A stretch of 64,000 nt of DNA from a virus. The DNA lies in the IMG/VR virus record IMGVR_UViG_3300042539_001764, positions 4,094-68,093 of that record; one strand, written 5' to 3'. Positions 1-64,000 of this stretch are shown one piece after another. How positions within the stretch are numbered: position 1 is the stretch's first letter; every line of letters starts with the position of its first letter. The position numbers and the translations under genes are program-made. The notes under the pieces are model-generated. The model was not told the DNA's origin, did not search any database, and saw only the letters and a program-made list of their open reading frames with translations.

Positions 1-1
1 C

Positions 2-3000
2 GATCCGGTTAATCTTGTTTATACCAATATTTCAGAGAATCCTGCGGGTGGTGTTCGCGTAAACACTTCGCTTGTTTGGTCTGCTGTGCATAGCCTTGGC
101 TCACGTCAGTTCATGCAAATGTTGACCGTCGTAGGCGCTGGCCCCATTGAAGAATTTGGCTACGGTCGCACTGCTTTTGGACAAACGCCGTTAAGGGATA
201 TTCCGTCTCAGCGTTTCTGGCTTTATTCTCAGCCGGAAGGTGGGCGTCTTGCGTTCCTTCACAATACGTATCCAGAGCCGCTTAACGCGGATGATCCTTC
301 TAGGGAAGGTATTGTTCCTTCTGACGCTGTTTACAAGGCAAACACTTCCGGACTGCAAAGGCCAGAGGGCTTTAGCCAGGCGTTTTCCCCTACAACTGCA
401 ACGTCACTAGGCGTATATGACGTTGTGCCAATCAGGGTGCAAGTTGAAGATAGGGACGACGATGGCAGCGAAGAGAGGGATTTGCTTGGAATTAGCATGA
501 CGGGAAGAGGAAGTTATTGGCCCGCGACTTGGCCAATTGTTGGCACTCGCCCGTCGTTACCAGTTGGCCATGAGTTAACTATTGTTTTCAATGAAGAAGA
601 TGGCAAACGCATCGATGAGGATGTAGAAAGGGCTGCAGTTGATTTGCGTAGCTCTTATATCACTGTTTTTGACTCATCTAGTCTGTATAAGCTTGGCGCG
701 GCCAAGTTGAAAATGATTTCTAGCACCATTAACAATGGAAGTGACGTAGAAGGACAGTTCACATTTAGGTGTGTTGAATCTGGAGTATTATGTGAGGAAG
801 ATTACAGCACTTTAAATTATCAACAAAACGGCGAAGAACTTAGGGCAAGGAAACGGCAGCTTGAAGCTCTTATTGCTCAACTTCTCATTGACAAAGGCGT
901 TGCTTTTGGTAACAAGATTAATGGTGCCACTGCAGCTCAGATTGATCAATATGCAACACGATTAGAGCAATTAGACGAAAATATTCTGCTTGCATCTGCA
1001 ATTAGAAAGGGAAATATATCATCACAAGACTTTAGGGATCTTCTTGATTCAACAGGTGCTTTTCAAGAAGCAAATAGGCAAATTAATAACTTGGAAGATG
1101 ACATTAGAGAGCGCAACAGGATTATCGATGCCAGGCGTGAAGAATTAGAAGATATCAACTCAACCATTCAAGACTTACTAGCAGAGCGTCCATTTACTGA
1201 TAACCAAAGAGACAGAATCAATAGGCTAAAAGAAAGGCGTGGAGATAAAAGACAGGCCATTCGCGATCAAACTACTGCCAAAAAAGAAAGCCGCAGGCAG
1301 ATCAATGACATCGTTCGGCGTCTCATGCCGCAAGCGATTGAAGAAGGCTTATTTGACGGTTCACCTAGGACTAACTTGCGCGAAGAGCTCCGCGCCATGC
1401 GCAAAGAGCGCCGTCAGATTAGACGCGCCATTGATGAGCTCATGCGGAATCAAAGGGATATTCCAGCAGAAACTGCGGCACAACAGGCATGGCAACAACA
1501 ATATGACGAAGCCACCAGAGAGCTGCGCGAAACGGAAGCCGAACTAAAGAATACAGACAATTGGAATGATTATTTCAATACAAAATGCATTGCAAAGATT
1601 GACGAAATTAGCTACGAAGCAACTACAAAATGTGACATCATTAATTTCTGCTTTAAGAGCAAGATTTATCAACGTATCCAAGGGAGGCAAAGTAAATATG
1701 CCGAAACTGATATGCAAGGACATAAAGATAGTGACAATGGTGTGCGCAATCGCACGTCAATGTTCTGGATGCTTTACAAAAAGCCAGGAGATTCTCGTTC
1801 TACAAGGGCGAAGTATGTATTAGCCATTCGCAATGGAAAGGAAGTTGATATTTATACGCATCTTCGTTTCATAGCTGCATCAAAGGATAAGTGGCAGTTT
1901 AAATTTGAGCCAATTGTCGATCTTCCGGCTGAACTTCGCACTCATAATGATGCGCAGCAAATCAATATGATTTATCTTCGTACATTTGGCTATGGGCTGA
2001 ATGATGAACAAAGTAGCGTCGTTCTTGATGGTGGTCATCAATTAGTATTTCGTGGCAAGATTCGCCAAACTGTTCGCCTTCGTCCTCGCTTAAATCGCAC
2101 GCCCAAGTTCATTGACGAATGGGGACTGTTTTCATTGCGTTCTGATACGCAAATTTCTTTCTCTTTTGATAGTGGTGCAGAGAATACGCTTGCTGCCGTT
2201 ACAGAGCAACAGCTTGAAGCATTCTCTCCAAATCTTTATCAAGATCTGGTAATGCTTGGTCTTAATATTTACAGTGGACAAGGTGTGCAAGATTTGCGTT
2301 CGCTTAGCGCATGGGTGACGAAGGGTAAAAAAGTAAGAAAACTTAGCGATGGTGGCAGTTATTCTTCTGGACTGGTTTCATCTACAAGCTTTGCGCCAGA
2401 AATTTTTCTTGACACAATTCTTGATGAAAAGAATGGTATTGGCGCCTATGCAAACATTAATGGTATTGATACAGCACGTCTGGGGATTGCGCAAAAGTTT
2501 TGTCGTGCCAATGGCTACTACATGGACGGAGTAATTGCCGAGCCGCAATCATGGCGAGAATTTTGGAGTACTGTTGCGCCGTTTTCCCTTCTTGAATTTG
2601 CGCGTATTGGAGGAAAAGAAACGCTCGTTCCAGCCGTGCCTTATGACACGTTTGGAAATGTCACTAGAAACATTTCTATCTCCGCATTGTTTAATCAAGG
2701 AAACATTCTTGAAGATAGCTATAAAGAGGAATTCCTTGATTATGGCGACAATACACAAGATTTAATTGCCACCATTGTTTACCGAAATACTGAAAACGAC
2801 AATGTTTTTCCTGGGAATACAAGCCTAACGATTATGCTTGCGGACGCTTCCGAAAGCAGCAGCGTTCGTCAAACATTTAATTTGTCAGACTTTATTGTAC
2901 GACGGACACAGGCTCTGCATTACGGAATGCTGCTTTGTCAGCAGCGTAGGTTATCCAGAAGAGCAGTGGAATTTAAAACATTTCCCACTGAAAGCCCTAT

Positions 3001-3409
3001 TGAGCCTGGTAGCTACATCTATGTTCAAACCGACCAGAATCAGTGGGACGATTTTCGCAGTGGCGTTGTCGAAGCTGGTGGTAGCCTAAATACGCCATTG
3101 GCAGAAGATCCAATTAACGGATCGTATACTGCGCTTTTATATAGTGGCAATCCAAGCGATTCCGTTGTCAAACTTTCTTCAGTGAGCGTTTCTAATAGTC
3201 AATCCGCTTCGTTTACCGCTTACGAAGGATGGTTATTTGTGCTTGGCACTGCTGTGACAACCAAGAGAGTATTCCGCGTGACGGAAGTAACAATGGAAGA
3301 AGAAGGTGAAATTACAGTGAGGGCAATTGAGCATCCATGCGAAGAAAGTGGTGGTCAAACAAAATCACAGATTGCACGGTTTGATCCATCGCTTTATCGT
3401 ATTGATTAA
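2..3409 (+). CDS. Tail tip / host-specificity (J-like) protein, 5' end outside window
   Basis: Frame is open from position 2, upstream of the ORF-track start at 86. >1100 aa with a central coiled-coil insertion, followed by tail genes. Confidence 0.75.
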   Translation, partial: DPVNLVYTNISENPAGGVRVNTSLVWSAVHSLGSRQFMQMLTVVGAGPIEEFGYGRTAFGQTPLRDIPSQRFWLYSQPEGGRLAFLHNTYPEPLNADDPSREGIVPSDAVYKANTSGLQRPEGFSQAFSPTTATSLGVYDVVPIRVQVEDRDDDGSEERDLLGISMTGRGSYWPATWPIVGTRPSLPVGHELTIVFNEEDGKRIDEDVERAAVDLRSSYITVFDSSSLYKLGAAKLKMISSTINNGSDVEGQFTFRCVESGVLCEEDYSTLNYQQNGEELRARKRQLEALIAQLLIDKGVAFGNKINGATAAQIDQYATRLEQLDENILLASAIRKGNISSQDFRDLLDSTGAFQEANRQINNLEDDIRERNRIIDARREELEDINSTIQDLLAERPFTDNQRDRINRLKERRGDKRQAIRDQTTAKKESRRQINDIVRRLMPQAIEEGLFDGSPRTNLREELRAMRKERRQIRRAIDELMRNQRDIPAETAAQQAWQQQYDEATRELRETEAELKNTDNWNDYFNTKCIAKIDEISYEATTKCDIINFCFKSKIYQRIQGRQSKYAETDMQGHKDSDNGVRNRTSMFWMLYKKPGDSRSTRAKYVLAIRNGKEVDIYTHLRFIAASKDKWQFKFEPIVDLPAELRTHNDAQQINMIYLRTFGYGLNDEQSSVVLDGGHQLVFRGKIRQTVRLRPRLNRTPKFIDEWGLFSLRSDTQISFSFDSGAENTLAAVTEQQLEAFSPNLYQDLVMLGLNIYSGQGVQDLRSLSAWVTKGKKVRKLSDGGSYSSGLVSSTSFAPEIFLDTILDEKNGIGAYANINGIDTARLGIAQKFCRANGYYMDGVIAEPQSWREFWSTVAPFSLLEFARIGGKETLVPAVPYDTFGNVTRNISISALFNQGNILEDSYKEEFLDYGDNTQDLIATIVYRNTENDNVFPGNTSLTIMLADASESSSVRQTFNLSDFIVRRTQALHYGMLLCQQRRLSRRAVEFKTFPTESPIEPGSYIYVQTDQNQWDDFRSGVVEAGGSLNTPLAEDPINGSYTALLYSGNPSDSVVKLSSVSVSNSQSASFTAYEGWLFVLGTAVTTKRVFRVTEVTMEEEGEITVRAIEHPCEESGGQTKSQIARFDPSLYRID

Positions 3410-3452
3410 TCATCTTTGAAAGTGCTAAGATTAAAACAAAAGCCTTAAGACG

Positions 3453-3872
3453 ATGCCCTTTTATACTGGCCGCACTGGCAAATTAAAGCTTGGCGGAAGC
3501 GAGGTGTCCAAGGTGCGCAATTGGACGTTAGACACATCTGTCAACATGCTGGACACTACAGCATTGGGAGATACTGCCAATACGTTTACGCCTGGCCTTT
3601 TTAGCGGTACTGGTAGCGCAACGCTTTCTTATTACAACGGCGATACTACTGACGTTACAAATCTTCTTGAAAAGATTGCCAAGACTGGCGCCATCACTGA
3701 TAGTGATGAAGTGACGCTTACGTTTGAAGTGGGCACCAATCAGTTCTTCACTGCTGATGCTTTTATCAATAGTGCAAGCATCACTTCTTCTACTGACGAA
3801 CTCACTAGCGTTTCATTTAATTTTACGCTTAATGGCCCCTTGACAACGGTGACGCTTACTGGCACCACTTAA
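3453..3872 (+). CDS. Minor tail protein (tail-tube-like fold)
   Basis: 139 aa, beta-rich; TG..G.L / W.L / DTT.LGD / G.G.A pattern of tail-tube-like proteins. Confidence 0.6.
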   Translation: MPFYTGRTGKLKLGGSEVSKVRNWTLDTSVNMLDTTALGDTANTFTPGLFSGTGSATLSYYNGDTTDVTNLLEKIAKTGAITDSDEVTLTFEVGTNQFFTADAFINSASITSSTDELTSVSFNFTLNGPLTTVTLTGTT

Positions 3873-3923
3873 TTTTTAATGCGCCGTTGTTAAGTACAAT
3901 GAAATGATTAATGCCGAGGCGAA

Positions 3924-4799
3924 ATGACGTTCTTTGTTGGCCATACTGGCATTGTCAGACTTCAGCGCAACGCTAGCAATAGCTTTCCCGCGATTATTTC
4001 GCCTGCGGATGTTAATACATCGCTCAACAGATTTAGCTTTGAGAATAGCGAGGATAATTTAATTACTGGAGATCTAGTAGAAATATCTACAACTGATGCA
4101 AGAGGAATTGATTTCCTTCCATCGTCTTTCTGGGGATTGCCAGAAGGGCAAAAAGCAAACAACGCAAAGGCTGTTGTCAATGTTAATAATGTAGGCGGCA
4201 TTCGTTTATATCGAGATTTTGCCGATGCAATCAATAACGTTAGAGCACAAGAGGTTTCTCTTTCTTCTTTCGCTGGGGCTGATTTAAGCACTTCTATTGC
4301 GGTGAGGGACACTCGATATAACACGCTTGGTTCTGTCACTTCTTTTGAAATTAATACTGACAGAGGGGCAATGGAAACAACCAGCCTTTCTGACGTATTC
4401 AGGCAGCAATATTCCGCAGGTTTATTAAGTGGCAATGGAAGTATTGAATGCTTGTTTAGCTATGAAACAACCGGCGTTGCCGAAACGCCTTTGCTATTGC
4501 TGCAAATTATTAATCGTTTAGACATAGGAAGCAGCTTCAAGGCACTTCTATCTTTATCGTCTGTTGAAAAAACAGCTACGTTTACCGAGGAAGTGTATTA
4601 TGAAGTGGATGCAGTTATTACGCGGGCAGGCGTTACCGTTACAGCAGATTCTTTGGTTTCCTGCTCTATAGATTTTGTTACCACTGGAGAATTCAAGCTC
4701 CGCATTGGCGTGCCTTCTGAATACATCCTGAAAGAAGACAATGATGCCATCTATCTTGAGCAGAGTCTTGATTATCTTCTGCAAGAAGTGACGGACTGA
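3924..4799 (+). CDS. Tail structural protein
   Basis: 291 aa; C-terminal half resembles the preceding tube-like protein; tail module context. Confidence 0.55.
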   Translation: MTFFVGHTGIVRLQRNASNSFPAIISPADVNTSLNRFSFENSEDNLITGDLVEISTTDARGIDFLPSSFWGLPEGQKANNAKAVVNVNNVGGIRLYRDFADAINNVRAQEVSLSSFAGADLSTSIAVRDTRYNTLGSVTSFEINTDRGAMETTSLSDVFRQQYSAGLLSGNGSIECLFSYETTGVAETPLLLLQIINRLDIGSSFKALLSLSSVEKTATFTEEVYYEVDAVITRAGVTVTADSLVSCSIDFVTTGEFKLRIGVPSEYILKEDNDAIYLEQSLDYLLQEVTD

Positions 4800-4853
4800 T
4801 AATAGCTATTATCGTTTAAGACTAGACTGTATTTAGCTTTGCCCTTCTGAGAG

Positions 4854-7800
4854 ATGGCCGATCAAAGAATCACGGAACTTGTTGAACTCTCCCAAGGGGC
4901 AGTCGCTTCTGGTGACGTACTGCCGATTGTAGATATCAGCGCCAGCCAGACCAAGAAGGTACAGGTGAAAAGCCTCATCCAGGCTGGATTTAATTTAGCG
5001 GATTCCTCGACATTAGATATTGCAAAAATCAACCAAAGTAGCACCACAAAGATTGGCACGACTGCCATCGCGGATGGCGCCATTACTTATGCAAAAATTC
5101 AAAACGTTAGTGCTACAGACAAGCTTTTAGGAAGATCTTCTGCTGGCAGTGGCAACGTTGAAGAGATTACTTGCACTTCATTTGCTCGTACTATTCTTGA
5201 TGACGCCGATGCCGCAACGGTTCGTACAACTATTGGCCTGGGGGTGGTTGCAACTGGCAATACAGTTAATACTGCTCTGATTGAAGACGAGAGCGTTACC
5301 AGTGCAAAACTAGCAAGCGGTAGCGTAACTACCGTCAAGATTGCAGACAGTGGTGTAACAAACGCAAAGCTTGCCGCAAATTCAGTTGACAGCGTACAGC
5401 TAGTTGTTAGTGGCGTAACTGCAGGAAAACTGGCTGCTGATGCTGTAGTCACCGTCAATATTGCTGACAATGCAATTACGGGCGCAAAAATTGGAGCCGC
5501 TGCGGTCAGTGGCGTTCATATCGTCGATGGAAGCATTACGCAAAGCAAGCTAGCAAGTGGAAGCATTGCTACTGCTTACATTACCGATAGCGGCGTTACG
5601 CAAGTAAAACTTGCCGCTAATGCAGTAGCCACTGTAAATATTACAGACGGGAATGTTACTGCAGCGAAACTTGCGTCTGGCTCCGTTACGCTTGCCAAGC
5701 TTTCTCTCTCCTCTGGCGAACTTTCTGGCACTCTTATTACTGCAAGCTCTATACCTTCTGGAAGCTATGCAAGTGGTTCTATTCCCACTGCTGCCATCGC
5801 GGATAACGCAGTCACTTTTGCAAAAATTCAACAAGTGGCTAGTGGAGTGCTGCTTGGCAGGGCTTCTGCGGGAAGTGGAAATATTGAAGAGATTACGCTT
5901 ACTGCTGCTGGCAGAGCATTGTTGGATGATGCTGATGCGAGCGCTCAGCGCACAACGCTCGGCCTTGGAACGCTAGCCACGCAAAATGGCACATTCTCCG
6001 GCACATCCACTGGCACTAATACGGGTGATCAAACTATTACTCTTTCGGGAGATGTTACTGGCACAGGAACAGCCGGATTTAGCACCACTATTTCTAATGA
6101 TGCTGTAACAACAGTCAAAATTCTTGATAGCGCTGTTACAACTGCAAAAATTGTTGATAGCGGAGTTACTGCAGCAAAGCTTTCTGATAACTCTGCTGCC
6201 ATTGTTGCTGGTTCCACTCCTACAGGTGATGGTGATTTTATTGGTCAGCAATGGCTCAATACGAATACTGGCGTTGAATATACCTGGACTGGTAGTGTTT
6301 GGCAGCGTCAAAGTGGCCTTTCGACAACTGTCGTTTCAGGAGATACTGTTTACAGTTTTGCCACTTCCTATCCTGATGCTTTTAGCGCCTCCATTGTTCC
6401 TTCTTTAAATACGCAAGTTGCTACACGCTTCTTCGCTGGTCCAGCCAGTGGAAGTGCAGATGCAGCTCCTACTTTCCGGGCTATCACGGCCAGCGATCTT
6501 CCAAAGGCTACCACCAGCGATTTAGGCGTTGCTCAAGCTGGCACTGGACTCGTTACTGTCAGTGGCGTTTTTAATCACGCCAACAGCGTGGCATCTGGCA
6601 CGTATTACAAGGTGACAGTAGATGCGCAGGGACATGTAAGCGCTGGCGCAGCCAGTCTTGTAGCAGATGACATTCCTGCTCTTTCTGCAAGCAAAATTAC
6701 CACTGGCACCTTTGGAAGTGGCTTTATTGCAGACGAATCAATTCTTGCTTCTAAGCTTGCCAACTATTCAGTCAGTCAGTTTGGCGAAGCGCCGCCTGTA
6801 GCAGATTTTATTGGGCAATTCTTCTTCAATCCATTGGAGAAAGACCTCTATCTATGGGATGGTAACGTTTGGAATCCAGTTGGCATTAGTGTTGGTGAAA
6901 TTATTTTTGGCGGCACTTATAACGCTTCTGGAAACACTATTGCCAGCGTTAGCGCTGATGGTGCTGGTATTGGCCTTTCTGTGGGACAACCACTTCCCGC
7001 TGCATCGACTACGTTTAACCGTTATTACGTTGTGGTAGCCAGTGGCGGTACTGGCACTTCACCGGCTCCCGAAACAACTCTGCAGCCGCCTGATATTCTG
7101 CTTTGCAATGGCACAGCGTGGGTAGAGCTTGATGTTAGTTCCACCTATCTATCTCAAACTGCTTCTAACGTAGCTTTTGCGCCAGCAGGAACCATTGGAA
7201 GCACAAATGTTCAATCTGCTATTGAAGAAGTAAATACTGAATGCCGCAATGTCAATAATGTGGCTAGCGGTATTTTGGCCACTGGTTATGGCGGCACTGG
7301 AATTAATTCTTACACCAAAGGCGATATTCTTGTTGGCAGTGGCACCACATTAGTTAAGCAAGCAATTGGAACTAACGGTCAAGTGCTTACTGCTAATTCC
7401 GCGTTTGGCGGTGGTGTTCACTGGGTGACACCTGCAAGTGGTACTGTTCTTTCCGTAAGCGTTAATTCCCCGCTCACCGTTGTTAGCGGCACCACCACTC
7501 CGGTTATTTCAATTCCCGATGCATCGACAAGCGTCAGGGGAAGCGTGCAGCTTACTGATTCTGTCTCTACTACTAGTTCTTCGCTTGCCGCTACTGCTAC
7601 TGCAGTAAAGAGTGCTTATGACTTGGCAAACGCCGCTCTTCCAAGAGCCGGAGGCACTATTACTGGCGAAGTAGTCATTGGCAGTGCTGGCACTCTTCTT
7701 TTTGAAGGAGCTAGTGATGACGCTTTTGAAATTCAACTTGCTGCGGCAGACGCCACTGCAGATAGGACGATCACGCTTCCTAATATTACGGGAACCATTG

Positions 7801-8015
7801 TTACTACTGGCGACACCAGCACTGTTACAAACACGATGCTTGCTGGCAGCATTGCCGACACAAAGCTAAGCACTATTTCTACTGCTGGAAAAGTTAGCAA
7901 TAGCGCCACTACTGCTACAAGTGCCAATACAGCCAGTGCAATTGTTGCGCGTGATGCTAGTGGAAACTTCTCTGCTGGAACCATTGATGCCACAATTGAT
8001 GAAGGAACATTCTGA
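4854..8015 (+). CDS. Long tail fibre protein
   Basis: 1053 aa rich in A/S/T/G; many VTxAK(L/I)A repeats; DASTSVRGSVQL fibre repeat; IDEGTF C-terminus. Confidence 0.8.
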   Translation: MADQRITELVELSQGAVASGDVLPIVDISASQTKKVQVKSLIQAGFNLADSSTLDIAKINQSSTTKIGTTAIADGAITYAKIQNVSATDKLLGRSSAGSGNVEEITCTSFARTILDDADAATVRTTIGLGVVATGNTVNTALIEDESVTSAKLASGSVTTVKIADSGVTNAKLAANSVDSVQLVVSGVTAGKLAADAVVTVNIADNAITGAKIGAAAVSGVHIVDGSITQSKLASGSIATAYITDSGVTQVKLAANAVATVNITDGNVTAAKLASGSVTLAKLSLSSGELSGTLITASSIPSGSYASGSIPTAAIADNAVTFAKIQQVASGVLLGRASAGSGNIEEITLTAAGRALLDDADASAQRTTLGLGTLATQNGTFSGTSTGTNTGDQTITLSGDVTGTGTAGFSTTISNDAVTTVKILDSAVTTAKIVDSGVTAAKLSDNSAAIVAGSTPTGDGDFIGQQWLNTNTGVEYTWTGSVWQRQSGLSTTVVSGDTVYSFATSYPDAFSASIVPSLNTQVATRFFAGPASGSADAAPTFRAITASDLPKATTSDLGVAQAGTGLVTVSGVFNHANSVASGTYYKVTVDAQGHVSAGAASLVADDIPALSASKITTGTFGSGFIADESILASKLANYSVSQFGEAPPVADFIGQFFFNPLEKDLYLWDGNVWNPVGISVGEIIFGGTYNASGNTIASVSADGAGIGLSVGQPLPAASTTFNRYYVVVASGGTGTSPAPETTLQPPDILLCNGTAWVELDVSSTYLSQTASNVAFAPAGTIGSTNVQSAIEEVNTECRNVNNVASGILATGYGGTGINSYTKGDILVGSGTTLVKQAIGTNGQVLTANSAFGGGVHWVTPASGTVLSVSVNSPLTVVSGTTTPVISIPDASTSVRGSVQLTDSVSTTSSSLAATATAVKSAYDLANAALPRAGGTITGEVVIGSAGTLLFEGASDDAFEIQLAAADATADRTITLPNITGTIVTTGDTSTVTNTMLAGSIADTKLSTISTAGKVSNSATTATSANTASAIVARDASGNFSAGTIDATIDEGTF

Positions 8016-8087
8016 TCATTAAAAATAAAAGCCTTTTAGAATTGCGAAAGACTAATTAGTCTTCTGTAATTCCGAAAGGCTTTAATC

Positions 8088-10181
8088 ATGGCTGGTGTTC
8101 TTCAGCATCTGCGTTCATCAACGCTTAACAAGCGTCCTAATCCTGCTTCCATGGTTGATGGTCAATTGGCCATTAACTATGCCAGTGGCAGTCCTGGGGC
8201 ATATTTCAAGGACAGCAACGGTAACCTTGTAAAAGTGGGGCCTGTGCATGTAGGGAGTGGTGCTCCTAATGCAAGTCCTGCGAGTGGTGGCACTGCTGGC
8301 AATAGTCTTGGTGAGCAATGGCTCGATACCAGTGGTGGCACTTATGTATTTAAAATTTGGGACGGCAGTGCATGGCGTAGTGAAGCTGGTGAGTTTGTAA
8401 ACGTCACTGGCGATACAATGACTGGAGCATTGGGCGTTATTGCGGGCGATGCTTCTACTCCAGGATTATTTTTTAGCGGGGACGCAAATACTGGACTCTA
8501 CTCTCCCGGCGCAGACCAAGTAGCCATCAGCACTAATGGCACGGGCAGGCTTTACATAGCGGCGGATGGAAAAATTGGAGTGGGAGTTAGTAGCCCTAAT
8601 TTTTCCGCATCAATTTATGGAGCCACAAACAGCTACTCTCAATACATCAATGCCCTAAGCGGATCTACAAGTGGTGACGGGTTTTTAGTTGGACTAGACG
8701 AAGCCGGCAGTGCAGTTCTTAGGTACAGAGAAAGTGGAAGTTTAATTTTTTACACTTCTGATACTGAGCGCCTCCGCATCACCTCAACAGGGCTCGTAGG
8801 CATAGGGACTTCTAGCCCACAGGTTCTTCTTGACATTACAGATACAGGTAATCAACCCAAGCTGCGGCTAAGTACTAACACAGCTTCAAATTTTCTTGAA
8901 ATTAGCCGATCCTCCAGTACAGGTCATTACACTTTTGCGTCCGAAGAAAATGGATCCAGCATTATTTTTGCCACTGATCCCGATGGGACAGGTGCACAAA
9001 ACAGGGTCACGATAGATCGCTACGGGAAAGTAGGGATTGGCTCTACTGCGCCTGCAGACAAGCTATCCGTGGCAGGATCTTCTTCTGCAGATTTCAGAGC
9101 TTTAACGCTTAGAAACTCCAATGGCGCAACAGGTTCGGCCGCTGTTTTAACCTTTGAGGCATCTAGTGGGACAGAGGGTGATACTGGAGCAATCGCAAGC
9201 CAAATCAAAGGTGTACGAGACAATGTTGGAACAGCGGGTGGCCTTGAGTTTTGGACATCTAATTCAGGCACTCCGTATCAACGCGCCCGCATCGACAGCT
9301 CCGGCAGGTTGTTAGTTGGCACGTCTAGTGCGCGTCAAAGTAGCGGTGGTTTGCAGGTTGAGTCAACCGCTGGCAATTCTTTTGTAACGATTACAAGGAA
9401 CGATTCAGGGCCAAATGCACCGCAATTAAGTTTGCAAAAATCCCGTGGCACCGCCAACGGTCAGTTCACAGTAGTTAATTCAAACGATCAACTGGGCCAA
9501 ATAAACTTCAAAGGCGCGGACGGTACTGCTGACATTACGGCGGCCCAAATTCTTTCTGAAGTAGATGGCACCCCTGGCACCAACGACATGCCGGGCCGCT
9601 TAGTGTTCTCCACTACTGCGGACGGGGCGAGCAGCCCGACGGAGCGGATGAGGATCAGCAACACTGGCACAGTGCTCACATACAGCACAGATGATTGTAT
9701 TTCGGCCAGAGCTTCACAAGGAGCCGGGACAAGCTACTTCTTCTATAGGGGAATGCAAGGTGCATCCAGCACCACTGCAGGCGGCACTACTTCGTTTATT
9801 GTCTACACAAACGGGAATGTCCAGAACACTAATAATAGTTACGCGGGTATTTCTGACCTTAGGCTAAAAGAGAACATTGTTGACGCCACCTCGCAGTGGG
9901 CTGACATCAAAGCCCTTCAAGTTCGCAAGTACAACTTCAGGGAAGAAACAGGTCAACAGACCCACACTCAGATCGGCCTGATCGCCCAAGAGGTTGAACT
10001 TGTTTCCCCTGGCCTCGTCAGCGAATCACCTGACCGCGACGAAGACGGCAACGACCTTGGCACCGTCACCAAGAGCGTCAATTATTCCGTGCTCTACATG
10101 AAAGCCGTCAAGGCGTTGCAGGAAGCAATGGAGCGAATCGAAACCCTTGAGGCCGCCGTTGCAACTCTGCAAGGTTCGTAG
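8088..10181 (+). CDS. Tail fibre / receptor-binding protein with C-terminal S74-type intramolecular chaperone
   Basis: Repeated R.RI...G.VGIGT modules; SDLRLKENI...IGLIAQEVE...VNY...VKALQE chaperone signature. Confidence 0.85.
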   Translation: MAGVLQHLRSSTLNKRPNPASMVDGQLAINYASGSPGAYFKDSNGNLVKVGPVHVGSGAPNASPASGGTAGNSLGEQWLDTSGGTYVFKIWDGSAWRSEAGEFVNVTGDTMTGALGVIAGDASTPGLFFSGDANTGLYSPGADQVAISTNGTGRLYIAADGKIGVGVSSPNFSASIYGATNSYSQYINALSGSTSGDGFLVGLDEAGSAVLRYRESGSLIFYTSDTERLRITSTGLVGIGTSSPQVLLDITDTGNQPKLRLSTNTASNFLEISRSSSTGHYTFASEENGSSIIFATDPDGTGAQNRVTIDRYGKVGIGSTAPADKLSVAGSSSADFRALTLRNSNGATGSAAVLTFEASSGTEGDTGAIASQIKGVRDNVGTAGGLEFWTSNSGTPYQRARIDSSGRLLVGTSSARQSSGGLQVESTAGNSFVTITRNDSGPNAPQLSLQKSRGTANGQFTVVNSNDQLGQINFKGADGTADITAAQILSEVDGTPGTNDMPGRLVFSTTADGASSPTERMRISNTGTVLTYSTDDCISARASQGAGTSYFFYRGMQGASSTTAGGTTSFIVYTNGNVQNTNNSYAGISDLRLKENIVDATSQWADIKALQVRKYNFREETGQQTHTQIGLIAQEVELVSPGLVSESPDRDEDGNDLGTVTKSVNYSVLYMKAVKALQEAMERIETLEAAVATLQGS

Positions 10182-10278
10182 TCCCCTTCACTGCTGGTTT
10201 TGAGCAAGGCAACCCTGGCAGGCGCATTTTTTGTCAGCCAGACACGTTTTTGAGCAAAGCCAGTAGTCCACGTCTTGA
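8521..10278. repeat. TAG(T/G/C)-N7-(A/T)CT(A) inverted core sites in and after the tail fibre gene
   Basis: 8521 TAGCcatcagcACTA; 8797 TAGGcatagggACTT; 9031 TAGGgattggcTCTA; 9313 TAGTtggcacgTCTA; 9601 TAGTgttctccACTA; 10179 TAGTccccttcACTG; half-site at 10264 TAGTccacgtc. Confidence 0.7.
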
Positions 10279-10303
10279 CAAGGTCTAGCAAGAAGAGTAC
10301 CAT
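10275..10303 (+). promoter_or_regulatory. Sigma70-type promoter of the recombinase
   Basis: TTGACA-17 nt-TACCAT, 21 nt upstream of the ATG at 10325. Confidence 0.7.
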
Positions 10304-10324
10304 GAGTCTCCTCTTAAAACAACC

Positions 10325-11179
10325 ATGACAACCACTGTCTCAAGCCTTTGGAGCGCCTTCGTCGAAGAGCGCTCCATTTCTTTGTGTCCAACCAGCCTCA
10401 CTTCTGATTACAAACAAGTCAGTAAATGGCTGAATCGCTGTCCCATTCAAGACATTAACGATGCAAGAAAAGTGATGATTTGGGCGTTAGGAGAAAAGCC
10501 AGTACTCACTTCCAGGCGTGTAGCAATGTATATAAAGAGCATGTACCGATGGGCTGCGCAAGAAGACGTGGCCATTGTTGCTCGCAATCCGTTGGCAAGT
10601 TTTAAAATACCAAAGGCGCCACAACGCGAAGAGGAAATTGTTGTCATCCCTCGCAATGAGACGGCATTGGTTCTTGCCGCGCTAGAAGCCAAGCTCACCT
10701 ATCGAAATGTTAACTGGGCTTCGTACACGGAATTTATGCTTCAAACCGCAATGCGAACTGGTGAGGTGAGGGCAGCGAAATGGGACGACATCAAGGAGGG
10801 CAAGCTTTTGGTTCATCAAAACTATACTCTTACTCATGGACTAAAAAATAGTACAAAAACAAACAAACGTCGCTGGGTGCCTTTGAATAATCGTTGCCAA
10901 GAAATTCTTGCTGAGCTTCCTCGCGAAAATGAATTCATCTTCCCATGGAATCGACTAGCTTTTCAAAGCTATTTCAGAAAAAAGCTTTCGCCATTGCACG
11001 AAGCAGGATTGATTTCTCACGTTTATAGGCCTTACGATTGCCGACACACCGCCATTAGTCGCTGGATTGAAGCTGGCATTCCTGTACCGCAAGTGGCAAA
11101 TTGGGCGGGTAATACCAGTGAAGTGATTTTTAAACACTATTGCAATAGCACGCAAGAATATGAAATGCCAGTGCTGTAA
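10325..11179 (+). CDS. Tyrosine recombinase (integrase family)
   Basis: MRTGE (catalytic R), YDCRHT (HxxR-type), WAGN and KHY (catalytic Y); 284 aa with no obvious arm-binding domain. Confidence 0.9.
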   Translation: MTTTVSSLWSAFVEERSISLCPTSLTSDYKQVSKWLNRCPIQDINDARKVMIWALGEKPVLTSRRVAMYIKSMYRWAAQEDVAIVARNPLASFKIPKAPQREEEIVVIPRNETALVLAALEAKLTYRNVNWASYTEFMLQTAMRTGEVRAAKWDDIKEGKLLVHQNYTLTHGLKNSTKTNKRRWVPLNNRCQEILAELPRENEFIFPWNRLAFQSYFRKKLSPLHEAGLISHVYRPYDCRHTAISRWIEAGIPVPQVANWAGNTSEVIFKHYCNSTQEYEMPVL

Positions 11180-11245
11180 GTCGGTTTTCCGAAGAGACAG
11201 TTTTTCTTTCCATTGTTAAACTAACAAAGACCATTCTTTTAAATC

Positions 11246-11560
11246 ATGGCTATCACATACCAATGGGGCGTTGCTAATCTTGAGCGCCACCTTGCTGATG
11301 GAATCGTCTACACGGTTCACTATACGATTTCGGCCGATGATGGCACTTACGCTAGTTCGGCTTACGGGAGTCTTGGTCTTGAAGCTCCTGAAGAGGATGC
11401 TGCAATTCCTTATGCTCAGCTCACGCCGGAAATTGTCACTGGCTGGGTAAAAGACAAATTTGGCGCTGAGAAAGTGGCTGAAATTGAGGCCGCTCTCGCC
11501 GATCAAATTTCTCAACAGCGCACTCCCACTTCAGGAACCGGCTTGCCTTGGGCCAGTTAA
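11246..11560 (+). CDS. Tail-fibre-associated protein
   Basis: W...LER...VHY...IPY..LT...V.GWV...GLPW pattern typical of genes that follow S74 fibres. Confidence 0.6.
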   Translation: MAITYQWGVANLERHLADGIVYTVHYTISADDGTYASSAYGSLGLEAPEEDAAIPYAQLTPEIVTGWVKDKFGAEKVAEIEAALADQISQQRTPTSGTGLPWAS

Positions 11561-11583
11561 AATTTTGCTTTCACCATTGAACA

Positions 11584-11721
11584 ATGGCAGCAAAATCTAA
11601 GATTGGAGTTAGTGGGCAAAAGCTTTTTTCTCCTGGTCGTCCCAAGAAAACAAAACAAGGTCAAGGAAAAAACAGCAAAGCCAGTCATGGCCGCAAAAAG
11701 ACACGCGGACAAGGTAAATGA
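11584..11721 (+). CDS. Small, highly basic protein (45 aa)
   Basis: Manual translation MAAKSKIGVSGQKLFSPGRPKKTKQGQGKNSKASHGRKKTRGQGK; followed directly by a terminator. Confidence 0.65.
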   Translation: MAAKSKIGVSGQKLFSPGRPKKTKQGQGKNSKASHGRKKTRGQGK

Positions 11722-11723
11722 AC

Positions 11724-11746
11724 AAGGGGCCGAAAGGCCCCTTTTT
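11724..11746 (+). terminator. Intrinsic terminator
   Basis: AAGGGGCC-GAAA-GGCCCCTTTTT. Confidence 0.75.
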
Positions 11747-11780
11747 AACGGCAGTACAATAAAAGAAAGCATTATTAATC

Positions 11781-13001
11781 ATGGGCCAGGTTATTGCAGG
11801 CGGTGAACAGTTTGAAACTCATATTGAAGCTGATTATCGTGGGCGCATTCTTCAAAAAGGCCCTGATAGTGGGAGTGTTGACGCATTTGGACGCGCTCGT
11901 GTCAGTGAACCATTCACTCTTTTCGATAGCACTCTTCGTTATACAAAGCGCACTGATCAATGGTTTGAAAACACAACCGGCAGTGGCTCTATCAACTATT
12001 TAGTTAACGAAAGTTCGCTTGAACTTAAAACTACCACCGCATCAGGAGACACGGCTTTGCGTCGTACAAAGCGTGATCTTCCTTATCAGCCAGGCAAAAG
12101 CTTGCTAATTATGCAAAGTTTTTGTGGAAACACACCAATTACTGGCTTGGTTCAAGAAGTTGGATATTTTGATGATGAGAATGGCGTGATACTTCGCGCT
12201 AGCGGCACAACGCTTCAATTTGTTATTCGCAGCTATGCGAATGGCAGCGTTGCCGAAGAAGTGGCTAATCAATCCTCTTGGAATATTGACACTTTTTCTG
12301 ATTTACGGTTCAACAAGACAAATATCTTTGTAACTGATCTTGAATGGCTCGGTGTAGGAAGAGTGCGTTGTGGTTTTATTATTGAGGGCGAAATTAAATG
12401 GTGTCATGAATTTAATCACGCTAATGAAAAAACTGCAGTTTACATGACATCTGCCACTCTTCCATTGTCCTATCGCATTCACAACAGCACTACTATTGCT
12501 TCTCCTGCAACGCTGAAGCAAATTTGTTGTTCCGCGATGAGTGAAGGTGGTTACGAGCCTACTGGCCCTATCTACACAGGGGGCGCAGGAATTACTGGAG
12601 TAAGGAGTGTCACTTCTGAAACTTTATTTGCCGCTATTCGCATGGCGAGTGGTCGCACTGATAATTTAGTAATGCCTGCTCAAGTTGATGCAGCAGTGGA
12701 TGGCAATGCTATTGCAAAATGGCGCCTTTATTTAAATCCCACTATTAGTGGCGTTTGGACTGCTGCTGAAAACGGACGCGGCAATGTTGAAGTGATGGCA
12801 AGTGGCACTTTTAGTGGTGGCACCATTGTTAGCACTGGCTTTCTTTCTGGACGCAGCAACACCGCATTTTCACCAGAAGGCTCTTTGGCACTTTCGCTCG
12901 GCAAAACTGCGAATGGTGATAGTGATATTTTGATGCTTACCATTCAATGTGAAACAGCTATGAAAGCAACTGGTCAAATTGGATGGCGAGAACTGTACTA
13001 A
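11781..13001 (+). CDS. Virion structural protein
   Basis: 406 aa; DAFGRARVSEPFTLFDS, YQPGKS and DLEWLGVGRVR motifs seen in cyanophage structural proteins. Confidence 0.65.
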   Translation: MGQVIAGGEQFETHIEADYRGRILQKGPDSGSVDAFGRARVSEPFTLFDSTLRYTKRTDQWFENTTGSGSINYLVNESSLELKTTTASGDTALRRTKRDLPYQPGKSLLIMQSFCGNTPITGLVQEVGYFDDENGVILRASGTTLQFVIRSYANGSVAEEVANQSSWNIDTFSDLRFNKTNIFVTDLEWLGVGRVRCGFIIEGEIKWCHEFNHANEKTAVYMTSATLPLSYRIHNSTTIASPATLKQICCSAMSEGGYEPTGPIYTGGAGITGVRSVTSETLFAAIRMASGRTDNLVMPAQVDAAVDGNAIAKWRLYLNPTISGVWTAAENGRGNVEVMASGTFSGGTIVSTGFLSGRSNTAFSPEGSLALSLGKTANGDSDILMLTIQCETAMKATGQIGWRELY

Positions 13002-13021
13002 TATAAAAGAAAAAGCTCATC

Positions 13022-13360
13022 ATGATTACGCCAGGTAAGCACGATATTACGATTTATCAGGGCGCAACTTTTGAGCTGCAATTACAATATAAAGATGCTT
13101 CTGGTGTGCCCGTCAATATGAGTGGGTACACCGTTGCGTCCAAATTGTATGATCGTCTCGGTAGTACAAAGTTTGCTGATTTTGCCGTATCTTATGTGAA
13201 TCAAGCGAGCGGTATTTTTAAAATTCGGTTAGAAGCCTCTGGAACTAGTGGCATCACTCAGCAAGGACAGTACGACGTGCTTATTACTGAGCCAGACAAT
13301 ACTGCGTATTATCTAGTAGAGGGAAATGCTTTTATTAATCTTGGGTTAAGCTTCAAATGA
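13022..13360 (+). CDS. Small tail/baseplate adaptor-like protein
   Basis: I.I.QGATF...PVN.SGY...YDV...LVEG pattern. Confidence 0.55.
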   Translation: MITPGKHDITIYQGATFELQLQYKDASGVPVNMSGYTVASKLYDRLGSTKFADFAVSYVNQASGIFKIRLEASGTSGITQQGQYDVLITEPDNTAYYLVEGNAFINLGLSFK

Positions 13361-13659
13361 CAGTTGTTGTACAACAATCTTCCTCCGTCGTCTCAATTAC
13401 CGAGGCATCAAACCCTATTGTTGTATCGAATGAAGAAGCAAATACTATACAGATTACGGCGCCTTCTCCATCGCCAAGACTTGAATTTTTTGGTAGTGGT
13501 CCACAAGGAGCAATTGGTCCGCAAGGAGAAAAAGGGATCAATTTAGATGAAACCGCTAAGATTGATGGAAGCGTAATTTATTACGATGCTTCATCTGCAA
13601 AGTTTAAAGCAGATGCAACAATTACAAAAACTCTTCTCACTGATGGGGGTAATTTCTAA
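13357..13659 (+). CDS. Short collagen-like structural protein
   Basis: GPQGAIGPQGEKG; DGGNF C-terminus; overlaps both neighbouring genes. Confidence 0.55.
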   Translation: MTVVVQQSSSVVSITEASNPIVVSNEEANTIQITAPSPSPRLEFFGSGPQGAIGPQGEKGINLDETAKIDGSVIYYDASSAKFKADATITKTLLTDGGNF

Positions 13660-14471
13660 TGGCCAATACCTTACGGATTAAGCGTCGCGCTAGTGGTAGC
13701 GCTGGTGCTCCGACAAGTTTGGCCAATGCAGAATTGGCCTTTAATGAAGTGGATGATACGCTTTATTACGGAAAAGGAACTGGCGGACAGAATGGCAGTG
13801 CTACCACTATTGAAGCTATTGGTGGCAAAGGGGCTTTCGTTAATTTAACTGGCGCCCAAACGATTAGTGGAAACAAAACGTTTACTGGCACCATTGATTT
13901 AAGCTCTGCGACTATTGCAACCATTTCCACAACTGGTAATGTAACAGTTGGCGGAGATCTTACTGTTAATGGCACTACAACTACTGTTAATAGCACAACA
14001 ATTACAGTTGACGATAAAAATTTAGAACTCGGCTCCACTGCATCACCTTCTGATGCCAATGCCGATGGTGGTGGTATCACTTTAAAAGGCAGCACTGATA
14101 AGACATTCAATTGGGTAGATGCCACTGATGCATGGACCAGCAGCGAGCATATCAATCTTGCAAGCGGAAAAGCTTATTACGTTAATGGCAACTCTGTTTT
14201 AAATGGCACAACACTTGGCGCTGGCGTTGTTTCTTCTAGTTTGACGAGCGTTGGCACTATTGCTACTGGCGTTTGGCAAGGTACTGTTATTGGTTTAGCT
14301 TATGGTGGCACTGGAGCTTCTAGTGCATCAGGAGCGCGTGCAGCTTTAGAGCTAGGGACAATGGCCCAACAAGCAGCTAGTGGCGTGACGATCACTGGTG
14401 GAACTATTTCCGGCGTCACCTTGAGTGGGGTGACTGTTATCAATTCAACCATCGACGGCGGCTCTTACTGA
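13659..14471 (+). CDS. Tail fibre-like protein
   Basis: Fibre N-terminus (LRIKRR...P..L..AELAFN); VGGDLTVNGTTTTVNS; IDGGSY C-terminus. Confidence 0.65.
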   Translation: MANTLRIKRRASGSAGAPTSLANAELAFNEVDDTLYYGKGTGGQNGSATTIEAIGGKGAFVNLTGAQTISGNKTFTGTIDLSSATIATISTTGNVTVGGDLTVNGTTTTVNSTTITVDDKNLELGSTASPSDANADGGGITLKGSTDKTFNWVDATDAWTSSEHINLASGKAYYVNGNSVLNGTTLGAGVVSSSLTSVGTIATGVWQGTVIGLAYGGTGASSASGARAALELGTMAQQAASGVTITGGTISGVTLSGVTVINSTIDGGSY

Positions 14472-14504
14472 GGCTACACTAAGGCGGCATGCTTCCGCCT
14501 TTTC

Positions 14505-14705
14505 ATGGCCTTTCCATCTGATTTTGAAAGTGAATGGTATAAACAACAAACAGAGCATCTTTCCGACATACTTGCCGAGCTTATGACTGACGATGATCCT
14601 CATATGGCTCGTAAGGCAATTGCTGAAACCATTGCAAGCTGGACAGATTATCACAAAAAAGAACTAGATAAATGGAACGCTTTGCGCAATTTGCTCAGTC
14701 TTTGA
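14505..14705 (+). CDS. Hypothetical protein
   Basis: 66 aa ORF filling the gap at the end of the plus-strand block. Confidence 0.55.
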   Translation: MAFPSDFESEWYKQQTEHLSDILAELMTDDDPHMARKAIAETIASWTDYHKKELDKWNALRNLLSL

Positions 14706-15087
14706 GCTGATAAGTGATCCTTAGTTCTCCTCCGAGAGCCTTTACAGCCTCGCTGGCGTCCGCTGGCGGGGCTTTTTCAATGAGCACTGACGGAACAATA
14801 GCGTTTGGCAAAGGTGTCACTTTCGCTTCGGGAAAAAGTTTGTGAGCCTCTTCGGCTAAGGCATTTGCCTTGGTTTCTCGTTCTTCTTGTTCCCATTGCT
14901 TAACGAGCACTGCAGCTTGCTCGTCAATTTTCTCCATGACAATCTTTGTCTTCCATTCGGTCCAGTCTTGCCTGCAATAAGCCATGAGCATTTTGAACCA
15001 TGGTTGCAAAGCAAGAGAAGGCCGCTTTTCAGTGGCCCATAGTCCCAGTTCATAGCACAGAGCATTAAACCAGGATTGCTTGTTCAT
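14695..15087 (-). CDS. Hypothetical protein in lysis operon
   Basis: 130 aa, downstream of the endolysin. Confidence 0.55.
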   Translation of the reverse strand: MNKQSWFNALCYELGLWATEKRPSLALQPWFKMLMAYCRQDWTEWKTKIVMEKIDEQAAVLVKQWEQEERETKANALAEEAHKLFPEAKVTPLPNAIVPSVLIEKAPPADASEAVKALGGELRITYQLKD

Positions 15088-15111
15088 TTGCTATTTGCGA
15101 ATGGCGAATGA

Positions 15112-16056
15112 TTAGCCTTCTTGATAGACACTGATAAAGACAGTGCCGGTTTTAGTAAGAGGAAGAATCTTGTCGCGAAGATCAATGTTATGACAACGCA
15201 CGCAACCATGAGTGGGGACCAGGGGTTGCTTAGGAGCCCATGCACCAGGCCATCCATTAGCGCTACCGCCACCATGCGCCATGATCCCTGCCCTGCCATT
15301 TCCTGCTTCTTGATTTTCTAGCTCGATCATGTCGAAGCTATACCAGCCATAAGCCATGAGGGTGCGATCATAAGCGGGCTTGTCGCCCACTTTCTCATAG
15401 TCTTTATAAATGGCACCAATTTTGTACAGACCCACTGGCGTATCAGAATTTGTAATTTTCCATTCAAAATCACTATATTGCCCACGAGCAAGACAAGGGA
15501 TTTCCCACAAAAGCTTCCCTTCAAAAGAGAAAGCTTTCATGGTTTCCACTGCATCGTTAACAATTAAATGCGAATCACCTTTCTTAAAGCCGAAATCTTG
15601 TGGACGTTTCTTTGGGCCAATCATGACAACAGTGGTTGATTCTGGAGCGTATTCCTTCATGAGCTTAGACAATTTTGCCGGATATCCGGGATCTGTCGCA
15701 TAGCTCTGTTCTTTAAGCATACGCGCCGCCGCATAGCGATTTGGCGCGTTATTAATGCCCTTGAAATGACGATAATCTTTATACCATCGCGTGATTAAAT
15801 ATTCAATGCATGCAGCAAGGCTTGGGAAATCAATAAAACCTGCTTTAATAGTCACCCACTGGCCGTCGTACCACTCTTGAGTGGAAGTAGTGGTTCCGTC
15901 TCCTTTGAGGCCCAGATAGTTATTGCGCCCAGAAGTGTGTCGACCGAAGCCGCTTTCAAGGCAGCACTGTGCAGCGACGAGCTCAGGGTAGCGAGCGCCG
16001 TACTGCCGAGCGAGCTGGAAACATTCGTCCCAGAACGCCCGATTAGAGGACCACAC
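15112..16056 (-). CDS. Endolysin: GH73 glucosaminidase plus YkuD/L,D-transpeptidase-like domain
   Basis: AQCCLESGFG, NNYLGLKG and YATDP.Y (GH73); DTP.GLY...GIMAHGGG...THGCVR (YkuD His/Cys). Confidence 0.85.
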   Translation of the reverse strand: MWSSNRAFWDECFQLARQYGARYPELVAAQCCLESGFGRHTSGRNNYLGLKGDGTTTSTQEWYDGQWVTIKAGFIDFPSLAACIEYLITRWYKDYRHFKGINNAPNRYAAARMLKEQSYATDPGYPAKLSKLMKEYAPESTTVVMIGPKKRPQDFGFKKGDSHLIVNDAVETMKAFSFEGKLLWEIPCLARGQYSDFEWKITNSDTPVGLYKIGAIYKDYEKVGDKPAYDRTLMAYGWYSFDMIELENQEAGNGRAGIMAHGGGSANGWPGAWAPKQPLVPTHGCVRCHNIDLRDKILPLTKTGTVFISVYQEG

Positions 16057-16060
16057 TGGA

Positions 16061-16204
16061 TCAGCCCTTAACGCGGAAGATAGTCTTCAAGCCTTCCAGC
16101 AGAAGTTGAAGCACGTTATTGCTTTTCCAAGGGGAATGATCAAGGATTTGGTCAGCGGCAGCGATGATAATACCGCCAATTACAAACCATTCTGCGCCGC
16201 TCAT
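16061..16204 (-). CDS. Holin-like small membrane protein (47 aa)
   Basis: Manual translation MSGAEWFVIGGIIIAAADQILDHSPWKSNNVLQLLLEGLKTIFRVKG; immediately upstream of the endolysin. Confidence 0.6.
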   Translation of the reverse strand: MSGAEWFVIGGIIIAAADQILDHSPWKSNNVLQLLLEGLKTIFRVKG

Positions 16205-16235
16205 GATGAACAATGCAAGGAGATATATAAATAGC

Positions 16236-16454
16236 CTAGCGCTCTATCTCTAAATTACGCACTCTGATTTCCATCTCACTCATTTTGTCAGTGAGAGTGC
16301 TAAGTTTTTCCGTGACAGCTTCAATTTGCACCGACACACGAGCTTGTTGATTGCCCACGGCAATAAGCATGGCCCCTGTCGAGAGTAACATGCCGGCCGT
16401 GATTGTGGCCACGAAGTTTGCAAGTCCGTCCTTGAAACTGTCCATAGCCAACAA
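16236..16454 (-). CDS. Membrane protein with coiled coil (lysis accessory candidate)
   Basis: One TM segment followed by heptads ending RVRNLE. Confidence 0.5.
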   Translation of the reverse strand: MLAMDSFKDGLANFVATITAGMLLSTGAMLIAVGNQQARVSVQIEAVTEKLSTLTDKMSEMEIRVRNLEIER

Positions 16455-16503
16455 TCAATACGACTATTCTATAGAAATTCATTCATAGTTATTTGGCGTT
16501 AGA

Positions 16504-17013
16504 TTGTGGTCACGACAATTTAATAGTGCCATGCTTAGAGCGAATGGTCCCGATGAGTTGCTGCATTCTCTCATTGAACTTCGCCCTGGTGACGCAAAAC
16601 GTAGATTTCGCAAAAGCATCTTTGAGGATTATTTTTTAAGGGGACCATTAGGGCAATGCGCCTGTGCTTATTGCGGCAAATGGGGAGAAAAGCTTACGAT
16701 TGATCACATTGTCCCTAAGAGCAAAGGTGGTCCGCATTTTGCTAAGTGGAATATGATTCCTGCCTGTCAAAAATGCAATCTTGACAAGGGAAATCTTTCA
16801 CTTCTTGAATGGTGGCGTATGCAGCCATTCTGGACTGAGCGCAAAGAAGAAATGTTGATGGCATGGGTGTATTGCAATAGTTTTATCAGTGCTCATACCG
16901 ACCAGAAAGATCTTGAAGAATGGTGCGAAAAGAAAGGCCTGTCTTTGCCTGTGCATGAGAAAATTGAGCATGAAAAAGGCCCCTTATGGGGCCTTTGTGC
17001 TACTGCTGCTTAG
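16504..17013 (+). CDS. HNH endonuclease
   Basis: CAYCG...[12 protein letters not shown]...N..PAC..CN..KG. Confidence 0.85.
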
Positions 17014-17357
17014 CTTTCTACCGGCTCAAACGTAACTTGCCTTCCTGGAAGATCAAAGCGAATGCCAGGAATGGGGCAAACGCCATCTTTACATTCCGTG
17101 GAAGCATTCTCAAGCGCTTCCAAAGCTTGCTGCTCCCCTTCTGTTTCCATGGAAAAGATGAGGGCATCAAGATACCAGCGGCATTTCTTTAAATCTTCTA
17201 GGCCATTCTTGTCTTCGTAGCGCCAAATATACTTAATGACATTACCTTTTAATAGACCACGGAATGCATCTTTATCCATCGAAGCTTCAATAGCTTCAAT
17301 ACATTCAATGCCACCATTCTTGGAATAGTGAGAAGGATGATTAACTGCGTCGTGCAT
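17010..17357 (-). CDS. DUF3310-family protein
   Basis: DAVNHPSHY...IECIEAI...GNVIKYIWR...[11 protein letters not shown]. Confidence 0.85.
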
Positions 17358-17359
17358 AA

Positions 17360-18067
17360 TCAGAACGAGGATTGGTGAAGATCATAAGCCTCAAAAGCTT
17401 CTTTGAACAGAGGGCGAGCCAAGGAGGACAATGCTTGAGCATAAGCCTGAATTTCGCCCTGGCTATCAGTCTTATCTCGCAGAGAAATAAAGTGGAGAAG
17501 CGCTTGAAGGCTGCAAGTCCACGTGAACGATGTGTAAGTAGACATTGGCAGAATGCCACGTGCTTGCTCTTTACTCACGCCTAGCGTCAAGAGAGCCTTG
17601 TAAGCCTGCTTAGCCTGCTCCAAGGCCTTGGCGTATTCAAGCATCGCCACTTGGTTCATTGCGGGCTCTAGAGGCCCACTAGAAGCTTGTTTATTGCTGG
17701 GGCTTTGCTGCCTAAATTCACGAGGCATGTAATAAATGTCATCATCAGCTTCGCAATAGCGAAAGCTCTTTTCGTTCCAACCAAGCGTGTCATTGGCAAA
17801 TGTGCCACCAATTACATGCTTCCACCATTGCCGACAGACAAACAACGGAGCTTTCACTTGCCATTTGGTGACCACGCCACGGAACGGACTCGTGTGCTGG
17901 TGCTTGACAAGGTAGTTAAGAAGCTTTTGATCCTTTTCTGACCACTCGCTACTAGTTTGATCAAAGCTCTGGCGAGCATCGCAAACAATATCCAAAGAGC
18001 TGCCCATCCAATCGATGAGGCGCACCATGCTGATGCCATCCATCAGCGGATCAATTTTTGTCATCAC
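17360..18067 (-). CDS. thyX: FAD-dependent thymidylate synthase
   Basis: H.SPF, APLFV.RQWWKH, NE.S.RY, EQARGILP, LR...Q.EI motifs. Confidence 0.92.
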   Translation of the reverse strand: MMTKIDPLMDGISMVRLIDWMGSSLDIVCDARQSFDQTSSEWSEKDQKLLNYLVKHQHTSPFRGVVTKWQVKAPLFVCRQWWKHVIGGTFANDTLGWNEKSFRYCEADDDIYYMPREFRQQSPSNKQASSGPLEPAMNQVAMLEYAKALEQAKQAYKALLTLGVSKEQARGILPMSTYTSFTWTCSLQALLHFISLRDKTDSQGEIQAYAQALSSLARPLFKEAFEAYDLHQSSF

Positions 18068-18273
18068 TTAGTTGTGCTTGGGCAAACAAGAAGACGAAAA
18101 GTAAGAGCAATCAAGAACCACTCCCAAAATCCCAACAAAACACTGGGAAACAGCAAGCCGGCACAAATGCTTAAAAGCCAAGCTCGTAGGCACATCACGC
18201 CAAAAATAGCAGTGATTTCTCCCGCAATTTTTGAGAAATCTTTAAGAAGATCATCAGTGGTCTTGGTAAGCAT
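18064..18273 (-). CDS. Small membrane protein
   Basis: Hydrophobic 69 aa; overlaps the thyX start. Confidence 0.5.
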   Translation of the reverse strand: MLTKTTDDLLKDFSKIAGEITAIFGVMCLRAWLLSICAGLLFPSVLLGFWEWFLIALTFRLLVCPSTTK

Positions 18274-18580
18274 TGGTGATCAGCGAGAGGGGCCGAAGTC
18301 GTTGCAGACTGATTGTAGGAGCAATGTCCGTAGTTGAATGCCACCGTACCTGTGCTTTTCGGGATCTTCCGCTTTCATCAAAGCCGACAATGGTGCCAAC
18401 AATGGAAGATGGCATCCATCCAGCGGCTGTGCGTTGCACGTAGACCACTTGCTCATTGAGAAGCCATTCATGGTTGCGGGGAGTGTGGGGAAGCTTGTAC
18501 GGACGGTAGCCCGTCCCAATTTTTACGGCATTCCTTCCATCGTCCACCGTATAAACAAACCGTTTGCCGAACTGCCGCAT
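18254..18580 (-). CDS. Hypothetical protein
   Basis: 108 aa, co-oriented and overlapping. Confidence 0.5.
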   Translation of the reverse strand: MRQFGKRFVYTVDDGRNAVKIGTGYRPYKLPHTPRNHEWLLNEQVVYVQRTAAGWMPSSIVGTIVGFDESGRSRKAQVRWHSTTDIAPTISLQRLRPLSLITNAYQDH

Positions 18581-18610
18581 GGCTAGGCTAAACGAAACGA
18601 TGAAAGAACA

Positions 18611-18988
18611 ATGTCCAGGATGTTTTCCATTCCAGTAGGATTAAACTACAACGGACAGGATTGCATTGCTGCTATGGGGCCTTTTGAACGAAGCCTTGAA
18701 CGAGACTTTGCCCTTGTAACCAATAAGAAGGCCCTGCAGGAATGCGATGATGTGGAAAAATTGCGCGAAGTAGCTTGCGCAATGATGGAAGGGTGGAGCA
18801 ATATGCAAGAAGCCGTCACTGCGCTTGTCAAGGAGAATCTTGAGCTGCGTCAAGCAATGACTCTTCAAGAGCGTGACTTGCAAGCTGCAGACGAGCTACT
18901 TGGTGAAGCTGCTGATGCAGTTAAGCGTTTCGCAGAGAAGCAGCAATCCGCTCAAGCCAAGAAGTTTCCTTGGCCGTTTGGCTGGTAA
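18611..18988 (+). CDS. Helical/coiled-coil protein, possibly NblA-like
   Basis: SLERDFAL...ECDDVEKLREVA...LVKE helix pattern. Confidence 0.45.
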   Translation: MSRMFSIPVGLNYNGQDCIAAMGPFERSLERDFALVTNKKALQECDDVEKLREVACAMMEGWSNMQEAVTALVKENLELRQAMTLQERDLQAADELLGEAADAVKRFAEKQQSAQAKKFPWPFGW

Positions 18989-19283
18989 GAAGAAATACTT
19001 TCCAGCCTCCAATCATTGCAAGATTAAACTTCCTAGCATCCCTTTCATAACCACTGCCGGTTACATGGCGACCACGGTTAAAAGTGCCGCCTTGTATCTC
19101 GATGAGAGATTGAGAAGAAAGATGCGCAAAATCTGCTCGATAGCGTTTGGAGCGCTTGCTCTTAGCGTAGCGCTCTTGAAAATCCATCTCCCAAGTAGCC
19201 ACGTCGCTGTATTCCCTAATCAATGGAAGATCGGGGAAATGTGCTTGCCACAGTCCGAGAAATTGATCTTCAAGAGCGCTCAC
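18921..19283 (-). CDS. PD-(D/E)XK restriction-endonuclease-like nuclease (possible resolvase)
   Basis: S.LE..F...RYRADFA...LIEIQGG...GRH..G.GY..D..K.N.A...GW. Confidence 0.75.
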   Translation of the reverse strand: MSALEDQFLGLWQAHFPDLPLIREYSDVATWEMDFQERYAKSKRSKRYRADFAHLSSQSLIEIQGGTFNRGRHVTGSGYERDARKFNLAMIGGWKVFLLTSQTAKETSWLERIAASLRNA

Positions 19284-19286
19284 TAA

Positions 19287-19886
19287 TTAGACGGCAGCAA
19301 ACGTTACGTTAGCGCCTTGATTTTGATATTTGCCATCTCCATAGCCTTGGCTGACGGCTTCTGAGAGACGAACGAACATGACTTGCACGATTCCCTCGTT
19401 GGCATAGATGCGTACTGGGAAAGCCAGGGGATTGACAATACAAATAGTGAGATGACCAGACCAGCCAGGCTCAATTGGCGTAACGTTAATGATCGTACCT
19501 TGGCGAGCATACGTGCTTTTGCCGTCTGTGATTCCCATTATGTTAGACGGCATTGTCAGGAGCTCCACACTTACACCAAGAGCATAAGAAAATGGTGGCA
19601 GAACAAAGAATGTAGAACCAAGCTGCTCAATGGGCTCTAGCTCCACCATTAAGTCTTTATTAAATGCCTTCACATCTAAAGGATCTGCTGATGCAAGGCC
19701 ATGGGCAAACGTGTTGTCAATGACCATGAAGCCTTTCGGGGAAAGGCGAAGGTCATATCCGGCATGGCTCAGTCCGTATGAAAGAGCTTTTGTGCCATTC
19801 TCTAATTCTCTGGTCTTTTCTCCGACGAAAGGAAAGATGATGTCATTCTCAGCAAGCACTGAGATTTCCTTGTCATTAAGAAGCAT
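19287..19886 (-). CDS. dcd: dCTP deaminase
   Basis: SYGLSHAGYDLRL, GKSTYARQG, TPIEPGWSG.LT, YANEGI.Q, KYQNQ. Confidence 0.92.
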   Translation of the reverse strand: MLLNDKEISVLAENDIIFPFVGEKTRELENGTKALSYGLSHAGYDLRLSPKGFMVIDNTFAHGLASADPLDVKAFNKDLMVELEPIEQLGSTFFVLPPFSYALGVSVELLTMPSNIMGITDGKSTYARQGTIINVTPIEPGWSGHLTICIVNPLAFPVRIYANEGIVQVMFVRLSEAVSQGYGDGKYQNQGANVTFAAV

Positions 19887-19954
19887 GGCTCAAAAAAAAA
19901 GAAAGGGGCTCTTGAGAGCCCCGTTGTCAAGAAAAGAAAAGCTTCAAGAAGCGA

Positions 19955-20224
19955 TCAAAATGGATCGTCAGAGAAACCCTGCTTGCTCTTGTTGCCGTTA
20001 TCCCACATCGAGGCATAAGCCTTGGGAGAATTCTCAAGCTTGTTGACAGTCACTTGCCCTTTGAAGTGGGGAGCAGTGTCCTTGTCACGCTTGTCGTTAT
20101 CCCACAGAGCAAAACGCAGGGAATAGTTACCCTGAGGATTAGTCCCGGCTTTCTTCATTGCGTTGAGAATGTCGGGAGTGAGATCAAGAGTTCCAGAGAA
20201 GGAAGGAGAGTTGCCAGCGGGCAT
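19955..20224 (-). CDS. Single-stranded DNA-binding protein (candidate)
   Basis: Small beta-rich protein with acidic-aromatic tip DDPF, next to the exonuclease and annealing protein. Confidence 0.6.
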   Translation of the reverse strand: MPAGNSPSFSGTLDLTPDILNAMKKAGTNPQGNYSLRFALWDNDKRDKDTAPHFKGQVTVNKLENSPKAYASMWDNGNKSKQGFSDDPF

Positions 20225-20296
20225 TTAGTAGTCCTCAAAAGGAGAGAAGTGGGCCCTGGTAGGGGCGTAAAAAGCTTAGCTGGATATTTTTTCAGG

Positions 20297-21097
20297 TCAA
20301 GCCCCACGGTCCATAGAAATCATTAAGGGACGGCCGCCTGGGTAATGCTCAAAGAAGAATTGCTGCACTTTCTGCACCATGATGCCTGCCTGCATCGCAA
20401 GCTCTCCCGCTGATAAAGAGACAACTTGCGCCTCCTGGCCTTTGCCCGTATCCGGATCATAAATAGCAATGGCACAATGCGCCTCATTGACTTCGATGTC
20501 ATACATCTGTTCAATGGCTTGCACATAAGCACCAAGCTGCATACGATAATCGGCCAACTGTGTATCAGGCTTTTCCTTATAGCTCGTCTTCCAATCCAGT
20601 AATGCGTAAGCACCACTATTCATCTTGGCGAGCATATCGAATGTGCCTGAATAGCCAATTTCTTGCGCATGATCGTACCAGGCAATAGCACTCTCAACGA
20701 GCAACGGACTATCCACTTGCTCAAGAAAGCCAACGATGCTTTCAAAGTAGGGGACATACGCTTCATGAGAATCAAGATGCGTTTGAATGTCCTCGCCGTT
20801 CCAGAAGTCTTCTAAAACACCGTGAAGCCAATTGCCTCGATTCACTGCATTACGAGTGCGACGATTAGCTTCTTCATCACCCACTTTCTTGCGCCAGTTC
20901 ATGAGCGCTGCAATCTTGCCAGGGGGAGAACACGCGCTCGCAATAGTCGTCACAGAGGGCAAAACATACCCTGCGGGGACATTGGGAAAATCGTCGCAGA
21001 CGTAATAGCGTTTCTTGTTCAGTTGAAGGCGATTGGGTTCGTAACGAGGAAACGCTGGCATTTGAAGGGAGGCAAGGCATAGATCGTAACAAGCCAC
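20297..21097 (-). CDS. PD-(D/E)XK exonuclease
   Basis: PSVTTI, RGNWLH..LE, YSGTFD, LLDWKTS, QLGAY. Confidence 0.85.
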   Translation of the reverse strand: MACYDLCLASLQMPAFPRYEPNRLQLNKKRYYVCDDFPNVPAGYVLPSVTTIASACSPPGKIAALMNWRKKVGDEEANRRTRNAVNRGNWLHGVLEDFWNGEDIQTHLDSHEAYVPYFESIVGFLEQVDSPLLVESAIAWYDHAQEIGYSGTFDMLAKMNSGAYALLDWKTSYKEKPDTQLADYRMQLGAYVQAIEQMYDIEVNEAHCAIAIYDPDTGKGQEAQVVSLSAGELAMQAGIMVQKVQQFFFEHYPGGRPLMISMDRGA

Positions 21098-21100
21098 TTG

Positions 21101-21421
21101 TCATTTTTCGTTCACGTCCCAGAAATAGTCGCAGCCTTCCTCATCACATGGAGGCGCAGCGAAATAGCTTTGCCAGCGACTTGCAGGCGCCATGTAGCGC
21201 CAACAATTTTCTTTAACAGGGCATTCGCCCCCCGAGCACATTGCAATGTCAGGCATGAGAATAGTCCGAGCAGTTTGACGGAGAAATCGCTTATCAGCCA
21301 AAGGATGATTAGCAACGGCTTCAAGAAGAGCAGCAATGCGACGATCACTGCTAAGCGTATCTTCAGGAAAGCTCCAGAACGCTTCATGGCAAGCATCAAG
21401 CAGTGAACGATGATTCTGCAC
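21101..21421 (-). CDS. Hypothetical protein with Cys-rich C-terminal domain
   Basis: MPDIAMC.G..CP....CWRY.AP....QSYF...C.YFW. Confidence 0.6.
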   Translation of the reverse strand: MQNHRSLLDACHEAFWSFPEDTLSSDRRIAALLEAVANHPLADKRFLRQTARTILMPDIAMCSGGECPVKENCWRYMAPASRWQSYFAAPPCDEEGCDYFWDVNEK

Positions 21422-21659
21422 GCTTTTCTTCCATCATTTCATACTCTTCAACCATGGTTGACATGGCAGCCATCAAATTGCTTTCAAAGAAGCCGCAACC
21501 CTGCATGAAATGCTTGAAATTCTCAACAATTTCAGGGCAGTAGATATTGTGGAACGAATGGGAAACTTTACTGTTTCCTTCTTCGTAAGTGAAAGTGAAG
21601 CGGCTCATTGAACTATCAAAGAGAGAATCGCCAGAATCGACAGAGAAAGAATTAGGCAT
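21396..21659 (-). CDS. Hypothetical protein
   Basis: 87 aa; F..FM.GCGF motif. Confidence 0.55.
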   Translation of the reverse strand: MPNSFSVDSGDSLFDSSMSRFTFTYEEGNSKVSHSFHNIYCPEIVENFKHFMQGCGFFESNLMAAMSTMVEEYEMMEEKRAESSFTA

Positions 21660-21796
21660 GTGAAAGTAACAAGGAGAAACAAGCCGAGAGGATCATTCGC
21701 CAAAGAAGGCGGGAGGAAGCTCAGTAACGGGAAAGGCGTCATTGTCAATGCAAACGGTTCCAGCAAAGGCCCGCGCAAAGCGGGCCGCTGCTAGAT

Positions 21797-22738
21797 CTAT
21801 TGCTTTTTTGCAACGAAAGCTTTCATGCCTTCAATCATTGCTTCTGTATCCGGCAGGCTACGGACGGCATTGATTTCTTCAGTCATTTCAGCTTTGCCAA
21901 TGCCGATTTGCTCTTGCTTCGCCCAAAGGGTCATCATTGCTGCGACGACGTTTCCGAAGGCTTGCCAGGTTTTAACTTCCGTGGCGCGAGCAAGTCCAAT
22001 ACTTTCAAGAGCAGCTTTACCTGCAGCCATAGAAGCTTTCTCGTCGGCATAGTTCAAAGGATTGGCTTTGCACACTGCCGTGAGAGCAGTTTTTGCATCG
22101 AAAGGCTCAGGGGCAGAGTCAGGGGCAGAGTCATGGGCAGAGTCAGAAGTGCCACCAGTAGTTGCTGTCGCAACCTTCTTGGCCGCACGAGCAGGCTTTG
22201 GGGAGTCTTGCTGCAGCGCAGGTTTTGGCGCTTCCTCTTTCGGGATGTCCTCTCCGGCATAGAGCCGAAGACCAAGGCCCGTGAAGGTAGCGATGGCCTT
22301 GACGCTGGCACGTTGGATGTTGTCACTAATGGCGCGACCATCGAGCTGTTGTATGGAATTGTGCTTCCTGTCCATCACTGGAAACACCAGTGCAGGAGTG
22401 CGGCGAATGCCGTCTGTGAGATAGGGGCGAAGAATGAAAGCACCAGGCTCGCCAAACACGGGCCATCCAAGAGTTTTCTCCTCAAACGCCACATACAGCG
22501 TCGGGAAATGCTCTTTCAGATAGCGGAAAGCAAACGGCCAAGACAGATAAGAGAGGCCCTTGTAATCCTTCTCAATGTGAGGGCCAATATCGGGAGTGTC
22601 ATAGGCCGCTTTGAAATCTGCGGCGCTGATTTCCAGCGGAGTGAAGATGCCGTTGTAGCGATCCATCATTGCTGCTTTTGCTGAATCTTCCATGGAAGAA
22701 AAATCGGAAGGAGAGTAGGTGAGGATAGTGTGGTTCAT
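21797..22738 (-). CDS. Single-strand annealing protein (Sak3/DUF1071, Rad52-like)
   Basis: IEK..KGLSYLSW, FPVMD..HN, I.DNIQRA.VKAIA..TGLGL.LYAGEDIP. Confidence 0.85.
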   Translation of the reverse strand: MNHTILTYSPSDFSSMEDSAKAAMMDRYNGIFTPLEISAADFKAAYDTPDIGPHIEKDYKGLSYLSWPFAFRYLKEHFPTLYVAFEEKTLGWPVFGEPGAFILRPYLTDGIRRTPALVFPVMDRKHNSIQQLDGRAISDNIQRASVKAIATFTGLGLRLYAGEDIPKEEAPKPALQQDSPKPARAAKKVATATTGGTSDSAHDSAPDSAPEPFDAKTALTAVCKANPLNYADEKASMAAGKAALESIGLARATEVKTWQAFGNVVAAMMTLWAKQEQIGIGKAEMTEEINAVRSLPDTEAMIEGMKAFVAKKQ

Positions 22739-22926
22739 TCTTCTAGAAAGGCAAACTGCCAGTCAAGAACATACTCTTCGCTTTCTTCGTCAAACGAAAG
22801 ATTTAGCCCAGTAACGGCCACGCCAGTATCAGAAAGAAAGCAATCAAGACAATGAAGCACATCCTGATCCATTTGCTTCATGCGAGCATAAAGCTCGGAG
22901 GTGGTGAGGTTAGGAAAGTCCATCAC
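22735..22926 (-). CDS. Hypothetical protein
   Basis: 63 aa with ATGA-type overlaps. Confidence 0.5.
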   Translation of the reverse strand: MMDFPNLTTSELYARMKQMDQDVLHCLDCFLSDTGVAVTGLNLSFDEESEEYVLDWQFAFLEE

Positions 22927-23237
22927 TCCAGAGATGCCACTGCTTTGTAACCAAATCCAGAGGGTTGATATTCGCCATACATAATGACAAACATCTTGCT
23001 TGGGTTTTCGTTCTTAGTGATAAGACTGTCACCAGGGAGCGGCCAGTCATTAATCACTCTCACGTCAGTGGGATCTTCTAGGAATTCAGGGTCGTATTTC
23101 TCTGAAATTACGCCTTCTTCCCAAAGAATCTTCACTTCAGTATCGGGATGCTCAAGAAGAAATTCTTCGCAAGCGAGTTTAAGCTGAGAAACCTTCATAG
23201 TCCTCAATGGTGATGTCGGAAGCGGAATAGTCTTCAA
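22923..23237 (-). CDS. Hypothetical protein
   Basis: MKVSQL motif; operon context (true start may be downstream). Confidence 0.5.
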   Translation of the reverse strand: MKTIPLPTSPLRTMKVSQLKLACEEFLLEHPDTEVKILWEEGVISEKYDPEFLEDPTDVRVINDWPLPGDSLITKNENPSKMFVIMYGEYQPSGFGYKAVASLE

Positions 23238-23424
23238 TCATGGAAAAGGCGCCGTCTGAAAGAGTGGCGCTACCTTCCCAGATGGGAGTGGAGCGAACCA
23301 AGCGTTCTACTGTTTCGCTTAAGCTTTGCCGTGCTTCATGGGCAATGTTTTTTAGGTGGTTGTAGGCAGTGTCCGTAAGGGTGAAATGGCGACTTTTCTT
23401 CGGTTCGCCGTGATCAATGGTCAT
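23179..23424 (-). CDS. Ribbon-helix-helix-like DNA-binding protein
   Basis: HGEPKK.RHFTLTDTAY..L..IA.....S.SE.VERL; first gene of the leftward operon, divergent from the primase. Confidence 0.6.
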   Translation of the reverse strand: MTIDHGEPKKSRHFTLTDTAYNHLKNIAHEARQSLSETVERLVRSTPIWEGSATLSDGAFSMIEDYSASDITIEDYEGFSA

Positions 23425-23574
23425 GAAACAAGCTTGAAAGTGGCGCGAGTCATGGACAGCTTAGCCATTATGGCCAGGATGGCAACCCCGAATAGCTAAG
23501 AGAGTCTTAAGAGCTACCAAGGGGTCGCCATGCGCTCGTTTTACTGCTAGAACCAGGCGATCTCCGCTGCCCTC

Positions 23575-25602
23575 ATGGCCTTTTCCATCCTCGACCACCT
23601 CGCCAAGCTGGAGCCGAGCGACCATCCTGGTAAATACATCTGCCCTGCCTGCGGAGGGAACGATCTGTCAGTAAACGAGAAAAATGGCGCATATAACTGT
23701 TTCAATGACGACAGCGCGAAGCATCGCGCCGAAATTCGCAACATCCTTGCTCCATTGGAACGCTGGGAACGCCCGATGCGGGAACCTGGCTCCTATGTTT
23801 TCGTCTACCAGAACCGTGATAAAGAAGAAGTAATTAACGTTATCAGGGACGATTCTTCTGGTAAGAAAAGCATCCGGCAGGATTATCCAACCATTCCCAA
23901 AGACAGTGGCAAGCGGAAAGCCGCTATTGATCAACTGCGCAAGAATATCCTCCCATATCGATATTACGATGCCATTGAAGCATCAGAAACCACAGGCCTT
24001 CCCATTTTTGTCGTTGAAGGCGAACTCACTTGTGACAGGCTCTGGGAAATCGGTCTGCCTTCTATCACGTTTCTTGGTGGTAGCGGCCAATACCGCGCCA
24101 ACGGTGACTATTCGCAGCTTTTTCGCGGCAAGAAAGTAGTTCTTTGTCCAGATCGCGATGAGCCTGGCATTGATTTAATGAAAGAAGTGGCGTCAGATAA
24201 CCCTGGCGCACAATGGCTCTACGCAGATCCGGACAACTTTGAATGGAAAAGTCTTCCTCAAAAAGGAGGCTACGATCTTGCCGACTGGCTAGACGATGGC
24301 GCAGATTATGAAACCATTCTTTCCTCCATCGTTTCAAAAGACAGGCACGAAGGAAAAGATGGCATTCCATCGTTTGAAGAAATTATTTCAACGCTGGAAC
24401 GCATGGTTGGGCTTTATGGCAACGATGCTCGCATTGCTTTTGAAGCTCGCCAATGGATGGAAAGCCATGGCGTCAAGCTAAATGCTCAAGAAACTGAAAA
24501 GCTTTTGCAAGAGGCTCGCGGGCGTGTGCATGGCCGTGAAGAGCTTGAAATTCTTGATGCCAAGTCCATAGCACAGTCTGAAGATTCCCGCAAGTGGACG
24601 ATTGCTGGCATTCTTCCAGAAAGCAGCGTCATGCTTTTAGCTGCTGCTCCTGGCAGCGGCAAATCAACAATTCTTTACAACTGGGCTCTGCACGTCGCCA
24701 CTGGTAAAGACTGGAGCAACCGTCGTTGCAAGAAAGGGAAAGTGCTGGTCATTCAATGCGACGAGCCTGTTGTTGATGCTGCAGAAAAGCTGCAGATTAT
24801 TGGTTACGACGACGAAGAGCTTGCCAATGGTCAGATTGATTTTATTGATCGCTGGCGTTTCAACAATATCCCTCAGCTTCTATCTTATGTACAGCGTCAC
24901 CATCCCCAGCTCATCATGATCGATAGTCTTACTTCCTGCCTCGCCGGCATGGACGTAGATCTAATTCGCTCTGATGCTGGTAATTGCATCTACGAGCTTC
25001 GCGATATTGCCAATCAATATGGCTGCTCCATTGTCATCCTTCATCACTTAAACAAAAGCGGTGGCATTCGTGATAGTTCCAGCTTTGAAGCCAATGTTAG
25101 TGAAGTGGTGAAGCTTTATCGCACTGATAATAATCCTGATTCCACTCAGTTCATGATGGAATGGACAAAGAGCAGAAGTGGCTTAGCCGGTAAGCATTTT
25201 ATGCAGCGTGATCCTGCCACGTATGGCTGGTATTACAAAGGCCCTGCTGCTGGCGGTAATGAGGCTCTTGACAATTTGGTCAATATGATTAACTCGCGCA
25301 AACACGAGCGTTTTGATCGCAACGCTGCTGCCGCAGCTTCTGGCGCATGGGACCGTACTACTGTTGGCCGTCTGTTGGAAGTGGCTCGCCGTCAAGGCTT
25401 AATTGCAACAAGCTTTATTGTTGGTCCCAATGGAGAGCGGACGCGGATGTATCAAAGCTGGGCTTATGAAGAGCCTAATCTTGATTTTCAAAGCAAGTCA
25501 ATTGAAATTCCCGTTCAGGAACAAGCCACGCAAGAAGAGTCTGTTTCCATGGTGATAAATGAAAATCTTCCCGAAGGGGAAGACGATGATGAATGGTTCT
25601 AA
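23575..25602 (+). CDS. DNA primase-helicase (Zn finger, TOPRIM, RepA/AAA_25 helicase)
   Basis: CPACGG...YNCF; VVEGE; PDRDEPG; Walker A AAPGSGKS; IMIDSL; ILHHLNK. Confidence 0.9.
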   Translation: MAFSILDHLAKLEPSDHPGKYICPACGGNDLSVNEKNGAYNCFNDDSAKHRAEIRNILAPLERWERPMREPGSYVFVYQNRDKEEVINVIRDDSSGKKSIRQDYPTIPKDSGKRKAAIDQLRKNILPYRYYDAIEASETTGLPIFVVEGELTCDRLWEIGLPSITFLGGSGQYRANGDYSQLFRGKKVVLCPDRDEPGIDLMKEVASDNPGAQWLYADPDNFEWKSLPQKGGYDLADWLDDGADYETILSSIVSKDRHEGKDGIPSFEEIISTLERMVGLYGNDARIAFEARQWMESHGVKLNAQETEKLLQEARGRVHGREELEILDAKSIAQSEDSRKWTIAGILPESSVMLLAAAPGSGKSTILYNWALHVATGKDWSNRRCKKGKVLVIQCDEPVVDAAEKLQIIGYDDEELANGQIDFIDRWRFNNIPQLLSYVQRHHPQLIMIDSLTSCLAGMDVDLIRSDAGNCIYELRDIANQYGCSIVILHHLNKSGGIRDSSSFEANVSEVVKLYRTDNNPDSTQFMMEWTKSRSGLAGKHFMQRDPATYGWYYKGPAAGGNEALDNLVNMINSRKHERFDRNAAAAASGAWDRTTVGRLLEVARRQGLIATSFIVGPNGERTRMYQSWAYEEPNLDFQSKSIEIPVQEQATQEESVSMVINENLPEGEDDDEWF

Positions 25603-25721
25603 CTGTCTCGCAATAGGAGGGAGGCTCTATTGCTAGCCTCCCCGCTGCCTACCGTCGCGGGCAGCTTTTTCAATCATAAAGCTTTTTCAAGAACGGGGCC
25701 TGATGGCCCCTTTTCTTTGTT

Positions 25722-25880
25722 TTATTTGCGTTTGCCTTGATCTTGGCCGTCTAGCTTGCGCTGAAATTCTTTCTGCTCCTGTTCTTTGCCATAAAGCCAA
25801 GCTTTTGTGCTTTGTCCTGGTTTTGGACCATTGCGAGGAAGCTTAATAATCTTGAAACCGTCGGGAACAGAAGAAGTCAT
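25722..25880 (-). CDS. Small basic protein (52 aa)
   Basis: Manual translation MTSSVPDGFKIIKLPRNGPKPGQSTKAWLYGKEQEQKEFQRKLDGQDQGKRK; ends at a bidirectional hairpin. Confidence 0.45.
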   Translation of the reverse strand: MTSSVPDGFKIIKLPRNGPKPGQSTKAWLYGKEQEQKEFQRKLDGQDQGKRK

Positions 25881-26068
25881 AGTGGTTCGCGAAGTCCAGA
25901 AATCCTACCACCGGCTTGTTTTCCCATGGAAATGGACAGTTTAACGATTGACTCTCTTGTGGAGATTTGGCGGGGGTGAGTACACTGGTTCCGGAATGTC
26001 CCGCGTGTCTCCAAGAGATCTCAGACGAGTATTCCAGGGGCTATAAGCCTACGCCTTCTGGCCCTGTC

Positions 26069-26210
26069 AGAGCAAGCGTAGCCCCCAAGGGCGGAGCGCC
26101 ACAGTCATCAGGCCAAGATTCCTTAAAAGAACAAGTCAGATGAAACCATAAACCTCCGCAATGCCGCTCTAGCCAGAGTGGAGCCCCCAAAGGGCGGAAC
26201 GTTCAAGACA
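26069..26210 (+). repeat. Two hairpin motifs AGCCCCCAA(A)GGGCGGA, also present inverted at 40522-40626
   Basis: Direct sequence comparison. Confidence 0.75.
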
Positions 26211-26274
26211 TAAGGCAAAGAAGCCTTCAACTAAAAAGAACGTTTCTAAGATTGCGAAGGAAATTCTCCTAGCA

Positions 26275-26511
26275 ATGCTTAACCCTCCCAAGGCTGTAGA
26301 AAAGCTTCCTCTGTTGGAACACAATGGGGCAGAAATTTTGCCCATTATTCACCACGGTTTTTCTCGCCCGCAAAAAGGGCCGCAGCCAGCGGCCCGAACA
26401 ATTTATGGAGCCCGTGATAATAATGGAGAGCGCCATTGGCGCTCTAGCTTGCACGAAATTCAACAATTGATTGATAGTGGTTTTGCATCTACGGAGCAAG
26501 CAGATGCGTGA
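26275..26511 (+). CDS. Hypothetical protein
   Basis: 78 aa, first gene after the non-coding block. Confidence 0.55.
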   Translation: MLNPPKAVEKLPLLEHNGAEILPIIHHGFSRPQKGPQPAARTIYGARDNNGERHWRSSLHEIQQLIDSGFASTEQADA

Positions 26512-26719
26512 GTTTTGCACCAATCCAAAAGATTGCATGGCCCTTGCTTACGAGCGCGAGGCTGAGCACGAGCTAGATCCTCGCGGGCTTGATGCTGCTT
26601 ATGCAGAAATCGTTGATAGCTTCCATAAAGAAATGGAAGAATTCATTACAAAATACTGCCCCAAGAAGTTAAATGAGTTTGATGACTTACTAGAGAAAGC
26701 TTTCTGGCGGTATCATTAA
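26471..26719 (+). CDS. Hypothetical protein
   Basis: Likely starts at the ATG near 26504 (MREFC...). Confidence 0.5.
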   Translation: MIVVLHLRSKQMREFCTNPKDCMALAYEREAEHELDPRGLDAAYAEIVDSFHKEMEEFITKYCPKKLNEFDDLLEKAFWRYH

Positions 26720-26722
26720 GTC

Positions 26723-26899
26723 ATGGTTGACTCAGGCGATGCTAAGATTCGGCATCTCATCGATGATGCCATTCGTCGTCACGAGATCAGAGTGGCAGTA
26801 GGGAGCGGCGCATTGGGCGCCGCTCTTTTGCTAGGCACTTTTCACGCCATAGGAATGTTGCGTCATGAATTACATGCCCTCGCCATTATCGGAAGCTGA
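26723..26899 (+). CDS. Small membrane protein (58 aa)
   Basis: Manual translation; IDDAIRRHEIR followed by a TM segment. Confidence 0.45.
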   Translation: MVDSGDAKIRHLIDDAIRRHEIRVAVGSGALGAALLLGTFHAIGMLRHELHALAIIGS

Positions 26900-27041
26900 A
26901 TGGGAAGAGCTATGCATATTGAAGCAGGCTATTAATGATGCTCCGGCCACTGTCGTGGCCTCCAAGATGGAACGCTTCACTGAACTATTTGTTCGTACTC
27001 TCCATGGAAAAGGAGATACCATGAGAGAAGCTAGTCACTAG
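26865..27041 (+). CDS. Hypothetical protein (58 aa)
   Basis: Manual translation LSEAEWEEL..LK.AI...KMERFTELFVRTL.GKGD. Confidence 0.5.
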   Translation: MNYMPSPLSEAEWEELCILKQAINDAPATVVASKMERFTELFVRTLHGKGDTMREASH

Positions 27042-27044
27042 AGA

Positions 27045-27788
27045 ATGCCGCGTCCTGAAATTGAATTTACCACGCCTGAAGAAGAAGAGGCTTACGCAAG
27101 GAAGGCTTTAATTAAAGCAGGTGTTCCTGAAAGCCAATATGAAGCAGTAAGGAACTATGGCAATGGTAATGGCGTGGTTTATGCCAAGGAAATGCTTGGC
27201 GTGAGGCGATGGATGGTGCAAGAATTATTGGCTGCTTCAATGAGCAATCGCCAGATTGCGAATGTTCTAAAGCTAAGCAAAGAAACAGTTAATGCCGATC
27301 GCCATTTCAACAGAGCTTTATATACGCAAGAAATCCTGAAGAATCAAGATACGCACAGGGCGCGTCTCTTGAAAGAACAAATGGATCTTAAAGACTTGGC
27401 GCTTGATAGCTTTGAGAAAAGTAAGCGCAAGAAAGTTATCACCATTATGGACGGTGGTGACGATGGCGGGAAAGAAATGGTGAAGCTAGAAGAAAGTGCT
27501 GGTGATCCATCGTTCTTGAACGTGGCGAAAAACTCGCTGGTAGAGCAAGCAAAGCTGCTCGGTCTCAACGAGATCAAGCAAGTCGAAAGCCAAGACACCT
27601 CCTATCGGAAGTTCCTCAAAGACCTTTCCACCACCATTGAAAAAGAAAAAGAATCTAAAGCTACTGACGAACGGCGCAGCAACTCGCTATTGGCATCTGC
27701 TGAAACCATTAGCTTTGACCCGGAGCCTGAAAACGAGCCCCTTCCTGAAACCATGCCTTTAGAAACAATTAATCATGATGACTATTGA
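27045..27788 (+). CDS. HTH protein, candidate terminase small subunit
   Basis: HTH (MSNRQIANVLKLSKETV), helical core and GDP.FL...QAKLLGL motif common in TerS-like proteins. Confidence 0.55.
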   Translation: MPRPEIEFTTPEEEEAYARKALIKAGVPESQYEAVRNYGNGNGVVYAKEMLGVRRWMVQELLAASMSNRQIANVLKLSKETVNADRHFNRALYTQEILKNQDTHRARLLKEQMDLKDLALDSFEKSKRKKVITIMDGGDDGGKEMVKLEESAGDPSFLNVAKNSLVEQAKLLGLNEIKQVESQDTSYRKFLKDLSTTIEKEKESKATDERRSNSLLASAETISFDPEPENEPLPETMPLETINHDDY

Positions 27789-27835
27789 CAAGGCCGCCTA
27801 GCGGCGGCAAGCTATAACCACTGATTTTTCTCCCA

Positions 27836-28261
27836 TTGGAAGAATTTTCCTCCGTTAACGACTTTCTTCGGCAGGCAGTAGCCGCTAAGGACAGCAAGCG
27901 CCAAGCTATCAGCGCCTCTATCACGCCTGATCTACAAGATCATGGCATGGTTGGCATCCCGCCAAGACTCGCTAACACCTTGGAGAGCATGCTGCAAAGC
28001 TATGGCGATGAAGCCTATCGACAAGTGGCTCTCTTTTGTCTAGGCAAATGGTTTGAAATGCATATTGGCATGTTTGAAGAGCTCATTGGAGAGGAGCCCA
28101 GTATGGGCTGTAGTTGCCTGATGGATGCCACTCGCATTGCGGACTCCCTCCATCTCCTTTCTGAAATCAATAGCATTGGAGGCGACAAGGGGTGGAGGGA
28201 CATGCTGAGCGAAACGCTTAGTCAGCACATCCTTGAAGAGCTTGAAGAGGAGCGCTGGTAA
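27836..28261 (+). CDS. Hypothetical protein
   Basis: 141 aa, preceded by a TTGACA...TATAAC promoter-like sequence. Confidence 0.6.
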   Translation: MEEFSSVNDFLRQAVAAKDSKRQAISASITPDLQDHGMVGIPPRLANTLESMLQSYGDEAYRQVALFCLGKWFEMHIGMFEELIGEEPSMGCSCLMDATRIADSLHLLSEINSIGGDKGWRDMLSETLSQHILEELEEERW

Positions 28262-28428
28262 TGGCTGCTTGCCGTACGTATTTAATTACTACGTCTGAAG
28301 GAAAGAAAATCGCCCTGGGGGCGATTTCCGCAAAACAAGCTGAACACTTCATGCTTGTCATGCGTCCTGACATCAAGATTGCAATGGTTGAAGAAATTCC
28401 ACCACTTCCCGAAGACCCACAACTGTGA
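28261..28428 (+). CDS. Hypothetical protein (55 aa)
   Basis: Manual translation MAACRTYLITTSEGKKIALGAISAKQAEHF...; TAATG coupling. Confidence 0.5.
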   Translation: MAACRTYLITTSEGKKIALGAISAKQAEHFMLVMRPDIKIAMVEEIPPLPEDPQL

Positions 28429-28597
28429 TTTTTTCTTTCCATTGCACTGACACTACTGGCCACTTCCGTATTGGAGCTTTTTGTCTCCAATGGAGAAACA
28501 GTTTTATGCTTGGCACCATGTATGACGGCTTTGGTGAAAGCTGTTTAATACTCGGCTCTCGTTCCTTCCACTTCGGGCAATTTCGTTTCGCCTAATC

Positions 28598-29020
28598 ATG
28601 GACCTTCAGCTCTCTTTTATGGAAGAGCATTCCCTTCCTCGCATGGTACACATTTGCATTCCTCCGCAAATCCAAAAGGAAGTGGAGGCGTTGGCAATGG
28701 AAAATCCGCCCATCCATCCAGCATGGTGCAAAGCTCAAAAGCGTGGTAGGCATTTTGTCATCGCCACCAACGACCTTGACGACATTACGGAACTGGCTGA
28801 CTTTGCTCGTACTAACATCGAAGAGCCTGAAGAGCCAATGAGCAAGCCGAAGCGCCAGGCTTATCAAATCCTGCTGGACAGAGCATTCAGGCATGCCCAT
28901 CTGGAGCCTATGGGCACCTGTCATGCCATTGCTACCAAATGGCGAGACAAGCCCTTGCCATGCCAGAAGAACCTTAGTATTGCCACACAGGCTTTACGGC
29001 AGCCAGTCAGGCCTTTGTAA
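28598..29020 (+). CDS. Hypothetical protein
   Basis: 140 aa. Confidence 0.55.
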   Translation: MDLQLSFMEEHSLPRMVHICIPPQIQKEVEALAMENPPIHPAWCKAQKRGRHFVIATNDLDDITELADFARTNIEEPEEPMSKPKRQAYQILLDRAFRHAHLEPMGTCHAIATKWRDKPLPCQKNLSIATQALRQPVRPL

Positions 29021-29086
29021 CGATTTATGAATGGCCCCTTGATAGGGGCCTTTTTACTGGCACAATAAGCGAAGCAACGGCGAACG

Positions 29087-29443
29087 TTGCTAGTCCTCCG
29101 CTTTTCCACCGTGACCGTCAGATTCAACCATTTATTGCCAGGGCAGCCCGTTTCTGCGTTTAAAGACGGAGAATTGGCCATGAGCTTTGGGCAGCCCATG
29201 GTTTCTCGCTCCTTTTCCATGGCAGATTTGCAAGAATATATTTGCACTCTTGAAAAGGCCATTGAAGAAGAGCCTAATGTTGTACAACAACTAGCTCTTG
29301 ATCGTATTCGTTGTGCCTTTGTTGTAAGCCTGGACATTCTCAAGGAAAACCATGAGGAACTCTGCAAAGAAGCTCCTAGTGGCGCAGATTTTGAGGAATA
29401 TTTATTTTCTTATGCGCGTGCCATCAAAGGAGGAGCTCTTTGA
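29087..29443 (+). CDS. Hypothetical early protein
   Basis: Downstream of the promoter at 29014; likely GTG start near 29110. Confidence 0.5.
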   Translation: MLVLRFSTVTVRFNHLLPGQPVSAFKDGELAMSFGQPMVSRSFSMADLQEYICTLEKAIEEEPNVVQQLALDRIRCAFVVSLDILKENHEELCKEAPSGADFEEYLFSYARAIKGGAL

Positions 29444-29646
29444 TCATGGGATTTATTAAGAACCGTGAAGCAATTCGTGATTATGGCTACATTGAGCTTG
29501 GTATTGATTTTGGCAGGCGGATTACTGCTGAAGAAATCTTTGCCTTTGTAGAAGAAATTAGGGACAAAGTGGAAGGGCAAGCTGGCATTGATTATGCCGT
29601 AAGCTTGAAGACTATTGAACTTGACCATCCGCATAACTTGTCATGA
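29440..29646 (+). CDS. Hypothetical protein
   Basis: 68 aa, coupled to the upstream gene. Confidence 0.5.
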   Translation: MIMGFIKNREAIRDYGYIELGIDFGRRITAEEIFAFVEEIRDKVEGQAGIDYAVSLKTIELDHPHNLS

Positions 29647-29810
29647 TGGATGGAAATTATTTCGAGAATGATCCTTCTCTTGATTGGGAACAGGAAAAAC
29701 GCAGCTCTCGCCGTCTTGCAAGAGAAATGCTTGAACGTCGTTTAGCGTACTGGCGAGAAAAGCAAGAGCAGCTTTATTTAGAAATGTATCGTTCCGCCAC
29801 GAGTATTTAA
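29643..29810 (+). CDS. Hypothetical protein (55 aa)
   Basis: Manual translation; ATGA overlap. Confidence 0.45.
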   Translation: MMDGNYFENDPSLDWEQEKRSSRRLAREMLERRLAYWREKQEQLYLEMYRSATSI

Positions 29811-29813
29811 TTT

Positions 29814-30032
29814 TTGACAATGGAAAACAAAGAAATCATTCATCTTGCATACGAATATGCAGATTCATTTACAAGTGGCTTTATATTTAGCGAGGATAAT
29901 TTAATTGATTTTGCGAAGGCAATTTTAAATTATTCTGCAGCAATAAAGCCCCAGCCTTTTTATAAAGACGAATTCACTGAAAGCTACATTAAAGAGCTAG
30001 CAAGTTCTACACACTACGAGGTTCAACAATGA
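29814..30032 (+). CDS. Hypothetical protein
   Basis: 72 aa; IDFAKAIL motif. Confidence 0.5.
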   Translation: MTMENKEIIHLAYEYADSFTSGFIFSEDNLIDFAKAILNYSAAIKPQPFYKDEFTESYIKELASSTHYEVQQ

Positions 30033-30148
30033 CTCAAGAACACCCAATTACTCCGCCGCCTGAGCTACTCCGTCAGTGGCGCACGGACGCACAAGAGGTT
30101 TTGCCGAGTGATTCTTACTTTTACATCGCCACCCAAGCCGCCCGATGA
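30029..30148 (+). CDS. Short, possibly truncated protein MTQEHPITPPPELL... (39 aa)
   Basis: Manual translation; ATGA overlaps on both sides. Confidence 0.45.
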   Translation: MTQEHPITPPPELLRQWRTDAQEVLPSDSYFYIATQAAR

Positions 30149-30663
30149 CTGATTACACAGCAACGACCGATCAATGGGCCGACACGGAGCATTGGGCTCG
30201 GCACAACGGCAACGCTCAAGCTTGCATCCTTGAACTCCGCGCCAGAATCGAGGTGCTAGAAAATGCGGCTCAGAAGCACATCGTCGAAACCACTTCAAAC
30301 ATTCTTGCCTTATTTGGACGGGTTGAATCGTTAGAAGCTGCTGAACGCCAAACATCAACGGTCCACCAGATCAGCAAACCTCTGAAACTTACTGCAAAGC
30401 AGCAGGCAGAGTTAAAAGCATTGCTGACGCCCGATTTTAGGGTTGGCATGACGCCAACTTCTACTTCAAGCCAAGTTGGTAGTTCGCTAGTGGATGAGGT
30501 AGCCCGTGCCATTGGTCGAGACGATGAACCCATCAACTGGGAGGAAGAAGCCCGCGCTGCGATCCGCACGGTTGCCTTGTGGCTTAACGAAGCTCCGTTG
30601 CATCTTTACCCCGGTGATCGCGGCACCATTGTCAATACTCTTTATGACCAAGCGAATCAATGA
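30145..30663 (+). CDS. Hypothetical, apparently modular protein
   Basis: 172 aa; CILELRARIEVLE coiled segment plus EARAAIR.VA.WL segment. Confidence 0.6.
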   Translation: MTDYTATTDQWADTEHWARHNGNAQACILELRARIEVLENAAQKHIVETTSNILALFGRVESLEAAERQTSTVHQISKPLKLTAKQQAELKALLTPDFRVGMTPTSTSSQVGSSLVDEVARAIGRDDEPINWEEEARAAIRTVALWLNEAPLHLYPGDRGTIVNTLYDQANQ

Positions 30664-30842
30664 ATGACTTCAAATTTGTGCCACTGAACAGCCTTGAGAA
30701 TCGCCTCGGTGATGCCCTCGGCCTTGCCATTGCCATGATCCGCGACCCAAGCACCGTGGACAACAAAACCATGGCTCAGATAGAAGCACCATTCAAGGAA
30801 TGGTGCGATGGTCTCGTTGATGGAGGTCTATTCAATGACTGA
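30660..30842 (+). CDS. Hypothetical protein
   Basis: 60 aa; ATGA overlap. Confidence 0.55.
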   Translation: MNDFKFVPLNSLENRLGDALGLAIAMIRDPSTVDNKTMAQIEAPFKEWCDGLVDGGLFND

Positions 30843-30892
30843 CATCTTTCCGCCGTGCTCTTGAGTCCCTGCCCGATTAGTCAACATCACTA

Positions 30893-31069
30893 ATGACTGA
30901 CCAACAAATTATCCAGGCGGCACGCGAAGCCGGTCTTTGCTTTCCAACTTGTTGGAGCTTGATAGCCCCTTGGGATCCCACCAGAGACGTCAGCGACGAG
31001 TGGGGTGGCTACGAGCAAGGACAGATGGATAAGCTGCGCCACTTTGCTGAACTGATCAAAGCCTCCTAG
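30893..31069 (+). CDS. Cassette gene (58 aa)
   Basis: ATG directly after the ACTA arm; its stop TAG is the left arm of the next site. Confidence 0.6.
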   Translation: MTDQQIIQAAREAGLCFPTCWSLIAPWDPTRDVSDEWGGYEQGQMDKLRHFAELIKAS

Positions 31070-31086
31070 TCCACCTCGCTAAGACC

Positions 31087-31296
31087 ATGACTGAACTATC
31101 TCCCGCCGCGCAGGCGGTGTTGAAAGCAGCCTGCATCCACCACGGTTTATTCAACGAAGAAATCGTGCAGCGTCGTCGTATGGTTGCCGCCGTCCTGCGG
31201 GCTGCTGCGGATCAGGTGGTCATCAAACTGGCAGGGCTTGGACAAGAAAGCGCCTGGTATCTGGAAGAGATCGCCACCGAGCTTGAAGCCCAGTAG
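31087..31296 (+). CDS. Cassette gene (69 aa)
   Basis: MTELSPAAQAVL...AAVLRAAADQV...IATELEAQ; stop TAG lies within a site. Confidence 0.65.
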   Translation: MTELSPAAQAVLKAACIHHGLFNEEIVQRRRMVAAVLRAAADQVVIKLAGLGQESAWYLEEIATELEAQ

Positions 31297-31317
31297 TCCG
31301 ATCAACTAACCACCACC

Positions 31318-31503
31318 ATGACCTTACCAACCAACAGCATTATCTTTCGCGCAGGTCGTGTCCCCGATGAAGTCATCCGCATCGACGCCGAAGGCTTCCA
31401 CTACCGAGGCCAGTTCATTGAAGATGCAGGAGAAGCCCACCGCCTGCTGGTGGAGTTTCTACGCAAGCACCAGCCAGATACTGACTGGAAACACGCCAAG
31501 TAG
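31318..31503 (+). CDS. Cassette gene (61 aa)
   Basis: EGFHYRGQFIEDAGEAHRL; stop TAG lies within a site. Confidence 0.65.
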   Translation: MTLPTNSIIFRAGRVPDEVIRIDAEGFHYRGQFIEDAGEAHRLLVEFLRKHQPDTDWKHAK

Positions 31504-31573
31504 TCAGACCCACCTCTAGCTTTTTGCTAATTATCAGGATTTCCAATAAACGCCATTTATCAGGATTCTTGAT

Positions 31574-31600
31574 AAGGCCCCTTAAGGGGCCTTATTATTT
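31574..31600 (+). terminator. Hairpin terminator closing the cassette array
   Basis: AAGGCCCC-TTAA-GGGGCCTT-ATTATTT. Confidence 0.6.
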
Positions 31601-31789
31601 GTCCAAACCGTATCACCTGGCAATGGTTCAAGACCTACGTTCCAAGTATCAAAATCATCTTCGTTGCGAGGATCGTAAACTTCCCCGCTCGCCATCCATC
31701 GCTTAAGCCTTTCCCTTTCCTGCTCCGCAGAAAGCTTCATGATCGGCTAGCTCTGTATTGCCCGAGTCTAGCTAGCCCCGTATAAGCAA

Positions 31790-31996
31790 AAGAAAAGGGG
31801 CCTTGCGGCCCCCTCTCTTTACACCCTCCGATACCTCGCTTTCCCTTCAGTTACATAGGGAGATGACGCGCCTCGCGGGAGACCATGCCTAGCTCCCTGG
31901 CTAAGCCATACGGCTTTGCCCGCATCATCAGAAGTGTCCACCCTCACGGCTCGCCCGAAGACGAGAGCAGCAATTAAGCCGCTAGGACCGAGTGCT
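31790..31996 (-). ncRNA. Candidate stand-alone structured ncRNA (~200 nt)
   Basis: Own extended -10 (TGtTATGAT, 32010-32002), multiple stems including a UUCG loop, own terminator, no ORF in the track. Confidence 0.65.
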
Positions 31997-32107
31997 CAGA
32001 AATCATAACACGCCAGGTCCGTTCGGCAGCTCCCTGGAAATTCATGGCACAATGGGCATTGCGCTTCCAGAGATGGTTGCGCCCTCGCTAGCTCTCTCTC
32101 CTTCTTA

Positions 32108-32458
32108 ATGAAACGACTTTTTCTTTCCTTCCTGCTGCTCTGCCCCTTATCAGTGCAGGCAGCAACGCTCCAATGTGGCCGTGCATCTCACTACGGCATT
32201 GGCGATGGCTATCACGGGCAACGTGCTGCTAATGGTTCCCGCTTTGATGCCTATGCCCTCACTGCTGCCCACCCCTGGCTTCCATTTGGCACGAAAGTGC
32301 TTGTAAAGAACCGTAACAATGGAAAGGCCGTGGCGGTGACAATCACTGATAGAGGCCCTTACGCTCATGGGCGCATCCTCGATCTGTCTTACGGCAGCTT
32401 CTCTCGCATTGCTTCCCCTTCCCAAGGCGAAGCTTCCATCTGCATTTCCAAACTATGA
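32108..32458 (+). CDS. RlpA-like lytic transglycosylase (DPBB domain) with signal peptide
   Basis: G.AS.YG...ANG..FD...LTAAH..LPFGT...V.V.ITDRGP....RILDLS. Confidence 0.88.
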   Translation: MKRLFLSFLLLCPLSVQAATLQCGRASHYGIGDGYHGQRAANGSRFDAYALTAAHPWLPFGTKVLVKNRNNGKAVAVTITDRGPYAHGRILDLSYGSFSRIASPSQGEASICISKL

Positions 32459-32643
32459 AAGACGCTGCTTCGTTCCTGCTGGTGAGCATGGTCTTCGGAC
32501 TTGGTGCTTTCGCCATTGCTGCAGCCCCTCATGTGCAGCCAAACAAGGCAGGCCTTGACAAGTGCATGCAGCTTCACCCCGAACGCTACTGTCGCATTGC
32601 TAACGGCTTCCCCGTACCAAGGTTTGACACCCAGGCTAAATAG
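32455..32643 (+). CDS. Small membrane/secreted protein
   Basis: TM segment followed by C..LHPERYC. Confidence 0.5.
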   Translation: MKDAASFLLVSMVFGLGAFAIAAAPHVQPNKAGLDKCMQLHPERYCRIANGFPVPRFDTQAK

Positions 32644-32723
32644 CTCTATTATCCCCTCGGAATGTTCGCAAGGCCCTTCGGGGCCTGCTTCTTTCTTCGA
32701 TCCTCCGCTGGCGACAGCTCCTC

Positions 32724-33137
32724 ATGACTACCACCACCAAATCATCAGGGCATTTTCGCATCACGCAGAAAGCCCAAGAGCATCTCGGTCTGCAAGTGCT
32801 AAACGTGCTTCAGCACGTTGTAGTGATTCGCACTAACAAAGGCCCTCGTTTCGTCTCTCGCAAATACTATTTCGATGCATGGGAGATCGCCCAGCGTCGT
32901 TCACGCGCTCGTGGTTGCATCGCCCAGAAAAATGGCGAGCATTCCTGGCTGGTGTTTGATCCGCACACTGATAGCGATCACCACATTGTCATTCAGCATG
33001 GCATGAACACTGGCAAAGCTGGATATTATTCTTGCACTTGTGCTGATGCCTATTTTCAGCATGAGCGTGGCATTGAAGCTGATGCCATTCAATGCAAGCA
33101 CATCATTGCGGCTCAAATGTGGATGGAAAGGGCATGA
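32724..33137 (+). CDS. SWIM zinc-finger protein
   Basis: CTCAD...CKHI. Confidence 0.7.
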   Translation: MTTTTKSSGHFRITQKAQEHLGLQVLNVLQHVVVIRTNKGPRFVSRKYYFDAWEIAQRRSRARGCIAQKNGEHSWLVFDPHTDSDHHIVIQHGMNTGKAGYYSCTCADAYFQHERGIEADAIQCKHIIAAQMWMERA

Positions 33138-33349
33138 TGCGCTGGTTTCGTCGTCCCAATAGAAAGTCTGTCATTTCCAACAAAACTCGCGTGCTGTTGT
33201 CTCAGCATTTACGCCCAGAAGGAAGGCCGGTAGCAGAAGCCTTAATGGAAGAAGATGGCGTAATGCTTGAGCGTCTCTTTAATTACATTGGTGATCTGGA
33301 AGGTCGCATTAAAAGTCTGTCAATTTACATTCACTCTCGCAATCTTTGA
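33092..33349 (+). CDS. Hypothetical protein
   Basis: Likely start near 33134 (MMRWF...). Confidence 0.45.
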   Translation: MQAHHCGSNVDGKGMMRWFRRPNRKSVISNKTRVLLSQHLRPEGRPVAEALMEEDGVMLERLFNYIGDLEGRIKSLSIYIHSRNL

Positions 33350-33352
33350 ACC

Positions 33353-33559
33353 ATGCCTCTCACAACCACGCAACAGGCTATTGCCAGAATGGTTTCTGAC
33401 AATGCGAAGCACAAATGGAAAACTTACGATGCAAATGATCGCGCTTCTGCTCGCAGCTTCATTCTTTCTCGCATTGATAAACCCTCTTATAAAAGCAAGA
33501 AAGACTTACTCCTGACGCTTGCTGATGCCTTGCAAGATGAAATTTGGAAAGTGCTCTAG
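33353..33559 (+). CDS. Hypothetical protein
   Basis: 68 aa. Confidence 0.55.
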   Translation: MPLTTTQQAIARMVSDNAKHKWKTYDANDRASARSFILSRIDKPSYKSKKDLLLTLADALQDEIWKVL

Positions 33560-33750
33560 TGGCGCTTAAAGACAATAGGCGACAATTATTTGCGCTCGTT
33601 GAAAAGCATGGCTTTGCCTTGCATCGTCAAGGAAAGCATTATATTTTCAAGCATTTTTCAGGCAAAATGCTAGTGTGTAGCAAAAGCACAACAGACTGGC
33701 GAAGCTTAAAGAATGTAGAGCGTGATATTAAGCGAATCTTGTCTTTGTAA
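33559..33750 (+). CDS. HicA-like protein
   Basis: GF.L.RQGKH.IFKH..G...V.SKS..D.R..KN....IKR. Confidence 0.65.
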   Translation: MALKDNRRQLFALVEKHGFALHRQGKHYIFKHFSGKMLVCSKSTTDWRSLKNVERDIKRILSL

Positions 33751-33836
33751 CGTTTTATAACAAGGGGCCAACAAGGCCCCTTTCTCGTGTATTGTTGCAA
33801 GGTCTTCGGCAGCGATGCCGCCCTCCATTAAGCACC

Positions 33837-34010
33837 ATGGAATTTCTTCCGATTAAGCGTTCTTCACGAACTGGTAAAAGCGGCAGGTTTATTCGTTGCC
33901 CTCATTGCGGCCACATTGAGCTCGTGCATCATTTTGCATGGTCTGCACTTTCTTGCTCTAATTGCAACGCAATGGTTTCTAAGTTTGATTACACAATGGA
34001 GAGCAAGTGA
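33837..34010 (+). CDS. Zinc-ribbon protein
   Basis: CPHC...HFAWSAL.CSNC; start reassigned downstream of the promoter. Confidence 0.65.
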   Translation: MEFLPIKRSSRTGKSGRFIRCPHCGHIELVHHFAWSALSCSNCNAMVSKFDYTMESK

Positions 34011-34273
34011 TTATGACAACAATTCCTACCATCCATCTCAATGGCACTGGCGCCACCACGCTGCGTGATGAATACGCTGCTGCTTACGATGCCATCGGCA
34101 AGGCAGTAGATGCGTTAGTAGCAGCTACGTGCAACGCTCGCGATTTTTATCCGCAGGGCACTGATGCCTACTACAAAGCTCGTGATGAGCGTGCAGAAGC
34201 TTTCGACAAGCTTCGCCAGGCGCAACGCTATGTGGGCGAAATGCTCATGGGCATTTGCGACCAAATGCCCTGA
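34007..34273 (+). CDS. Hypothetical protein
   Basis: PTIHLNGTG...NARDFYPQG..AY..AR. Confidence 0.65.
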   Translation: MIMTTIPTIHLNGTGATTLRDEYAAAYDAIGKAVDALVAATCNARDFYPQGTDAYYKARDERAEAFDKLRQAQRYVGEMLMGICDQMP

Positions 34274-34389
34274 AGCCAGAGCTGAGCTAGGCTTCACGAG
34301 GCCTAGCTCTCACAGCGTGCTCTATCGCTGGTAACGCCCCATGAAGAAATCATTGGGAGCCCATATCCTACAGTATTTCTTAAGAAATT

Positions 34390-34590
34390 ATGCCCTTTCC
34401 CATTGGTACTCTCGTCGATCTCTACGATTTTGGCTTCAAACAATGGAGAGGAGAATACATAGTGGTGAAGCTGGGCGATAACGGCTTGCATAAGATCAAA
34501 AATACCAAGACCAATAGCCAGCAATTCGTTAAAGAAAAAGCTTTGCGCATGGGCAGGCTCGCTCCTTTTCGCATTGAGAGCCTTTATTAA
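34390..34590 (+). CDS. Hypothetical SH3-like small protein
   Basis: 66 aa, beta-rich. Confidence 0.5.
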   Translation: MPFPIGTLVDLYDFGFKQWRGEYIVVKLGDNGLHKIKNTKTNSQQFVKEKALRMGRLAPFRIESLY

Positions 34591-34677
34591 GCTGTGTAAC
34601 AGGCCTCGATAGAGGCCCTGCCATGCTGTATTGTTCTTCCCACAGGCGGAGACGCCTCCTCTAACCAACCATCCACC

Positions 34678-35064
34678 ATGACTGCCATCGCTCCCCCTCT
34701 CCAGGGCACCATCCTTCAGCCCGGCACCATACTCTCCAACTCCTGGGGTTATTCCATGACCATCGTTGATTTTTATGTGGTAGTGCGTTGCACGGAGAAA
34801 ACTGCCTGGGTGCAGCAAATCCAAAGCCATGAAGTGGACAAAGGGCCTGCTGGTGGCTATGCAGTGCCCGAACTCACTCGCAAGCCATTGATGGTCTTCC
34901 AGAATCGTGCCGATGGTGAAGGTGGTGAGCTAGTGGTGGCTCCGATTAAGAGCTTTCGCATCAGGAAAGACACCGATGGCACTGAATGGCTGTGGAACAG
35001 CAAACTTCAGCGCTCCATGCGCATCTGGAGCGGCAAGCAGATCTACAGCAACCACTGGGACTGA
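34678..35064 (+). CDS. Hypothetical early protein
   Basis: G.IL..SWGY.MT.VDFY.VV motif; downstream of a promoter. Confidence 0.7.
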   Translation: MTAIAPPLQGTILQPGTILSNSWGYSMTIVDFYVVVRCTEKTAWVQQIQSHEVDKGPAGGYAVPELTRKPLMVFQNRADGEGGELVVAPIKSFRIRKDTDGTEWLWNSKLQRSMRIWSGKQIYSNHWD

Positions 35065-35171
35065 TCTTTGTAACGAAATATTTCAATGCAGGAGCGGGGC
35101 CGAAAGGCCCTGCTTTGTCGTGCTGTATAGTTCTCTCATGAGCGGCGACGCTCTTCCTTCGCTTTCCTTCC

Positions 35172-35552
35172 ATGGCAATCATTAACCACTCTGTCGAGCA
35201 GCTCACCGGCCCCGGTTACTGGACCAAATTTGAAGGGCTTGAGCGCGTGAAGCTCACTATTACTGTGCCCTCCTGGCACGAGCCCTTCCCTTCTCAACAA
35301 AGAGCAGGAGCTGAAGATCCTCGCTCTCTTGAGCTACACGGCCTCCTCCACGTTTGCCAAACTTGGTACATCAATGGTCCCGTGATGGATCAATGGACCA
35401 TCAGCACTATGTGGGGGCCAATCAAGGTGCCTGCTGGCACTCGCATTGTTTCGGAGCCCCTGCCTGAGAAGTGGGCAGCATGGGAGCAGGAGGCCAGTGA
35501 AGGCACCAAGCAATGGTGGGCCTATTCCAACGGACGCACGGCCTTCTGTTAA
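35172..35552 (+). CDS. Hypothetical early protein
   Basis: 126 aa; downstream of a promoter. Confidence 0.65.
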   Translation: MAIINHSVEQLTGPGYWTKFEGLERVKLTITVPSWHEPFPSQQRAGAEDPRSLELHGLLHVCQTWYINGPVMDQWTISTMWGPIKVPAGTRIVSEPLPEKWAAWEQEASEGTKQWWAYSNGRTAFC

Positions 35553-35635
35553 GCATTGTTACAACGGGGCCGATTACGGCCCCCTTCAGACTATTGTTTT
35601 TCCATGAGGCGCGAGCCTCTCTCGCTTTTAAAACC

Positions 35636-35845
35636 ATGATCCTCAACGAAACCCAAGCAAAAGCACTGCAGCTCGTCGCTAACGCTGAGCTACGCACGCC
35701 AGAACAAATGCTTTCTCTTCTCCTCGCAGAAGGCATTCGATTTTATTTTTGTGACTACGAAAGCCCGTTCGGTCACGTAGATCTTGATGCAGACGCAGTT
35801 GAAAGACTTCTTCGTGCAGACGCCATGCGTTGCGTACAGGGCTAA
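35636..35845 (+). CDS. Hypothetical early protein
   Basis: Start reassigned downstream of the promoter. Confidence 0.55.
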   Translation: MILNETQAKALQLVANAELRTPEQMLSLLLAEGIRFYFCDYESPFGHVDLDADAVERLLRADAMRCVQG

Positions 35846-35865
35846 TTCAATTCTTCCTTAAAACA

Positions 35866-36045
35866 ATGCACACTTACTCCGTTACCATTGAACACCGCTA
35901 CGGTGGCATTTACAAAAACTGGCAAACTATCAACTTGGATGCCACTAGCGAAGAAGAAGCAAAAAAGCTTGCAGAATATCGCTTCCCTGAATGTTGGGAC
36001 GTAGAAGCAATCCGCGCCATCCGCCACGAATGGGCTGCACTATGA
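35866..36045 (+). CDS. Hypothetical protein
   Basis: A.SEEEAKKLA motif. Confidence 0.55.
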   Translation: MHTYSVTIEHRYGGIYKNWQTINLDATSEEEAKKLAEYRFPECWDVEAIRAIRHEWAAL

Positions 36046-36278
36046 CAGCTCTACAGTCTGGGCTCACTATCAATCAACGCAATCTTCTGCTCTACTATTT
36101 AAACCACAAGAAAAAGCATGGCGATAAACCATGCCATGTGCCAAGATTTCCTTCGCAAGTTAGTCGGTTTTCTGACTACTTGAGAGCGATGGAAAGGCTA
36201 GAGGAGCGCAAATTGCTTTGCATAGAACGGAATTCTGAAGATTATCTTTCCTGGACCATCGTTGACGCCGAATCATGA
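36042..36278 (+). CDS. Hypothetical, winged-helix-like protein
   Basis: LT.NQRNLL.Y...AMERLEERKLL. Confidence 0.5.
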   Translation: MTALQSGLTINQRNLLLYYLNHKKKHGDKPCHVPRFPSQVSRFSDYLRAMERLEERKLLCIERNSEDYLSWTIVDAES

Positions 36279-36577
36279 TCACCACCATCAAGACTTACCA
36301 AGACAACGGCCCATATTTCTCCTGCACCAAGGGCAGCTACCAGGCCGCTTCGCTGCAGCAGCTCATCTTCCACGTGAGACAGGCGATGGAAGACCGTGAG
36401 CACATCATTGGCATCTATGGGCCCGATGGCTCCTGCAGGGGCGTCTGGCAGCTTGATATCGAAGGGCACGTAGACAGTGCTGGCGATACCATCGTTGACC
36501 ATGAAGCCTATGAGCTGCTAAGGCCCTCGACTAAAAGCAGATGGACGTGGGACTTCCTACAAAGGCAACTGGCTTAA
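36275..36577 (+). CDS. Hypothetical protein
   Basis: 100 aa; ATGA overlap. Confidence 0.55.
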   Translation: MITTIKTYQDNGPYFSCTKGSYQAASLQQLIFHVRQAMEDREHIIGIYGPDGSCRGVWQLDIEGHVDSAGDTIVDHEAYELLRPSTKSRWTWDFLQRQLA

Positions 36578-36713
36578 TTGCAGGAGCATCTTGGATGCTC
36601 CCTTCCTGAACCTTGTTCAGGCATTGTTTCGCTTTGTTAACAAGGGGCCTCCAGGCCCCTTTCTGCTGTATTGTTGGTTCACGAGGCGCGAGCCTCTCCT
36701 CTGCTTTCTCACC

Positions 36714-36968
36714 ATGGAATTCCTTGTTAATACTGGCGGTCTGCTCATCAAGCACGATGAAGAGCAGCTTATTTCCCTCATCGCTCAGTTCATCAACGAA
36801 GGCAAGCCTGGCTCTGGCTTTTTCGTGCAAGGCGTAGCCTGCATTGCTAAGCACGAAGATGGCCAGATGATGATGGGCCGCAAAATAGAAACGCTCAGCC
36901 GCCTTTTCAATAAAACCAGCGACGATATCATGCACACGGTTAAGTGCTGGGCATCAGAGGCTGTTTAA
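36714..36968 (+). CDS. Hypothetical early protein
   Basis: Start reassigned downstream of the promoter. Confidence 0.55.
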   Translation: MEFLVNTGGLLIKHDEEQLISLIAQFINEGKPGSGFFVQGVACIAKHEDGQMMMGRKIETLSRLFNKTSDDIMHTVKCWASEAV

Positions 36969-37015
36969 TTAAGCAAAGGGGCGCCCCAAAGCGCCCCGTT
37001 CTCTTCTTTAAAACC

Positions 37016-37174
37016 ATGATTCTCATTGATTTCTTTGATGAAGCCTCCTGCAAAGGCACTGAACTCATTGAAGGCTGGTATTTCTACGATGATGCAGATG
37101 ATTCCGTAGTAGGCGGGCCGTTTTCCAATGAAGAAGCTGCCATAAAGGCGGCGTTTGATGGACACGGCTGGTGA
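37016..37174 (+). CDS. Hypothetical protein
   Basis: GWYF...GGPF..EEAA..AA. Confidence 0.6.
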   Translation: MILIDFFDEASCKGTELIEGWYFYDDADDSVVGGPFSNEEAAIKAAFDGHGW

Positions 37175-37179
37175 TGTAT

Positions 37180-37250
37180 AGTGGATCCGGCTGGAAGCGT
37201 ATAGGGTCTGGCTAGCTCCGTATCTAGGGTCCGGCTAGGGGCGTATCCTG
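37180..37250 (+). repeat. Three tandem GGCT(A/G)G-N3-CGTAT units
   Basis: Seen directly; similar units at 31745-31785. Confidence 0.65.
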
Positions 37251-37256
37251 GGAGGT

Positions 37257-37491
37257 GGTACATGTGTACTTCTTGAAAATGAGAACCATTCTCAATAGTA
37301 CATTTGTACTATATAAGCAAAACTTATCATTCCGGGCCGAACGATAAGCTGGGCTTATCATATAAGCTCCCCTTATGGGACCCTCGCCCTCCCATAAGCT
37401 GGGCTTATCAGTGGTGCGGATAGTACGTCTGCACTTGTGCCAATCCGCAGGTGGCACACAGCCTCTCGTGATATTGAAAATCATTCTCAAT
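37257..37491. promoter_or_regulatory. Dense cluster of palindromic operator-like boxes (LexA-, Fur- and LysR-like)
   Basis: Ten boxes in 235 bp; listed in the findings. Confidence 0.7.
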
Positions 37492-37514
37492 AACGCGGCA
37501 TTGCGTCTTGCCCG

Positions 37515-37590
37515 TATCACGCTTGCGTTGTTTGCACTATCACGCTTGCGTTGTTTATCGTTCTGCGCTTGCGTTGTTTGCATTATCACA
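37515..37590 (+). repeat. Three direct repeats of CGCTTGCGTTGTTT
   Basis: Seen directly. Confidence 0.75.
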
Positions 37591-37882
37591 ATGCCGTTAT
37601 GCGATGGCCTGATTGCCTGATTGTTACGGATTGTTTCAACCGTTGACTTTTGGCGCGTCATGCTGTATTTCGCGCAGGTGTGCGCGTTTCGTTCTTTATT
37701 TGCTCGCATCTGGCTGTTTGTCGGTGCCCGTACCATCGCAGTCCCCATGGCGTCAAGGCAACGCCGCGTTATGGTGGCCGCTTTGCTAGGTGGCCACATT
37801 GGCGGGCCGTTGCGCGGTTTGGCGGTGGTATGCTTTGCACATCGGACGGAGAGATCCACCGATGCTCCCGCAATCCCCCATC

Positions 37883-38026
37883 ATGCGACTCTCACCTATC
37901 CCTGTTCTGCTGACTGCACTCGTTGTTGGCATTATCTGGGCAGATCGCGACGCTTCGGCTCGTTTCAACCGCTGCACTGAAACGCAATCCCTCGCGCACT
38001 GCCGTCTCGTATTCTACGGGCGCTGA
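37883..38026 (+). CDS. Small membrane protein
   Basis: MRLSPIPVLLTALVVGIIW...C...C..GR. Confidence 0.5.
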   Translation: MRLSPIPVLLTALVVGIIWADRDASARFNRCTETQSLAHCRLVFYGR

Positions 38027-38065
38027 TTCTCTCAAATATTCTGCAAACATTCTCACAAACAAACA

Positions 38066-38224
38066 ATGCAAAAGTACTTTCTAACCATTTCAGAACGCGC
38101 TGAAATTATTGATGAGGCCGTCGCCAATGATTGCGAGAATTCCGATTTTGAGCCCGTAACTTATCGCAAATTCTTGGAATCATTGAGCAACTCTGAACTA
38201 GTCAAACTCTGCTGCAATCCGTAG
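38066..38224 (+). CDS. Hypothetical acidic protein (52 aa)
   Basis: Manual translation ...YRKFLESLSNSELV. Confidence 0.5.
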   Translation: MQKYFLTISERAEIIDEAVANDCENSDFEPVTYRKFLESLSNSELVKLCCNP

Positions 38225-38265
38225 CCTTTTCAAACATTCCCGCAAACATTCCCTCTCCTAAAATC

Positions 38266-39177
38266 ATGCCTACCGTTCTGAATTCTCGCGCTAAGCTTCC
38301 CTCTGATTTGGCTTCAATGTCGCAACAATATAAGATCAGCTACCGTGATCTGCTGAGCGTTAATCCTAAGACTGAGAAAAGCAAGGTGCAAACATACATT
38401 CTGCACCTTGCGCCCGACAATACCAGCGGCGTTAATGTTTGCCCCGGTGCTGGCAATTGTCGCAAAATCTGTTTGCATTTTGCAGGCAATCCAGTTTATA
38501 TGACAAACAAACAGGCAGCCAGAATTCGCCGGACGCTAGCATTCGCCGCCGATAAACAGCGATTCGCCCGCCTCATTGTTTGCGCGATTCTCTCCAAGCT
38601 AAACAAACATTCAGGCGAACCTATTGCAATCCGTCTTAACGGTACGTCGGATATTGCGTGGGAGAATGTAGATTTTAACGTGACGCCAGAATTTGCTACA
38701 TTCTGCCGCACAAAATTTGGCTACTTTCTGCCAACGGGCACCCGCAATATTTTTGAAATTTTCAACAATATTCGCGCAAATTATGGGGCTGTGGTTATTT
38801 TCTATGACTACACAAAAATTAAGCGCAACTGGGAGGAATGTGCGCGGATTGGTTACCATCTCACCTTCAGTTTCGACGGATGGAAAAATCTCCAGAATCT
38901 TAAAATCTGCCGGGATGCTCTACGCGCTGGCGTTAATGTGGCGGCCGCGTTCAACCTTAAAAAGGGGCAAGAATTGCCCCATTATGTAGACTGTTCGCGT
39001 TTTGATTTCCTCCCTAGCGATAAAGTGACTGGGCGCGTGTTTGCCGTTCTGGATGGCGACCTGACAGATTTTCGCCCGTCAGATATAGGCGGCGGCCACA
39101 TCGTAGGCTTAAGGTTCAAGCTACCCCACGGCATTAACTACACTGACGCTGATAAAAAGGCGTTCTGCATCGCATGA
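38266..39177 (+). CDS. Gp88-family protein (Cys cluster, radical-SAM-like)
   Basis: LHLAP...CP....C...CL..AG; ARIRRT; IRLNGTSD; FYDYTK; YHLTFS; DGD..D.R; IVGL.FK. Confidence 0.75.
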   Translation: MPTVLNSRAKLPSDLASMSQQYKISYRDLLSVNPKTEKSKVQTYILHLAPDNTSGVNVCPGAGNCRKICLHFAGNPVYMTNKQAARIRRTLAFAADKQRFARLIVCAILSKLNKHSGEPIAIRLNGTSDIAWENVDFNVTPEFATFCRTKFGYFLPTGTRNIFEIFNNIRANYGAVVIFYDYTKIKRNWEECARIGYHLTFSFDGWKNLQNLKICRDALRAGVNVAAAFNLKKGQELPHYVDCSRFDFLPSDKVTGRVFAVLDGDLTDFRPSDIGGGHIVGLRFKLPHGINYTDADKKAFCIA

Positions 39178-39229
39178 TAAAGAGGGCGGCAATTGTCGCC
39201 CCGTTGTTTAAACATTCCCTTCTAAAATA

Positions 39230-39433
39230 ATGCAAACTTTCTACATTCCCTACACTGACGAATACGGCTTTAACTGTGAAATGGCCGTACATAGTGTAGA
39301 AGATGCTGAAGATCTTTTAGAAAGTTTCAACAATGCCCTAGAAAATGCTTCAATCAGTCGATCCTACATCCTACGTAGCATGATAGAAAGCCTGGAAGAT
39401 CAGCTCGCAAACTATAAAGAACTGCCAGACTAG
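39230..39433 (+). CDS. Hypothetical acidic protein
   Basis: 67 aa; shares the AAACATTCCCT leader seen upstream of 38266. Confidence 0.55.
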   Translation: MQTFYIPYTDEYGFNCEMAVHSVEDAEDLLESFNNALENASISRSYILRSMIESLEDQLANYKELPD

Positions 39434-39618
39434 CCTAGAAGCCCGCACAAGCCCGCACAAGCAAAGCCCGCTAGCACTCCCCCTAGCGGGCTTTTAACGT
39501 GCCATAAAAGCTCGCAGGATGGCCGCATGATGGGAGCCGATAGAGTCGGCAGAATCTAGAAAGTGCGGGAATCTAGGGAGCATCAGCATTGTTACAGTTT
39601 GAGACAATGCCGAAAATC

Positions 39619-39652
39619 ATTACAAAGTGTTAAAATTGTATCCGTTGCTACA
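39619..39652. promoter_or_regulatory. Adjacent HLR1-like repeat and NtcA-like box
   Basis: ATTACAAA-gt-GTTAAAAT (39619-39636), then TGTA-N8-TACA (39637-39652). Confidence 0.55.
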
Positions 39653-39779
39653 GAAACTGGGGGCAGGCTATGGTAGGGAGCAATAACACGGCAAAAACAA
39701 AACAGGGGGCTGCGGTATCTCCTCCGAAATGTGCGATCAAAAATCACCTACTTTTTTCGCCCTAGTATTTATACCTAGT

Positions 39780-40160
39780 CTAAAATTCCAAGCTATTAAC
39801 AATGGCTTCACCTACGGCTTTTGTTACTAGTTTTAGTTCTTCGTGAGAAGCATCATTTTTAATTCGATTAGCTTTATGACTAATAATCCATACATTTCCT
39901 TTGACGTAGCCTTTAGAAGGATCAATACGATCTAGGGAGGGGCTATTAGAAAGACTGACAGAACCAAGTCCGCGTCGAAGGGACCATTCTAGGGGGATAT
40001 TGAAGACTGGGCAATGAGAAGGGACAATAGAGCGAATATAGGCGAGATCAATATCGAAGGGAAGATTTTTATTTTTTGCTCTTTCTTTTGCTTTAGCCAC
40101 CATATCCTTTGTTTGACGCATCACTGGATTTTGACGATCGTACTGGTGGTCGTAATTCAT
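39780..40160 (-). CDS. HNH-like endonuclease
   Basis: AK.RA......F.I...P..CPV...SPSLDRIDP.KGYVKGNVWIIS.KAN..K. Confidence 0.8.
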   Translation of the reverse strand: MNYDHQYDRQNPVMRQTKDMVAKAKERAKNKNLPFDIDLAYIRSIVPSHCPVFNIPLEWSLRRGLGSVSLSNSPSLDRIDPSKGYVKGNVWIISHKANRIKNDASHEELKLVTKAVGEAIVNSLEF

Positions 40161-40785
40161 GATGTTGCAAGGGCTTGAGAAATATTAACGAGCAAAAGCT
40201 AGTCGTACTATGCCGAAGGCAAGTCGAAGACGCCGCCTGAGGCATCCTCAGGAGATCTCAGGCGATTAACTAAACCAATGGAGACGCCCCAAAGGCGTCG
40301 GAATGATGCGCTTATAAAAGCAAGAACAAGACAATTCGCACATTCTCCTTCCCATTGCTCTTAATGCCAGAAAGCGGCCCTTAAAGGGGCCGCTGCTCAG
40401 AAGATAAAAATAGAAACAAATGATTTTTAGCCTTTCCCGCAGCAAGCACACTTTCAGCGACTCATCGTGAGTGTGAGTCAACTCTTGATCTTCTGGCGCG
40501 GGCCTTTTATTTTTCGCCGCTTGTCTAGAACGCTCCGCCCTTTGGGGGCTTCGCTGGTCTAGCTCATCGCGGCTAGTTTAGCCTTTGTCAGTAGACGCTC
40601 CGTTCCTTTGGGGAACTCCGCTCGCTTGAGGCGCTGACTTGAGGAGCGTCGTCTAGCCAGGAAGCTGCTTTTGGCTGAAATCAGACAGCAGCTTCGCTTA
40701 CGTCTATCGTATCTAACGCTGTCGGGAGTGATTTTGTCCCTGTTGTCCCTATTCAGGTATAGTAAGGGCTTTCAGGCGAGCAGCC

Positions 40786-41481
40786 GTGGTTCAGCCCAAG
40801 CAAAAGAAGCGCAAAACAGAAGGCTGGGTGTATTTCGTGCAGTGGGCGAGCATGCCCTACCACGTCAAAATTGGCTTCTCCACATCGCCAGGAGAGCGTT
40901 TCGCATCGTTTCTCACGTCGTCACCGGACACGCTGATCGTCGTCAAGGCTTTTGAGGCCAATCGAGACGATGAGCAGGATTTGCATGAGCGTTTTGAGAA
41001 TTTTCGCCATGCAGGAGAATGGTTCCATCTTTCCATGGCAATCAAGAAATATCTTGAAAGCGAAGCGCCTTGCCAAACATTGGAGGCGAAAATTAAATTT
41101 GGCAACAGAAATGAAAGTCGCGTTCAATGGACCCCTATGCGGCCAGGATTAGCTCAGTCTCTTGAAAAGCTGCACCAAGAAAAACGCCTGCCTCGTTATG
41201 TGAAAAATGCTCGTACGTTTGTGCTATGGGCTATTGGCGACATTGAGGCTTGCGATTATTTCCCCACGTCAAATGCCATTATTCACCACGAAGCAAATCG
41301 TGATGTTTATCAGGCGAAAACCATTTACAACCAACTCATTGCGTTGGAAGAAGAGGGAATGATTGCGAAAAAGCCCGGCAAAACTTTTGCGTTGCTTCCG
41401 AAAGGTGAAAGTGAGCTTATCAAGACAGAAAAAGAAAACATGCAAAAACGCAAGAGCGCAAGAAGCTTAAGACTTGATTAA
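40786..41481 (+). CDS. GIY-YIG (T5orf172-like) nuclease with C-terminal winged helix
   Basis: VYFVQ...VKIGFS..P..R...E..LH..F...R..GEWF. Confidence 0.75.
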   Translation: MVQPKQKKRKTEGWVYFVQWASMPYHVKIGFSTSPGERFASFLTSSPDTLIVVKAFEANRDDEQDLHERFENFRHAGEWFHLSMAIKKYLESEAPCQTLEAKIKFGNRNESRVQWTPMRPGLAQSLEKLHQEKRLPRYVKNARTFVLWAIGDIEACDYFPTSNAIIHHEANRDVYQAKTIYNQLIALEEEGMIAKKPGKTFALLPKGESELIKTEKENMQKRKSARSLRLD

Positions 41482-41557
41482 AGGCGAAGATTGTATTAAA
41501 TGCTGCTTGTCATTTTGAAGAAAAGAACTAGCGTTAAATAATCTTCGCCAAAGTACC

Positions 41558-41749
41558 ATGTGGGGCCTTCCTGATCGCCAGCCATTCAACATTGGTCCAT
41601 ATAAATTGTGGCCTTGTTTCAGTAAGCCAGAGTTCCAATGGTTTGCTGCCATTGATGGCAGGCCTCATTACTTCCGCACAACGAACGATGCGAAGCTTTT
41701 CGTGAAAGATTTGCTAGCAATGGAGGATGAGGAGGGGCTGTGTGATTAA
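41558..41749 (+). CDS. Hypothetical protein
   Basis: 63 aa, aromatic-rich. Confidence 0.55.
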   Translation: MWGLPDRQPFNIGPYKLWPCFSKPEFQWFAAIDGRPHYFRTTNDAKLFVKDLLAMEDEEGLCD

Positions 41750-41835
41750 GGAAATCTTCCGCTTCTCCATTGTTCTCTTGCGCTAGCCTTCCTTCTGTTG
41801 ATTCTCGGCCCGCCTGAGCGGGCCTTTGTCGTCTC

Positions 41836-43281
41836 ATGAAGCTAAAGGAAAAGGCAAAATGTGAACCAATTGCCCGTACTGGGCGAGTGCAAGATTGGCT
41901 TGATAGTCCCGAAGGACGTTTGCCCGTAAGTTGCACTGTTTTTAACGTGGACGATTCAATGGAGGGCGAAGATGGCATTGAAGCGTCTTGGCGATTTGTC
42001 AGCCACGGTTTGCGCAATGGTGCGGGCGTCGCTGTTCATTTGTCTTCTTTGCGTCCGAGGGGCATGGAAAATGGCAAAGGCCTCGTGGCAAGCGGACCAG
42101 TAAGTTTTGGTAAGATTTATTCCACGCTTAATGAAATCCTTCGTCGCGGCGGTTTATACAAAAACGGAGCTGTAGTTCTTCATCTTGACTATACAAGTCC
42201 TGATGCGATGGAGTTTGTCAATGCATCGCGAAGCGAACTGCCTTGGGTGAAGCGTTGCTTAAATGTTGATGAAAATTTTCTTTCCGCATCGTCTCCTGAG
42301 CTAATTAATGCCTGTCTTCGTGCCATCTCTTCTGGCGATCTCTGGCTCAACAAAATTCGCTACAACAATCGTGGAGAACGCATCCGATCGAATGTCTGTT
42401 TGGAAGTTTATCTTCCGCATCGTGGCACTTGTCTTCTTCAGCACGTTAATTTGGGCGCATGCACGTTGGACAATGTGCAAGGAGCTTTTATTGAAGGCAT
42501 GAAGCAGCTTTGTGAGCTGCATCCCAATACTGGCGTTGGCGACACTGGGGAATATCTTTCTCCTTCCATTGATAAGCAAATTGGTTTGGGCGTGTTGGGC
42601 CTAGCTAATTTCCTTGCCATTCAAGGGATTAGCTACGAAGATTTTGGCAATGCACTAGAGGCTTATCAGGCAGAAGATCCTCGCGGTTGGAACGACTTCT
42701 GGAAAAACACGATTTCTGGCGAAGCCGTCTGGCAAATTGACCAGGGCATCCAGAAGGCTGCAGAAATTGCTCGTGAGCATGGCATGGAACGTGCTTTCTG
42801 CATTGCTCCCACTGCATCATGCTCCTATCGCTATCTAGACACCAGGGGCTTTACCACTGCTCCTGAAATTGCTCCTCCCATTGCTCGCACTGTAGATCGC
42901 GACAGCGGCACATTTGGCGTGGAGAGTTTTGACTATGGAGAAGTGGAGACTGCTGCAGAAGTGGGCTGGGACGCTTTTTATAAAGCTGCTAATGGTTTAG
43001 TACGGCTGTATCAACGCACTGGTCTTTTCCATGGTTATTCGTTTAATTCTTGGTCAGATGTGGTGAGTTACGACGAAGCCTTCCTGAAGGATTGGCTAGA
43101 CTCTCCTCAGACGAGCCTCTATTACAGCTTGCAAGTCCTGCCTGATACTCAGCGCAAGGACGATGCATATGCTGCGTTGGACGACGACTTTAAGAGCATG
43201 TTTGGTCTCAATGAAGAGACTGAGCAGGATTCTGCGTCTTGTTCGCTGGAGGCTGGATTCTGCGCCGCCTGTGCGGAGTGA
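41836..43281 (+). CDS. nrdA: Ribonucleotide reductase large subunit (minimal cyanophage type)
   Basis: PVSC, finger loop NVCLE, APTASCS, SLYY, C-terminal C..C; only 481 aa and no ATP cone. Confidence 0.92.
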   Translation: MKLKEKAKCEPIARTGRVQDWLDSPEGRLPVSCTVFNVDDSMEGEDGIEASWRFVSHGLRNGAGVAVHLSSLRPRGMENGKGLVASGPVSFGKIYSTLNEILRRGGLYKNGAVVLHLDYTSPDAMEFVNASRSELPWVKRCLNVDENFLSASSPELINACLRAISSGDLWLNKIRYNNRGERIRSNVCLEVYLPHRGTCLLQHVNLGACTLDNVQGAFIEGMKQLCELHPNTGVGDTGEYLSPSIDKQIGLGVLGLANFLAIQGISYEDFGNALEAYQAEDPRGWNDFWKNTISGEAVWQIDQGIQKAAEIAREHGMERAFCIAPTASCSYRYLDTRGFTTAPEIAPPIARTVDRDSGTFGVESFDYGEVETAAEVGWDAFYKAANGLVRLYQRTGLFHGYSFNSWSDVVSYDEAFLKDWLDSPQTSLYYSLQVLPDTQRKDDAYAALDDDFKSMFGLNEETEQDSASCSLEAGFCAACAE

Positions 43282-43288
43282 CAAAAAA

Positions 43289-43313
43289 AGAAGGGGCCGA
43301 AAGGCCCCTTTTC
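43289..43313. terminator. Hairpin between the RNR subunit genes
   Basis: AGAAGGGGCC-GAAA-GGCCCCTTTTC. Confidence 0.55.
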
Positions 43314-43344
43314 TCCTCAACACCCACTGAATGATAGTAAGACC

Positions 43345-44079
43345 ATGACGACGAAGAGCCCCTATCTGTCGATGATTGCTAAAAAACGGCCTTGGCAAGC
43401 CGTTGCCGTAGACAAGGGCATGGTGCAAGAAGGCAGTGAGGCTACGCTTGGCAAGCTGCTAGCTCTGCGCCATTTGGAACTGCCCGTAAAGGACTTCCTG
43501 GAGCAAGGCTTAGAGCGTGATCTGCCCTCCACTCCTGGCGTTGTAGAAGCTTTGCGGCATAACCAAGAGGATGAGCAGCGTCATGACCAGGCCCTTAATT
43601 ACATCGTCGCTGCCCATGGTGCCGATGAAAAGGCTGAAAAGGAAGTGGAAGGCATTTTGAAGGCATGGCAAGAGCATCCTGCCCATCCCATTTTGAAAGC
43701 TGCCATTTTGGAGCGCAGTATTTTCTTTGTGGTGTTGCCATTTTTCCGTTTCAACGGAGATATGGGCATTCGCACTGTGGCTGCCGACATTAGTCGCGAT
43801 GAAATCACCCACGTGGGCGTCCACAGCCTTGTGGCCAAGGAGCTTAATGAGAATGCTGGTCAGAGTCTGAATAAACTGCGCCGCGCCACTGCATTGTGGG
43901 CTTTTGATGCGCTGGGCATGAGCGAAAATAAATGGCTCAACAAGGATTTCTGGCTCAAGCAAAGCGATAGTTTGTTTGAGAAAGGAAAGGCCGATGGCTT
44001 AATTGAAACACAACGAAGCCGAGTCCCCGCGTTTTTCGAGACCGCCAATACTAATTTGCCTTCTTACGGCAAAGCTTGA
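43345..44079 (+). CDS. nrdB: Ribonucleotide reductase small subunit (ferritin-like)
   Basis: E, DE.RH, E, DE..H di-metal ligands; adjacent to the large subunit. Confidence 0.85.
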   Translation: MTTKSPYLSMIAKKRPWQAVAVDKGMVQEGSEATLGKLLALRHLELPVKDFLEQGLERDLPSTPGVVEALRHNQEDEQRHDQALNYIVAAHGADEKAEKEVEGILKAWQEHPAHPILKAAILERSIFFVVLPFFRFNGDMGIRTVAADISRDEITHVGVHSLVAKELNENAGQSLNKLRRATALWAFDALGMSENKWLNKDFWLKQSDSLFEKGKADGLIETQRSRVPAFFETANTNLPSYGKA

Positions 44080-44101
44080 CGCTATATTGTCAAGCGATAG
44101 A

Positions 44102-44224
44102 GCCTAAGCCTCTGAAGCGATTAGCGCTTGTTAATCGCTTCATGCTTAGGCCATCTGGCCCTGAAGTGTTGGCACACGTCATGCAGATAGCATGGAATAC
44201 TGGGTTCGATTCCCAGCAGCGCCT
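44102..44224 (+). ncRNA. Long hairpin followed by an atypical tRNA-like element (44157-44224)
   Basis: Cloverleaf with canonical T arm CTGGG-TTCGATT-CCCAG, 4-nt D loop and non-canonical anticodon loop CAGATAG. Confidence 0.6.
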
Positions 44225-44239
44225 TTTCTCCACTGAACC

Positions 44240-44794
44240 ATGGTCAACTGCTGGCTCACGTCAGACAATCATTTTGCGCACGACAAGGCCTATACGTTTT
44301 TAAGGTCTGATGGCGAGAAGCTGCGTCCATTTAAGGACGCAGAAGAAGGTGATGCGTTCATGGTGGAACAATGGAACAAGAAAGTAGGGCCAAAGGATCG
44401 CATCTATGTGCTTGGTGACGTGGCAATTGCCCGTCGCGGCCTGAAAATTCTGGAGCAACTCAATGGAAGGAAAGTATTAGTGAGGGGCAATCACGATATT
44501 TTCAAGCTGCAAGATTATGCGCAATATTTTGATGACATTCGTGGATGTTTTTACCACCATGAATTCATGATGAGCCACATTCCACTACATCCCGAATTGT
44601 TTGAACAAAGATTTAAAGGAAATATTCATGGTCATTTACATTCTCATAACGTAAAACTTCCTAACGGAAGCTTGGATAGGCGCTATTTTAATTGTTGTGT
44701 AGAACAACACAACTTTGCGCCTGTCCATTGGGACGAGGTGATGCAATATTTTTCCAATGACAGAGCGCAGAACGTTCAACACGCCCCTGCGTGA
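44240..44794 (+). CDS. Calcineurin-like metallophosphoesterase
   Basis: SDNHF.H, LGD, GNHD, SHIP, HGHLH. Confidence 0.88.
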   Translation: MVNCWLTSDNHFAHDKAYTFLRSDGEKLRPFKDAEEGDAFMVEQWNKKVGPKDRIYVLGDVAIARRGLKILEQLNGRKVLVRGNHDIFKLQDYAQYFDDIRGCFYHHEFMMSHIPLHPELFEQRFKGNIHGHLHSHNVKLPNGSLDRRYFNCCVEQHNFAPVHWDEVMQYFSNDRAQNVQHAPA

Positions 44795-44981
44795 GCCTCT
44801 CAATCCCATCATCTACCAATCTTTGCGAGCCATTGATTGGCACAATGCCCAATATTTCCTCACCATGGACCAGTGGCATCTTGAAAAAGCTGCCATCATT
44901 AGGCAGTATGTCAGCGAGCTGAAGGCCTGGATTTATGAGCAAGAAGAACGCATGGAGAATTTGGGCGAAGGCTCTGGGTGA
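44757..44981 (+). CDS. Hypothetical protein
   Basis: FNTP.REP.NP.I...L.AID.H motif. Confidence 0.6.
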   Translation: MTERRTFNTPLREPLNPIIYQSLRAIDWHNAQYFLTMDQWHLEKAAIIRQYVSELKAWIYEQEERMENLGEGSG

Positions 44982-45144
44982 GAAGGCGAGCAAGCATGAT
45001 CATGAAGCAGACAGAGTGGCTCTAATTCGCACTCTCATCTTTGCATCGTATTTAATCACCAACATTGCCATTGTTGCTAATGCAATTAGGCATTGGGAAA
45101 AAGAAAGGCCCGCCGAAGCGGGCCAATGTGCTCAGAACCAATGA
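44935..45144 (+). CDS. Small membrane protein
   Basis: WRIWAKALGEK....EADRVA.IRT...IRHW. Confidence 0.6.
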   Translation: MSKKNAWRIWAKALGEKASKHDHEADRVALIRTLIFASYLITNIAIVANAIRHWEKERPAEAGQCAQNQ

Positions 45145-45251
45145 GGCTTGGGCACGTAAGCAACGCCGCGATAGACGAGCGAAGCCATTTGTGCTTCACG
45201 CAGACGAGCTGCTTTCTCAAGCTGCTGCTTGATGAGGGCGAGAGGGTTCAT
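45132..45251 (-). CDS. DUF4278-type small protein (39 aa)
   Basis: MNPLALIK...LVYRGVAY; lies downstream of the riboswitch. Confidence 0.75.
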   Translation of the reverse strand: MNPLALIKQQLEKAARLREAQMASLVYRGVAYVPKPHWF

Positions 45252-45272
45252 GATAGTTCCCGATGATGCTGG

Positions 45273-45320
45273 CCCCGTTCCGTGCCAGCGAGTCATGCGC
45301 CCCTTACGGGGTGAACGTAC
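45273..45320 (-). promoter_or_regulatory. Glutamine-II (Downstream-peptide) riboswitch
   Basis: CGTTCA-CCCC-GTAA-GGGG-CGCA...CTG...GGAACGGG; extended -10 TGcTACACT just upstream. Confidence 0.8.
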
Positions 45321-45336
45321 CAACAGTGTAGCAAAG

Positions 45337-45410
45337 TACCCTCAGTGGGATTTGAACCCACACTGAAGCGATTTTAAGTCGCTTGCCTCTTCCGATTGGG
45401 CTACGAGGGC
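45337..45410 (-). tRNA. trnL: tRNA-Leu(UAA), short variable arm, CCA not encoded
   Basis: GCCCTCG/TGAGGGT-A acceptor; AGCGA-CT-TAA-AA-TCGCT anticodon arm; GTGGG-TTCAAAT-CCCAC T arm. Confidence 0.9.
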
Positions 45411-45417
45411 AGGTGAA

Positions 45418-45575
45418 GTTGAGGGCGCCGAGCGGGGCTTCAATCCGCTTTTAGTACGGCGTTTCAAGATGGGTAGGCCCATCTCCCTCTTCCCCTGGTA
45501 CGAAACAATAGTGCCTGATCACCATTGTTCGTTTCTTGTGGACTAACGCTGGCCAGCGTGCTTCGCGAAAGCTCC
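45418..45575 (-). ncRNA. Structured RNA upstream of the tRNA
   Basis: Extended -10 TGcTATGCT followed by five hairpins. Confidence 0.45.
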
Positions 45576-45600
45576 AAAAGCATAGCATGGTTTTTAGAGG

Positions 45601-45867
45601 TCAAACGTCATATTCTCTACAGGATTGATCTTCGGGGTGGTAGCGGCAGTATTCGTCAAAATTCTCTTCGCCATCGTGCATCATTTGCTCTAATAGAGTA
45701 ATTTGCTTAAGGCGCTTGGCGTGAGCTTGAAGCTTAGGCAGCAGCGAAGGAATGTATAGGTGTTCGGCTGCGAGAAGCTGAAGGGCGGTTTGGCGATTGG
45801 AGCTGCCACATTCAAGCAATGACACAAGAAACTGCGCCTCTTGCATAGTTAATTCACTGTTCTTCAT
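45601..45867 (-). CDS. Hypothetical protein with CP12-like C-terminus
   Basis: Ends FDEYCRYHPEDQSCREYDV, resembling the CP12 C-terminal C...P....C..YD motif. Confidence 0.55.
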   Translation of the reverse strand: MKNSELTMQEAQFLVSLLECGSSNRQTALQLLAAEHLYIPSLLPKLQAHAKRLKQITLLEQMMHDGEENFDEYCRYHPEDQSCREYDV

Positions 45868-45898
45868 TTCATAGGAGAACTATTGTTTGAAAATCATA

Positions 45899-47266
45899 CT
45901 AGGAGATAAGGCTATCAATCCAACCAATGTCATCATCTTTACTAGCAGCAAGAATTGCGCCTGCCATTGCAAACGCTAAGTCGTCAATTCCAGAAGCTTT
46001 ACCGCCAGTAACGCTCCATTGCCCGCTTGGTTTATAGATGACAGTAAGGTTTTTGAGCTGCATAATTGCCTTTTCATGGCGATAAACATTGATTTGTCCT
46101 GCATTGAACAGTTCTCGCATCTTGCTGAATGCTTTCATCTTGGAGCTAACCGTCCAGGTGAGTTCAGTAATAGGCAAATCACTTGCCAAGCTTTGAATGG
46201 TGCCAGCGCTATTGAACTGGTCCATCACGATGGTGTCAAAAACGTATAAACGATGCTGTTCTTTAATCCAATCTTCCACTGCATTGATATTCACTTCCAT
46301 TCTTCCATTGATTTCAAAATCAGCGGCAAAGGAATGGAATTTATCGACGACTAACGTGCCATTTTCATAGTGAACAATACAAGCAGTGTAGTCGTCACGC
46401 CCAACGCCACCACGGGCGGGGTCAAGGGCAAGTACGTAAGCTCCTTGGAATTCAGGGCGGGGTGGAAGAGCCGCTCTGCGGTCATCAATACAGGCGTCAA
46501 TAACATCGCTGGCAACAAGGGCTGAAAGATTGCTTGCGAATTGCGCCCCATATTCCACCTTAAACTTCTCAGGGTCACGTTGTCTCTCTGTGTCAAGAAA
46601 CTCTTGCGAAATGCTTGGGTTCATCTCCCACGTTGGGAGATTTACGGCTTGCATGAAAGGAAACCTTCCAGAGCTTGCCTCCTTGAAATGTTGATAGAAG
46701 ATGCCGTCAGTTAACCATGGTGAGGAAAGCTCAAGGATGCGCCCTTTACCACCAAACTGAGCAATGGCAGGCGAAAGAGCGTCATAGATACCACGGCCTC
46801 CACTGTTTGCATCACCTTCAGTGGCAAATGCAAGTTCGTCAAACACTGCCCCTGCGCAAGCAAGACCACGAGCAGCACGACCTGACGTGGGGATGGCTTT
46901 GAACACGCAATTATTGCTCAGTTCAATGAGATCGGCGGTTTCGCGAACGATCTCCTGAGCAAAGGGGCTATCGAGGATGAGCTGGCGAATGTTATTGAGA
47001 GCAATACGAGCCTGATCCTGGCTGTTTGCCACTGTCACGATGTACCATTTCTCACCTTTTCTGACGCGCCTTCTGTATTCATCCTCTAAAACAAAGCACA
47101 TATACACGCAAGCCACTGCTGCCATGACGGTCTTGCCTGATCGTCGGCCCAGTGCCCATACGGCATGGCTTTTATCGGGCTGGAAGAACGTATCAAGAAT
47201 CTGCGCCTGCTTTGGATAGAGATCGAGCTTTAGAGCGTGTTTAGAAAAGTCAGAACATTTCAGCAT
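45899..47266 (-). CDS. terL: Terminase large subunit
   Basis: LYPKQ, Walker A GRRSGKT, Walker B AVFDE, nuclease LALDP...DD. Confidence 0.9.
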   Translation of the reverse strand: MLKCSDFSKHALKLDLYPKQAQILDTFFQPDKSHAVWALGRRSGKTVMAAVACVYMCFVLEDEYRRRVRKGEKWYIVTVANSQDQARIALNNIRQLILDSPFAQEIVRETADLIELSNNCVFKAIPTSGRAARGLACAGAVFDELAFATEGDANSGGRGIYDALSPAIAQFGGKGRILELSSPWLTDGIFYQHFKEASSGRFPFMQAVNLPTWEMNPSISQEFLDTERQRDPEKFKVEYGAQFASNLSALVASDVIDACIDDRRAALPPRPEFQGAYVLALDPARGGVGRDDYTACIVHYENGTLVVDKFHSFAADFEINGRMEVNINAVEDWIKEQHRLYVFDTIVMDQFNSAGTIQSLASDLPITELTWTVSSKMKAFSKMRELFNAGQINVYRHEKAIMQLKNLTVIYKPSGQWSVTGGKASGIDDLAFAMAGAILAASKDDDIGWIDSLIS

Positions 47267-47756
47267 GACGAAAAACTGCTAAGGGTGAAAGGGCGGACTG
47301 AGGAATAAAATATGCGGGCCTTCCACCTGCCGGATCCTTCCTCCATTGTTCTTTCATGGCATATTCACTTCTTGTCCAGCCATGGAGAAGAGTGATTTTG
47401 TTCTGTATCGTAACCAACACCAATATTTTTCCAGGCTTCTCATCTAATTGGCAAATGAGATCGTAATCATGGCGAGAGCGTGTTTTCACGTCAATATTGG
47501 GAGGAAGATCGCAGGATCCGCGTTTTGCTTCTGTTTCTTGATATAAAAACTGTCGCAAACCGAGATAATCGGCCACTGCAAGTTCACCTGCAGCGCCAAG
47601 CTTATGGAAAAACAGAGCTTTTTCACCATCCTCTGGCCCACCATTGCGCCCTTTTAAGCCTTTTCTCTCATTGATTGACTGCCTACGAGCAGCTTCTGCT
47701 AGCACCAAAGCTTTATCTTCTTCACTGAATTGAAAAACGATGGCAGAGCTGGCCAT
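47250..47756 (-). CDS. PD-(D/E)XK-like protein
   Basis: GAAGELAVA...DL...IDVKT; overlaps the terL start. Confidence 0.55.
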   Translation of the reverse strand: MASSAIVFQFSEEDKALVLAEAARRQSINERKGLKGRNGGPEDGEKALFFHKLGAAGELAVADYLGLRQFLYQETEAKRGSCDLPPNIDVKTRSRHDYDLICQLDEKPGKILVLVTIQNKITLLHGWTRSEYAMKEQWRKDPAGGRPAYFIPQSALSPLAVFRHAEMF

Positions 47757-47831
47757 GTTGTCTACAAGATGCAGGCCAATGTAGCCAGCTTTTAGAATGA
47801 ATGCAATACATCATGGCCATAAAACTTTCTT

Positions 47832-50099
47832 ATGGAAAACGAAGCAGTTGATCTTGGCCACGTGGGAAGTGGTGGAGTGAGGGCAGATGGGCTTCAAAAT
47901 GTGCTTATCGGCATGGGTACTGGCCGTGACAAGGGGCAATACACAAAGACTACTGCTACGATTTTCTTAGCTCAAGAGGAGCTAGAGAATCTTTATGGCG
48001 AATGGCTTCCTCGTCGCATTGTTGACATTTATGCTGATCAAGCCACTCGGAAAGGCTTCAAGGTTTTGTTTGGCGGAGACGGTGTTAGAGCCGAAGAAGT
48101 GCAAGGAATTGAACAAGTAATTGAAGACCTCTACATCCTTGAGCACCTCAACCTCGCAGCGAAGAACGCCCGCCTTTATGGGGGTGCTTGTCTACTTCTT
48201 TTTATTGACGATGGGCGTCCCGCTTATATGCCTGTCGATAAACGGAATATCCGTCGCATCGAAGACATTGAGTGCTTGGATAGATGGCAAATTGCTCCCG
48301 TCATTAACGAAGAAAACTTATACGACTATTCAAAAGCCACTTATTATCAGATTATCTCTGGAGATTTAATTAACCAGCCGCAACTATCTTATATTCATAA
48401 AGATAGGATTTTGCGTTTCGATGGGGACTGGCTGCCGTATCGCGTGAGGCAGCGGAATTATGGCTGGGGCATGAGCAGCTTACAAACTGTTTACGACAGC
48501 TTTAAGCATTATTGGACTGGATTAAATTCGGCGGCAACGCTTCTCACCGAGTTTGACATCTTTGTTCATAAGGTGAGGGGCCTTGCGGCAATGCTTGCTG
48601 CTGGCAAGGAAAGTTCCATTCGTGATCGTTTACAAGTGAACGATATGAGCAAGAGCATCTATCGCGGCTACGCGATTGATGCAGAGAAAGAAGAGCTTGA
48701 ATTTATTAGTCGCAACTTTGGCGGCATTGGAGAGATCTTAGAAAAGCTGCGCGTAGACATTATTGGCGCTAGCAAGATTCCTCATACAGTGTTATTTGGC
48801 GAGAGCCCCAGCGGCCTTGGCTCCACTGGCCGCAGCGAAGAGCGTGATTTTGCCAAAACGCTTGCTGATTATCAAAGCGTCCATTTCAAGCGGCCCATCA
48901 AGAAACTGATGGAAATGATCATGCTGAGTAAGGAGGGTCCGACAAAAGGAGAGCTTCCTGAATCGTGGCGCATTTCGTTCAATCCATTGTTTGAGCTTAA
49001 TGAGCGCGAAATGGCAGACGTACGGGCGCGTGTGGCGGCTGTAGACGGCCGTTACATTCAACTTGGCGTACTGAGTCCGAAAGAAGTGGCAGACGCCCGC
49101 TATGGCGGTTCTGAGTGGAGCATGGAACTCACCTTGGATCCGTCCGTAGTGCGGGAACTTCCCCAGTCTTCCACTCAAGGAGGGGGTGGTTCCACTCAGA
49201 AAGGGGGTGGTTTCGCAGTGCCTCCTGGCGGACGCGATCCAATGAACGAAGAGAATGGCACGCTTCCCATGGACGGCAGTCGGGAAGTGCAAGACGGTGC
49301 TGGTCTTTATCTTCCTGGCGACTTAGAAAAAGTACGTGGTGATGTGACCTTCACTGATAAAGAGCTGCATTCACGAGCCGTGAGCGCCGCCAAGGCCAAG
49401 TTCAAAGTGTGGCCTTCCGCTTATGCCAGCGGTTATGTGGTGCAGCAGTACAAGCAGATGTATAAGAAAAAGCATGGGTCATTGAGCGGCGCTTTCAAGA
49501 GCGATGGACAAGACATTCACGCGGATGATCTTGATCAATGGTTCAAAGAAAAGTGGGTGAGGATTGGCGCTAACGGAGAGATTCTTGGCCCTTGTGGCGG
49601 GCGTGAAAAGAAGGAAGGCAAGCCCAAGTGTCTTCCTCAGGCCAAAGCCCAAGCAATGAGCAAGGAAGAGCGTCAAACAATTGTTGCTCGCAAGCGCAAA
49701 GCTGATCCTGATCCTGAACGCAAAGGAAAAGCAAAAATGGTGAGCAGCAAAGTGGATGCCATTAGCCCTGATGCTCATATTTATGAGACCAAAGAAGAGG
49801 CATTAGCCACTGCCCAGAAAATTGGCTGCGCCGGATTCCACCAGGAAGAAGGGGAAGATGGCCCCATTTTCATGCCTTGTTCAACGCACGAAATTTTTCT
49901 TAAGAAGCATGAAGAATTTTTGTCGCAAAAGAACGACGCAATGGAGCCGATGAAGGTAGAAGGCCTCATCCTTTCTGACATTGACGAGGCTTCGTTGATT
50001 AGTGAAGAGGATATTGATGCTGCCTTAAATCAATGGAAAGAGGAAGCTCCTGAGCGTTTTAAAGATATCCTGGAGGCAGAGGATGCAAAGCCTGAATGA
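47832..50099 (+). CDS. Portal protein (DUF1073 type) with ~300-aa C-terminal extension
   Basis: RIVD..A..ATRKG, ARLYGGA, IH.DRI.RF.G, WGMS.LQ, IP.T.LFGESPSGL.STG, FNPL. Confidence 0.85.
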   Translation: MENEAVDLGHVGSGGVRADGLQNVLIGMGTGRDKGQYTKTTATIFLAQEELENLYGEWLPRRIVDIYADQATRKGFKVLFGGDGVRAEEVQGIEQVIEDLYILEHLNLAAKNARLYGGACLLLFIDDGRPAYMPVDKRNIRRIEDIECLDRWQIAPVINEENLYDYSKATYYQIISGDLINQPQLSYIHKDRILRFDGDWLPYRVRQRNYGWGMSSLQTVYDSFKHYWTGLNSAATLLTEFDIFVHKVRGLAAMLAAGKESSIRDRLQVNDMSKSIYRGYAIDAEKEELEFISRNFGGIGEILEKLRVDIIGASKIPHTVLFGESPSGLGSTGRSEERDFAKTLADYQSVHFKRPIKKLMEMIMLSKEGPTKGELPESWRISFNPLFELNEREMADVRARVAAVDGRYIQLGVLSPKEVADARYGGSEWSMELTLDPSVVRELPQSSTQGGGGSTQKGGGFAVPPGGRDPMNEENGTLPMDGSREVQDGAGLYLPGDLEKVRGDVTFTDKELHSRAVSAAKAKFKVWPSAYASGYVVQQYKQMYKKKHGSLSGAFKSDGQDIHADDLDQWFKEKWVRIGANGEILGPCGGREKKEGKPKCLPQAKAQAMSKEERQTIVARKRKADPDPERKGKAKMVSSKVDAISPDAHIYETKEEALATAQKIGCAGFHQEEGEDGPIFMPCSTHEIFLKKHEEFLSQKNDAMEPMKVEGLILSDIDEASLISEEDIDAALNQWKEEAPERFKDILEAEDAKPE

Positions 50100-50766
50100 T
50101 CTTTCGCAATTTGCCACCACGCTTCAATTCCGCATTGATCAATCCTTATGGAACTACGATCCCATTAGTGGCCGTTATCGCGGAGACAATGGACGCTTTC
50201 TCAGTCAGTCTGCCATTGAGAGTTTGGTTGATGGTCGAATTAACAAGCTTGGTACTTTGCTACGCCGTCTTACAAACATGCTTAGTAGCGGCGATATCAC
50301 GCTGGATCAATGGCAGCGAAGCGTAAGGGAAGCCCTTAAGCTTGCCCATACGCAAACTGCAATTATTGGCAATGGTGGAAAAGACAATATGCAAGCTGCG
50401 GACTGGGGCCGTATTGGTCAAAGGCTTCGTGCGGAATATCGTTATTTGGAGAGTTTTGCTCGCGATCTTTTGGCTGGGAGCATTTCTACTCCCATGGCTC
50501 TTGCTCGTATCGGCATGTATGCTCAAGCTGTGCGAGGTTCTTACTGGGAAGGTTCCGCAATTCGTCAGGAACGACAAGGCTACAGCTTGATGCGCCGCAT
50601 CCTCGATCCACAAGCTAAGCATTGCAGCGATTGCGTGAATTTTGCAGCTAGGGGAGCAGTGCCTATTGGCAGTCTGCCAATGCCTGGACAGCGTTGTGCT
50701 TGCATGTCCAATTGCAAATGCCGCGTACAATACATGCGTCAACAGGTGCCTGTAGTAGCAGTTTGA
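50083..50766 (+). CDS. Minor head (MuF-like) protein
   Basis: Follows the portal; HCSDC...PG..C.C.SNCKC. Confidence 0.65.
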   Translation: MQSLNDLSQFATTLQFRIDQSLWNYDPISGRYRGDNGRFLSQSAIESLVDGRINKLGTLLRRLTNMLSSGDITLDQWQRSVREALKLAHTQTAIIGNGGKDNMQAADWGRIGQRLRAEYRYLESFARDLLAGSISTPMALARIGMYAQAVRGSYWEGSAIRQERQGYSLMRRILDPQAKHCSDCVNFAARGAVPIGSLPMPGQRCACMSNCKCRVQYMRQQVPVVAV

Positions 50767-50768
50767 GC

Positions 50769-51494
50769 ATGGACGTTTTGGTTGGAAGCACTGGCCTGAT
50801 TGGTAGTGTTTTGCGCGAGCATCATGACTTTGATTGCCGCTTTAATTCCGAAAACATCCACCTTGCTCCATTGTTGAAACAAGATGTCAACAGGCTTTAT
50901 TTGGCGTGTTTACCAGCGGAGAAATGGAAGGTAAATCAAGCTCCTGCTGCTGATTTCGACAATATGTACCATGTTTTGACAAAAATAAGATTGTTGAGAC
51001 CAAAGGAGATCATTCTTTATTCGACCATCGATGTCTATTGTCAAACTTATAAATACGTTGAGAATTATCCCGAAATTCATGATATTGATTATGGCTCTGT
51101 TCGATACATTTTTGAGTTATTAGTCAAGGCTACATTCCCGGAGGCTATTATTACAATCATTCGTCTTCCTGCATTGTTTCACAAGCGGATCAAGAAGAAC
51201 ATCTTGTTTGATCTTCTTAATAAGAACAACGTAGAAAAAATCAACGCTAATTCTTGCTATCAATGGTACGATCTGAATGATTTATGGGCACATACTGAAG
51301 CCTGCGAAAAAGGCAGAGTGTATCAGTGGTTTCCTGAGCCCATTGAAACTCTAGAAATTATTGATAAATGGTTTGCTTGGGCTAGAGAGGTAGTCGATTG
51401 CGGGGCACGCATTGAATACAACTATGCTCCATATTCTGCTAGCAAAGAAGAAACAATGAAGAAAATGGAGGCATTTATCAATGCTTGGAATTAG
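50769..51494 (+). CDS. NAD-dependent epimerase/reductase-like protein
   Basis: LVG.TG.IG, PAEKW, STIDVY, YG..R...E, IIRLP.LF. Confidence 0.7.
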   Translation: MDVLVGSTGLIGSVLREHHDFDCRFNSENIHLAPLLKQDVNRLYLACLPAEKWKVNQAPAADFDNMYHVLTKIRLLRPKEIILYSTIDVYCQTYKYVENYPEIHDIDYGSVRYIFELLVKATFPEAIITIIRLPALFHKRIKKNILFDLLNKNNVEKINANSCYQWYDLNDLWAHTEACEKGRVYQWFPEPIETLEIIDKWFAWAREVVDCGARIEYNYAPYSASKEETMKKMEAFINAWN

Positions 51495-52221
51495 CGCTAT
51501 CGGCTGGAAGGATGAAGAAGAGCATGACATTTTGAGCGCTAATGCAGGCGCTTTTAATTTTATTGAGATTGTCCCTTCTCGTATCTTCGCGAGAAATGAA
51601 GATTTTGGTGATATTGCAAAACGCTATCGAGAGCACTATGGACTTTGGGCTTATTCTGCCCAGGCATTATTTTATGACAGCAGCGTGCAAAGTTTTGAAG
51701 ATACGGCTGCCACTCAAGAACATTTATTGCGCATTGTAAAGCTCGGTTCTCTTATGGGAATCAAGCGTTTTGTACTTGGCAGTCCTGCTTTACGAAGAGG
51801 AAGTCCATCATGTCTTATGGAAGTTTTGAAGCGAATGGACAGCGTGTTGGATGCGAACGATGCCATCCTTTGTATTGAGCCAATCGCCAAAGCCTTTGGA
51901 GGTAAATATTTTTATACAGTCGAAGAGATTGTCAATCATATTGACTTCTACAACTTGCATCATGTAAAGACAATGCTTGACACAAATAATGCATGGCTGC
52001 AAGGCGACAGTCCAAGGAAGATTATCAAGAATTATTTTCGCTTTATTGCTCATGTACATATCAGCGATACAGACAATGGTCCCATTTTGAATCAATATGA
52101 GCACAGGCAGATCAAACTGTTTCTTGATTCAAGCAGCTATCAATATGGCATCACGAGGGAACTGGTCAATGTCAACCAGCACCATCGAGAATACCCACTA
52201 TTTAGGCGGCTTTATGGTTGA
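51481..52221 (+). CDS. Sugar-phosphate isomerase/epimerase (TIM barrel)
   Basis: IS.IGW, E..P, V.GSP..R, CIEP, LDT, H.HIS. Confidence 0.75.
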   Translation: MLGISAIGWKDEEEHDILSANAGAFNFIEIVPSRIFARNEDFGDIAKRYREHYGLWAYSAQALFYDSSVQSFEDTAATQEHLLRIVKLGSLMGIKRFVLGSPALRRGSPSCLMEVLKRMDSVLDANDAILCIEPIAKAFGGKYFYTVEEIVNHIDFYNLHHVKTMLDTNNAWLQGDSPRKIIKNYFRFIAHVHISDTDNGPILNQYEHRQIKLFLDSSSYQYGITRELVNVNQHHREYPLFRRLYG

Positions 52222-53165
52222 GCAATAATTTGTTTGACCATTTGTTCGATGGCATAGATGCCTTGGATTTTGCCAGTAAAAAAAGAGAATAAATTATCTT
52301 CCTGACGCATCAATGGCGTACGCTTAGCACTGCTATCTTTAACTTTTGCCTTGATTGAAAGCGTTGGAAATAGATAGTCAAAACTATCAGAGAAATCAGG
52401 CCAATAGCGCTCCACGTGTTCTTCAATTAAGCGCCTTGCATTGTCCGCATTGTCCAGCGATTTATCGCTCATAATTCCATGCTTTACATGACTCAGCGAG
52501 AAACACGTTTCGTTGTATGGATAGATGGAAAATAGTTCTCCGTCGATGTAAGTGAGAGCGCCAAATGGAAGAGGCTTCTTGGGGCGATAAATGAACATAG
52601 CCACTGCTTCAAAGAACTGAGAAGGCAATGGCTCAAGGAGAGAGTTGTTAGTGCAATCAAAAACAAAATCATAATCTTTCTTTAGTGCTTGCAGATTGGA
52701 GCGTTGAATTGCTTCCTTTTTAACTAATGACTCTAGTTGCCATTGAAAATATAGACTTGCACCAATTGCATCAATGCGCTTTTCAGGCGTATTTAATAAA
52801 AGCGATGTGTGGCCGAAGGCTTGTGAGTCCAGTAAATTATGTGGCCCTTTTCCAAAAATAATTGAAATAGTTTCAGCATCAAGAAGGCTTTCATCTTCTG
52901 ACACTGCATAGTAATTATTGCTTACATCATGGACTAGATTTCCATAGTCTTCCATGAAGCGCACGAAAGTAGTCGCGCATAAACGGCGAGTGGCAGCATT
53001 TCTGGCGTAGTGATAACCATAGTGCAAGCGGTTTTGATTGACAAAGGATGTTTCTGAAATGAGCGTATGGTTCTTTTCGTACAACACCACTTCCGCTTGG
53101 TCCCGCAAAACCATTGCCAAATGACAGCCCACCCAGCCGCCGCCAATAATTGCTACACGCTTCAT
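52212..53165 (-). CDS. FAD-dependent oxidoreductase
   Basis: IIGGGWVG.H.A, YEK, S..NQNRLHYGYHY.R, GKI.GI. Confidence 0.8.
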   Translation of the reverse strand: MKRVAIIGGGWVGCHLAMVLRDQAEVVLYEKNHTLISETSFVNQNRLHYGYHYARNAATRRLCATTFVRFMEDYGNLVHDVSNNYYAVSEDESLLDAETISIIFGKGPHNLLDSQAFGHTSLLLNTPEKRIDAIGASLYFQWQLESLVKKEAIQRSNLQALKKDYDFVFDCTNNSLLEPLPSQFFEAVAMFIYRPKKPLPFGALTYIDGELFSIYPYNETCFSLSHVKHGIMSDKSLDNADNARRLIEEHVERYWPDFSDSFDYLFPTLSIKAKVKDSSAKRTPLMRQEDNLFSFFTGKIQGIYAIEQMVKQIIAQP

Positions 53166-53860
53166 CAGATGTCAATACAAAGGTGGGGTTGCACGCCTTG
53201 CCAGTTGCTTTTAGCTTTGGCTAGCTCTAGTTGAGGGAAAAATTCAATGCGACGCTGCATTCCAGTGCCATAAGGATCAGCATGGCCTTGGTAATTCCAT
53301 TCGTCTGGACCATGGAGATGAGGATGATAGATATGACAACGCACGTCTTGAAGCTTCCAAAGCATATAGTCCTCGTTCGGCACTCCCCATTGCTTCCAGT
53401 GTTGTAATACCTCTGGCGAGTTGTCCATATTTTTGATGGCCATCAGGCGCTCCTTATGAGCCATGAGATAGTCGTAGCGATATAGACCAATACTCATTGA
53501 TGGCGTTTGCTTCATTGCCACTTTTTCTGGGTGTTCCACTGGTGGTTCGTAAGCCAAAGCCTTAAAAGTTGGCCCTGCAATGCAAGTGTCATGCAGCAAG
53601 AACCAATAATCACTTTCAATTGAATGTTCCACCACTTCAATTAATGGTGTGTATTCAAAAGAATTTTGCTGCGTCAGCAGCATTGGTACACCTTTGTAGC
53701 TTGTATTAGCGCGAACAGTTTGTCCACCATTGACAATTAAAATTTCTTCCTGACCAATGCCAGCAGCCAGCAAGCTGGGGATAATCACTGGAATGGTATG
53801 GGGAGCAAATTTCTTGCACGTACTAATACAGAAACGAATAGAACCTTGCGACAGCACCAT
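53165..53860 (-). CDS. Glycosyltransferase-like protein (GT-A)
   Basis: IIPSL...I.IVNGG...NSFEYT.LI...WFLLHDT. Confidence 0.55.
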   Translation of the reverse strand: MVLSQGSIRFCISTCKKFAPHTIPVIIPSLLAAGIGQEEILIVNGGQTVRANTSYKGVPMLLTQQNSFEYTPLIEVVEHSIESDYWFLLHDTCIAGPTFKALAYEPPVEHPEKVAMKQTPSMSIGLYRYDYLMAHKERLMAIKNMDNSPEVLQHWKQWGVPNEDYMLWKLQDVRCHIYHPHLHGPDEWNYQGHADPYGTGMQRRIEFFPQLELAKAKSNWQGVQPHLCIDI

Positions 53861-53917
53861 TCCTCCTTCTTTTGTGCCCTCAGTATAAAAGGCCCTTAAG
53901 ATGACGAAGATTCACGG

Positions 53918-55147
53918 ATGACTATGGCTCGTATTCTTTACTGCGGTGACGCATTTGTAGAAACTGGTTTTGGCCGCGTTGCGCAATATTTGCTTCCTGC
54001 TTTGGCTGAAGAGCACGAAGTGAGTGTTCTGTCCGTGAATTACCATGGCGATCCCCATCCAGAGGCGAAGAAATATCAAGTGTTTCCGGCGATGCTGCAT
54101 GGTGCGGATCCTTTTGGGTCTCATCGTATTGCAGAAGTCATTCAGCGAGTGAAGCCTGATCTTGTGTGGGTAACAAATGACATCTGGATTGCATTGAATT
54201 TGTGGGAAAAAGCAAAGCCACTGAAAGAGCAGATGGGCTTTAAATGGTTTGTTTATACCCCCATTGACTCATATGGGCTTTTCCCTGATCTAGCAAAGCC
54301 CATGATGGAATGGGATGGTCTTGCCACTTATACGGAGTTTGCGAAGAAAGAGCTTGAGCTAATGGGCTACACAAAGCCTGTTTACATTATCGGCCACGGC
54401 ACTGACTTTACCAAATTCTTCCCACTAGACAAAGAAGAATGCCGTAAAAAGCTGGGTGTTCCAGAAGATGTATTTGTTGTATTTAATGGCAACAGGAATC
54501 AACCGCGCAAACGGATTGATTTAACGATTAAAGCATTTATTAAATTTGCGAAAGATAAGGATGATGCACGCTTGTGGCTTAACATGGGCAGCAAGGATTT
54601 GGGCTGGGAACTCGTTCCCTTATTTAAGCGCGTGGCACGAGATGAAGGATTTGACCCCACTGGCAAGCTGATTCTGACAAGCCCACACTATTCTGTGGAC
54701 AACTGTCTTCCCATTGAACAGCTCAATCAGGTGTATAACGCTGCCGATATTGGTATTAATACTTGCATTGGAGAGGGATGGGGACTGGTTAATTCAGAGC
54801 ATGGCGCCACTGGCGTGGCTCAAGTTGTACCAGATCATACGAGCCTGGCTGAAATCTTTGATGAGCTGCCTCGCATTGAATGCATTGGTAGTGAAACCGA
54901 TAGGAACTATGGCCTGGAACGATTGCTTCCAGATCCACAATCTGCAGCGGACATTCTTACTTATTACTACGAAAATCGCGATGTCCTGCAAGAGCATGGC
55001 AAGTGGTGCTACAACCGCCTGCATGAAGAGCCTTTTACTTGGCCTTATATTCAGCAGCAATTAAAAGAAGCAGTAATGGACACTCTTAATGCCAAGCCTG
55101 TAGAGCCTGAATTCAAAGGTTTTGGTACTCCCGCAAAAATCGCTTGA
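53918..55147 (+). CDS. Glycosyltransferase family 4 (GT-B)
   Basis: TGFGRV, HG.D...FFP, NRNQPRKR.D, YNAAD...EGWGL...E. Confidence 0.88.
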   Translation: MTMARILYCGDAFVETGFGRVAQYLLPALAEEHEVSVLSVNYHGDPHPEAKKYQVFPAMLHGADPFGSHRIAEVIQRVKPDLVWVTNDIWIALNLWEKAKPLKEQMGFKWFVYTPIDSYGLFPDLAKPMMEWDGLATYTEFAKKELELMGYTKPVYIIGHGTDFTKFFPLDKEECRKKLGVPEDVFVVFNGNRNQPRKRIDLTIKAFIKFAKDKDDARLWLNMGSKDLGWELVPLFKRVARDEGFDPTGKLILTSPHYSVDNCLPIEQLNQVYNAADIGINTCIGEGWGLVNSEHGATGVAQVVPDHTSLAEIFDELPRIECIGSETDRNYGLERLLPDPQSAADILTYYYENRDVLQEHGKWCYNRLHEEPFTWPYIQQQLKEAVMDTLNAKPVEPEFKGFGTPAKIA

Positions 55148-55152
55148 TCGCC

Positions 55153-55869
55153 ATGCAGATTTCACAAATCTTCCTTTCAGCTAATCCATCGGAAGAGCTA
55201 AGTCCATTTCTTAAGCATGCCACTGGCACCATTGATGCATGCTTTCCAGATGTGGAGCATGTGATTTACAACAACGAGACACTCCGTGCTTTCATTGTTG
55301 ATAATTATGAACAAGAAGTTGTATGGGCTTACGATTGTTTAACGCCATTTTCTTACAAAGCAGACCTTGGCCGTTTCTGTTTATTGAACAAGCTTGGCGG
55401 CTGGTATTTTGATATTGGTGTGAGGGCTTTTAATGCAGTGGACCTCGGCGAACGTATTGAATTTTTGGCCTTTCGTGATATTCAGCGCTTTAGCTATACA
55501 AGCTGGGCCTGCGCTACAACTGTGCTCTATTCCAAGCCTGACAACAAAGCTTTACAGGGCGCCATTGGAATGATTGTCGAAAATTGCAAAACGCAATACT
55601 ATGGCATCACTCCATTGTGCCCTACTGGTCCAACATTACTTGGCAAGGCGCTTGCAGCAAATGGAAGTCAGGTTAATTTTATTTACGGAGACTATCTTGA
55701 ACTGACGCCTACGCACGGCCAGAAGAATAGGGCATTCGTGCTGCCTGACGGTACGATTATGGCTTGGAGTAAGCCCGCTGGTGGCGGCGATCTTACTGGA
55801 TTGGGCGCGAAAGGCGTTAATAATTACAACGAGCTTTGGGCCGCGAGGAAAGTGTATGCAACCGTCTGA
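55153..55869 (+). CDS. Glycosyltransferase, GT32/Och1-like
   Basis: I.QIF, KADLGR.C.L...GGWY.D, TGP.LLG. Confidence 0.75.
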   Translation: MQISQIFLSANPSEELSPFLKHATGTIDACFPDVEHVIYNNETLRAFIVDNYEQEVVWAYDCLTPFSYKADLGRFCLLNKLGGWYFDIGVRAFNAVDLGERIEFLAFRDIQRFSYTSWACATTVLYSKPDNKALQGAIGMIVENCKTQYYGITPLCPTGPTLLGKALAANGSQVNFIYGDYLELTPTHGQKNRAFVLPDGTIMAWSKPAGGGDLTGLGAKGVNNYNELWAARKVYATV

Positions 55870-56572
55870 TTGCACAATTTATGCCGTATGCATTCCTGGC
55901 GAAAAGGTGCGCTACCAAGCCCGTTCTCGCATTGTCCCCATTATGGGAGGAGCTTATGCCTTGTCCAATGATGAGCGTGAAACGCTTCGCTCTGAGGGTT
56001 ATGTATTTGATGATGAGAATGCTTCTCTTTCCACTCGCAATAGTCGATGGGGAGAATTGTCTTGCATCTCTTGGATGATTCTCAACGCCAATGAAAAAAA
56101 TATTGGTAATGCGCAATATCGCCGGAATTGGATTGAGCCCGAAAATCAATGGTACGACGAGGATACGTTGTATTTTCCAGAGCCCGCATTGTTTAACTGC
56201 ACATTAGAACAACAGTTCTATGGTGGACATTCAGCATTTGATGCGCCTGCTATCACAAGAGAATTAGCTGATTCAGGAAGTTGGATTTTCTCTCGTGAAG
56301 AAATTGATGCCATCTGGAAGCAGAATAGCTTTATTGGCTGCAATATGGCGCGAGGAAGTAATGTTCAGTATAAACAATTCATGAGTGCATTGTTTGTCGC
56401 GCTTGCCCCTATTTGGCATAAGCACGAAGAGCATTTTCTTCGCATTGGAGGTTATGACAAGCGAGCTTTAGCTTTTATCGCAGAGCGCCTCATCACTGGA
56501 ATGGTTTTGTATCGAGACAAACTTTTTCCTGGCATGAATATAGCTACGGCGCCGATAGGATTTATTCATTGA
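55856..56572 (+). CDS. DUF4422-like glycosyltransferase (furanosyltransferase-type)
   Basis: DD...S.RN..WGEL....W...IG..QYRR; CNM; R..AF.AERL. Confidence 0.7.
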   Translation: MQPSDCTIYAVCIPGEKVRYQARSRIVPIMGGAYALSNDERETLRSEGYVFDDENASLSTRNSRWGELSCISWMILNANEKNIGNAQYRRNWIEPENQWYDEDTLYFPEPALFNCTLEQQFYGGHSAFDAPAITRELADSGSWIFSREEIDAIWKQNSFIGCNMARGSNVQYKQFMSALFVALAPIWHKHEEHFLRIGGYDKRALAFIAERLITGMVLYRDKLFPGMNIATAPIGFIH

Positions 56573-56598
56573 GTATGCTTAAGAAAAGCATTTGAATC

Positions 56599-56868
56599 AT
56601 GACTAAAAAACAAAAGCAGGCAAAAATTGCCAAGGTGATGCGTGAATTCAAGGCCGGCACGCTTAAGGGGAGCGATAAAAAGCCTGTTACAAATCGCAAG
56701 CAGGCTATTGCGATTGCTCTTTCTGAGGCAGGTATGTCAATGAAGGGCAAGAGTGATGCCTATATCGATGCTTATATTGACACGATGATGTGCATGGAAG
56801 TAGAAGAGCCGGAAGAAGAAGCAGAGATGGAAGGTGAGATGGATGCAAGCTGTGAAAAAAAGCGTTAA
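56599..56868 (+). CDS. Small head-region protein
   Basis: KIAKVMREFKAG.L.......V.NRKQAIAIALSEA with acidic tail. Confidence 0.75.
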   Translation: MTKKQKQAKIAKVMREFKAGTLKGSDKKPVTNRKQAIAIALSEAGMSMKGKSDAYIDAYIDTMMCMEVEEPEEEAEMEGEMDASCEKKR

Positions 56869-57212
56869 GGGGCGACGCTGAAAGCTTTGCCCCTCCCGCT
56901 GCTGTTAGAAGCGCTGCGCGACGCGGTCTGGAACTGCGCAAGAAGCATGGAAAAGGTGGTTTAACGACACAGGAGGCAGGCAAGCAAGGTATTGGCAGCG
57001 GTGTTGCTAGAGCTAGTGATCTGGCCGGTGGCGGAGCGGTAAGCTTCGCCACGATCAAACGAATGTCTGCGTTCTTCTCTCGCCATGAAAAAAACAAAAG
57101 TGGTGGAGAAAACGATGCTGGTTATATTGCATGGCTTTTATGGGGAGGCGATGCTGGTAGAGCGTGGGCAAATCGTATTATTAAGATGGTGGAAAGTCGC
57201 CAAAAAGATTAA
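56856..57212 (+). CDS. Start-less 116-aa extension reached by a predicted -1 frameshift
   Basis: A_AAA_AAG followed by a hairpin; ARRGLE...RM.AFF.RH...IAW.LWGGDAG..WA domain; stop overlaps the next ATG. Confidence 0.8.
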   Translation, partial: KKALRGDAESFAPPAAVRSAARRGLELRKKHGKGGLTTQEAGKQGIGSGVARASDLAGGGAVSFATIKRMSAFFSRHEKNKSGGENDAGYIAWLLWGGDAGRAWANRIIKMVESRQKD

Positions 57213-57526
57213 TGAGCGAATATGTGCGCGTCATCGAGCAAGAAGACGAAGGCATTGGTCTTTTGCAGGCGCTGTCTATTCTTTCCTCTAATGAACATCG
57301 CAATACTTCGCGATGGGAATTAGTGGAAAAACAATGTTTTAAAAATGGGCGTCTTGACGAAACGCACATCTATGTGATGAGCGTTTACGAAAAACCTGAC
57401 CCTCATTTTGAGCCAACTAAATTTCTCACGTTTGAAATTGAGGCAATGGCAAAGTCATACATCATGGAAGGCATTGAGGATCAACTTCGCGATATTCGTG
57501 AAGAAGATAATGATGATGAGGATTGA
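57212..57526 (+). CDS. Hypothetical protein
   Basis: 104 aa with acidic tail. Confidence 0.6.
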   Translation: MSEYVRVIEQEDEGIGLLQALSILSSNEHRNTSRWELVEKQCFKNGRLDETHIYVMSVYEKPDPHFEPTKFLTFEIEAMAKSYIMEGIEDQLRDIREEDNDDED

Positions 57527-57811
57527 TTATTCTCGCTTTGCATTGACCACGAACGAAGGATAGCCCATTAGCCATAGCACGCTAATTCCATAGAGGCCAC
57601 TGAGAGTTCTCACCTGCACGCAATCCGGCGGTAGCACCGCTCGTTCAATGCGCGAGTAAGAGCTTTGACTAATATGTAAAGCATCTGCCACATCTTTCTG
57701 AGAGAGCCCGCTATTAAGGCGGGCTTCTTTAATGCGAGAAGCGATGAGAAGGCGAGCCTGCTGATGAGGCATTTTAAGGACATCAGCGGTACTCTTCTTA
57801 AGAAACATCAC
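57527..57811 (-). CDS. XRE-family HTH regulator
   Basis: RIKEAR...GLSQ..VA..L.ISQSSYSRIE...L..LY.IS..WL. Confidence 0.85.
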   Translation of the reverse strand: MMFLKKSTADVLKMPHQQARLLIASRIKEARLNSGLSQKDVADALHISQSSYSRIERAVLPPDCVQVRTLSGLYGISVLWLMGYPSFVVNAKRE

Positions 57812-57874
57812 GAGGCTAGTCTGTTCTGAATAGTTGTTTTTATGATAAACTATAATTATTAGTAAAGTAAGTAT

Positions 57875-59068
57875 ATGAGCACCACATCTTGTCGCTACGA
57901 TTTCTCTCCTATTGAGAAATATGAGGTGACGCCTGAAGGTTATCTTCGGGCATGGGCCTCTATTGCTCGCACTGGCATTCAGCTCTATACAGATGCTGAT
58001 GGTTCAGTGCGGCGTGAATATAGGCCTGAAACAGAAGTGGCGTCTCCCGATAGTCTTGCTTCCTTTGCGGGCAAGGCAATCACTTCGGAGCACCCTCCTG
58101 TTCTTCTTGATGCCGCAAATACTAAAGACTACCAAGTAGGCTTTAGCGGCACTGAAGTGGTGTACGACAATGGTTTTGTCAAGGCCGTGATGACAATCAC
58201 GGACGAAGATACCATTGAACGTATCATGCGAGGTGATGCTCGTGAGGTAAGCGCTGGCTATAGGGTCAACTACGATCCAACGCCTGGCGTTACTGATAGC
58301 GGTGAGCATTACGATGGCATCCAAAAGGAAATCATCGGAAATCACATCGCCGTTGTTCGTCGGGGCCGCGCTGGCCCGCAAGTGAAGCTTCATCTTGATC
58401 GTCAAGATGCTGCTGATCCATCCTTAATTTCCATCGAGGAAAATACAACTATGAGCGCGAAAGTCGTTTTCGACGGCGCCGAGTTTGAAGTGACGGAGAG
58501 CGTTGCTCTTGCGATCACTAAAGAACGCGAAGACGCCAAGATGTCCTACGAGGACATGAAGAAGAAGTACGACGAGCTGCAAGCCGCCGCCGATTCCATG
58601 AAGTCCGAAATGGACGCTATGGAAAAGGAAATGAAAGGCAAAATGGACGCTGCCGAAGGTCGCGCCGATGCCCTGGCTGAGCAGGTCGAAGAACTGAATA
58701 CTGAACTGGCTGCTGCCAAGGAAATCAATCTTGATTCCATGGTGGAAGAGCGTGTTGCTCTTGTCGAGAAGGCTAAGCCTGTGCTCGATGCCGCCTACGA
58801 CTTCGCTGGCAAAACTGCTCGCGAAGTGATGGTTGATTCCATCAAGGCAGTGCGTGGTGATGAGCTCGATCTTTCTGAGAAGAGCGATGACTACGTGCAG
58901 GCAATGTTTGATACTCTCTCTGAGGGTCGCAAAGATTCCGCCACCACTGATGAGCTGCGCAAAGTCGTAGCTTCCATTGCTTCTCCCATGTCTGCACCTT
59001 CGTCCTACATGGACATGCTGCAGAATGCCTGGAAGAAGCCCCTTTCCATCTCCAAGGAGGCTAAGTAA
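57875..59068 (+). CDS. Prohead protease/scaffold (DUF2213)
   Basis: TPEGYL...IARTGIQ.Y, T.EHP, EVSAGY, NHIAVV..GRAG, then a coiled-coil scaffold. Confidence 0.88.
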   Translation: MSTTSCRYDFSPIEKYEVTPEGYLRAWASIARTGIQLYTDADGSVRREYRPETEVASPDSLASFAGKAITSEHPPVLLDAANTKDYQVGFSGTEVVYDNGFVKAVMTITDEDTIERIMRGDAREVSAGYRVNYDPTPGVTDSGEHYDGIQKEIIGNHIAVVRRGRAGPQVKLHLDRQDAADPSLISIEENTTMSAKVVFDGAEFEVTESVALAITKEREDAKMSYEDMKKKYDELQAAADSMKSEMDAMEKEMKGKMDAAEGRADALAEQVEELNTELAAAKEINLDSMVEERVALVEKAKPVLDAAYDFAGKTAREVMVDSIKAVRGDELDLSEKSDDYVQAMFDTLSEGRKDSATTDELRKVVASIASPMSAPSSYMDMLQNAWKKPLSISKEAK

Positions 59069-59070
59069 TT

Positions 59071-59631
59071 ATGGCCGTAACTTTCTCTGCTTCGGGCACT
59101 GCCTCCGCTGGTGGCGTGCAACAGAGCTACGCTCTGGAGCAAACCGCACTGCTGGAAGGTCAACTGTCTGACATTCGCGACAACACCATTGGCACCTATG
59201 TCAATGAGAGTGGTGCTGTTGTTGCTTTCGGTAATCTGGCTGTGTACAACACTGCTGGTACTGTCGCTAACTCTGCTACCACCATTTCTGGTGCTTCTGA
59301 TACCGTGCTGGGCGTTAACGTCCTCACTTATGTTGATGAAACGGCTCGCGATACAAACAATCGTCCTGGCGTGAAGAATCAGCAAGCCATGAACGTGGCT
59401 AACGAAGGTGCAGTTGCTGTTTATGTGACTGGCGCTGTGACTCCCGCATCGCCCGTGCGTGTGCTGTATTCCGCTAGCGGCACTGGCAAGGCCGGTCAGT
59501 TCTCCCATGCTTTTGCATCGGGCAAAACTGTTCGCCTGGCTAACGCTCGTTTCCTTACCTCCACCACTGGCAGCGGCATTGCTGTGCTGGAGCTGAACGG
59601 TCCGAGCTTCACCCTCTCTGCTGATTCTTGA
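59071..59631 (+). CDS. Capsid decoration/cement protein
   Basis: 186 aa, beta-rich, between the protease and capsid genes. Confidence 0.7.
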   Translation: MAVTFSASGTASAGGVQQSYALEQTALLEGQLSDIRDNTIGTYVNESGAVVAFGNLAVYNTAGTVANSATTISGASDTVLGVNVLTYVDETARDTNNRPGVKNQQAMNVANEGAVAVYVTGAVTPASPVRVLYSASGTGKAGQFSHAFASGKTVRLANARFLTSTTGSGIAVLELNGPSFTLSADS

Positions 59632-59647
59632 TAGGAGGCTCTTAAAA

Positions 59648-60556
59648 ATGTCTGAATTCCGTATGGATGACGCGGGCCTGTTTCTTGAGCGTCAGCTTGA
59701 GTACATCCGCCCCCAAGTGTTTGAAGTGCAGTATGCGGATATCAAATATCCGACTGTTCTGCCTGTAACTGCTGAAGCTGGTCCTGGCGCCCAGACCTTC
59801 ACCTATCGCATCATGGACTCCACTGGCGAGTTCCGTCTGATTGCTGATGCTGCTGATGATCTGCCCCGCGCTGATATCAGCCAAACCGAGAAGAGCATCA
59901 ACATCCGCTCTTTCGGTGGTTCCTTTGGTTACACCGTTCAGGAACTGCGTGCCGCTCAAATGGCAAATATCGCTCTGGAGCAGCGTCGTGCTGCTGCTGT
60001 GCGTCGTGCCTATGAGGAGAAAGTGGAAGAGGTGGCTTTCTTTGGTGAAAGCGCCGTGGGTCTGTCTGGTTTCTTCAACAACTCCACCGTGGATGTTGTT
60101 GCTGCTGACAAGTGGTTCACGACTGCCGGCACCACTGCTCAGGAAATGCTGGAACTGCTGAACTATGGCGTGACTGCCATCATCAATGGTTCCAAGATGA
60201 AGGAGCAGCCGGACACCATTCTGCTGTCCTACGCAGATTACAACAAGATCAGCACCACTCGCAATTCCGACTCTTCGGACGTGACCGTGCTGGAGTACTT
60301 CCTGCGTACCAATCCTTACATCCGCAACGTTGAGCCCATCAACCAACTTGAGGCTGATAACAGCGTGCTGAACACCGACCGTATGGTGGTGTACAAGCGT
60401 GATCCTGAGAAGGTGCAACTGCACATTCCTCAGCCCCTTGAGCTGTTCCCCCCTCAGCAGCGTGGTCTGGAATTTATCGTTCCCGCTCACGCTCGCGTTG
60501 GTGGCGTTGCTCTGTACTATCCCAAGAGCGTGATCTACGTTCAAGCTTCTAGCTGA
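59648..60556 (+). CDS. Major capsid protein (DUF2184 type, HK97 fold)
   Basis: FL..QLE.I, YT.QEL.AA, AFFG, PDT, GGV..YYP; strong codon bias. Confidence 0.9.
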   Translation: MSEFRMDDAGLFLERQLEYIRPQVFEVQYADIKYPTVLPVTAEAGPGAQTFTYRIMDSTGEFRLIADAADDLPRADISQTEKSINIRSFGGSFGYTVQELRAAQMANIALEQRRAAAVRRAYEEKVEEVAFFGESAVGLSGFFNNSTVDVVAADKWFTTAGTTAQEMLELLNYGVTAIINGSKMKEQPDTILLSYADYNKISTTRNSDSSDVTVLEYFLRTNPYIRNVEPINQLEADNSVLNTDRMVVYKRDPEKVQLHIPQPLELFPPQQRGLEFIVPAHARVGGVALYYPKSVIYVQASS

Positions 60557-60612
60557 GGATAGTTAATTAAGAAGAGGGGCGTTAAGCTATTAGCAATTGT
60601 TTTTCTTGAACA

Positions 60613-60999
60613 ATGCTGATTGCTTATCGCCCCGAACTTGAGAATCCCCCTCGTGATGCAGGGTTTGGCATTATTACCAAGAGCGGGCTTATTCAACTTG
60701 CTCCTGGTCTTAATCAGGAAATTCCTGATGAGAAATGGAAGGAAGCTAAAGAAAACGGCACCGTCAAAAAGCTTCTTGCTATTGGCGCCATTGAAGAAAT
60801 GAAAGAGCAGGTGATGGTAGAAGATCTACCAGAAAATGTTCAAAGCCTTAGCGAACTTCCCCTTACACAAGCAATTCGCGCCATTGAACTCATCCATGAT
60901 CCAGATCGTCTGGCAGATTGGAAGAAAATTGAAGGCCGTATTCGCGTGAGGAATGCCATCGCGAAGCGTATTGAAGCCATTCGTATTGGGAAGGCCTGA
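60613..60999 (+). CDS. Hypothetical head-associated protein
   Basis: L.PG.N, E.R..VR.AI.KR; directly after the capsid gene. Confidence 0.6.
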   Translation: MLIAYRPELENPPRDAGFGIITKSGLIQLAPGLNQEIPDEKWKEAKENGTVKKLLAIGAIEEMKEQVMVEDLPENVQSLSELPLTQAIRAIELIHDPDRLADWKKIEGRIRVRNAIAKRIEAIRIGKA

Positions 61000-61001
61000 T
61001 T

Positions 61002-61313
61002 ATGGCAGTCACTTACGCAAGCTTTCTTGAACGCTTCCCTGAATTCAGTCCACATCCTTCTGGCATCGTGAATGGTGCTATTGCAGAAGCTACTTACGAT
61101 GCTTCTAGTGATGTGTTTGGGGCTCAAACTGATAGGGCGGTAAAATTTCTTGCTGCTCATATCATTGCCATTCAACTAGCTCAGATGGGCATTCAAATTG
61201 GTGCCACTGATGGCAAGGTGTATGGCGAGGGGCTTGATGCCACTCAATACGGTCAGGAGTTCAAACGAATGACCAACAATCTTCCTCTTTCTTCTGTTGG
61301 GTTTGTCGTGTGA
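61002..61313 (+). CDS. Head-tail adaptor (DUF4054-like)
   Basis: F..RFPEF, LAAH, T.YGQEF. Confidence 0.8.
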   Translation: MAVTYASFLERFPEFSPHPSGIVNGAIAEATYDASSDVFGAQTDRAVKFLAAHIIAIQLAQMGIQIGATDGKVYGEGLDATQYGQEFKRMTNNLPLSSVGFVV

Positions 61314-61699
61314 GCAACTATCTGGAGCCACTTGCAAATGCCACTTTGGTATTTAGTGTGGCATCTGGATATGCGCTTGATGCAGAAACTGGCAATTATG
61401 TGCCAGTTGCCACTGGAGTGACGTTTTACGCCACTTTAAAACAAAAGAATAATCCTCGTTACGATCAACTTCTCGGGGCTGACATGACTGCCGTCTATAT
61501 GGAAGGCAGGATGACCAGCCCCCTTACTTTGTCTGGCGTAACTGTAGGAGATTCTGCTCAAGCTACGATCAATGGAAGGGAAGGAAGATTTGAACTGTTG
61601 CCGAACGAACAAATTGCTATTCATTATTGGCAGTTTTTGGGCACTCCAGTCAGGGGTATTTTTAGACTGATTGGCAAAGGAAGCGTGGACAACGCTTAA
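61310..61699 (+). CDS. Head closure protein (candidate)
   Basis: Position and size. Confidence 0.55.
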   Translation: MSNYLEPLANATLVFSVASGYALDAETGNYVPVATGVTFYATLKQKNNPRYDQLLGADMTAVYMEGRMTSPLTLSGVTVGDSAQATINGREGRFELLPNEQIAIHYWQFLGTPVRGIFRLIGKGSVDNA

Positions 61700-61728
61700 C
61701 TCTCTTCTTTCCCATTGAGGATTTTCTC

Positions 61729-62307
61729 ATGCTCTACCATCCCACTGAGCTAGTGAAGAGCCAGGACGTGATTGTCCGCGTGGGCTCTATTGGCGGCACT
61801 TCTCGTCCTGTCATCACTCAATCTGGCGCTACTTTTACTGTTAGCGGCGCTCCTACTCTCTACACTCTGCAAGCAGCTACCACTGCTTCTGTTGCCTTCA
61901 ACGATGGCAACCAGGAATTTTATCTGCTGGGTGGCGGCGGTTTCGCTGATAGCGTGATCACCACCAGCCAGGCTACTGCCTCCATCACCTCCTACTTCCA
62001 GAAGGATGTTGATGGCACCGTCTTCCTGCCAAACAGTTTTGACGAGGCTTTCCAAGTGGTTAGCGCTAGCCGCTACGACAAGAACCACGAAGTGTACGTG
62101 GAAATTAACAAGCAACTTGGCGCTTCTGGTAACACTTATTACTATGACCGCGTGGCATTTGTTGCTTGCGTTATGAACTACAACGAGAGCTATCCCGCAG
62201 ATAATCTTGTGGAAGTAACGTTTGATCTGACCAGTCGTGGTCGCATCGGCGTCCACCAGAACGCTTCTGAGACTGGCAGCATCATTCCGACTGCTCCTAA
62301 CTCCTGA
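61729..62307 (+). CDS. Major tail tube protein
   Basis: 192 aa; high-expression codon bias; followed by a terminator. Confidence 0.75.
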   Translation: MLYHPTELVKSQDVIVRVGSIGGTSRPVITQSGATFTVSGAPTLYTLQAATTASVAFNDGNQEFYLLGGGGFADSVITTSQATASITSYFQKDVDGTVFLPNSFDEAFQVVSASRYDKNHEVYVEINKQLGASGNTYYYDRVAFVACVMNYNESYPADNLVEVTFDLTSRGRIGVHQNASETGSIIPTAPNS

Positions 62308-62329
62308 TTCTCTTATTGAATCTTCGCTA

Positions 62330-62356
62330 GCCTGTCCTTACGGGGCAGGCTTTTTT
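62330..62356 (+). terminator. Intrinsic terminator
   Basis: GCCTGTCC-TTACG-GGGCAGGC-TTTTTT. Confidence 0.75.
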
Positions 62357-62357
62357 A

Positions 62358-62768
62358 ATGAACATTTCACAACTGCGCGAAACAGTTACGGAACTGCTTT
62401 CTGCATCGCCTAATCTTATTGGCACATATACCTTGCCAAATAACTCTACGCTTCCTGCAGTGTACGTGGTGGGCAGGCAGAGCGTGCCAAAAGAATGGAA
62501 GGTAAAAGGCCTAGAAGTGACTATGCGAGAGTTCCCTGAACTCGCGCCCCGCTCTCCATTGGGAGGCACGGTAAAAGTTACGCAGGTATGGGAAGTGGTT
62601 TTAGTGCAATATACGCCAAATAGCAATTCTATTGCATTGGCAATGGACAGAATGATTAGGAGATTTCCAGATGCTACGCCACGATATTTTCCTGGCGATG
62701 ATATTGCATATGAGCGCTGCCGCTTTTTAATTCCTGATCTAATTCTTCGTAATTTAGTAGCACCATGA
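62358..62768 (+). CDS. Tail terminator/completion protein (candidate)
   Basis: Position; PAVYV motif. Confidence 0.5.
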   Translation: MNISQLRETVTELLSASPNLIGTYTLPNNSTLPAVYVVGRQSVPKEWKVKGLEVTMREFPELAPRSPLGGTVKVTQVWEVVLVQYTPNSNSIALAMDRMIRRFPDATPRYFPGDDIAYERCRFLIPDLILRNLVAP

Positions 62769-63217
62769 GCGGAGTTATTGTTGGCGGAACAATTATTAAC
62801 GCTAAAAAATTAGAGGACAAGCTCGTCAAAGCATTTGAGACGTGGGCACGTTTTGATGTGAATGATTATTTTCGCGATCAATTTTTAGAAGATAAATGGC
62901 CTTACGATGGAGAGACAGAGCGCAAGAACGGAGAAACGGTTACAAGTCCTCGTAATATTTTCGATCTAGGAGATTTATACAGAAGCGGAAGGGATAGTTT
63001 TTCCATCACTCAAGGCGGAGTAGACATTACCGCATCATGGGATTGGAACGCAAAAAATAGCAGTGGGCGTGGTTACGCTTGGTATGTCCATGAAGGATTA
63101 AGCACAAATCTCGCTCCACGTCAATGGACCGACGTTTTTCAGCAGAAAGATTTATTTGGCAGTAGCGCTATAAATCGTGATCTTAAGATGCGAATACGCA
63201 CTACGCTAGGCAAATGA
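62765..63217 (+). CDS. Tail completion protein (HK97 gp10-like)
   Basis: PRNI.D.G.L..S, YA.YVHEG, R.W. Confidence 0.6.
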   Translation: MSGVIVGGTIINAKKLEDKLVKAFETWARFDVNDYFRDQFLEDKWPYDGETERKNGETVTSPRNIFDLGDLYRSGRDSFSITQGGVDITASWDWNAKNSSGRGYAWYVHEGLSTNLAPRQWTDVFQQKDLFGSSAINRDLKMRIRTTLGK

Positions 63218-63477
63218 AAATTGATTATTTATGGAGTAATGACAATACAGTTCATGCCATTAATTGCCTTGTTGATGGCATGGCATTGGAAGTAGGGATA
63301 TTATGTCTTATTTCTTGCCGTGAACCCACCCTTAGAATAAGCAACGACAATCATTCAATGCTGATTGAAATTCCGCCCGAATTCCGCTCTTCTCACGAGC
63401 GAGTGAAGGTGTTCAACGCATTGTTAAACATTCTCGATCATGAGCAAATACAGCTTTCTGGTTCAGACCAAAACTGA
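63214..63477 (+). CDS. Hypothetical protein
   Basis: 87 aa; ATGA overlap. Confidence 0.5.
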   Translation: MKIDYLWSNDNTVHAINCLVDGMALEVGILCLISCREPTLRISNDNHSMLIEIPPEFRSSHERVKVFNALLNILDHEQIQLSGSDQN

Positions 63478-63973
63478 AGGTTACTTTGAGCTGTTGCCTG
63501 AAATTCGCATGAAGCGTTATGGTAGTTGGCTGGTGGCCGAATCCATCGAGCAAGAAGAAATTAGCAAGCTTCAGAGCCAGGCCACTATTCGTGCTGTACA
63601 ACTTGCTAAGCGTATTGCCACGTCTCGCAATATTTCAATCGACGAAGCCTTTTCATTACTTCAAAGTGGAGAAGTGATTTCGGAAGCTGATTTACTTTCA
63701 GAATTTACGGAAGAAACTTTAGCGATGATTACCAGCGGATCTTCAGTGGAAGCCACTAATGCTCGCATGGTTACTGCATTCATCCGCTCTCGTGGACAGG
63801 GCTTAGTTGATGACGAATGGCAAGATCTTTCTGATTGGGACATGGAAGACACTAAAACTCTTCCTCGTAAGATCATTGCAAAAGTGGTTGAATTTATTGC
63901 TGAAGAGCAAAGTGCGGAGACACAGGAGGCTATTGCAGCAAAAAAAGCAACGAAGAGGACTTCTCCTCAATAG
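63440..63973 (+). CDS. Tail assembly chaperone with predicted -1 frameshift extension
   Basis: Position after the tail tube gene; A_AAA_AAA at 63940-63946; -1 frame open to the window end. Confidence 0.7.
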   Translation: MSKYSFLVQTKTEGYFELLPEIRMKRYGSWLVAESIEQEEISKLQSQATIRAVQLAKRIATSRNISIDEAFSLLQSGEVISEADLLSEFTEETLAMITSGSSVEATNARMVTAFIRSRGQGLVDDEWQDLSDWDMEDTKTLPRKIIAKVVEFIAEEQSAETQEAIAAKKATKRTSPQ

Positions 63974-64000
63974 CAGAAAAGCTTGAAGGACAAGCTAGAA

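What the first reader, a model, noticed from the sequence alone, without database searches (positions are those of the whole stretch)
8521..11179. Tail-fibre gene split into same-frame modules by TAGT-N7-ACTA sites, next to a tyrosine recombinase: candidate natural cassette-exchange system
Seen: six 15-bp inverted sites with a 7-bp spacer at 8521 (TAGCcatcagcACTA), 8797, 9031, 9313, 9601 (TAGTgttctccACTA) and 10179 (whose TAG is the fibre stop codon), plus a half-site at 10264 abutting the recombinase -35 box. All five internal sites are in the same codon register (GTA-GNN or TTA-GTN), lie at or near junctions of the repeated protein modules (QVAIST, LVGIGT, KVGIGS, LLVGTS, RLVFST) and have different spacers. 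Established: tyrosine recombinases act on inverted arms around 6-8-bp spacers and need spacer identity. Inference: non-matching spacers would block deletion within one genome but allow in-frame swapping of matching modules between co-infecting relatives. That would diversify the receptor-binding protein by a route distinct from invertase shufflons and DGRs. No repressor gene lies beside the recombinase.
Basis: partly seen in the sequence, partly recalled or inferred. Interest (0 to 1): 0.92.

Follow-up and report, generated by a model that had tools for sequence, protein, structure and literature searches.

The report
Mosaic cyanophage tail fibre, bystander integrase
A cyanophage tail-fibre gene is made of highly variable blocks joined by short, strongly conserved stretches that let relatives swap blocks in frame, most likely by ordinary homologous recombination and not through the integrase gene next door.

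Summary
The six sites exist at the stated coordinates. The five internal ones share one codon register and all six spacers differ. Only 9601 is a perfect TAGT-N7-ACTA; three sites have one mismatch and two have two. The fibre ORF holds 17 matches of that quality, no more than synonymous-codon shuffles give (p about 0.35). The sites are the codon image of a five-fold structural repeat (L.F.T ... ER.RI...G.VGIGTSSP) in an S74-type trimeric fibre.

Across about 130 related viral loci the fibre is a mosaic: unalignable blocks lie between nucleotide-conserved islands of 50-130 nt that contain the sites. Three of the sites are among the four strongest peaks of synonymous-codon conservation in the gene.

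The link to the integrase fails.
- The same islands, including the exact 15-mer of site 9601, occur in complete cyanophages with no tyrosine recombinase (0 of 5).
- Only 6 of 32 loci selected by island B alone carry the integrase.
- Close relatives lack the integrase as a clean cassette.

The phage encodes a Sak single-strand-annealing protein. Best reading: in-frame module shuffling by homologous recombination at conserved motif islands, as described for T-even fibres and adhesins. The integrase target remains unknown.

The parts
8088..10181 (+). Tail-fibre gene (697 aa): conserved N-terminal part, five ~75-115-aa repeats, C-terminal S74 intramolecular chaperone
   Evidence: ORF. Pfam Peptidase_S74 at aa 589-644, E 1.6e-11. 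PHROG tail-fibre families, E down to 6.9e-87. PDB sequence matches to Bdellovibrio trimeric fibres: 8OND E 5.8e-9, 8OML E 2.1e-8. Repeat alignment.
8088..8470 (+). N-terminal domain, co-linear with the upstream gene in syntenic relatives (about 78-82% nt identity)
   Evidence: blastn HSPs run from the upstream gene into the fibre and end at 8524-8586 in 11 loci. In 11 syntenic relatives, aa identity is 0.92 and codon identity 0.69.
8470..8560 (+). Island A (contains site 8521-8535, QVAIST)
   Evidence: Coverage peak of about 52 HSPs against 0 in the next 150 nt.
8755..8815 (+). Island 2, weak (contains site 8797-8811, LVGIGT)
   Evidence: 7 HSPs. Codon table. 94.7% identity over 38 nt with phage 7B11-B.
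9020..9050 (+). Island 3 (contains site 9031-9045, KVGIGS)
   Evidence: GTA 78 of 93 Val, GGG 80 of 97 Gly, ATT 82 of 91 Ile. Third-ranked 5-codon window for codon conservation.
9275..9335 (+). Island B (contains site 9313-9327, LLVGTS)
   Evidence: About 82 HSPs. 47 of 47 nt identical with podovirus S-CBP4. At least 120 viral contigs match a degenerate 36-mer.
9540..9670 (+). Island C (contains site 9601-9615, RLVFST, and the equally conserved PTERMRI block)
   Evidence: About 114 HSPs. Per-codon table. Top-ranked windows 9600-9614 and 9636-9650.
9790..10160 (+). Conserved C-terminal region including the S74 chaperone; SDLRLK fits the SDxxxK motif
   Evidence: Coverage about 78 HSPs. Pfam. 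SDLRLK read from the translation. SDxxxK motif as given in passages of PMC10769870.
10179..10193 (+). Sixth site; its TAG is the fibre stop codon. Start of a 3' untranslated stretch conserved in many fibres
   Evidence: Many loci align through 10184-10198.
10182..10263 (+). About 85-nt hairpin-forming element bounded by TAGTCC at 10179 and 10264. Present in a few relatives, absent in L055 and L046
   Evidence: Alignments. Fold -35.7 kcal/mol, z -2.33.
10275..10303 (+). Promoter-like site upstream of the integrase (TTGACA-17-TACCAT)
   Evidence: A consensus match only.
10325..11179 (+). Tyrosine recombinase (284 aa). An optional cassette, roughly 10293-11179, inserted between the fibre stop and the terminator hairpin that precedes DUF7936
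   Evidence: PF00589, 51.3 bits against a cut-off of 27.1. Invariant R144, R240, H241, W260, Y272 in 9 homologues. Cassette absent in L003, L055, L046 and others.
11246..11560 (+). DUF7936 gene, a backbone gene found with or without the integrase
   Evidence: Pfam E 1.2e-36. Gap to the integrase is 37-70 nt in most loci. Present in 29 of 32 island-B loci.
21797..22738 (-). Sak-type single-strand-annealing protein, the candidate recombinase for homologous exchange
   Evidence: PF06378, E 6.5e-20, 71.7 bits against a cut-off of 22.3.
57527..57811 (-). HTH_3 (Cro/CI-type) DNA-binding protein, about 47 kb from the integrase

Best explanation
The window is 94% of a 68-kb cyanophage genome. The 8088-10181 gene encodes a trimeric beta-helix-type tail fibre. 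It has an N-terminal attachment part, five repeats that each carry the motif L.F.T...ER.RI...G.VGIGTSSP...L.V, and a self-cleaving S74 chaperone.

The TAGT-N7-ACTA 'sites' are what the two most conserved strands of that repeat look like in DNA: GTA or TTA followed by G, then ACT or TCT followed by A.

Across related phages the variable blocks between these motifs have been replaced many times. The motif-coding stretches (islands of 50-130 nt) stay nearly identical in nucleotide sequence, even between phage families.

The most likely mechanism (inferred, not shown) is homologous recombination during co-infection. Crossovers or conversion tracts would start in the identical islands, driven by the phage's own Sak annealing protein and/or host RecA. 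Because the islands are in frame and encode the structural joints, every exchange gives a foldable fibre. Lineages that keep the canonical island sequence keep access to the module pool, which would explain the constraint on synonymous sites.

The integrase is an optional gene cassette inserted between the fibre stop codon and its terminator. It is probably an integration or resolution enzyme with an unidentified target, and it is not needed for the mosaicism.
For: Shown:
- Genome and gene identities.
- Island-and-gap pattern: no nucleotide hit in 8600-8750, 8840-9020, 9080-9260 or 9350-9500 (one HSP lies at island 3), against coverage peaks at the islands, in 448 HSPs from 161 loci.
- Codon identity given the same residue, in 3275 locus pairs whose variable blocks are <30% identical: 0.60 (island B), 0.63 (island C), 0.54 (S74), 0.41 (N-terminus), 0.31-0.35 (variable blocks). 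Pooled codon usage predicts 0.28-0.29 for islands B and C.
- Identity to S-CBP4: 47 of 47 nt in island B and 94% of 71 nt in island C.
- Island B in 73 instances sits between 66 left-flank and 68 right-flank clusters. 4 of 6 multi-member left clusters join more than one right cluster.
- 15 strict change-points, about 7 independent comparisons with 8 boundaries. 6 boundaries lie at an island or motif edge on the side facing the divergent flank; 2 (9108, 9501) lie inside variable blocks.
- Independence from the integrase: 0 of 5 complete island-bearing cyanophages have PF00589; 6 of 32 island-B loci have the integrase; 8 syntenic loci lack it.
- A Sak annealing protein is encoded.
- No reverse transcriptase, no serine recombinase, and no inverted repeat of 14 nt or more joining fibre segments.

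From the literature:
- Conserved motifs separating hypervariable segments and mediating shuffling in T-even fibres and adhesins (passages of PMC3157838).
- Annealing proteins recombine diverged substrates and generate phage mosaics (abstract starts of PMC5499656 and PMC3945230).
Against: - No crossover was observed directly. Because the islands are identical in both partners, the position of an exchange inside an island cannot be resolved. The data therefore cannot separate homologous exchange from a site-specific cut inside the island.
- Synonymous conservation peaks quite sharply on the 5-codon cores of three sites: 0.72 against 0.39-0.59 for the rest of the same islands. Simple homologous recombination does not obviously predict this. 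It may instead follow residue conservation.
- Among the 11 closest relatives the islands are no more conserved at synonymous sites than the vertically inherited N-terminus: 0.69-0.77 against 0.69, with only island B at p 0.04.
- 32 of 40 integrase loci with enough upstream sequence do have a fibre homologue just upstream. The adjacency is therefore conserved and remains unexplained.
- The loci are not independent samples. Several pairs come from one contig (L007/L089, L054/L108, L018/L116) and all were found by similarity to this window.
Confidence: 0.6

Rival explanations
1. The neighbouring tyrosine recombinase binds the TAGT-N7-ACTA sites and exchanges matching modules between co-infecting genomes. 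Mismatched spacers prevent deletion within one genome.
For: - The sites sit on the conserved joints.
- Their codons are conserved in homologues.
- Three sites are top-ranked peaks of synonymous conservation.
- Fibre-integrase adjacency is seen in 32 of 40 loci and in phage S-LBS1.
- No lysogeny was shown for S-LBS1 (passages of PMC6157547).
- Only 2 related copies were found in one-genome-per-species bacterial contigs, both short MAG contigs.
Against: - No excess of the motif over synonymous-codon shuffles.
- 2 of 6 sites have two arm mismatches.
- 4-bp arms are far shorter than the 7-13-bp arms of loxP, FRT, dif or lambda core sites. This comparison is recalled, not tested.
- The exact site 9601 and 14 of 14 aligned bases of site 9313 occur in S-CBP4 and/or 7B11-B, whose complete genomes have no PF00589.
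- S-RIP1 and RN05-S keep the island but lose TAG or ACTA through synonymous changes.
- 26 of 32 island-B loci lack the integrase at the locus.
- The non-site block PTERM is equally conserved.
- The integrase is a clean presence/absence cassette.
Confidence: 0.03
2. There is no recombination role at all. The islands are conserved only because the residues are structurally essential. The mosaic arose by rare illegitimate recombination filtered by selection. The codon conservation reflects codon preference or shared ancestry.
For: - The motif is a structural element also found in Bdellovibrio fibres (passages of PMC10769870).
- Codon conservation tracks residue conservation.
- Islands equal the N-terminus in close relatives.
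- 2 of 8 independent boundaries (9108, 9501) lie inside variable blocks.
Against: - Codon identity of 0.60-0.63 in islands B and C is twice the 0.28-0.29 expected from codon usage, in pairs whose flanks are saturated.
- The preferred codons (TTA, GTA, ACG) are not the gene's commonest.
- 47 of 47 nt are shared with an unrelated podovirus.
- Left and right flank clusters reassort around island B.
Confidence: 0.2
3. The nucleotide constraint serves another DNA or RNA function: slow codons that pace folding of the trimer, an mRNA structure, or a target of a nuclease or recombinase other than the integrase.
For: Sharp 5-codon peaks of synonymous conservation. Non-preferred codons such as ACG (8 of 68 Thr codons in the gene) are fixed at 110 of 121 Thr.
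Against: No test supports any particular function. The whole window has no Rfam match at gathering score other than a tRNA and a riboswitch. The peaks coincide with the most conserved residues.
Confidence: 0.07

Closest known systems
Conserved-motif-mediated shuffling in T-even long tail fibre and gp38 adhesin genes (glycine-rich motifs between hypervariable segments; Tetart 1998 as cited in Trojet 2011, PMC3157838)
   Same: Hypervariable segments alternate with strictly conserved short motifs that form the structural core. Exchanges between relatives swap host-range determinants in frame. The motifs are proposed to mediate the exchange (passages).
   Different: A different fold and family: an S74-type beta-helix fibre, not gp37/gp38. 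The phages are cyanophages of several families. Recombinants have not been made experimentally. Here the synonymous-site constraint is quantified. I did not see whether that was done for the T-even case.
Bdellovibrio 'mosaic adhesive trimer' fibres and phage S74 fibres (Caulton 2024, PMC10769870; PDB 8OND, 8OML)
   Same: Sequence-level match of the repeat region, E 5.8e-9 and 2.1e-8. Both have an ER.RI...G.VGI.T..P...L motif and an S74 chaperone with SDxxxK. The paper describes trimeric beta-helix segments with capping loops of consensus V-G-G/N-pi-x-x-P-x-x-x-L (passages).
   Different: Those are bacterial surface fibres. No nucleotide-level islands or recombination were discussed in the passages I saw. 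Mapping the capping-loop consensus onto VGIGTSSP is my inference.
Shufflons (Rci tyrosine recombinase with sfx repeats), Gin/Cin fibre invertases, and DGRs
   Same: All diversify a receptor-binding protein. Rci is a tyrosine recombinase acting inside a coding region (recalled).
   Different: No inverted repeats of 14 nt or more joining fibre segments. No serine recombinase. No reverse transcriptase. There are no alternative cassettes in inverted orientation.
Integrase of Synechococcus phage S-LBS1 (PMC6157547)
   Same: 78% identical protein in the same position, right after a tail-fibre gene and before a DUF7936-like gene.
   Different: A 34.6-kb siphovirus backbone. The authors propose lysogeny but found no integration by mitomycin C induction, and they name a 14-bp repeat inside ORFs as the att site (passages). 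That sequence was not examined here.

Membership tests
S74-type (endosialidase-chaperone) phage tail fibre | C-terminal Peptidase_S74 domain above the Pfam cut-off | tested here: met
   PF13884, 44.8 bits against a cut-off of 22, aa 589-644.
S74-type (endosialidase-chaperone) phage tail fibre | SDxxxK catalytic motif | tested here: met
   SDLRLK at aa 589-594 in the translation. Motif as stated in passages of PMC10769870. Self-cleavage itself was not tested.
S74-type (endosialidase-chaperone) phage tail fibre | Trimeric beta-helix shaft upstream of the chaperone | tested here: inconclusive
   Sequence matches to solved trimeric fibres 8OND and 8OML. No structure was predicted here.
Tyrosine recombinase (PF00589) | Catalytic domain match above the curated cut-off | tested here: met
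   51.3 bits against 27.1. PHROG 1 integrase, E 9.9e-39.
Tyrosine recombinase (PF00589) | Conserved R..K..H-x-x-R..H/W..Y active-site residues | tested here: inconclusive
   R144, K174/K178/K181, R240, H241, W260 and Y272 are invariant in 9 homologues of 61-81% identity. Y237 stands where the first His is expected. The assignment is by position only.
Temperate-phage integration module | attP next to int matching a host attB, and integrated copies in host genomes | tested here: not met
   No attP was identified. The genome-contig scan found 2 related copies, both on short MAG contigs with int at the contig end. 1 of 60 loci has a tRNA beside int. This scan finds close relatives only, so absence is not shown.
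   4 against 3.1 and 17 against 15.7 in codon shuffles. 19 against 24.8 window-wide.
   0 of 5 complete island-bearing phages have PF00589. 6 of 32 island-B loci have the integrase. The exact site is present in S-CBP4 and 7B11-B.
   Needs EMSA and in vitro recombination assays.
Conserved-motif homologous shuffling of fibre modules (T-even type) | Variable segments bounded by motifs conserved at nucleotide level over a length usable for homologous recombination | tested here: met
   Islands of 50-130 nt. 47 of 47 nt and 94% of 71 nt shared with S-CBP4.
Conserved-motif homologous shuffling of fibre modules (T-even type) | Natural recombinants whose ancestry switches at the motifs | tested here: met
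   6 of 8 independent boundaries lie at island or motif edges. Flanks reassort around island B.
Conserved-motif homologous shuffling of fibre modules (T-even type) | Recombination shown to depend on homology and a recombinase | not testable with these tools
   A Sak annealing protein is encoded. No experiment was possible.
Shufflon, Gin/Cin inversion, or DGR | Inverted repeats with alternative segments; a serine invertase; or a reverse transcriptase with template repeat | tested here: not met

The most novel reading that the evidence does not exclude
The 50-130-nt islands are maintained as DNA-level standard connectors. Selection acts on their nucleotide sequence, not only on the residues. As a result, S74-type fibres of unrelated cyanophage families (podo-, myo- and siphoviruses and this 68-kb phage) form one shared pool of in-frame exchangeable beta-helix modules.

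The sharp 5-codon peaks of synonymous constraint at LVGTS, VGIGS, LVFST and PTERM would then mark the preferred initiation or resolution points of exchange. A sequence-specific enzyme other than the neighbouring integrase could be acting there.
Probability: 0.3. Interest if true: 0.6.

Novelty: new member of a known kind. Interest (0 to 1): 0.35.

Why it matters
Host range in cyanophages is set largely by fibres like this one. The data suggest that fibres from different cyanophage families share short, nucleotide-identical joints, at which variable receptor-binding blocks appear to have been reassorted. This gives a concrete and testable route for rapid host-range change in freshwater and marine picocyanobacterial viruses. 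It also gives natural junction points for building chimeric fibres in laboratory phage-host pairs.

The result removes an attractive but unsupported idea, a dedicated recombinase-driven cassette exchanger. It leaves two real open questions. What do the widespread S-LBS1-type integrases of freshwater cyanophages act on? Why are synonymous sites at the joints so strongly fixed?

Tried and rejected
- Shufflon or inversion system: rejected. No inverted repeats join fibre segments and there is no serine recombinase.
- DGR: rejected. No reverse transcriptase.
- attP search: not resolved. The int-flanking intergenic DNA was aligned in int-plus and int-minus relatives. This defined the cassette borders (TCTAG ... 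TAAG) and an ~85-nt hairpin element, but no site with host identity. tRNA scans of 60 loci gave one tRNA-Arg beside int, in L105. The single genome-contig scan gave only 2 MAG contigs.
- Integrase relatives: none solved in the PDB (0 hits). XerD/XerC models match only far below their cut-offs.
- TAGTCC.C.TC.CT as a general boundary motif: not enriched in the window (12 against 9.4 expected; 18 against 13.2). It does lie on the TAG stops of a block of small ORFs. See Noticed in passing.
- T7-like RNA polymerase as a reading of the ..TCACTA.. motif: no match, but the control genomes were silent too, so this says nothing.
- RecT, ERF, AAA_24: no match. Sak was found instead.
- Loose change-point scan (124 events): set aside. 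A 25-codon window can be filled by an island alone. It was replaced by the strict scan.
- Exact crossover mapping inside islands: not possible in principle, because both partners are identical there.
- Not done: no structure prediction, fold search, complex prediction, read mapping or large protein-database search. Supplementary files of the papers were not opened. Supplementary tables of PMC6157547 and PMC10769870 may bear on the att sites and on the capping-loop alignment.

Full report
WHAT THE WINDOW IS. The window is bases 4094-68093 of a single 68,093-base virus record rated 95% complete. Its structural genes, a glutamine-II riboswitch beside a tRNA-Leu and its best matches in the phage collection all point to a cyanophage: 26 of 27 matching records are Synechococcus phages.
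- The finding covers a 697-aa ORF (8088-10181) and a 284-aa ORF (10325-11179).
- The first ORF is a tail fibre. It has a Pfam Peptidase_S74 domain at aa 589-644, PHROG tail-fibre families down to E 6.9e-87, and sequence matches to the solved trimeric fibres of Bdellovibrio (8OND E 5.8e-9, 8OML E 2.1e-8).
- The second ORF is a tyrosine recombinase: PF00589 at 51.3 bits against a cut-off of 27.1. R144, R240, H241, W260 and Y272 are invariant in nine homologues. It has no solved relative and only sub-threshold XerC/D similarity.

THE OBSERVATION. The five internal ones share a codon register and all spacers differ. As inverted repeats they are weak: one is perfect, three have one mismatch and two have two.
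- The fibre ORF has 17 matches of that quality.
- Shuffling synonymous codons while keeping the protein and the gene's codon usage gives as many: 3.1 against 4 at <=1 mismatch, and 15.7 against 17 at <=2, with p 0.35 and 0.37.
- A codon-aware shuffle of 94 ORFs across the window shows no excess either: 19 against 24.8, and 255 against 258.
- Only the exact pattern exceeds a dinucleotide null: 4 against 0.22 expected. The other three exact hits are elsewhere (30878, 31294, 32821).

An alignment of five repeat units explains the pattern. The fibre repeats the motif ..G.L.F.T....ER.RI...G.VGIGTSSP...L.V.
- A GTA or TTA codon followed by G gives TAG.
- An ACT or TCT codon followed by A gives (A/T)CTA, five codons later.
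- Two sites (8521, 9601) fall on the first strand of the motif and three (8797, 9031, 9313) on the second. They are therefore not even the same position of the repeat.

WHAT RELATIVES SHOW. I fetched 80 viral loci with the fibre protein and 80 with the integrase. Some contigs appear in both sets.
- In syntenic relatives, nucleotide identity of 78-82% runs through the upstream gene into the fibre. It stops at 8524-8586 in 11 loci.
- Beyond that point nothing aligns except short islands: 8470-8560, weakly 8755-8815 and 9020-9050, then 9275-9335 and 9540-9670, then the C-terminal domain at 9790-10160.

A protein-anchored codon table over 130 loci shows that homologues keep the same codons at the sites: TTA in 98 of 117 Leu, GTT in 93 of 115 Val, ACG in 110 of 121 Thr, TCT in 103 of 115 Ser, GTG in 94 of 102 Val, TTC in 116 of 119 Phe, GTA in 78 of 93 Val. 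This sample was not selected on island nucleotides.

In 3275 locus pairs whose variable blocks are below 30% residue identity, codon identity given the same residue is as follows.
- Island B: 0.60. Island C: 0.63.
- S74 domain: 0.54. N-terminus: 0.41.
- Variable blocks: 0.31-0.35.
- Codon usage alone predicts 0.28-0.29 for islands B and C.

A sliding 5-codon scan ranks PTERM (9636-9650), LVFST (site 9601), VGIGS (site 9031) and LVGTS (site 9313) first, at 0.72-0.73. Identity breaks near the sites, and synonymous positions there are constrained.

WHY THE INTEGRASE IS NOT THE AGENT.
1. The conserved unit is the island, not the 15-mer. Neighbouring codons without any site are fixed as strongly: GCG 0.91, ACG 0.85, CGG 0.86, and the 398-404 block at about 0.7-0.86. 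PTERM ties for first rank.
2. The islands occur at nucleotide level in complete Synechococcus phages of other families: S-CBP4, S-RIP1 and 7B11-B (Autographiviridae), S-N03 (Kyanoviridae), and the 206.5-kb RN05-S with T4-like annotations.
   - None of the five has a PF00589 match (0 of 5).
   - S-CBP4 and 7B11-B carry the exact 15-mer of site 9601. S-CBP4 shares 47 of 47 nt of island B.
   - S-RIP1 and RN05-S keep the island but lose TAG or ACTA through synonymous changes.
3. A sample chosen by island B alone tells the same story. Of the 32 loci with at least 4 kb downstream, 6 have the integrase, 29 have DUF7936 and 29 have island C.
4. The integrase is a presence/absence cassette. In 8 syntenic loci (L003, L010, L011, L046, L055, L057, L058, L080) similarity jumps from the fibre end to 11179-11207. 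Alignments place the insert between the fibre stop and the terminator hairpin ahead of DUF7936.
5. 4-bp arms are much shorter than those of characterised tyrosine-recombinase core sites. This point is recalled, not tested.

EVIDENCE AGAINST MY READING, OR LEFT OPEN.
- 32 of 40 integrase loci with at least 2.5 kb upstream have a fibre homologue just upstream. S-LBS1 has the same order. The adjacency is conserved and I cannot explain it beyond shared synteny.
- No attP, attB or integrated copy was found. The S-LBS1 authors saw no integration by mitomycin C induction (passages).
- The site cores are more conserved at synonymous positions than the rest of their islands: 0.72 against 0.39-0.59 for islands 3, B and C. 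There is no such difference for island A and only a small one for island 2.
- In the 11 closest relatives the islands are no better conserved than the N-terminus.

MECHANISM PROPOSED. Around island B, 73 instances sit between 66 left-flank and 68 right-flank clusters. 4 of 6 multi-member left clusters pair with more than one right cluster.
- A strict change-point scan required at least 180 nt at >=96% identity next to 60 nt at <=62%. It found 15 events, which reduce to about 7 independent comparisons with 8 boundaries.
- Six boundaries lie at an island or motif edge on the side facing the divergent flank: 8594-8601, 8770, 9029, 9330, 9650 and 9854. Two (9108, 9501) lie inside variable blocks.
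- This is what exchange inside identical islands would look like. It cannot show where inside the island the exchange occurred.
- The phage encodes a Sak single-strand-annealing protein at 21797-22738(-), E 6.5e-20. Such proteins recombine diverged substrates and create phage mosaics (abstract starts of PMC5499656 and PMC3945230).
- No reverse transcriptase, no serine invertase and no inverted fibre segments exist.

I therefore read the locus as in-frame module shuffling by homologous recombination at conserved structural-motif islands. The constraint on synonymous sites would be a consequence of, or a selected aid to, that exchange. Shown: the mosaic, the islands, the constraint and the independence from the integrase. 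Inferred: the recombination mechanism and the role of Sak.

COMPARISON WITH WHAT IS KNOWN. The closest described case is the T-even long-fibre and gp38 system. There, hypervariable segments are separated by strictly conserved motifs that form the structural core and are proposed to mediate shuffling (passages of PMC3157838; Tetart 1998 is known to me only through that paper's citations).
- Structurally the repeats belong with the S74-type trimeric fibres and the Bdellovibrio MAT fibres. That paper describes beta-helix segments closed by capping loops of consensus V-G-G/N-pi-x-x-P-x-x-x-L (passages of PMC10769870). Equating that consensus with VGIGTSSP here is my inference.
- My two literature searches on cyanophage fibre mosaicism and motif-mediated recombination listed no paper describing these nucleotide islands in cyanophages. 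That is not proof that none exists.

VERDICT. The sites are real strings but not a distinct class of recombinase targets. The fibre is a modular mosaic with conserved in-frame joints, which is a new example of a known kind. The integrase is an optional neighbour of unknown target. Interest is moderate, and it rests on the cross-family nucleotide identity and the sharp synonymous constraint at the joints.

Noticed in passing
window 30029-31520; L007 6731-7552: A block of small ORFs (39-172 aa) whose TAG stop codons are followed by TC....(C/T)CACTA-like sequence a few bases before the next ATG (30878, 31067, 31294, 31501). Homologous small ORFs (MTQEHPITPPPEL..., M[ST]ELSPAAQ...ELEAQ*) lie between fibre and integrase in relative L007, next to an ORF that looks like an HNH/AP2-type endonuclease (my reading of its sequence; no family search was run). 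In L007 the sequence after the ELEAQ stop matches what follows the fibre stop in the window, so relatedness switches at TAG|TC. Two of the window's four exact TAGT-N7-ACTA hits lie in this block. The motif is not enriched window-wide.
   Followed up: partly
window 10182-10263: An element of about 85 nt bounded by TAGTCC direct repeats (10179, 10264), with internal TTTTGAGCAAGGC / TTTTTGAGCAAAGCC repeats and a long hairpin (-35.7 kcal/mol, z -2.33). It is present in L003, L007 and L103 and absent in L055 and L046.
   Followed up: partly
window 45268-45410 (-): A tRNA-Leu(TAA) is immediately followed by a glutamine-II riboswitch aptamer (40.9 bits against a gathering score of 33) in a phage genome. 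A tRNA-Ile(GAT) lies at 44157-44224.
   Followed up: no
L105 4897-4970: One integrase-bearing relative has a tRNA-Arg(ACG) 30 nt upstream of the integrase start, between fibre and integrase. It could be a moron or a remnant of an att-type tRNA. It is 1 of 60 loci scanned.
   Followed up: no
L003 about 5430-6000 and 7300-8320: Relative L003 carries two tandem fibre C-terminal regions, each matching island C and the S74 region; the second also matches island B. It has no integrase.
   Followed up: no
window 4854-8015: The upstream 1053-aa gene is a second fibre-like protein with its own direct repeats spaced at multiples of about 60 nt (copies 120, 180 and 480 nt apart) and a Phage_fiber_2 repeat.
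   Followed up: no
window 31520-32100: About 600 nt with no ORF of 60 aa or more, containing several G+C-rich hairpins followed by T runs (for example 31575-31600 and 31795-31815). It lies upstream of a 116-aa ORF at 32108-32458 whose N-terminus looks like a signal peptide (my reading only).
   Followed up: no

What the first reader, a model, noticed from the sequence alone, without database searches (positions are those of the whole stretch)
29014..37671. Seven early promoters carry an HLR1-like (RpaB-type) direct repeat, six at a fixed position
Seen: wwTGTAAC-nn-wwTRTWAC-type repeats with a 10-bp period at 29014, 33744, 34583, 35067, 35545, 36623 and 37620. In six of seven the -10 hexamer (mostly TATTGT-like) starts 28-29 nt after the repeat, placing it at about -58 to -41. 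Six have a GGCC hairpin over the -35 region, and several have a second hairpin just after the predicted start. Established: cyanobacterial RpaB binds HLR1, (G/T)TTACA(T/A)(T/A)-N2 repeated, and responds to light and redox state; these repeats match its reverse complement. Inference: phage early transcription is wired to the host light/redox sensor.
Basis: partly seen in the sequence, partly recalled or inferred. Interest (0 to 1): 0.8.

Follow-up and report, generated by a model that had tools for sequence, protein, structure and literature searches.

The report
Host light-regulator sites in cyanophage promoters
A freshwater Synechococcus phage and its relatives place a copy of the host's light/redox regulator binding site at a fixed spot in front of many small-gene promoters, which suggests, but does not prove, that phage gene expression is tied to the host's photosynthetic state.

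Summary
All seven repeats are at the stated coordinates on the + strand. Six sit 28-29 nt upstream of a -10-like hexamer, six are followed by a GC hairpin, and 35067 is an outlier in both spacing and score.

A matrix built only from relatives scores six window sites at 17-26 bits. The genome has 7 hits at 13 bits or more on the + strand and 0 on the - strand, against 0.97 expected.

Across 35 related viral contigs the motif is wTTGT(T/A/G)A(A/C)G-n-wTTGT(T/A/G)AC, with 122 + strand hits against 7 on the - strand. It keeps the same register whether a hairpin or a TTGAC -35 follows.

The same degenerate half-site lies directly upstream of hli genes in genomes of the likely host genus, which encode RpaB. 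Its predicted place (-58 to -41) matches the commonest position of RpaB-activated promoters in Synechocystis. No OmpR-type protein is found in the phage.

Best reading: activator-dependent promoters using host RpaB (confidence about 0.58), packaged as terminator-promoter cassettes like the PeSLs of T4-type phages. Binding, start sites, light response and "early" timing are all untested. No native host promoter with this layout was found.

The parts
29014..29031 (+). HLR1-like direct repeat 1 (TTTGTAAC GA TTTATGAA). The stop codon of upstream ORF 28598-29020 lies inside the first half-site.
   Evidence: Scores 17.8 bits with the relatives-only matrix. Homologous sites occur in L004:875, L014:2512 and L035:129.
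29033..29050 (+). GC hairpin followed by TTTTT (terminator-like). A weak -10, CACAAT, follows at 29061-29066.
   Evidence: One search lists it as terminator-like.: -15.2 kcal/mol, z -5.1.
33744..33761 (+). HLR1-like direct repeat 2 (TTTGTAAC GT TTTATAAC), the best consensus match at 15 of 16.
   Evidence: 20.8 bits.
33762..33795 (+). Hairpin AAGGGGCC-AACAA-GGCCCCTT, a T/C-rich run, then -10 TATTGT (33790-33795).
   Evidence: -15.0 kcal/mol, z -4.8.
33807..33820 (+). 5'-leader hairpin CGGCA-GCGA-TGCCG. The ORF starts at ATG 33837.
   Evidence: (covariation in relatives).
34583..34600 (+). HLR1-like direct repeat 3 (TTTATTAA GC TGTGTAAC).
   Evidence: 17.2 bits.
34602..34634 (+). Hairpin GGCCTC-GATA-GAGGCC, then -10 TATTGT (34629-34634).
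   Evidence: -12.2 kcal/mol, z -2.6.
34644..34657 (+). 5'-leader hairpin AGGCG-GAGA-CGCCT. The ORF starts at 34678.
35067..35084 (+). HLR1-like repeat 4 (TTTGTAAC GA AATATTTC), the outlier: weak proximal half and 41 nt to the -10.
   Evidence: offset -13; 12.2 bits. The same layout occurs in L004:6468 and L035:5176.
35088..35131 (+). Long GC hairpin (core GGGGCC-GAAA-GGCCC), then -10 TATAGT (35126-35131).
   Evidence: -23.3 kcal/mol, z -4.7.
35140..35153 (+). 5'-leader hairpin GAGCG-GCGA-CGCTC. The ORF starts at 35172.
35545..35562 (+). HLR1-like direct repeat 5 (TCTGTTAA GC ATTGTTAC). The identical 18-mer recurs in several relatives.
   Evidence: 25.7 bits.
35566..35597 (+). Hairpin GGGGCCG-ATTA-CGGCCCC, then -10 TATTGT (35592-35597).
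   Evidence: -15.6 kcal/mol, z -4.7.
35606..35619 (+). 5'-leader hairpin GAGGC-GCGA-GCCTC. The ORF starts at ATG 35636.
36623..36640 (+). HLR1-like direct repeat 6 (ATTGTTTC GC TTTGTTAA).
   Evidence: 21.0 bits.
36642..36674 (+). Hairpin AAGGGGCC-TCCA-GGCCCCTT, then TTTCTGCTG and -10 TATTGT (36669-36674).
   Evidence: -15.1 kcal/mol, z -3.9.
36683..36696 (+). 5'-leader hairpin GAGGC-GCGA-GCCTC. The ORF starts at ATG 36714.
37620..37637 (+). HLR1-like direct repeat 7 (ATTGTTAC GG ATTGTTTC), with no hairpin.
   Evidence: 17.7 bits. Homologous sites lie upstream of the GP88-like gene in relatives.
37643..37671 (+). Conventional promoter core TTGACT-17-TATTTC, 5 nt after the repeat. It keeps the same repeat-to-(-10) register as the hairpin cassettes.

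Best explanation
Each unit is a compact terminator-promoter cassette in front of a block of small phage genes.

Layout, 5' to 3':
- Two 8-nt half-sites with a 10-bp period, wTTGT(T/A/G)A(A/C)G-n-wTTGT(T/A/G)AC. This is the reverse complement of the cyanobacterial HLR1 element.
- A GC-rich hairpin that occupies the place of a -35 box and probably ends or stabilises the upstream transcript.
- A -10 box, mostly TATTGT.
- A short leader that starts with a small hairpin, often with a GCGA or GAGA loop, and has no Shine-Dalgarno sequence.

Proposed mechanism: because most cassettes lack a -35 box, RNA polymerase needs help. I propose that phosphorylated host RpaB, the OmpR-family regulator that binds HLR1, sits on the repeat at about -58 to -41 and recruits polymerase, as at photosystem I promoters of model cyanobacteria. 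Transcription of these phage genes would then follow the host's light/redox state. It would be on while RpaB is phosphorylated and bound, and off when high light or reducing conditions release it.

Shown here: the motif, its fixed register and strand, its conservation, its identity with host hli-proximal sites, and the presence of RpaB in the host genus.

Inferred: binding, activation, start sites, the terminator role of the hairpin, and timing in infection.
For: Motif and register:
- 41 distinct cassettes were found with an anchor that ignores the repeat (hairpin plus TATNNT). All carry the 10-bp-period repeat, and 39 of 41 are in the same register within 1 nt.
- In 404,781 bp of 35 related loci, matrix hits at 13 bits or more number 122 on the gene strand and 7 on the other.
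- Of 113 distinct + strand hits, 64 have TAnnnT 27-31 nt after the repeat (61 of them at 28-29), against 149 of 2000 random positions.
- Promoters with a TTGAC -35 instead of a hairpin keep the same register. The repeat is therefore positioned relative to polymerase, not relative to the hairpin.

Window sites: a relatives-only matrix gives six of the seven sites 17-26 bits. The genome has 7 + and 0 - hits against 0.97 expected.

Link to the host:
- The only genome-contig hit of the neighbouring GP88-like gene is a contig of a Synechococcus MAG.
- RpaB (NF045944) scores over its cut-off in 15 of 16 genomes of that genus.
- Scanning 94.5 kb around hli genes of three of those genomes with the phage matrix, every hit at 9 bits or more lies 19-47 nt upstream of a 47-aa hli ORF.
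- Genome-wide, the pattern TGTDAMGNNNTGTDAM gives 8 matches in 8.6 Mb (reversed control 2), and 5 of the 8 are next to hli.
- Read without the matrix, hli leaders hold KTHACA half-sites at 0.031 per nt against 0.0006 background, with a modal spacing of 10.

Position: PMC6525291 defines HLR1 and reports activating sites centred at -66 to -45 (passages). Of the 12 'act' promoters I saw in its Table S3, 8 have a site spanning -59..-42 or -58..-41, on either strand. psaA P2 has the phage's orientation.

Phage-encoded candidates: there is no Trans_reg_C domain in the phage in six frames. The one HTH-like ORF (27045-27788) has a 62% identical homologue in S-CBS4, which lacks the motif.
Against: - No binding, start-site or expression data exist. 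No RNA run holds this sequence.
- The match to the published consensus is only 13-15 of 16, a level chance reaches about 19 times per genome.
- More than half of the half-sites read TGTTA or TGTGA rather than TGTAA.
- In three genomes of the host genus, psaA and psaD upstream regions have no matrix hit at 9 bits or more.
- Strict patterns for an HLR1 pair followed by a -10 at 24-32 nt give 0 hits in the reverse orientation and 1 in the forward orientation. The activating layout is therefore not documented in the presumed host lineage.
- Host hli sites are in the opposite orientation and in the repressing position.
- The host assignment rests on a 1.5-kb binned contig and on synteny with S-CBS4.
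- The host genus has a second protein above the RpaB cut-off, plus RpaA. Either might bind the same sites.
- S-CBS4, a syntenic relative, does without the motif.
Confidence: 0.58

Rival explanations
1. The repeat is bound by another host OmpR-family regulator with a similar recognition helix. Candidates are the second protein scoring above the RpaB model's cut-off in this genus (possibly an SrrA-like paralogue; that name is recalled, not tested) or the clock output regulator RpaA. Control would then follow a different signal, such as circadian phase.
For: Each of the 15 host-genus genomes with RpaB has a second hit above the cut-off (about 364 bits against about 396) and an RpaA-like hit at about 200 bits. 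A 2026 review (PMC13421787, passages) states that RpaA and RpaB compete at shared sites. The phage half-site departs from canonical TGTAAC.
Against: The same degenerate half-site sits at hli promoters, and hli genes are the classic RpaB targets in model strains (PMC6525291; PMC13421787). I could not retrieve an RpaA matrix to compare.
Confidence: 0.14
2. A phage-encoded DNA-binding protein not recognisable by sequence binds the repeat. It would act as an early activator, or as a repressor of the small-gene blocks, and the likeness to HLR1 would be mimicry or coincidence.
For: Most ORFs between 28.6 and 37.2 kb have no family hit, so a novel binder cannot be excluded. The motif is specific to this phage clade and absent from S-CBS4.
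Against: No winged-helix OmpR domain is found in six frames. The only HTH-like ORF is shared with motif-less S-CBS4. The motif with the same quirks exists in host genomes at hli genes, which a phage-only system would not explain.
Confidence: 0.12
3. No regulator is involved. The cassette is a mobile recombination module like a PeSL, and the conserved T-rich repeat is either an UP-element-like polymerase contact or simply homology kept by recombination.
For: PeSLs are composite terminator/promoter motifs that shuffle small genes in T4-type phages (abstract of PMC4122927). Here the same hairpin type is joined to different leaders and vice versa. In 4 of 7 window sites the upstream stop codon lies inside the first half-site.
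Against: Within the cassette, hairpin and spacer sequences vary freely while the TGT-A cores, the 10-bp period and the -10 are kept. The repeat persists in promoters that lack the hairpin. UP elements have no G/T-specific 10-bp repeat (recalled).
Confidence: 0.1
4. The cassettes are morons, self-contained promoter-gene-terminator units expressed from a prophage under host control, rather than early lytic promoters.
For: The phage encodes an integrase (10325-11179). Each unit has its own promoter and a terminator-like hairpin. Timing was never measured.
Against: No prophage copy was found; the only genome hit is a 1.5-kb contig. The seventh site drives a conserved GP88-like operon. This rival concerns timing only and is compatible with RpaB control.
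Confidence: 0.25

Closest known systems
HLR1 elements of RpaB-activated promoters in Synechocystis PCC 6803 (psaA P2, psaD, isiA, lexA; Riediger et al. 2019, PMC6525291)
   Same: Both have two 8-nt half-sites with a 10-bp period. The span is about -59..-42 relative to the start. Either orientation occurs, and promoters depend on the site for activity (passages and Table S3 rows seen).
   Different: The phage sites are on phage DNA, in front of small genes of unknown function. A GC hairpin sits where the -35 would be. The half-site is TGT(T/A/G)A rather than TGTAA. Start sites and binding are unmeasured.
HLR1 tandem sites at hli gene promoters of the candidate host genus
   Same: They share the degenerate half-site KT(A/T/C)ACA, the 10-nt spacing, and the C/G next to the spacer.
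   Different: The host sites face the gene, lie within about 45 nt of the ATG (the repressing position in model strains), and come as three or four half-sites.
PeSL (promoter-early stem-loop) cassettes of T4-type phages (PMC2839356 seen as a search listing only; PMC4122927 abstract read)
   Same: Both are small composite stem-loop plus promoter units repeated between small variable ORFs. There are signs of recombination at the cassette.
   Different: PeSLs are described with sigma-70 early promoters and no activator site. Here the stem-loop lies between an activator-type repeat and the -10. I did not read the detailed PeSL anatomy.
Pho-box/PhoB control of cyanomyophage pstS and phoA (Zeng and Chisholm 2012; recalled, and seen only as reference 43 of PMC6628666)
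   Same: A cyanophage borrows a host OmpR-family two-component regulator through direct-repeat sites.
   Different: That case involves a different regulator and signal (phosphate), a few auxiliary metabolic genes and an 11-bp period (recalled). This case is a repeated promoter architecture for many ORFs.

Membership tests
HLR1 / RpaB binding site | Pair of 8-nt direct repeats separated by 2 nt (10-bp period) | tested here: met
   Column counts over 41 cassettes show the same letters at positions i and i+10. All seven window sites have this layout.
HLR1 / RpaB binding site | Half-site (G/T)TTACA(T/A)(T/A), as quoted in PMC6525291 | tested here: inconclusive
   Window sites match 13-15 of 16 positions, a level reached by chance about 19 times per genome. 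The third base of the half-site is A, T or C in the phage. The same looseness is seen at host hli sites.
HLR1 / RpaB binding site | Located in one of two position classes: centred at -66 to -45 (activating) or at -38 to +23 (repressing) | tested here: met
   The predicted span of -58..-41 (centre about -49.5) assumes a start 7 nt after the -10. It matches 8 of the 12 'act' rows seen in Table S3. The start site itself is not measured.
HLR1 / RpaB binding site | The host encodes RpaB | tested here: met
   NF045944 scores over its cut-off in 15 of 16 genomes of the MAG's genus. The MAG itself (1.4 Mb) lacks it.
HLR1 / RpaB binding site | RpaB binds the site, and binding is lost on a shift to high light | not testable with these tools
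   Needs EMSA, ChIP or reporter assays.
PeSL-type terminator/promoter cassette | Composite stem-loop plus promoter repeated between small variable ORFs | tested here: met
   Six window cassettes and 41 distinct cassettes in relatives. 71 of 113 motif hits are followed by a hairpin, against 225 of 2000 random positions.
PeSL-type terminator/promoter cassette | The stem-loop acts as a transcription terminator | tested here: inconclusive
   Only the 29033 hairpin passes the terminator scan. The others are followed by T/C-rich runs with fewer than 5 T in 8. There are no RNA data.
PeSL-type terminator/promoter cassette | Serves as a recombination point between unrelated genes | tested here: inconclusive
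   Hairpin types and leader types assort independently in alignment A1. No breakpoint analysis was done.

The most novel reading that the evidence does not exclude
Phosphorylated host RpaB is an obligatory activator for most small-gene operons of a whole clade of freshwater Synechococcus siphoviruses, so infection is gated by the redox state of photosystem II. In addition, the replicating phage genome, with seven or more sites per copy, soaks up RpaB and so switches on the host high-light regulon (hli, psbA) for the phage's benefit. The cassette is also the recombination module that hands this light control to newly acquired genes.
Probability: 0.15. Interest if true: 0.85.

Novelty: new variant of a known kind. 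Interest (0 to 1): 0.7.

Why it matters
Cyanophage transcription is known to depend on light and on host photosynthetic electron flow. Liu et al. 2019 call the mechanism unidentified (PMC6628666, passages).

A conserved, precisely placed host-regulator site in front of many phage promoters gives a concrete and cheap test of how a phage could read its host's light state. It would also extend the one known case of a cyanophage using a host two-component regulator (PhoB) from a few metabolic genes to a general promoter design.

PMC6525291 says HLR1 occurrences have been reported in cyanophage genomes. My searches found no paper describing this promoter-cassette use. The searches were 'HLR1 + cyanophage', 'RpaB + phage', and 'cyanophage + early promoter + Synechococcus'. 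I did not see the 2018 review behind that statement.

Tried and rejected
- **Published consensus alone.** It does not give a genome-wide excess: 25 against 18.6 +/- 4.4.
- **S-CBS4.** The only named relative has one weak hit (11.2 bits), so it offers no cultured test system for the motif.
- **Host PSI promoters.** psaA and psaD upstream regions in three genomes have no hit at 9 bits or more.
- **Native copies of the layout.** Strict host patterns for the phage layout gave 0 and 1 hits.
- **RNA evidence.** No RNA holder is listed. Read laying was not used, because DNA contigs cannot show start sites.
- **Rfam.** It has no family for either hairpin. The only window hits are a tRNA and a glutamine-II riboswitch elsewhere.
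- **First hairpin in the alignment.** RNAalifold did not call it, because stems of different types are out of register in the MAFFT alignment. I judged it per sequence instead.
- **NtcA (GTA-N8-TAC) and CRP-type palindromes.** I considered these by eye and rejected them because the second half does not fit. The consensus sequences are recalled, not tested.
- **RpaA motif.** I looked for it in two papers and did not find it, so RpaA could not be compared.
- **Earlier findings.** None are recorded for this genome.
- **Supplements.** The PDF supplement of PMC6525291 (Figure S1 matrix) was not opened. Of Table S3, only part 4 of 23 and four searched rows were read.

Full report
**What the window is.** The window is bases 4094-68093 of a 68,093-base IMG/VR virus record, estimated 95% complete. 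PHROGs and Pfam show a siphovirus layout:
- tail and fibre genes, an integrase and an endolysin;
- nucleotide-metabolism and recombination genes on the minus strand;
- a primase/helicase at 23575-25602;
- a run of small unannotated + strand ORFs from 28.6 to 37.2 kb;
- a GP88-like gene at 38266-39177;
- ribonucleotide reductase, terminase, portal and capsid genes.

The only DNA match among named phages is Synechococcus phage S-CBS4, at 80% over 133 bases. Its gene order is the same. The stretch occurs in lake and freshwater metagenome runs, and no RNA run holds it.

**The observation.**
- Distance from repeat end to the -10-like hexamer is 28 or 29 nt in six. It is 41 nt at 35067.
- Six have a GC hairpin between repeat and -10 (dG -12 to -23 kcal/mol, z -2.6 to -5.1). 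The seventh, 37620, instead has TTGACT 5 nt after the repeat and 17 nt before TATTTC.
- Against the published consensus the sites score only 13-15 of 16. The genome total at that level (25) is not above shuffles (18.6 +/- 4.4). The consensus match alone would therefore not be convincing.

**Relatives make the case.** The GP88-like protein anchored 35 related viral loci at 59-89% identity.
- An anchor that ignores the repeat (GC hairpin followed by TATNNT) found 45 + strand cassettes, 41 of them distinct.
- Aligned on the -10, these show wTTGT(T22/A11/G8)A(A24/C17)G-n-wTTGT(T23/A11/G6)AC. 39 of 41 are in the same register within 1 nt. The two exceptions are window 35067 and its counterpart in L004.
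- A matrix from the 36 non-window sites gives the window sites 17.8, 20.8, 17.2, 12.2, 25.7, 21.0 and 17.7 bits.
- The whole phage record has 7 hits at 13 bits or more on + and none on -, against 0.97 +/- 0.94 in 200 shuffles. The extra hit, 51723, is inside an ORF.
- In 404,781 bases of related loci there are 122 hits on the gene strand and 7 on the other.
- Of 113 distinct + strand hits, 64 have TAnnnT 27-31 nt downstream (61 at 28-29; TATTGT in 47). The control is 149 of 2000 random positions.
- 71 of the 113 are followed by a hairpin, against 225 of 2000 in the control.
- Other promoter types in these phages carry the repeat 5 nt before a TTGAC -35, in the same register. The repeat is thus tied to the polymerase site, not to the hairpin.
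- Collection-wide, a strict 18-mer with a GC spacer matched 60 viral loci. 24 of them have the full cassette.

**The other parts of the cassette.**
- Hairpin stems differ in sequence but keep pairing: GGGGCC/GGCCCC, GGCCCCG-GAAA-CGGGGCC, GGCCTC-GATA-GAGGCC and others. They are followed by T/C-rich runs.
- Only the 29033 hairpin passes the simple terminator scan, so a terminator role is likely but not shown.
- The leader hairpin just after the predicted start has compensatory changes at 5 of 5 pairs. Its loop is often GCGA or GAGA.
- Leaders are C/T-rich, end in ACCATG, and have no Shine-Dalgarno sequence.
- Hairpin types and leader types assort independently among relatives. This is what recombination at the cassette would produce.

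**Link to the host regulator.**
- The single hit of the GP88-like gene in the species-genome collection is a 1.5-kb contig of a 'MAG: Synechococcus sp.'. This is weak host evidence.
- That MAG lacks RpaB, but 15 of the 16 genomes sampled from its genus have a hit above the curated cut-off of the RpaB model. Each also has a second, slightly lower hit.
- I scanned 94.5 kb around hli genes of three of these genomes with the phage matrix. Every hit at 9 bits or more lies 19-47 nt upstream of a 47-residue hli ORF, reading towards the gene as canonical HLR1, often as tandem pairs.
- These host sites share two features the published consensus does not require: a G after the first half-site (in the phage orientation) and A/T/G at the sixth position.
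- Genome-wide, TGTDAMGNNNTGTDAM gives 8 matches in the three genomes (reversed control 2). 5 of the 8 are next to hli.
- Read without any matrix, the 60 nt before these hli ORFs hold KTHACA half-sites at 0.031 per nt against 0.0006 elsewhere, most often 10 nt apart.

**Position.** Riediger et al. 2019 (PMC6525291; I saw passages, four searched rows and part 4 of 23 of Table S3) define HLR1 as (G/T)TTACA(T/A)(T/A)-N2 repeated.
- They report activating sites centred at -66 to -45 and repressing sites around the start.
- Of the 12 'act' promoters I saw, 8 have a site spanning -59..-42 or -58..-41, on either strand. psaA P2 is on the reverse strand like the phage sites.
- With a start 7 nt after the -10, the phage repeat spans -58..-41.
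- A 2026 review (PMC13421787, passages) adds that activation needs bound, phosphorylated RpaB. High light or thiol reduction removes it.

**Against the RpaB reading, and limits.**
- Nothing here shows binding, start sites, light response or timing.
- psaA and psaD upstream regions in the three host-genus genomes have no matrix hit at 9 bits or more.
- Strict patterns for an HLR1 pair followed by a -10 at the phage distance give 0 and 1 hits. The activating layout is therefore not seen natively in the presumed host lineage.
- The second RpaB-like protein and RpaA remain candidates.
- A novel phage binder cannot be excluded. However, no OmpR-type domain exists in six frames. The only HTH-like ORF (27045-27788) is 62% identical to an S-CBS4 protein, and S-CBS4 lacks the motif.
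- 'Early' is an assumption. The integrase leaves open that these are prophage-expressed units.

**Comparison and novelty.**
- Functionally the cassette looks like an activator-dependent promoter of the RpaB-activated class.
- Architecturally it resembles the composite terminator/promoter PeSL cassettes of T4-type phages (abstract of PMC4122927).
- The idea of a cyanophage using a host two-component regulator has a precedent in PhoB (recalled; cited in PMC6628666).
- HLR1 occurrences in cyanophage genomes are mentioned in PMC6525291. My three searches found no description of a repeated promoter cassette built on HLR1.
- I rate it a new variant of known kinds. It is of real interest because it turns the open question of light-dependent cyanophage transcription (PMC6628666) into a simple binding and reporter experiment.

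Noticed in passing
window 45268-45410 (-): Rfam gathering-level hits: a tRNA (45337-45410) and, directly beside it, a glutamine-II riboswitch aptamer (45268-45320, 40.9 bits against a cut-off of 33). From recall, this riboswitch class is known from cyanobacteria and marine metagenomes, which fits a cyanobacterial host.
   Followed up: no
window 37175-37620: Repeat-dense non-coding stretch just upstream of the seventh site. It holds four copies of a 23-bp-period unit (CGCTTGCGTTGTTT...), four ATAAGCnnnnCTTATCA palindromes, and two copies of TGAAAAT..CATTCTCAATA. It may be an origin or a regulatory switch region. In relatives the homologous place carries a further HLR1-like repeat (TATGTTTCGTTTTGTTAC).
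   Followed up: partly
window 39588-39640: An HLR1-like pair in the opposite (canonical forward) orientation at 39619-39636, and a near-palindromic ATTGTTACAGTTTGAGACAAT at 39588-39608. Both lie downstream of the GP88 operon terminator. Relatives have a + oriented repeat at the equivalent place (+1100 to +1600 from the GP88 start).
   Followed up: partly
window 27045-27788 (+): A 247-aa ORF with a sub-threshold GerE/LuxR-type HTH hit (residues 53-84). It is 62% identical to S-CBS4 gp086, which is annotated 'Rnase E', and that annotation looks doubtful.
   Followed up: partly
window 32624-32652 (+): A near-consensus sigma-70 promoter (TTGACA-17-TATTAT) with a leader hairpin and no upstream repeat. 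Not all promoters of the small-gene region use the HLR1-like site.
   Followed up: no
window 33544-33750 (+): A small ORF with a weak HicA-toxin-like Pfam hit (23 bits, below the cut-off). Its stop codon lies inside the second repeat site.
   Followed up: no
L101, L106, L112, L115, L117, L125, L133, L137, L139 (IMG/VR): Nine of the 60 collection-wide matches belong to a different viral sequence family. It carries a perfect pair ATTGTAACGCATTGTAAC followed by repeated TTGCCCCTTT units, with no hairpin or TATTGT. This may be another use of an HLR1-like site in other viruses.
   Followed up: no
L077 (G005) and L082 (G006), position 1501: A conserved host site TGTGACGCGGTGTGAC lies 28 nt upstream of a 229-232-aa ORF of unknown function in two host-genus genomes. 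It may be a further member of the host regulon.
   Followed up: no
window 31524-31600: A different direct repeat (TTATCAGGATT, twice, about 26 nt apart) precedes a TTGATA-18-TATTAT promoter-like site and a bidirectional hairpin AAGGCCCCTTAAGGGGCCTT.
   Followed up: no

What the first reader, a model, noticed from the sequence alone, without database searches (positions are those of the whole stretch)
30002..31515. Integron-like array of one-gene cassettes delimited by the same TAGT-N7-ACTA site
Seen: sites at 30002, 30878, 31067, 31294 and 31501. For three consecutive genes (30893-31069, 31087-31296, 31318-31503) the stop codon TAG is the left arm of a site, and each ATG lies 0-9 nt after the right arm of the preceding site. 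The four TAGT-type spacers all start with C; the one at 31067 (ccacctc) differs by one base from the half-site beside the recombinase (ccacgtc). Short fragments (MTDIFPPCS at about 30835 and the 39-aa ORF at 30029) look like scars. No promoter was seen within the cassettes; the nearest is at 29014, and the array ends at a terminator. Inference: the distant recombinase adds, removes or reorders early-gene cassettes.
Basis: partly seen in the sequence, partly recalled or inferred. Interest (0 to 1): 0.88.

Follow-up and report, generated by a model that had tools for sequence, protein, structure and literature searches.

The report
Conserved joints between shuffled phage genes
A freshwater cyanophage carries a row of tiny genes joined by a short stop-codon-overlapping sequence that recurs between unrelated genes in many other phages, marking where genes get swapped, most likely by ordinary recombination and not by an integron-like enzyme.

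Summary
The window is a 68-kb cyanosiphovirus contig related to Synechococcus phage S-CBS4.

The conserved unit is a 14-nt, G-poor element, TAG(T/C)C-N5-(C/A)ACT, whose TAG is the upstream gene's stop. A short linker and the next ATG follow it.

Homologues of the small genes lie in very different orders in 120 viral loci. Identical 14-mers sit between unrelated genes. Lake-metagenome contigs branch at these joints.

The integron mechanism is not supported:
- A tyrosine recombinase is found in 3 of 22 related long records; serine and Y1 enzymes in 0 of 23.
- The window's integrase gets only weak XerC/XerD scores.
- The sites do not fold.
- A gene does not keep its own site.
- Breakpoints also fall inside genes and at ATGA/ATGACTGA overlaps.

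Best reading: a Shine-Dalgarno-less stop-restart leader that also provides the homology for modular shuffling. The closest known cases are T4 PeSLs and mycobacteriophage start-associated sequences. I rate it a new variant of a known kind, of moderate interest.

The parts
29820..30032 (+). Small gene (70 aa) upstream of the array. It reads through the degenerate element and ends in an ATGA overlap with the next ORF.
30002..30016 (+). Degenerate element of the '..TCTACACACT' type (AAGTTCTACACACTA). The TAG is lost here, so it lies inside the ORF.
Evidence: The same core follows TAGT, TAGA or TAGC in relatives. Lake contigs join the sequence from 30006 onward to a different upstream stretch ending ..GAGTAGC (table 7).
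30029..30148 (+). Truncated N-terminal fragment (39 aa) of a roughly 110-125 aa 'HPITPPPE' family gene.
   Evidence: Matches phrog_32006 positions 2-40 of 116. Full-length relatives are 111 and 110 aa in G013.
30145..30663 (+). 172-aa gene that starts with ATGACTGA. It travels together with the next gene.
   Evidence: 86% and 85% identical neighbours in L004. One HSP spans 30136-30843 at 89.7% identity.
30660..30842 (+). 60-aa gene that ends in an ATGACTGA joint (30835-30842).
30843..30880 (+). Remnant of the 3' end (..TSFRRALESLPD*) of an 'HPITPPPE' family gene, left without its body.
   Evidence: Frame read. The same ending plus TAGTCAACATCACT follows intact genes in L004, L007/L008, L068, L102 and G013.
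30878..30891 (+). Junction element TAGTCAACATCACT; the next ATG is at 30893.
   Evidence: The same 14-mer appears in 6 unique contexts, with 6 upstream and 6 downstream clusters.
30893..31069 (+). 58-aa gene with no family match.
   Evidence: Six related loci carry different elements on both sides.
31067..31080 (+). Variant element TAGTCCACCTCGCT, followed by the linker AAGACC.
   Evidence: The left half resembles L019 (TAGTCCACCTCACC). The right part ..CTAAGACCATGACTGAA resembles L052.
31087..31296 (+). 69-aa gene of the multi-copy 'LSPAA..ELEAQ' family. It is internally mosaic, with a conserved patch at 31183-31220.
   Evidence: 67 related loci. HSPs cover 31087-31220 in some loci and 31186-31309 in others. 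Lake contigs break at 31184-31186 and 31217-31220.
31294..31307 (+). Junction element TAGTCCGATCAACT, followed by the linker AACCACCACC.
   Evidence: also present in G001, G002, G013, G014, G015. Seven unique contexts, with 5 upstream and 7 downstream clusters.
31318..31503 (+). 61-aa gene, the last of the array.
   Evidence: 47 related loci. Similarity to most relatives starts only near 31366.
31501..31514 (+). Terminal element TAGTCAGACCCACC; no gene follows it.
   Evidence: The same type (TAGTCAGACCCAC-T/C) precedes genes in L005, L019, L082 and L118.
31570..31597 (.). Palindromic hairpin with a U-rich tail between convergent genes; a likely two-way terminator.
   Evidence: -26.1 kcal/mol, z = -5.79, 0 of 200 shuffles fold as well.
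10179..10192 (+). Element TAGTCCCCTTCACT at the stop of the 697-aa tail-region ORF.
   Evidence: The same 14-mer occurs in G015 and L027 in unrelated contexts.
10264..10274 (+). Left part of an element (TAGTCCACGTC) at which the integrase segment begins.
   Evidence: G015 has the full TAGTCCACGTCACT followed by the sequence that in the window resumes at about 11184, after the integrase.
10325..11179 (+). Tyrosine recombinase (284 aa). It is cargo, not a partner of the array.
   Evidence: PF00589 match, E = 1.5e-13. Only weak XerC/XerD hits. Homologue in 3 of 22 relatives.

Best explanation
The five sites belong to a family of 14-nt intercistronic elements, TAG(T/C)C-N5-(C/A)ACT.

Shown: these elements, together with ATGA/ATGACTGA stop-start overlaps, form the joints of a co-directional array of small accessory genes. 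No promoter-like site lies within the array. It sits in a hypervariable region of an S-CBS4-like freshwater cyanosiphovirus. The element supplies the upstream gene's stop codon. With a linker and the first five or so codons of the next gene it forms a block of about 40 nt that is G-poor and has no Shine-Dalgarno sequence.

Inferred: the block is a translation stop-restart or initiation leader and is conserved for that reason. The same few blocks lie between unrelated genes in many phages, including phages with different capsid and recombination genes. They and the conserved gene ends therefore give the short homology at which general recombination swaps, deletes and inserts genes. That recombination could be the phage's own Sak/exonuclease where present, or host or other phage systems elsewhere. 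The integrase plays no part; it is a lysogeny cassette that itself sits at such a joint.
For: Real and non-random.
- With crude gene calls, 36 of 118 TAG stops followed by a gap of 0-40 nt read TAGTC, where about 7 would be expected at 1 in 16.
- 79 unique matches to TAG[TC]C-N5-[AC]ACT against 14-58 for 12 control triplets. 42 of the 79 lie at a called stop, against 0-1 for the controls.
- With ORF-defined junctions, 46 of 471 TAG junctions fit, against 4 of 482 TAA and 17 of 928 TGA.

Modular.
- Identical 14-mers have unrelated flanks (upstream/downstream clusters): TAGTCCGATCAACT 7 unique copies, 5/7; TAGTCAACATCACT 6 copies, 6/6; TAGTCATTACCACT 14 copies, 2/11.
N5 took only 10 forms: GCTTC 44, ATTAC 20, AACAT 8, and seven rarer ones. 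GCTTC follows 17 different upstream clusters.

Variable order.
- Close relatives keep both flanks but differ in the middle (L055, L117, L120).
- G014 matches the window through 30853-31072 and again from 31528; between those points the content differs.
- G013 has its own array of LSPAA paralogues separated by three elements.
- Contigs from four lake or freshwater runs branch at 30006, 30060-66, 30887-92, 31087, 31184-86, 31217-20 and 31298. Summed depth rises at the conserved bits.

Leader function (inferred).
- 0 of 34 element junctions have GGAG or GAGG at -17..-5, and the G fraction is 0.10. For overlap junctions the figures are 196 of 801 and 0.27.
- Among 32 unique GCTTC-type copies, the third positions of downstream codons 3-6 (the last is Pro; ATG and TCT are fixed by the search pattern) agree at 84-100%. 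Later third positions agree at 34-59%. So the nucleotide constraint ends about 17 nt into the ORF.

General recombination.
- Breakpoints also fall inside genes at conserved patches (31183-31220) and at start codons.
- The block, 34 nt or longer, is within the range recombineering enzymes use (recalled knowledge).
- The window encodes Sak and a PD-(D/E)XK nuclease.

No dedicated enzyme.
Against: No expression or translation data exist: the runs were held only as contigs. The leader function is therefore inference.

A pure initiation signal does not explain three things:
- why the stop is nearly always TAG;
- why N5 falls into a few discrete forms with almost no intermediates;
- why the element is confined to these arrays, and the recurrent 14-mers are absent from the searched 20000-69420 stretch of cultured S-CBS4.

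Sak is found in only 6 of 22 relatives, so no single phage recombination system accounts for the shuffling.

The loose 14-nt pattern is not more frequent genome-wide than its backwards control: 32 against 46 in 23 records. The signal lies in which 14-mers occur and where they sit.

All four records with a tyrosine recombinase (G000, G001, G007, G021) are among the 15 with a pattern match, and none is among the 8 without. By my own hand arithmetic this gives a one-sided p of about 0.15.

The loci were found through homologues of the window's genes and my ORF caller is crude, so the counts are biased and approximate.
Confidence: 0.55

Rival explanations
1. Site-specific cassette recombination, integron-like or lox-like. 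TAGT(C) and (C)ACTA would be the arms and the N5-7 spacer the crossover region, with spacer types acting as compatibility classes. A phage or host recombinase would insert, excise and reorder one-gene cassettes.
For: Identity is sharply limited to the 14-mer, with unrelated DNA on both sides. There are few discrete N5 classes. Relative to G014, the extra content in the window begins just after a shared TAGTCC, and the 31087-31296 unit lies between two TAGTCC copies at 31067 and 31294. The integrase segment begins inside an element. The four records with a tyrosine recombinase all carry elements. In G007 an element lies 316 nt beyond the integrase match, on the opposite strand.
Against: A tyrosine recombinase is in 3 of 22 relatives; resolvase and Y1 domains are in 0 of 23. 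The three integrases differ from one another: 65% and 27% identity to the window's, and the third is not detected with the window's protein as query. Arms of 4-5 bp are far shorter than known recombinase half-sites (recalled knowledge). No hairpin forms. The right arm is not palindromic with the left in a third of copies. Genes change elements on both sides. Breakpoints are equally common inside genes and at ATGA/ATGACTGA overlaps. Homology-dependent exchange predicts the same class pattern.
Confidence: 0.08
2. The element is the binding site of a phage or host regulator, protein or RNA. The model is the 13-bp stoperators of Cluster A or the start-associated sequences of Cluster K mycobacteriophages. 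On this reading shuffling at the sites is a by-product.
For: Short length, one orientation, restriction to the non-structural small-gene region, and association with genes of different families. These are the traits reported for SAS (passages of PMC3203893). Two conserved ends around a variable middle suit a two-part site. N5 is more constrained than neighbouring synonymous sites.
Against: There are only 0-4 copies per genome. No candidate binding protein is shared: the capsid gene, Sak and the integrase are each absent from most element-bearing records. Several quite different N5 forms coexist within one array. No Rfam family matches at the elements.
Confidence: 0.17
3. No function of its own. 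The elements are inherited spacers of tandemly duplicated gene units (the LSPAA and HPITPPPE families). They spread with those genes, and the apparent modularity comes from ordinary recombination within homologous genes.
For: The arrays hold paralogues. Two to three LSPAA genes lie side by side in G013, L011, L057 and L085. Some element types always follow the same gene ending, for example ..cacaccgccTAGTCATTACCACT.
Against: The same 14-mer follows gene families with unrelated endings and 17 upstream clusters for one type. It stays identical while adjacent third-codon positions are saturated. It is shared by records with no homologue of the window's capsid gene: G001, G004, G013, G020 and G021.
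Confidence: 0.12

Closest known systems
PeSL (promoter-early stem-loop) cassettes of T4-type phages (Arbiol et al. 2010, PMC2839356; Comeau et al. 2014, PMC4122927)
   Same: Both are short conserved intergenic sequences that flank small non-essential ORFs in hyperplastic regions. Insertions, deletions and replacements between relatives end in them. In PeSLs exchange is by homologous recombination between copies, and the flanking genes are otherwise unrelated. (I read the abstracts, and passages. For the window.)
   Different: PeSLs are composite sigma-70 promoters plus terminator stem-loops. Here there is no promoter-like site, no stem-loop and no Shine-Dalgarno sequence. The element is 14 nt long and overlaps the stop codon. 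Mini-circles were shown for PeSLs and could not be tested here.
Start-associated sequences (SAS) of Cluster K mycobacteriophages (Pope et al. 2011, PMC3203893)
   Same: SAS are a 13-bp asymmetric repeat in one orientation, found only in the non-structural half of the genome, a few bases upstream of start codons. They sometimes contain the upstream stop codon and are linked to genes of different families. Their function is unproven and a role in translation was proposed (passages).
   Different: SAS contain the AGGAG core and have one consensus. The present elements have no Shine-Dalgarno core (0 of 34), are anchored on the stop codon, come in about ten discrete variants, and are shared across phage lineages.
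Integron attC / IntI cassette system
   Same: Both have co-directional one-gene units with no promoter-like site seen inside the array, variable in order and content, each boundary marked by a short conserved motif.
   Different: There is no IntI-type enzyme next to the array. The sites are 14 nt long, whereas attC sites are folding inverted repeats of 57-141 nt (attC features recalled, not from a call). The site is not tied to its gene, and most relatives have no recombinase.
Relaxed homologous recombination by Rad52-like phage recombinases (De Paepe et al. 2014, PMC3945230)
   Same: The window encodes a Sak-type annealing protein and a PD-(D/E)XK nuclease. The paper links such enzymes to phage mosaicism.
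   Different: I saw only the title and the start of the abstract. Sak is absent from 16 of 22 related records, so it cannot be the general agent.

Membership tests
Integron | IntI-type tyrosine recombinase encoded next to the cassette array | tested here: not met
   The integrase lies about 20 kb from the array. It scores only 18-21 bits on XerC/XerD models, and no integron-integrase model is listed.
Integron | attC: an imperfect inverted repeat that folds as a single strand (feature recalled from knowledge) | tested here: not met
   35-nt stretches around four sites on the + strand and two on the - strand fold at 0 to -2.9 kcal/mol. Only 30868-30902 is mildly better than shuffles: z = -2.2 on the + strand and -1.6 on the - strand.
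Integron | Each cassette carries its own recombination site | tested here: not met
   Homologues of 30893-31069 are followed by CACCT, CGATC or AGACC types and preceded by AACAT, AGACC or CGATC types, or by none.
Integron | The motif co-occurs with the recombinase | tested here: not met
   Integrase homologue in 3 of 22 records. PF00589 in 3 of 22. Six records at least 90% complete carry recurrent 14-mers and have no such domain.
Integron | Promoterless co-directional cassettes in variable order | tested here: met
   No promoter-like site on the + strand between 29242 and 31569. Order is variable.
PeSL-type shuffling cassettes | Sigma-70-like early promoter within the element | tested here: not met
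PeSL-type shuffling cassettes | Terminator stem-loop within the element | tested here: not met
PeSL-type shuffling cassettes | Insertions, deletions and replacements between relatives end in the elements | tested here: met
   G014 against the window. Integrase insertion relative to G015. Contig branch points.
PeSL-type shuffling cassettes | Mini-circles formed by exchange between neighbouring elements | not testable with these tools
   Only assembled contigs were available.
Start-associated sequences (Cluster K) | Asymmetric repeat of about 13 bp, in one orientation, a few bases upstream of start codons in the non-structural region | tested here: met
   The stop-to-ATG gap is 12-28 nt, so the ATG lies 1-17 nt after the 14-mer. 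All matches in a record lie on one strand in 14 of the 15 records with a match.
Start-associated sequences (Cluster K) | Contains the Shine-Dalgarno core AGGAG | tested here: not met
   0 of 34
Stoperators (Cluster A) | Bound by the phage immunity repressor | not testable with these tools
   No repressor was identified. No protein tested is shared by the element-bearing records.

The most novel reading that the evidence does not exclude
Freshwater picocyanobacterial phages of several unrelated lineages share a common pool of one-gene cassettes joined by about ten discrete classes of a 14-nt element. The classes act as compatibility-typed exchange sites, like lox spacer variants, for a dedicated and still unidentified phage- or host-encoded recombination activity. 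That would be a virus-borne cassette system, functionally parallel to integrons but built differently.
Probability: 0.1. Interest if true: 0.85.

Novelty: new variant of a known kind. Interest (0 to 1): 0.5.

Why it matters
How phages gain and lose their many small genes of unknown function is still debated. One view is random illegitimate joining followed by selection; the other is exchange at conserved linker sequences.

This system gives a compact natural example of the second route, in uncultured freshwater cyanophages. The joints are identical 14-mers and can be followed across at least 80 viral contigs for one joint type alone. They also cross phage lineages that lack a homologue of the window's capsid gene.

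If the block proves to be a portable stop-restart signal without a Shine-Dalgarno sequence, it would also bear on translation initiation in cyanobacteria. It would be a handy part for polycistronic constructs.

My four library searches found no paper describing these elements.

Tried and rejected
1. Palindrome or hairpin reading. The folds are negligible. The base after (C/A)ACT is A in only 33 of 55 copies.

2. TAG read-through or gene fusion. The downstream ATG is in frame with the TAG in 15 of 46 junctions, which is the chance level.

3. A 'stops in all three frames' portable terminator. 12 of 46 junctions have stops in all three frames, against about 6 for a shuffled interior. This is too weak, and I dropped it.

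4. Known RNA families. There is nothing at the elements. The only hits are sub-threshold, at 29008-29055 and 31784-31926 on the - strand.

5. Pfam and PHROG functions for the array genes. Nothing above cut-off, apart from the fragment match to phrog_32006.

6. Prophage or host copies. No relative of 31087-31296 was found in 185,579 species genomes, so the host rests only on kinship with S-CBS4.

7. A DNA search of cultured phages with 29000-32000 gave one 63-nt hit, to S-EIVl.

8. My first element regex had one base too many. I corrected it. One search's loose regex was uninformative.

9. Genome-wide frequency of TAGTC-N5-MACT is not above the backwards control: 32 against 46.

10. Read laying 'skips' (for example 30891 to 31278) have 20-29-nt sides and 'between: not known'. 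I read them as contigs that share two conserved bits, not as deletions. Stretches of the window that runs X3 and X4 do not cover are no evidence.

11. RNA runs X19-X24 hold 0.05-0.08 of the words.

Full report
**What the window is.** It is bases 4094-68093 of a 68,093-base IMG/VR virus record rated 95% complete.
- It encodes a portal protein, a DUF2213 protein and a major capsid protein.
- It also encodes a tyrosine integrase (10325-11179), an endolysin, ThyX, a dCTP deaminase, a PD-(D/E)XK nuclease, a Sak annealing protein and an AAA_25-domain ATPase (S-CBS4's counterpart is annotated RecA-family ATPase), plus an HNH endonuclease.
- The portal protein is 66% identical to that of Synechococcus phage S-CBS4, and the gene order matches that phage.
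- Parts of 29000-32000 occur in lake, river and other freshwater metagenomes from 20 studies.

**The observation.** Exact TAGT-N7-ACTA occurs at 9601, 30878, 31294 and 32821, against 0.22 expected.
- 30002 and 31067 are one-mismatch matches. At that stringency the window is barely above chance: 19 against 11.3. 31501 is not a match.
- The statements about stops, ATG distances, the shared TAGTC and the TAGTCCACGTC beside the integrase are all correct.
- The two 'scars' are real. 30029-30148 is the first third of a family of about 116 aa (full-length copies). 30843-30880 is that family's last 12 codons plus its stop, in another frame.
- The genes 30145-30663 and 30660-30842 lie between the two remnants. 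The pair is bounded by an ATGA/ATGACTGA joint at each end and recurs as a pair in L004.
- A hairpin of -26.1 kcal/mol follows the array. No promoter-like site lies inside the array.

**What the motif really is.** I collected relatives of the three small genes: 47, 67 and 6 viral loci. I then read every stop and start context.
- The conserved unit is TAG(T/C)C-N5-(C/A)ACT.
- It comes in a few recurrent forms: TAGTCCGATCAACT, TAGTCAACATCACT, TAGTCAGACCCACT, TAGTCATTACCACT, TAGTCGCTTCCACT, TAGTCACCTTCACT, TAGTCCCCTTCACT, TAGTCCATCCCACT, TAGTCCTACTCACT and TAG(T/A/C)TCTACACACT.
- A linker follows that goes with the downstream gene: TCT before ATGTCTGAA.., AATCACCC before ATGACACAA.., and AACCACC or nothing before ATGAC...
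- The palindrome is a side effect. The base after ACT is A in 33 of 55 copies, and the conserved C at position 5 has no complementary partner.

**Is it more than chance?** Yes.
- TAGTC makes up 36 of 118 TAG stops before a short gap.
- The 14-nt pattern has 79 unique matches against 14-58 for control triplets. 42 of them lie at called stops, against 0-1 for the controls.
- 46 of 471 TAG junctions fit, against 4 of 482 TAA and 17 of 928 TGA.
- As a loose pattern it is not over-represented in whole genomes: 32 matches against 46 for the backwards control.
- The signal is that 26 of those 32 matches belong to eight 14-mers seen more than once, seven of them in two or more records. Matches sit on one strand in 14 of the 15 records that have any.

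**Modularity.**
- The same 14-mer has unrelated sequence on both sides.
- With the right-hand side fixed, a database scan hit the 80-locus limit. N5 took only ten forms, and three of them cover 72 of 83 matches. The commonest follows 17 different upstream clusters.
- Next to these identical elements, third-codon positions of the downstream gene are saturated at 34-59% agreement. The exception is the first few codons, at 84-100%.
- The conserved nucleotide block therefore runs from the TAG to about +17 of the next ORF, some 40 nt in all.

**Variable order.**
- Close relatives keep the flanks (27045-29810 and 31582-33750) and differ between them.
- G014 shares 30853-31072 with the window and then diverges just after TAGTCC. 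It has one LSPAA-family gene where the window has 31087-31296 and 31318-31503, and it rejoins the window at 31528.
- G013 shows no recombinase. Its array has three LSPAA-family genes followed by a fourth small gene, joined by TAGTCATTCCCACT, TAGTCACCTTCACT and TAGTCCGATCAACT. It also holds an intact copy of the arrangement that is scarred in the window.
- In four metagenome runs the contigs stop or branch at 30006, 30060-66, 30887-92, 31087, 31184-86, 31217-20, 31298 and 31505. Summed depth jumps at the conserved bits.
- These are assembled contigs, so they show alternative neighbours in natural populations. They do not show circles or events.

**The recombinase.**
- The integrase homologue is in 3 of 22 long related records. 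Any Phage_integrase domain is in 3 of 22. Resolvase and Y1 transposase domains are in 0 of 23.
- Six records at least 90% complete with recurrent elements have none of these.
- In fairness, all four integrase-bearing records, counting the window, are among the 15 with a pattern match, and none is among the 8 without. By my hand arithmetic p is about 0.15.
- The window's integrase is not of the integron type.
- Compared with G015, the integrase segment begins inside the element TAGTCCACGTC|ACT, and the shared sequence resumes 5 nt after the integrase's stop. The integrase is therefore cargo at a joint, not the engine.

**Mechanism.**
- The element junctions lack any Shine-Dalgarno core (0 of 34) and are G-poor (0.10).
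- Overlap junctions often embed GGAG in the upstream gene's last codons, for example ..CTGGAGCAACTCGATGACTGA.
- I infer that the block is a stop-restart or Shine-Dalgarno-independent initiation leader about the size of a ribosome footprint. That footprint comparison is recalled knowledge.
- Near-identical blocks of 34 nt or more, together with conserved gene starts, gene ends and internal patches (31183-31220), recur in many genomes. A single exchange within them swaps everything on one side; two exchanges move a cassette.
- The capsid-gene homologue is found in only 8 of 22 records and Sak in 6 of 22. The exchange pool therefore crosses phage lineages and cannot depend on one phage enzyme.

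**What stays unexplained.** Three points remain open: the near-exclusive use of TAG, the discreteness of N5, and the confinement of the elements to these arrays. The last includes the absence of the recurrent 14-mers from the searched 20000-69420 stretch of S-CBS4. These points keep a regulator-site reading and, less likely, a dedicated recombination system alive.

**Comparison with known systems.**
- In how it works it is closest to PeSL-mediated modular shuffling in T4-type phages, but it has no promoter or stem-loop.
- In form it is closest to the start-associated sequences of Cluster K mycobacteriophages, but it has no Shine-Dalgarno core and comes in several variants.
- It fails four of five integron features tested.
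- Four library searches found no description of it.

**Verdict.** This is a real, recurrent junction element that marks gene shuffling. The integron mechanism is not supported. I rate it a new variant of a known kind, interest 0.5.

**Limits.**
- The loci were gathered through homologues of the window's genes, which biases the sample.
- Gene calls are crude.
- The IMG/VR scan stopped at 80 loci.
- No raw reads were available.

Noticed in passing
window 10179-11290: The integrase gene is an insertion relative to G015. Both genomes have TAGTCCCCTTCACT and then TAGTCCACGTC. G015 has a 180-aa gene between them where the window has 71 nt containing two copies of GTTTTTGAGCAA. After the second element the window carries the integrase before the shared sequence resumes at about 11184.
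   Followed up: partly
window 9591-9655: A 50-65-nt island inside the variable tail-region ORF (8088-10181) is 89-94% identical in G014 and G015, while its flanks do not align. It contains the exact TAGT-N7-ACTA match at 9601. It may be a module joint inside a tail-fibre gene.
   Followed up: no
window 31183-31220: A 38-nt coding patch (..VAAVLRAAADQV..) recurs at 92-95% identity in many loci whose surrounding sequence is unrelated. Lake contigs break on both sides of it. So there is an intragenic exchange point in the LSPAA family.
   Followed up: partly
window 30029-31503: G+C is 53.6% here, against 45.8% for 27045-30028 and 47.4% for the whole window, and the GC skew turns negative. The cassette block looks compositionally foreign to its backbone.
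   Followed up: no
window 31741-32107: A 367-nt stretch has no ORF of 60 aa or more (the longest is 42 aa) and contains a GC-rich hairpin (31797-31812). It gives sub-threshold Rfam hits on the - strand: PrrB_RsmZ at 27.3 bits and ctRNA_p42d at 27.9 bits, both below the gathering scores. It could be a small RNA or only a terminator.
   Followed up: no
window 16504-17013: A free-standing HNH endonuclease (phrog_2214, E = 3e-24) lies between the lysis and nucleotide-metabolism genes, as in S-CBS4 (gp066). Such enzymes can create local recombination hot spots. I did not test any link to the elements.
   Followed up: no
L146 (S-CBS4) 27380-27393: One element-like sequence, TAGTCACTGCCACTAATCA, lies in the gap between two virion structural genes of S-CBS4. 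GGAGG and an ATG follow it. The regex as a whole matched at chance level: 7 seen against about 6 expected by my arithmetic.
   Followed up: no
window 27045-27788: This 247-aa protein matches the PHROG named 'Rnase E' (phrog_645, E = 2e-16) and, weakly, a GerE/LuxR helix-turn-helix domain. S-CBS4's gp086, in the matching gene-order position, is annotated 'Rnase E'; I did not compare the two directly. The name looks doubtful, and a DNA-binding regulator seems as likely.
   Followed up: no
G007 83-96 and 69845-69858: The same element, TAGTCGCTTCCACT, with the same flanks lies at both ends of a contig that is labelled linear. This suggests a terminal repeat or a circularly permuted assembly. The small-gene array there sits next to the integrase.
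   Followed up: no
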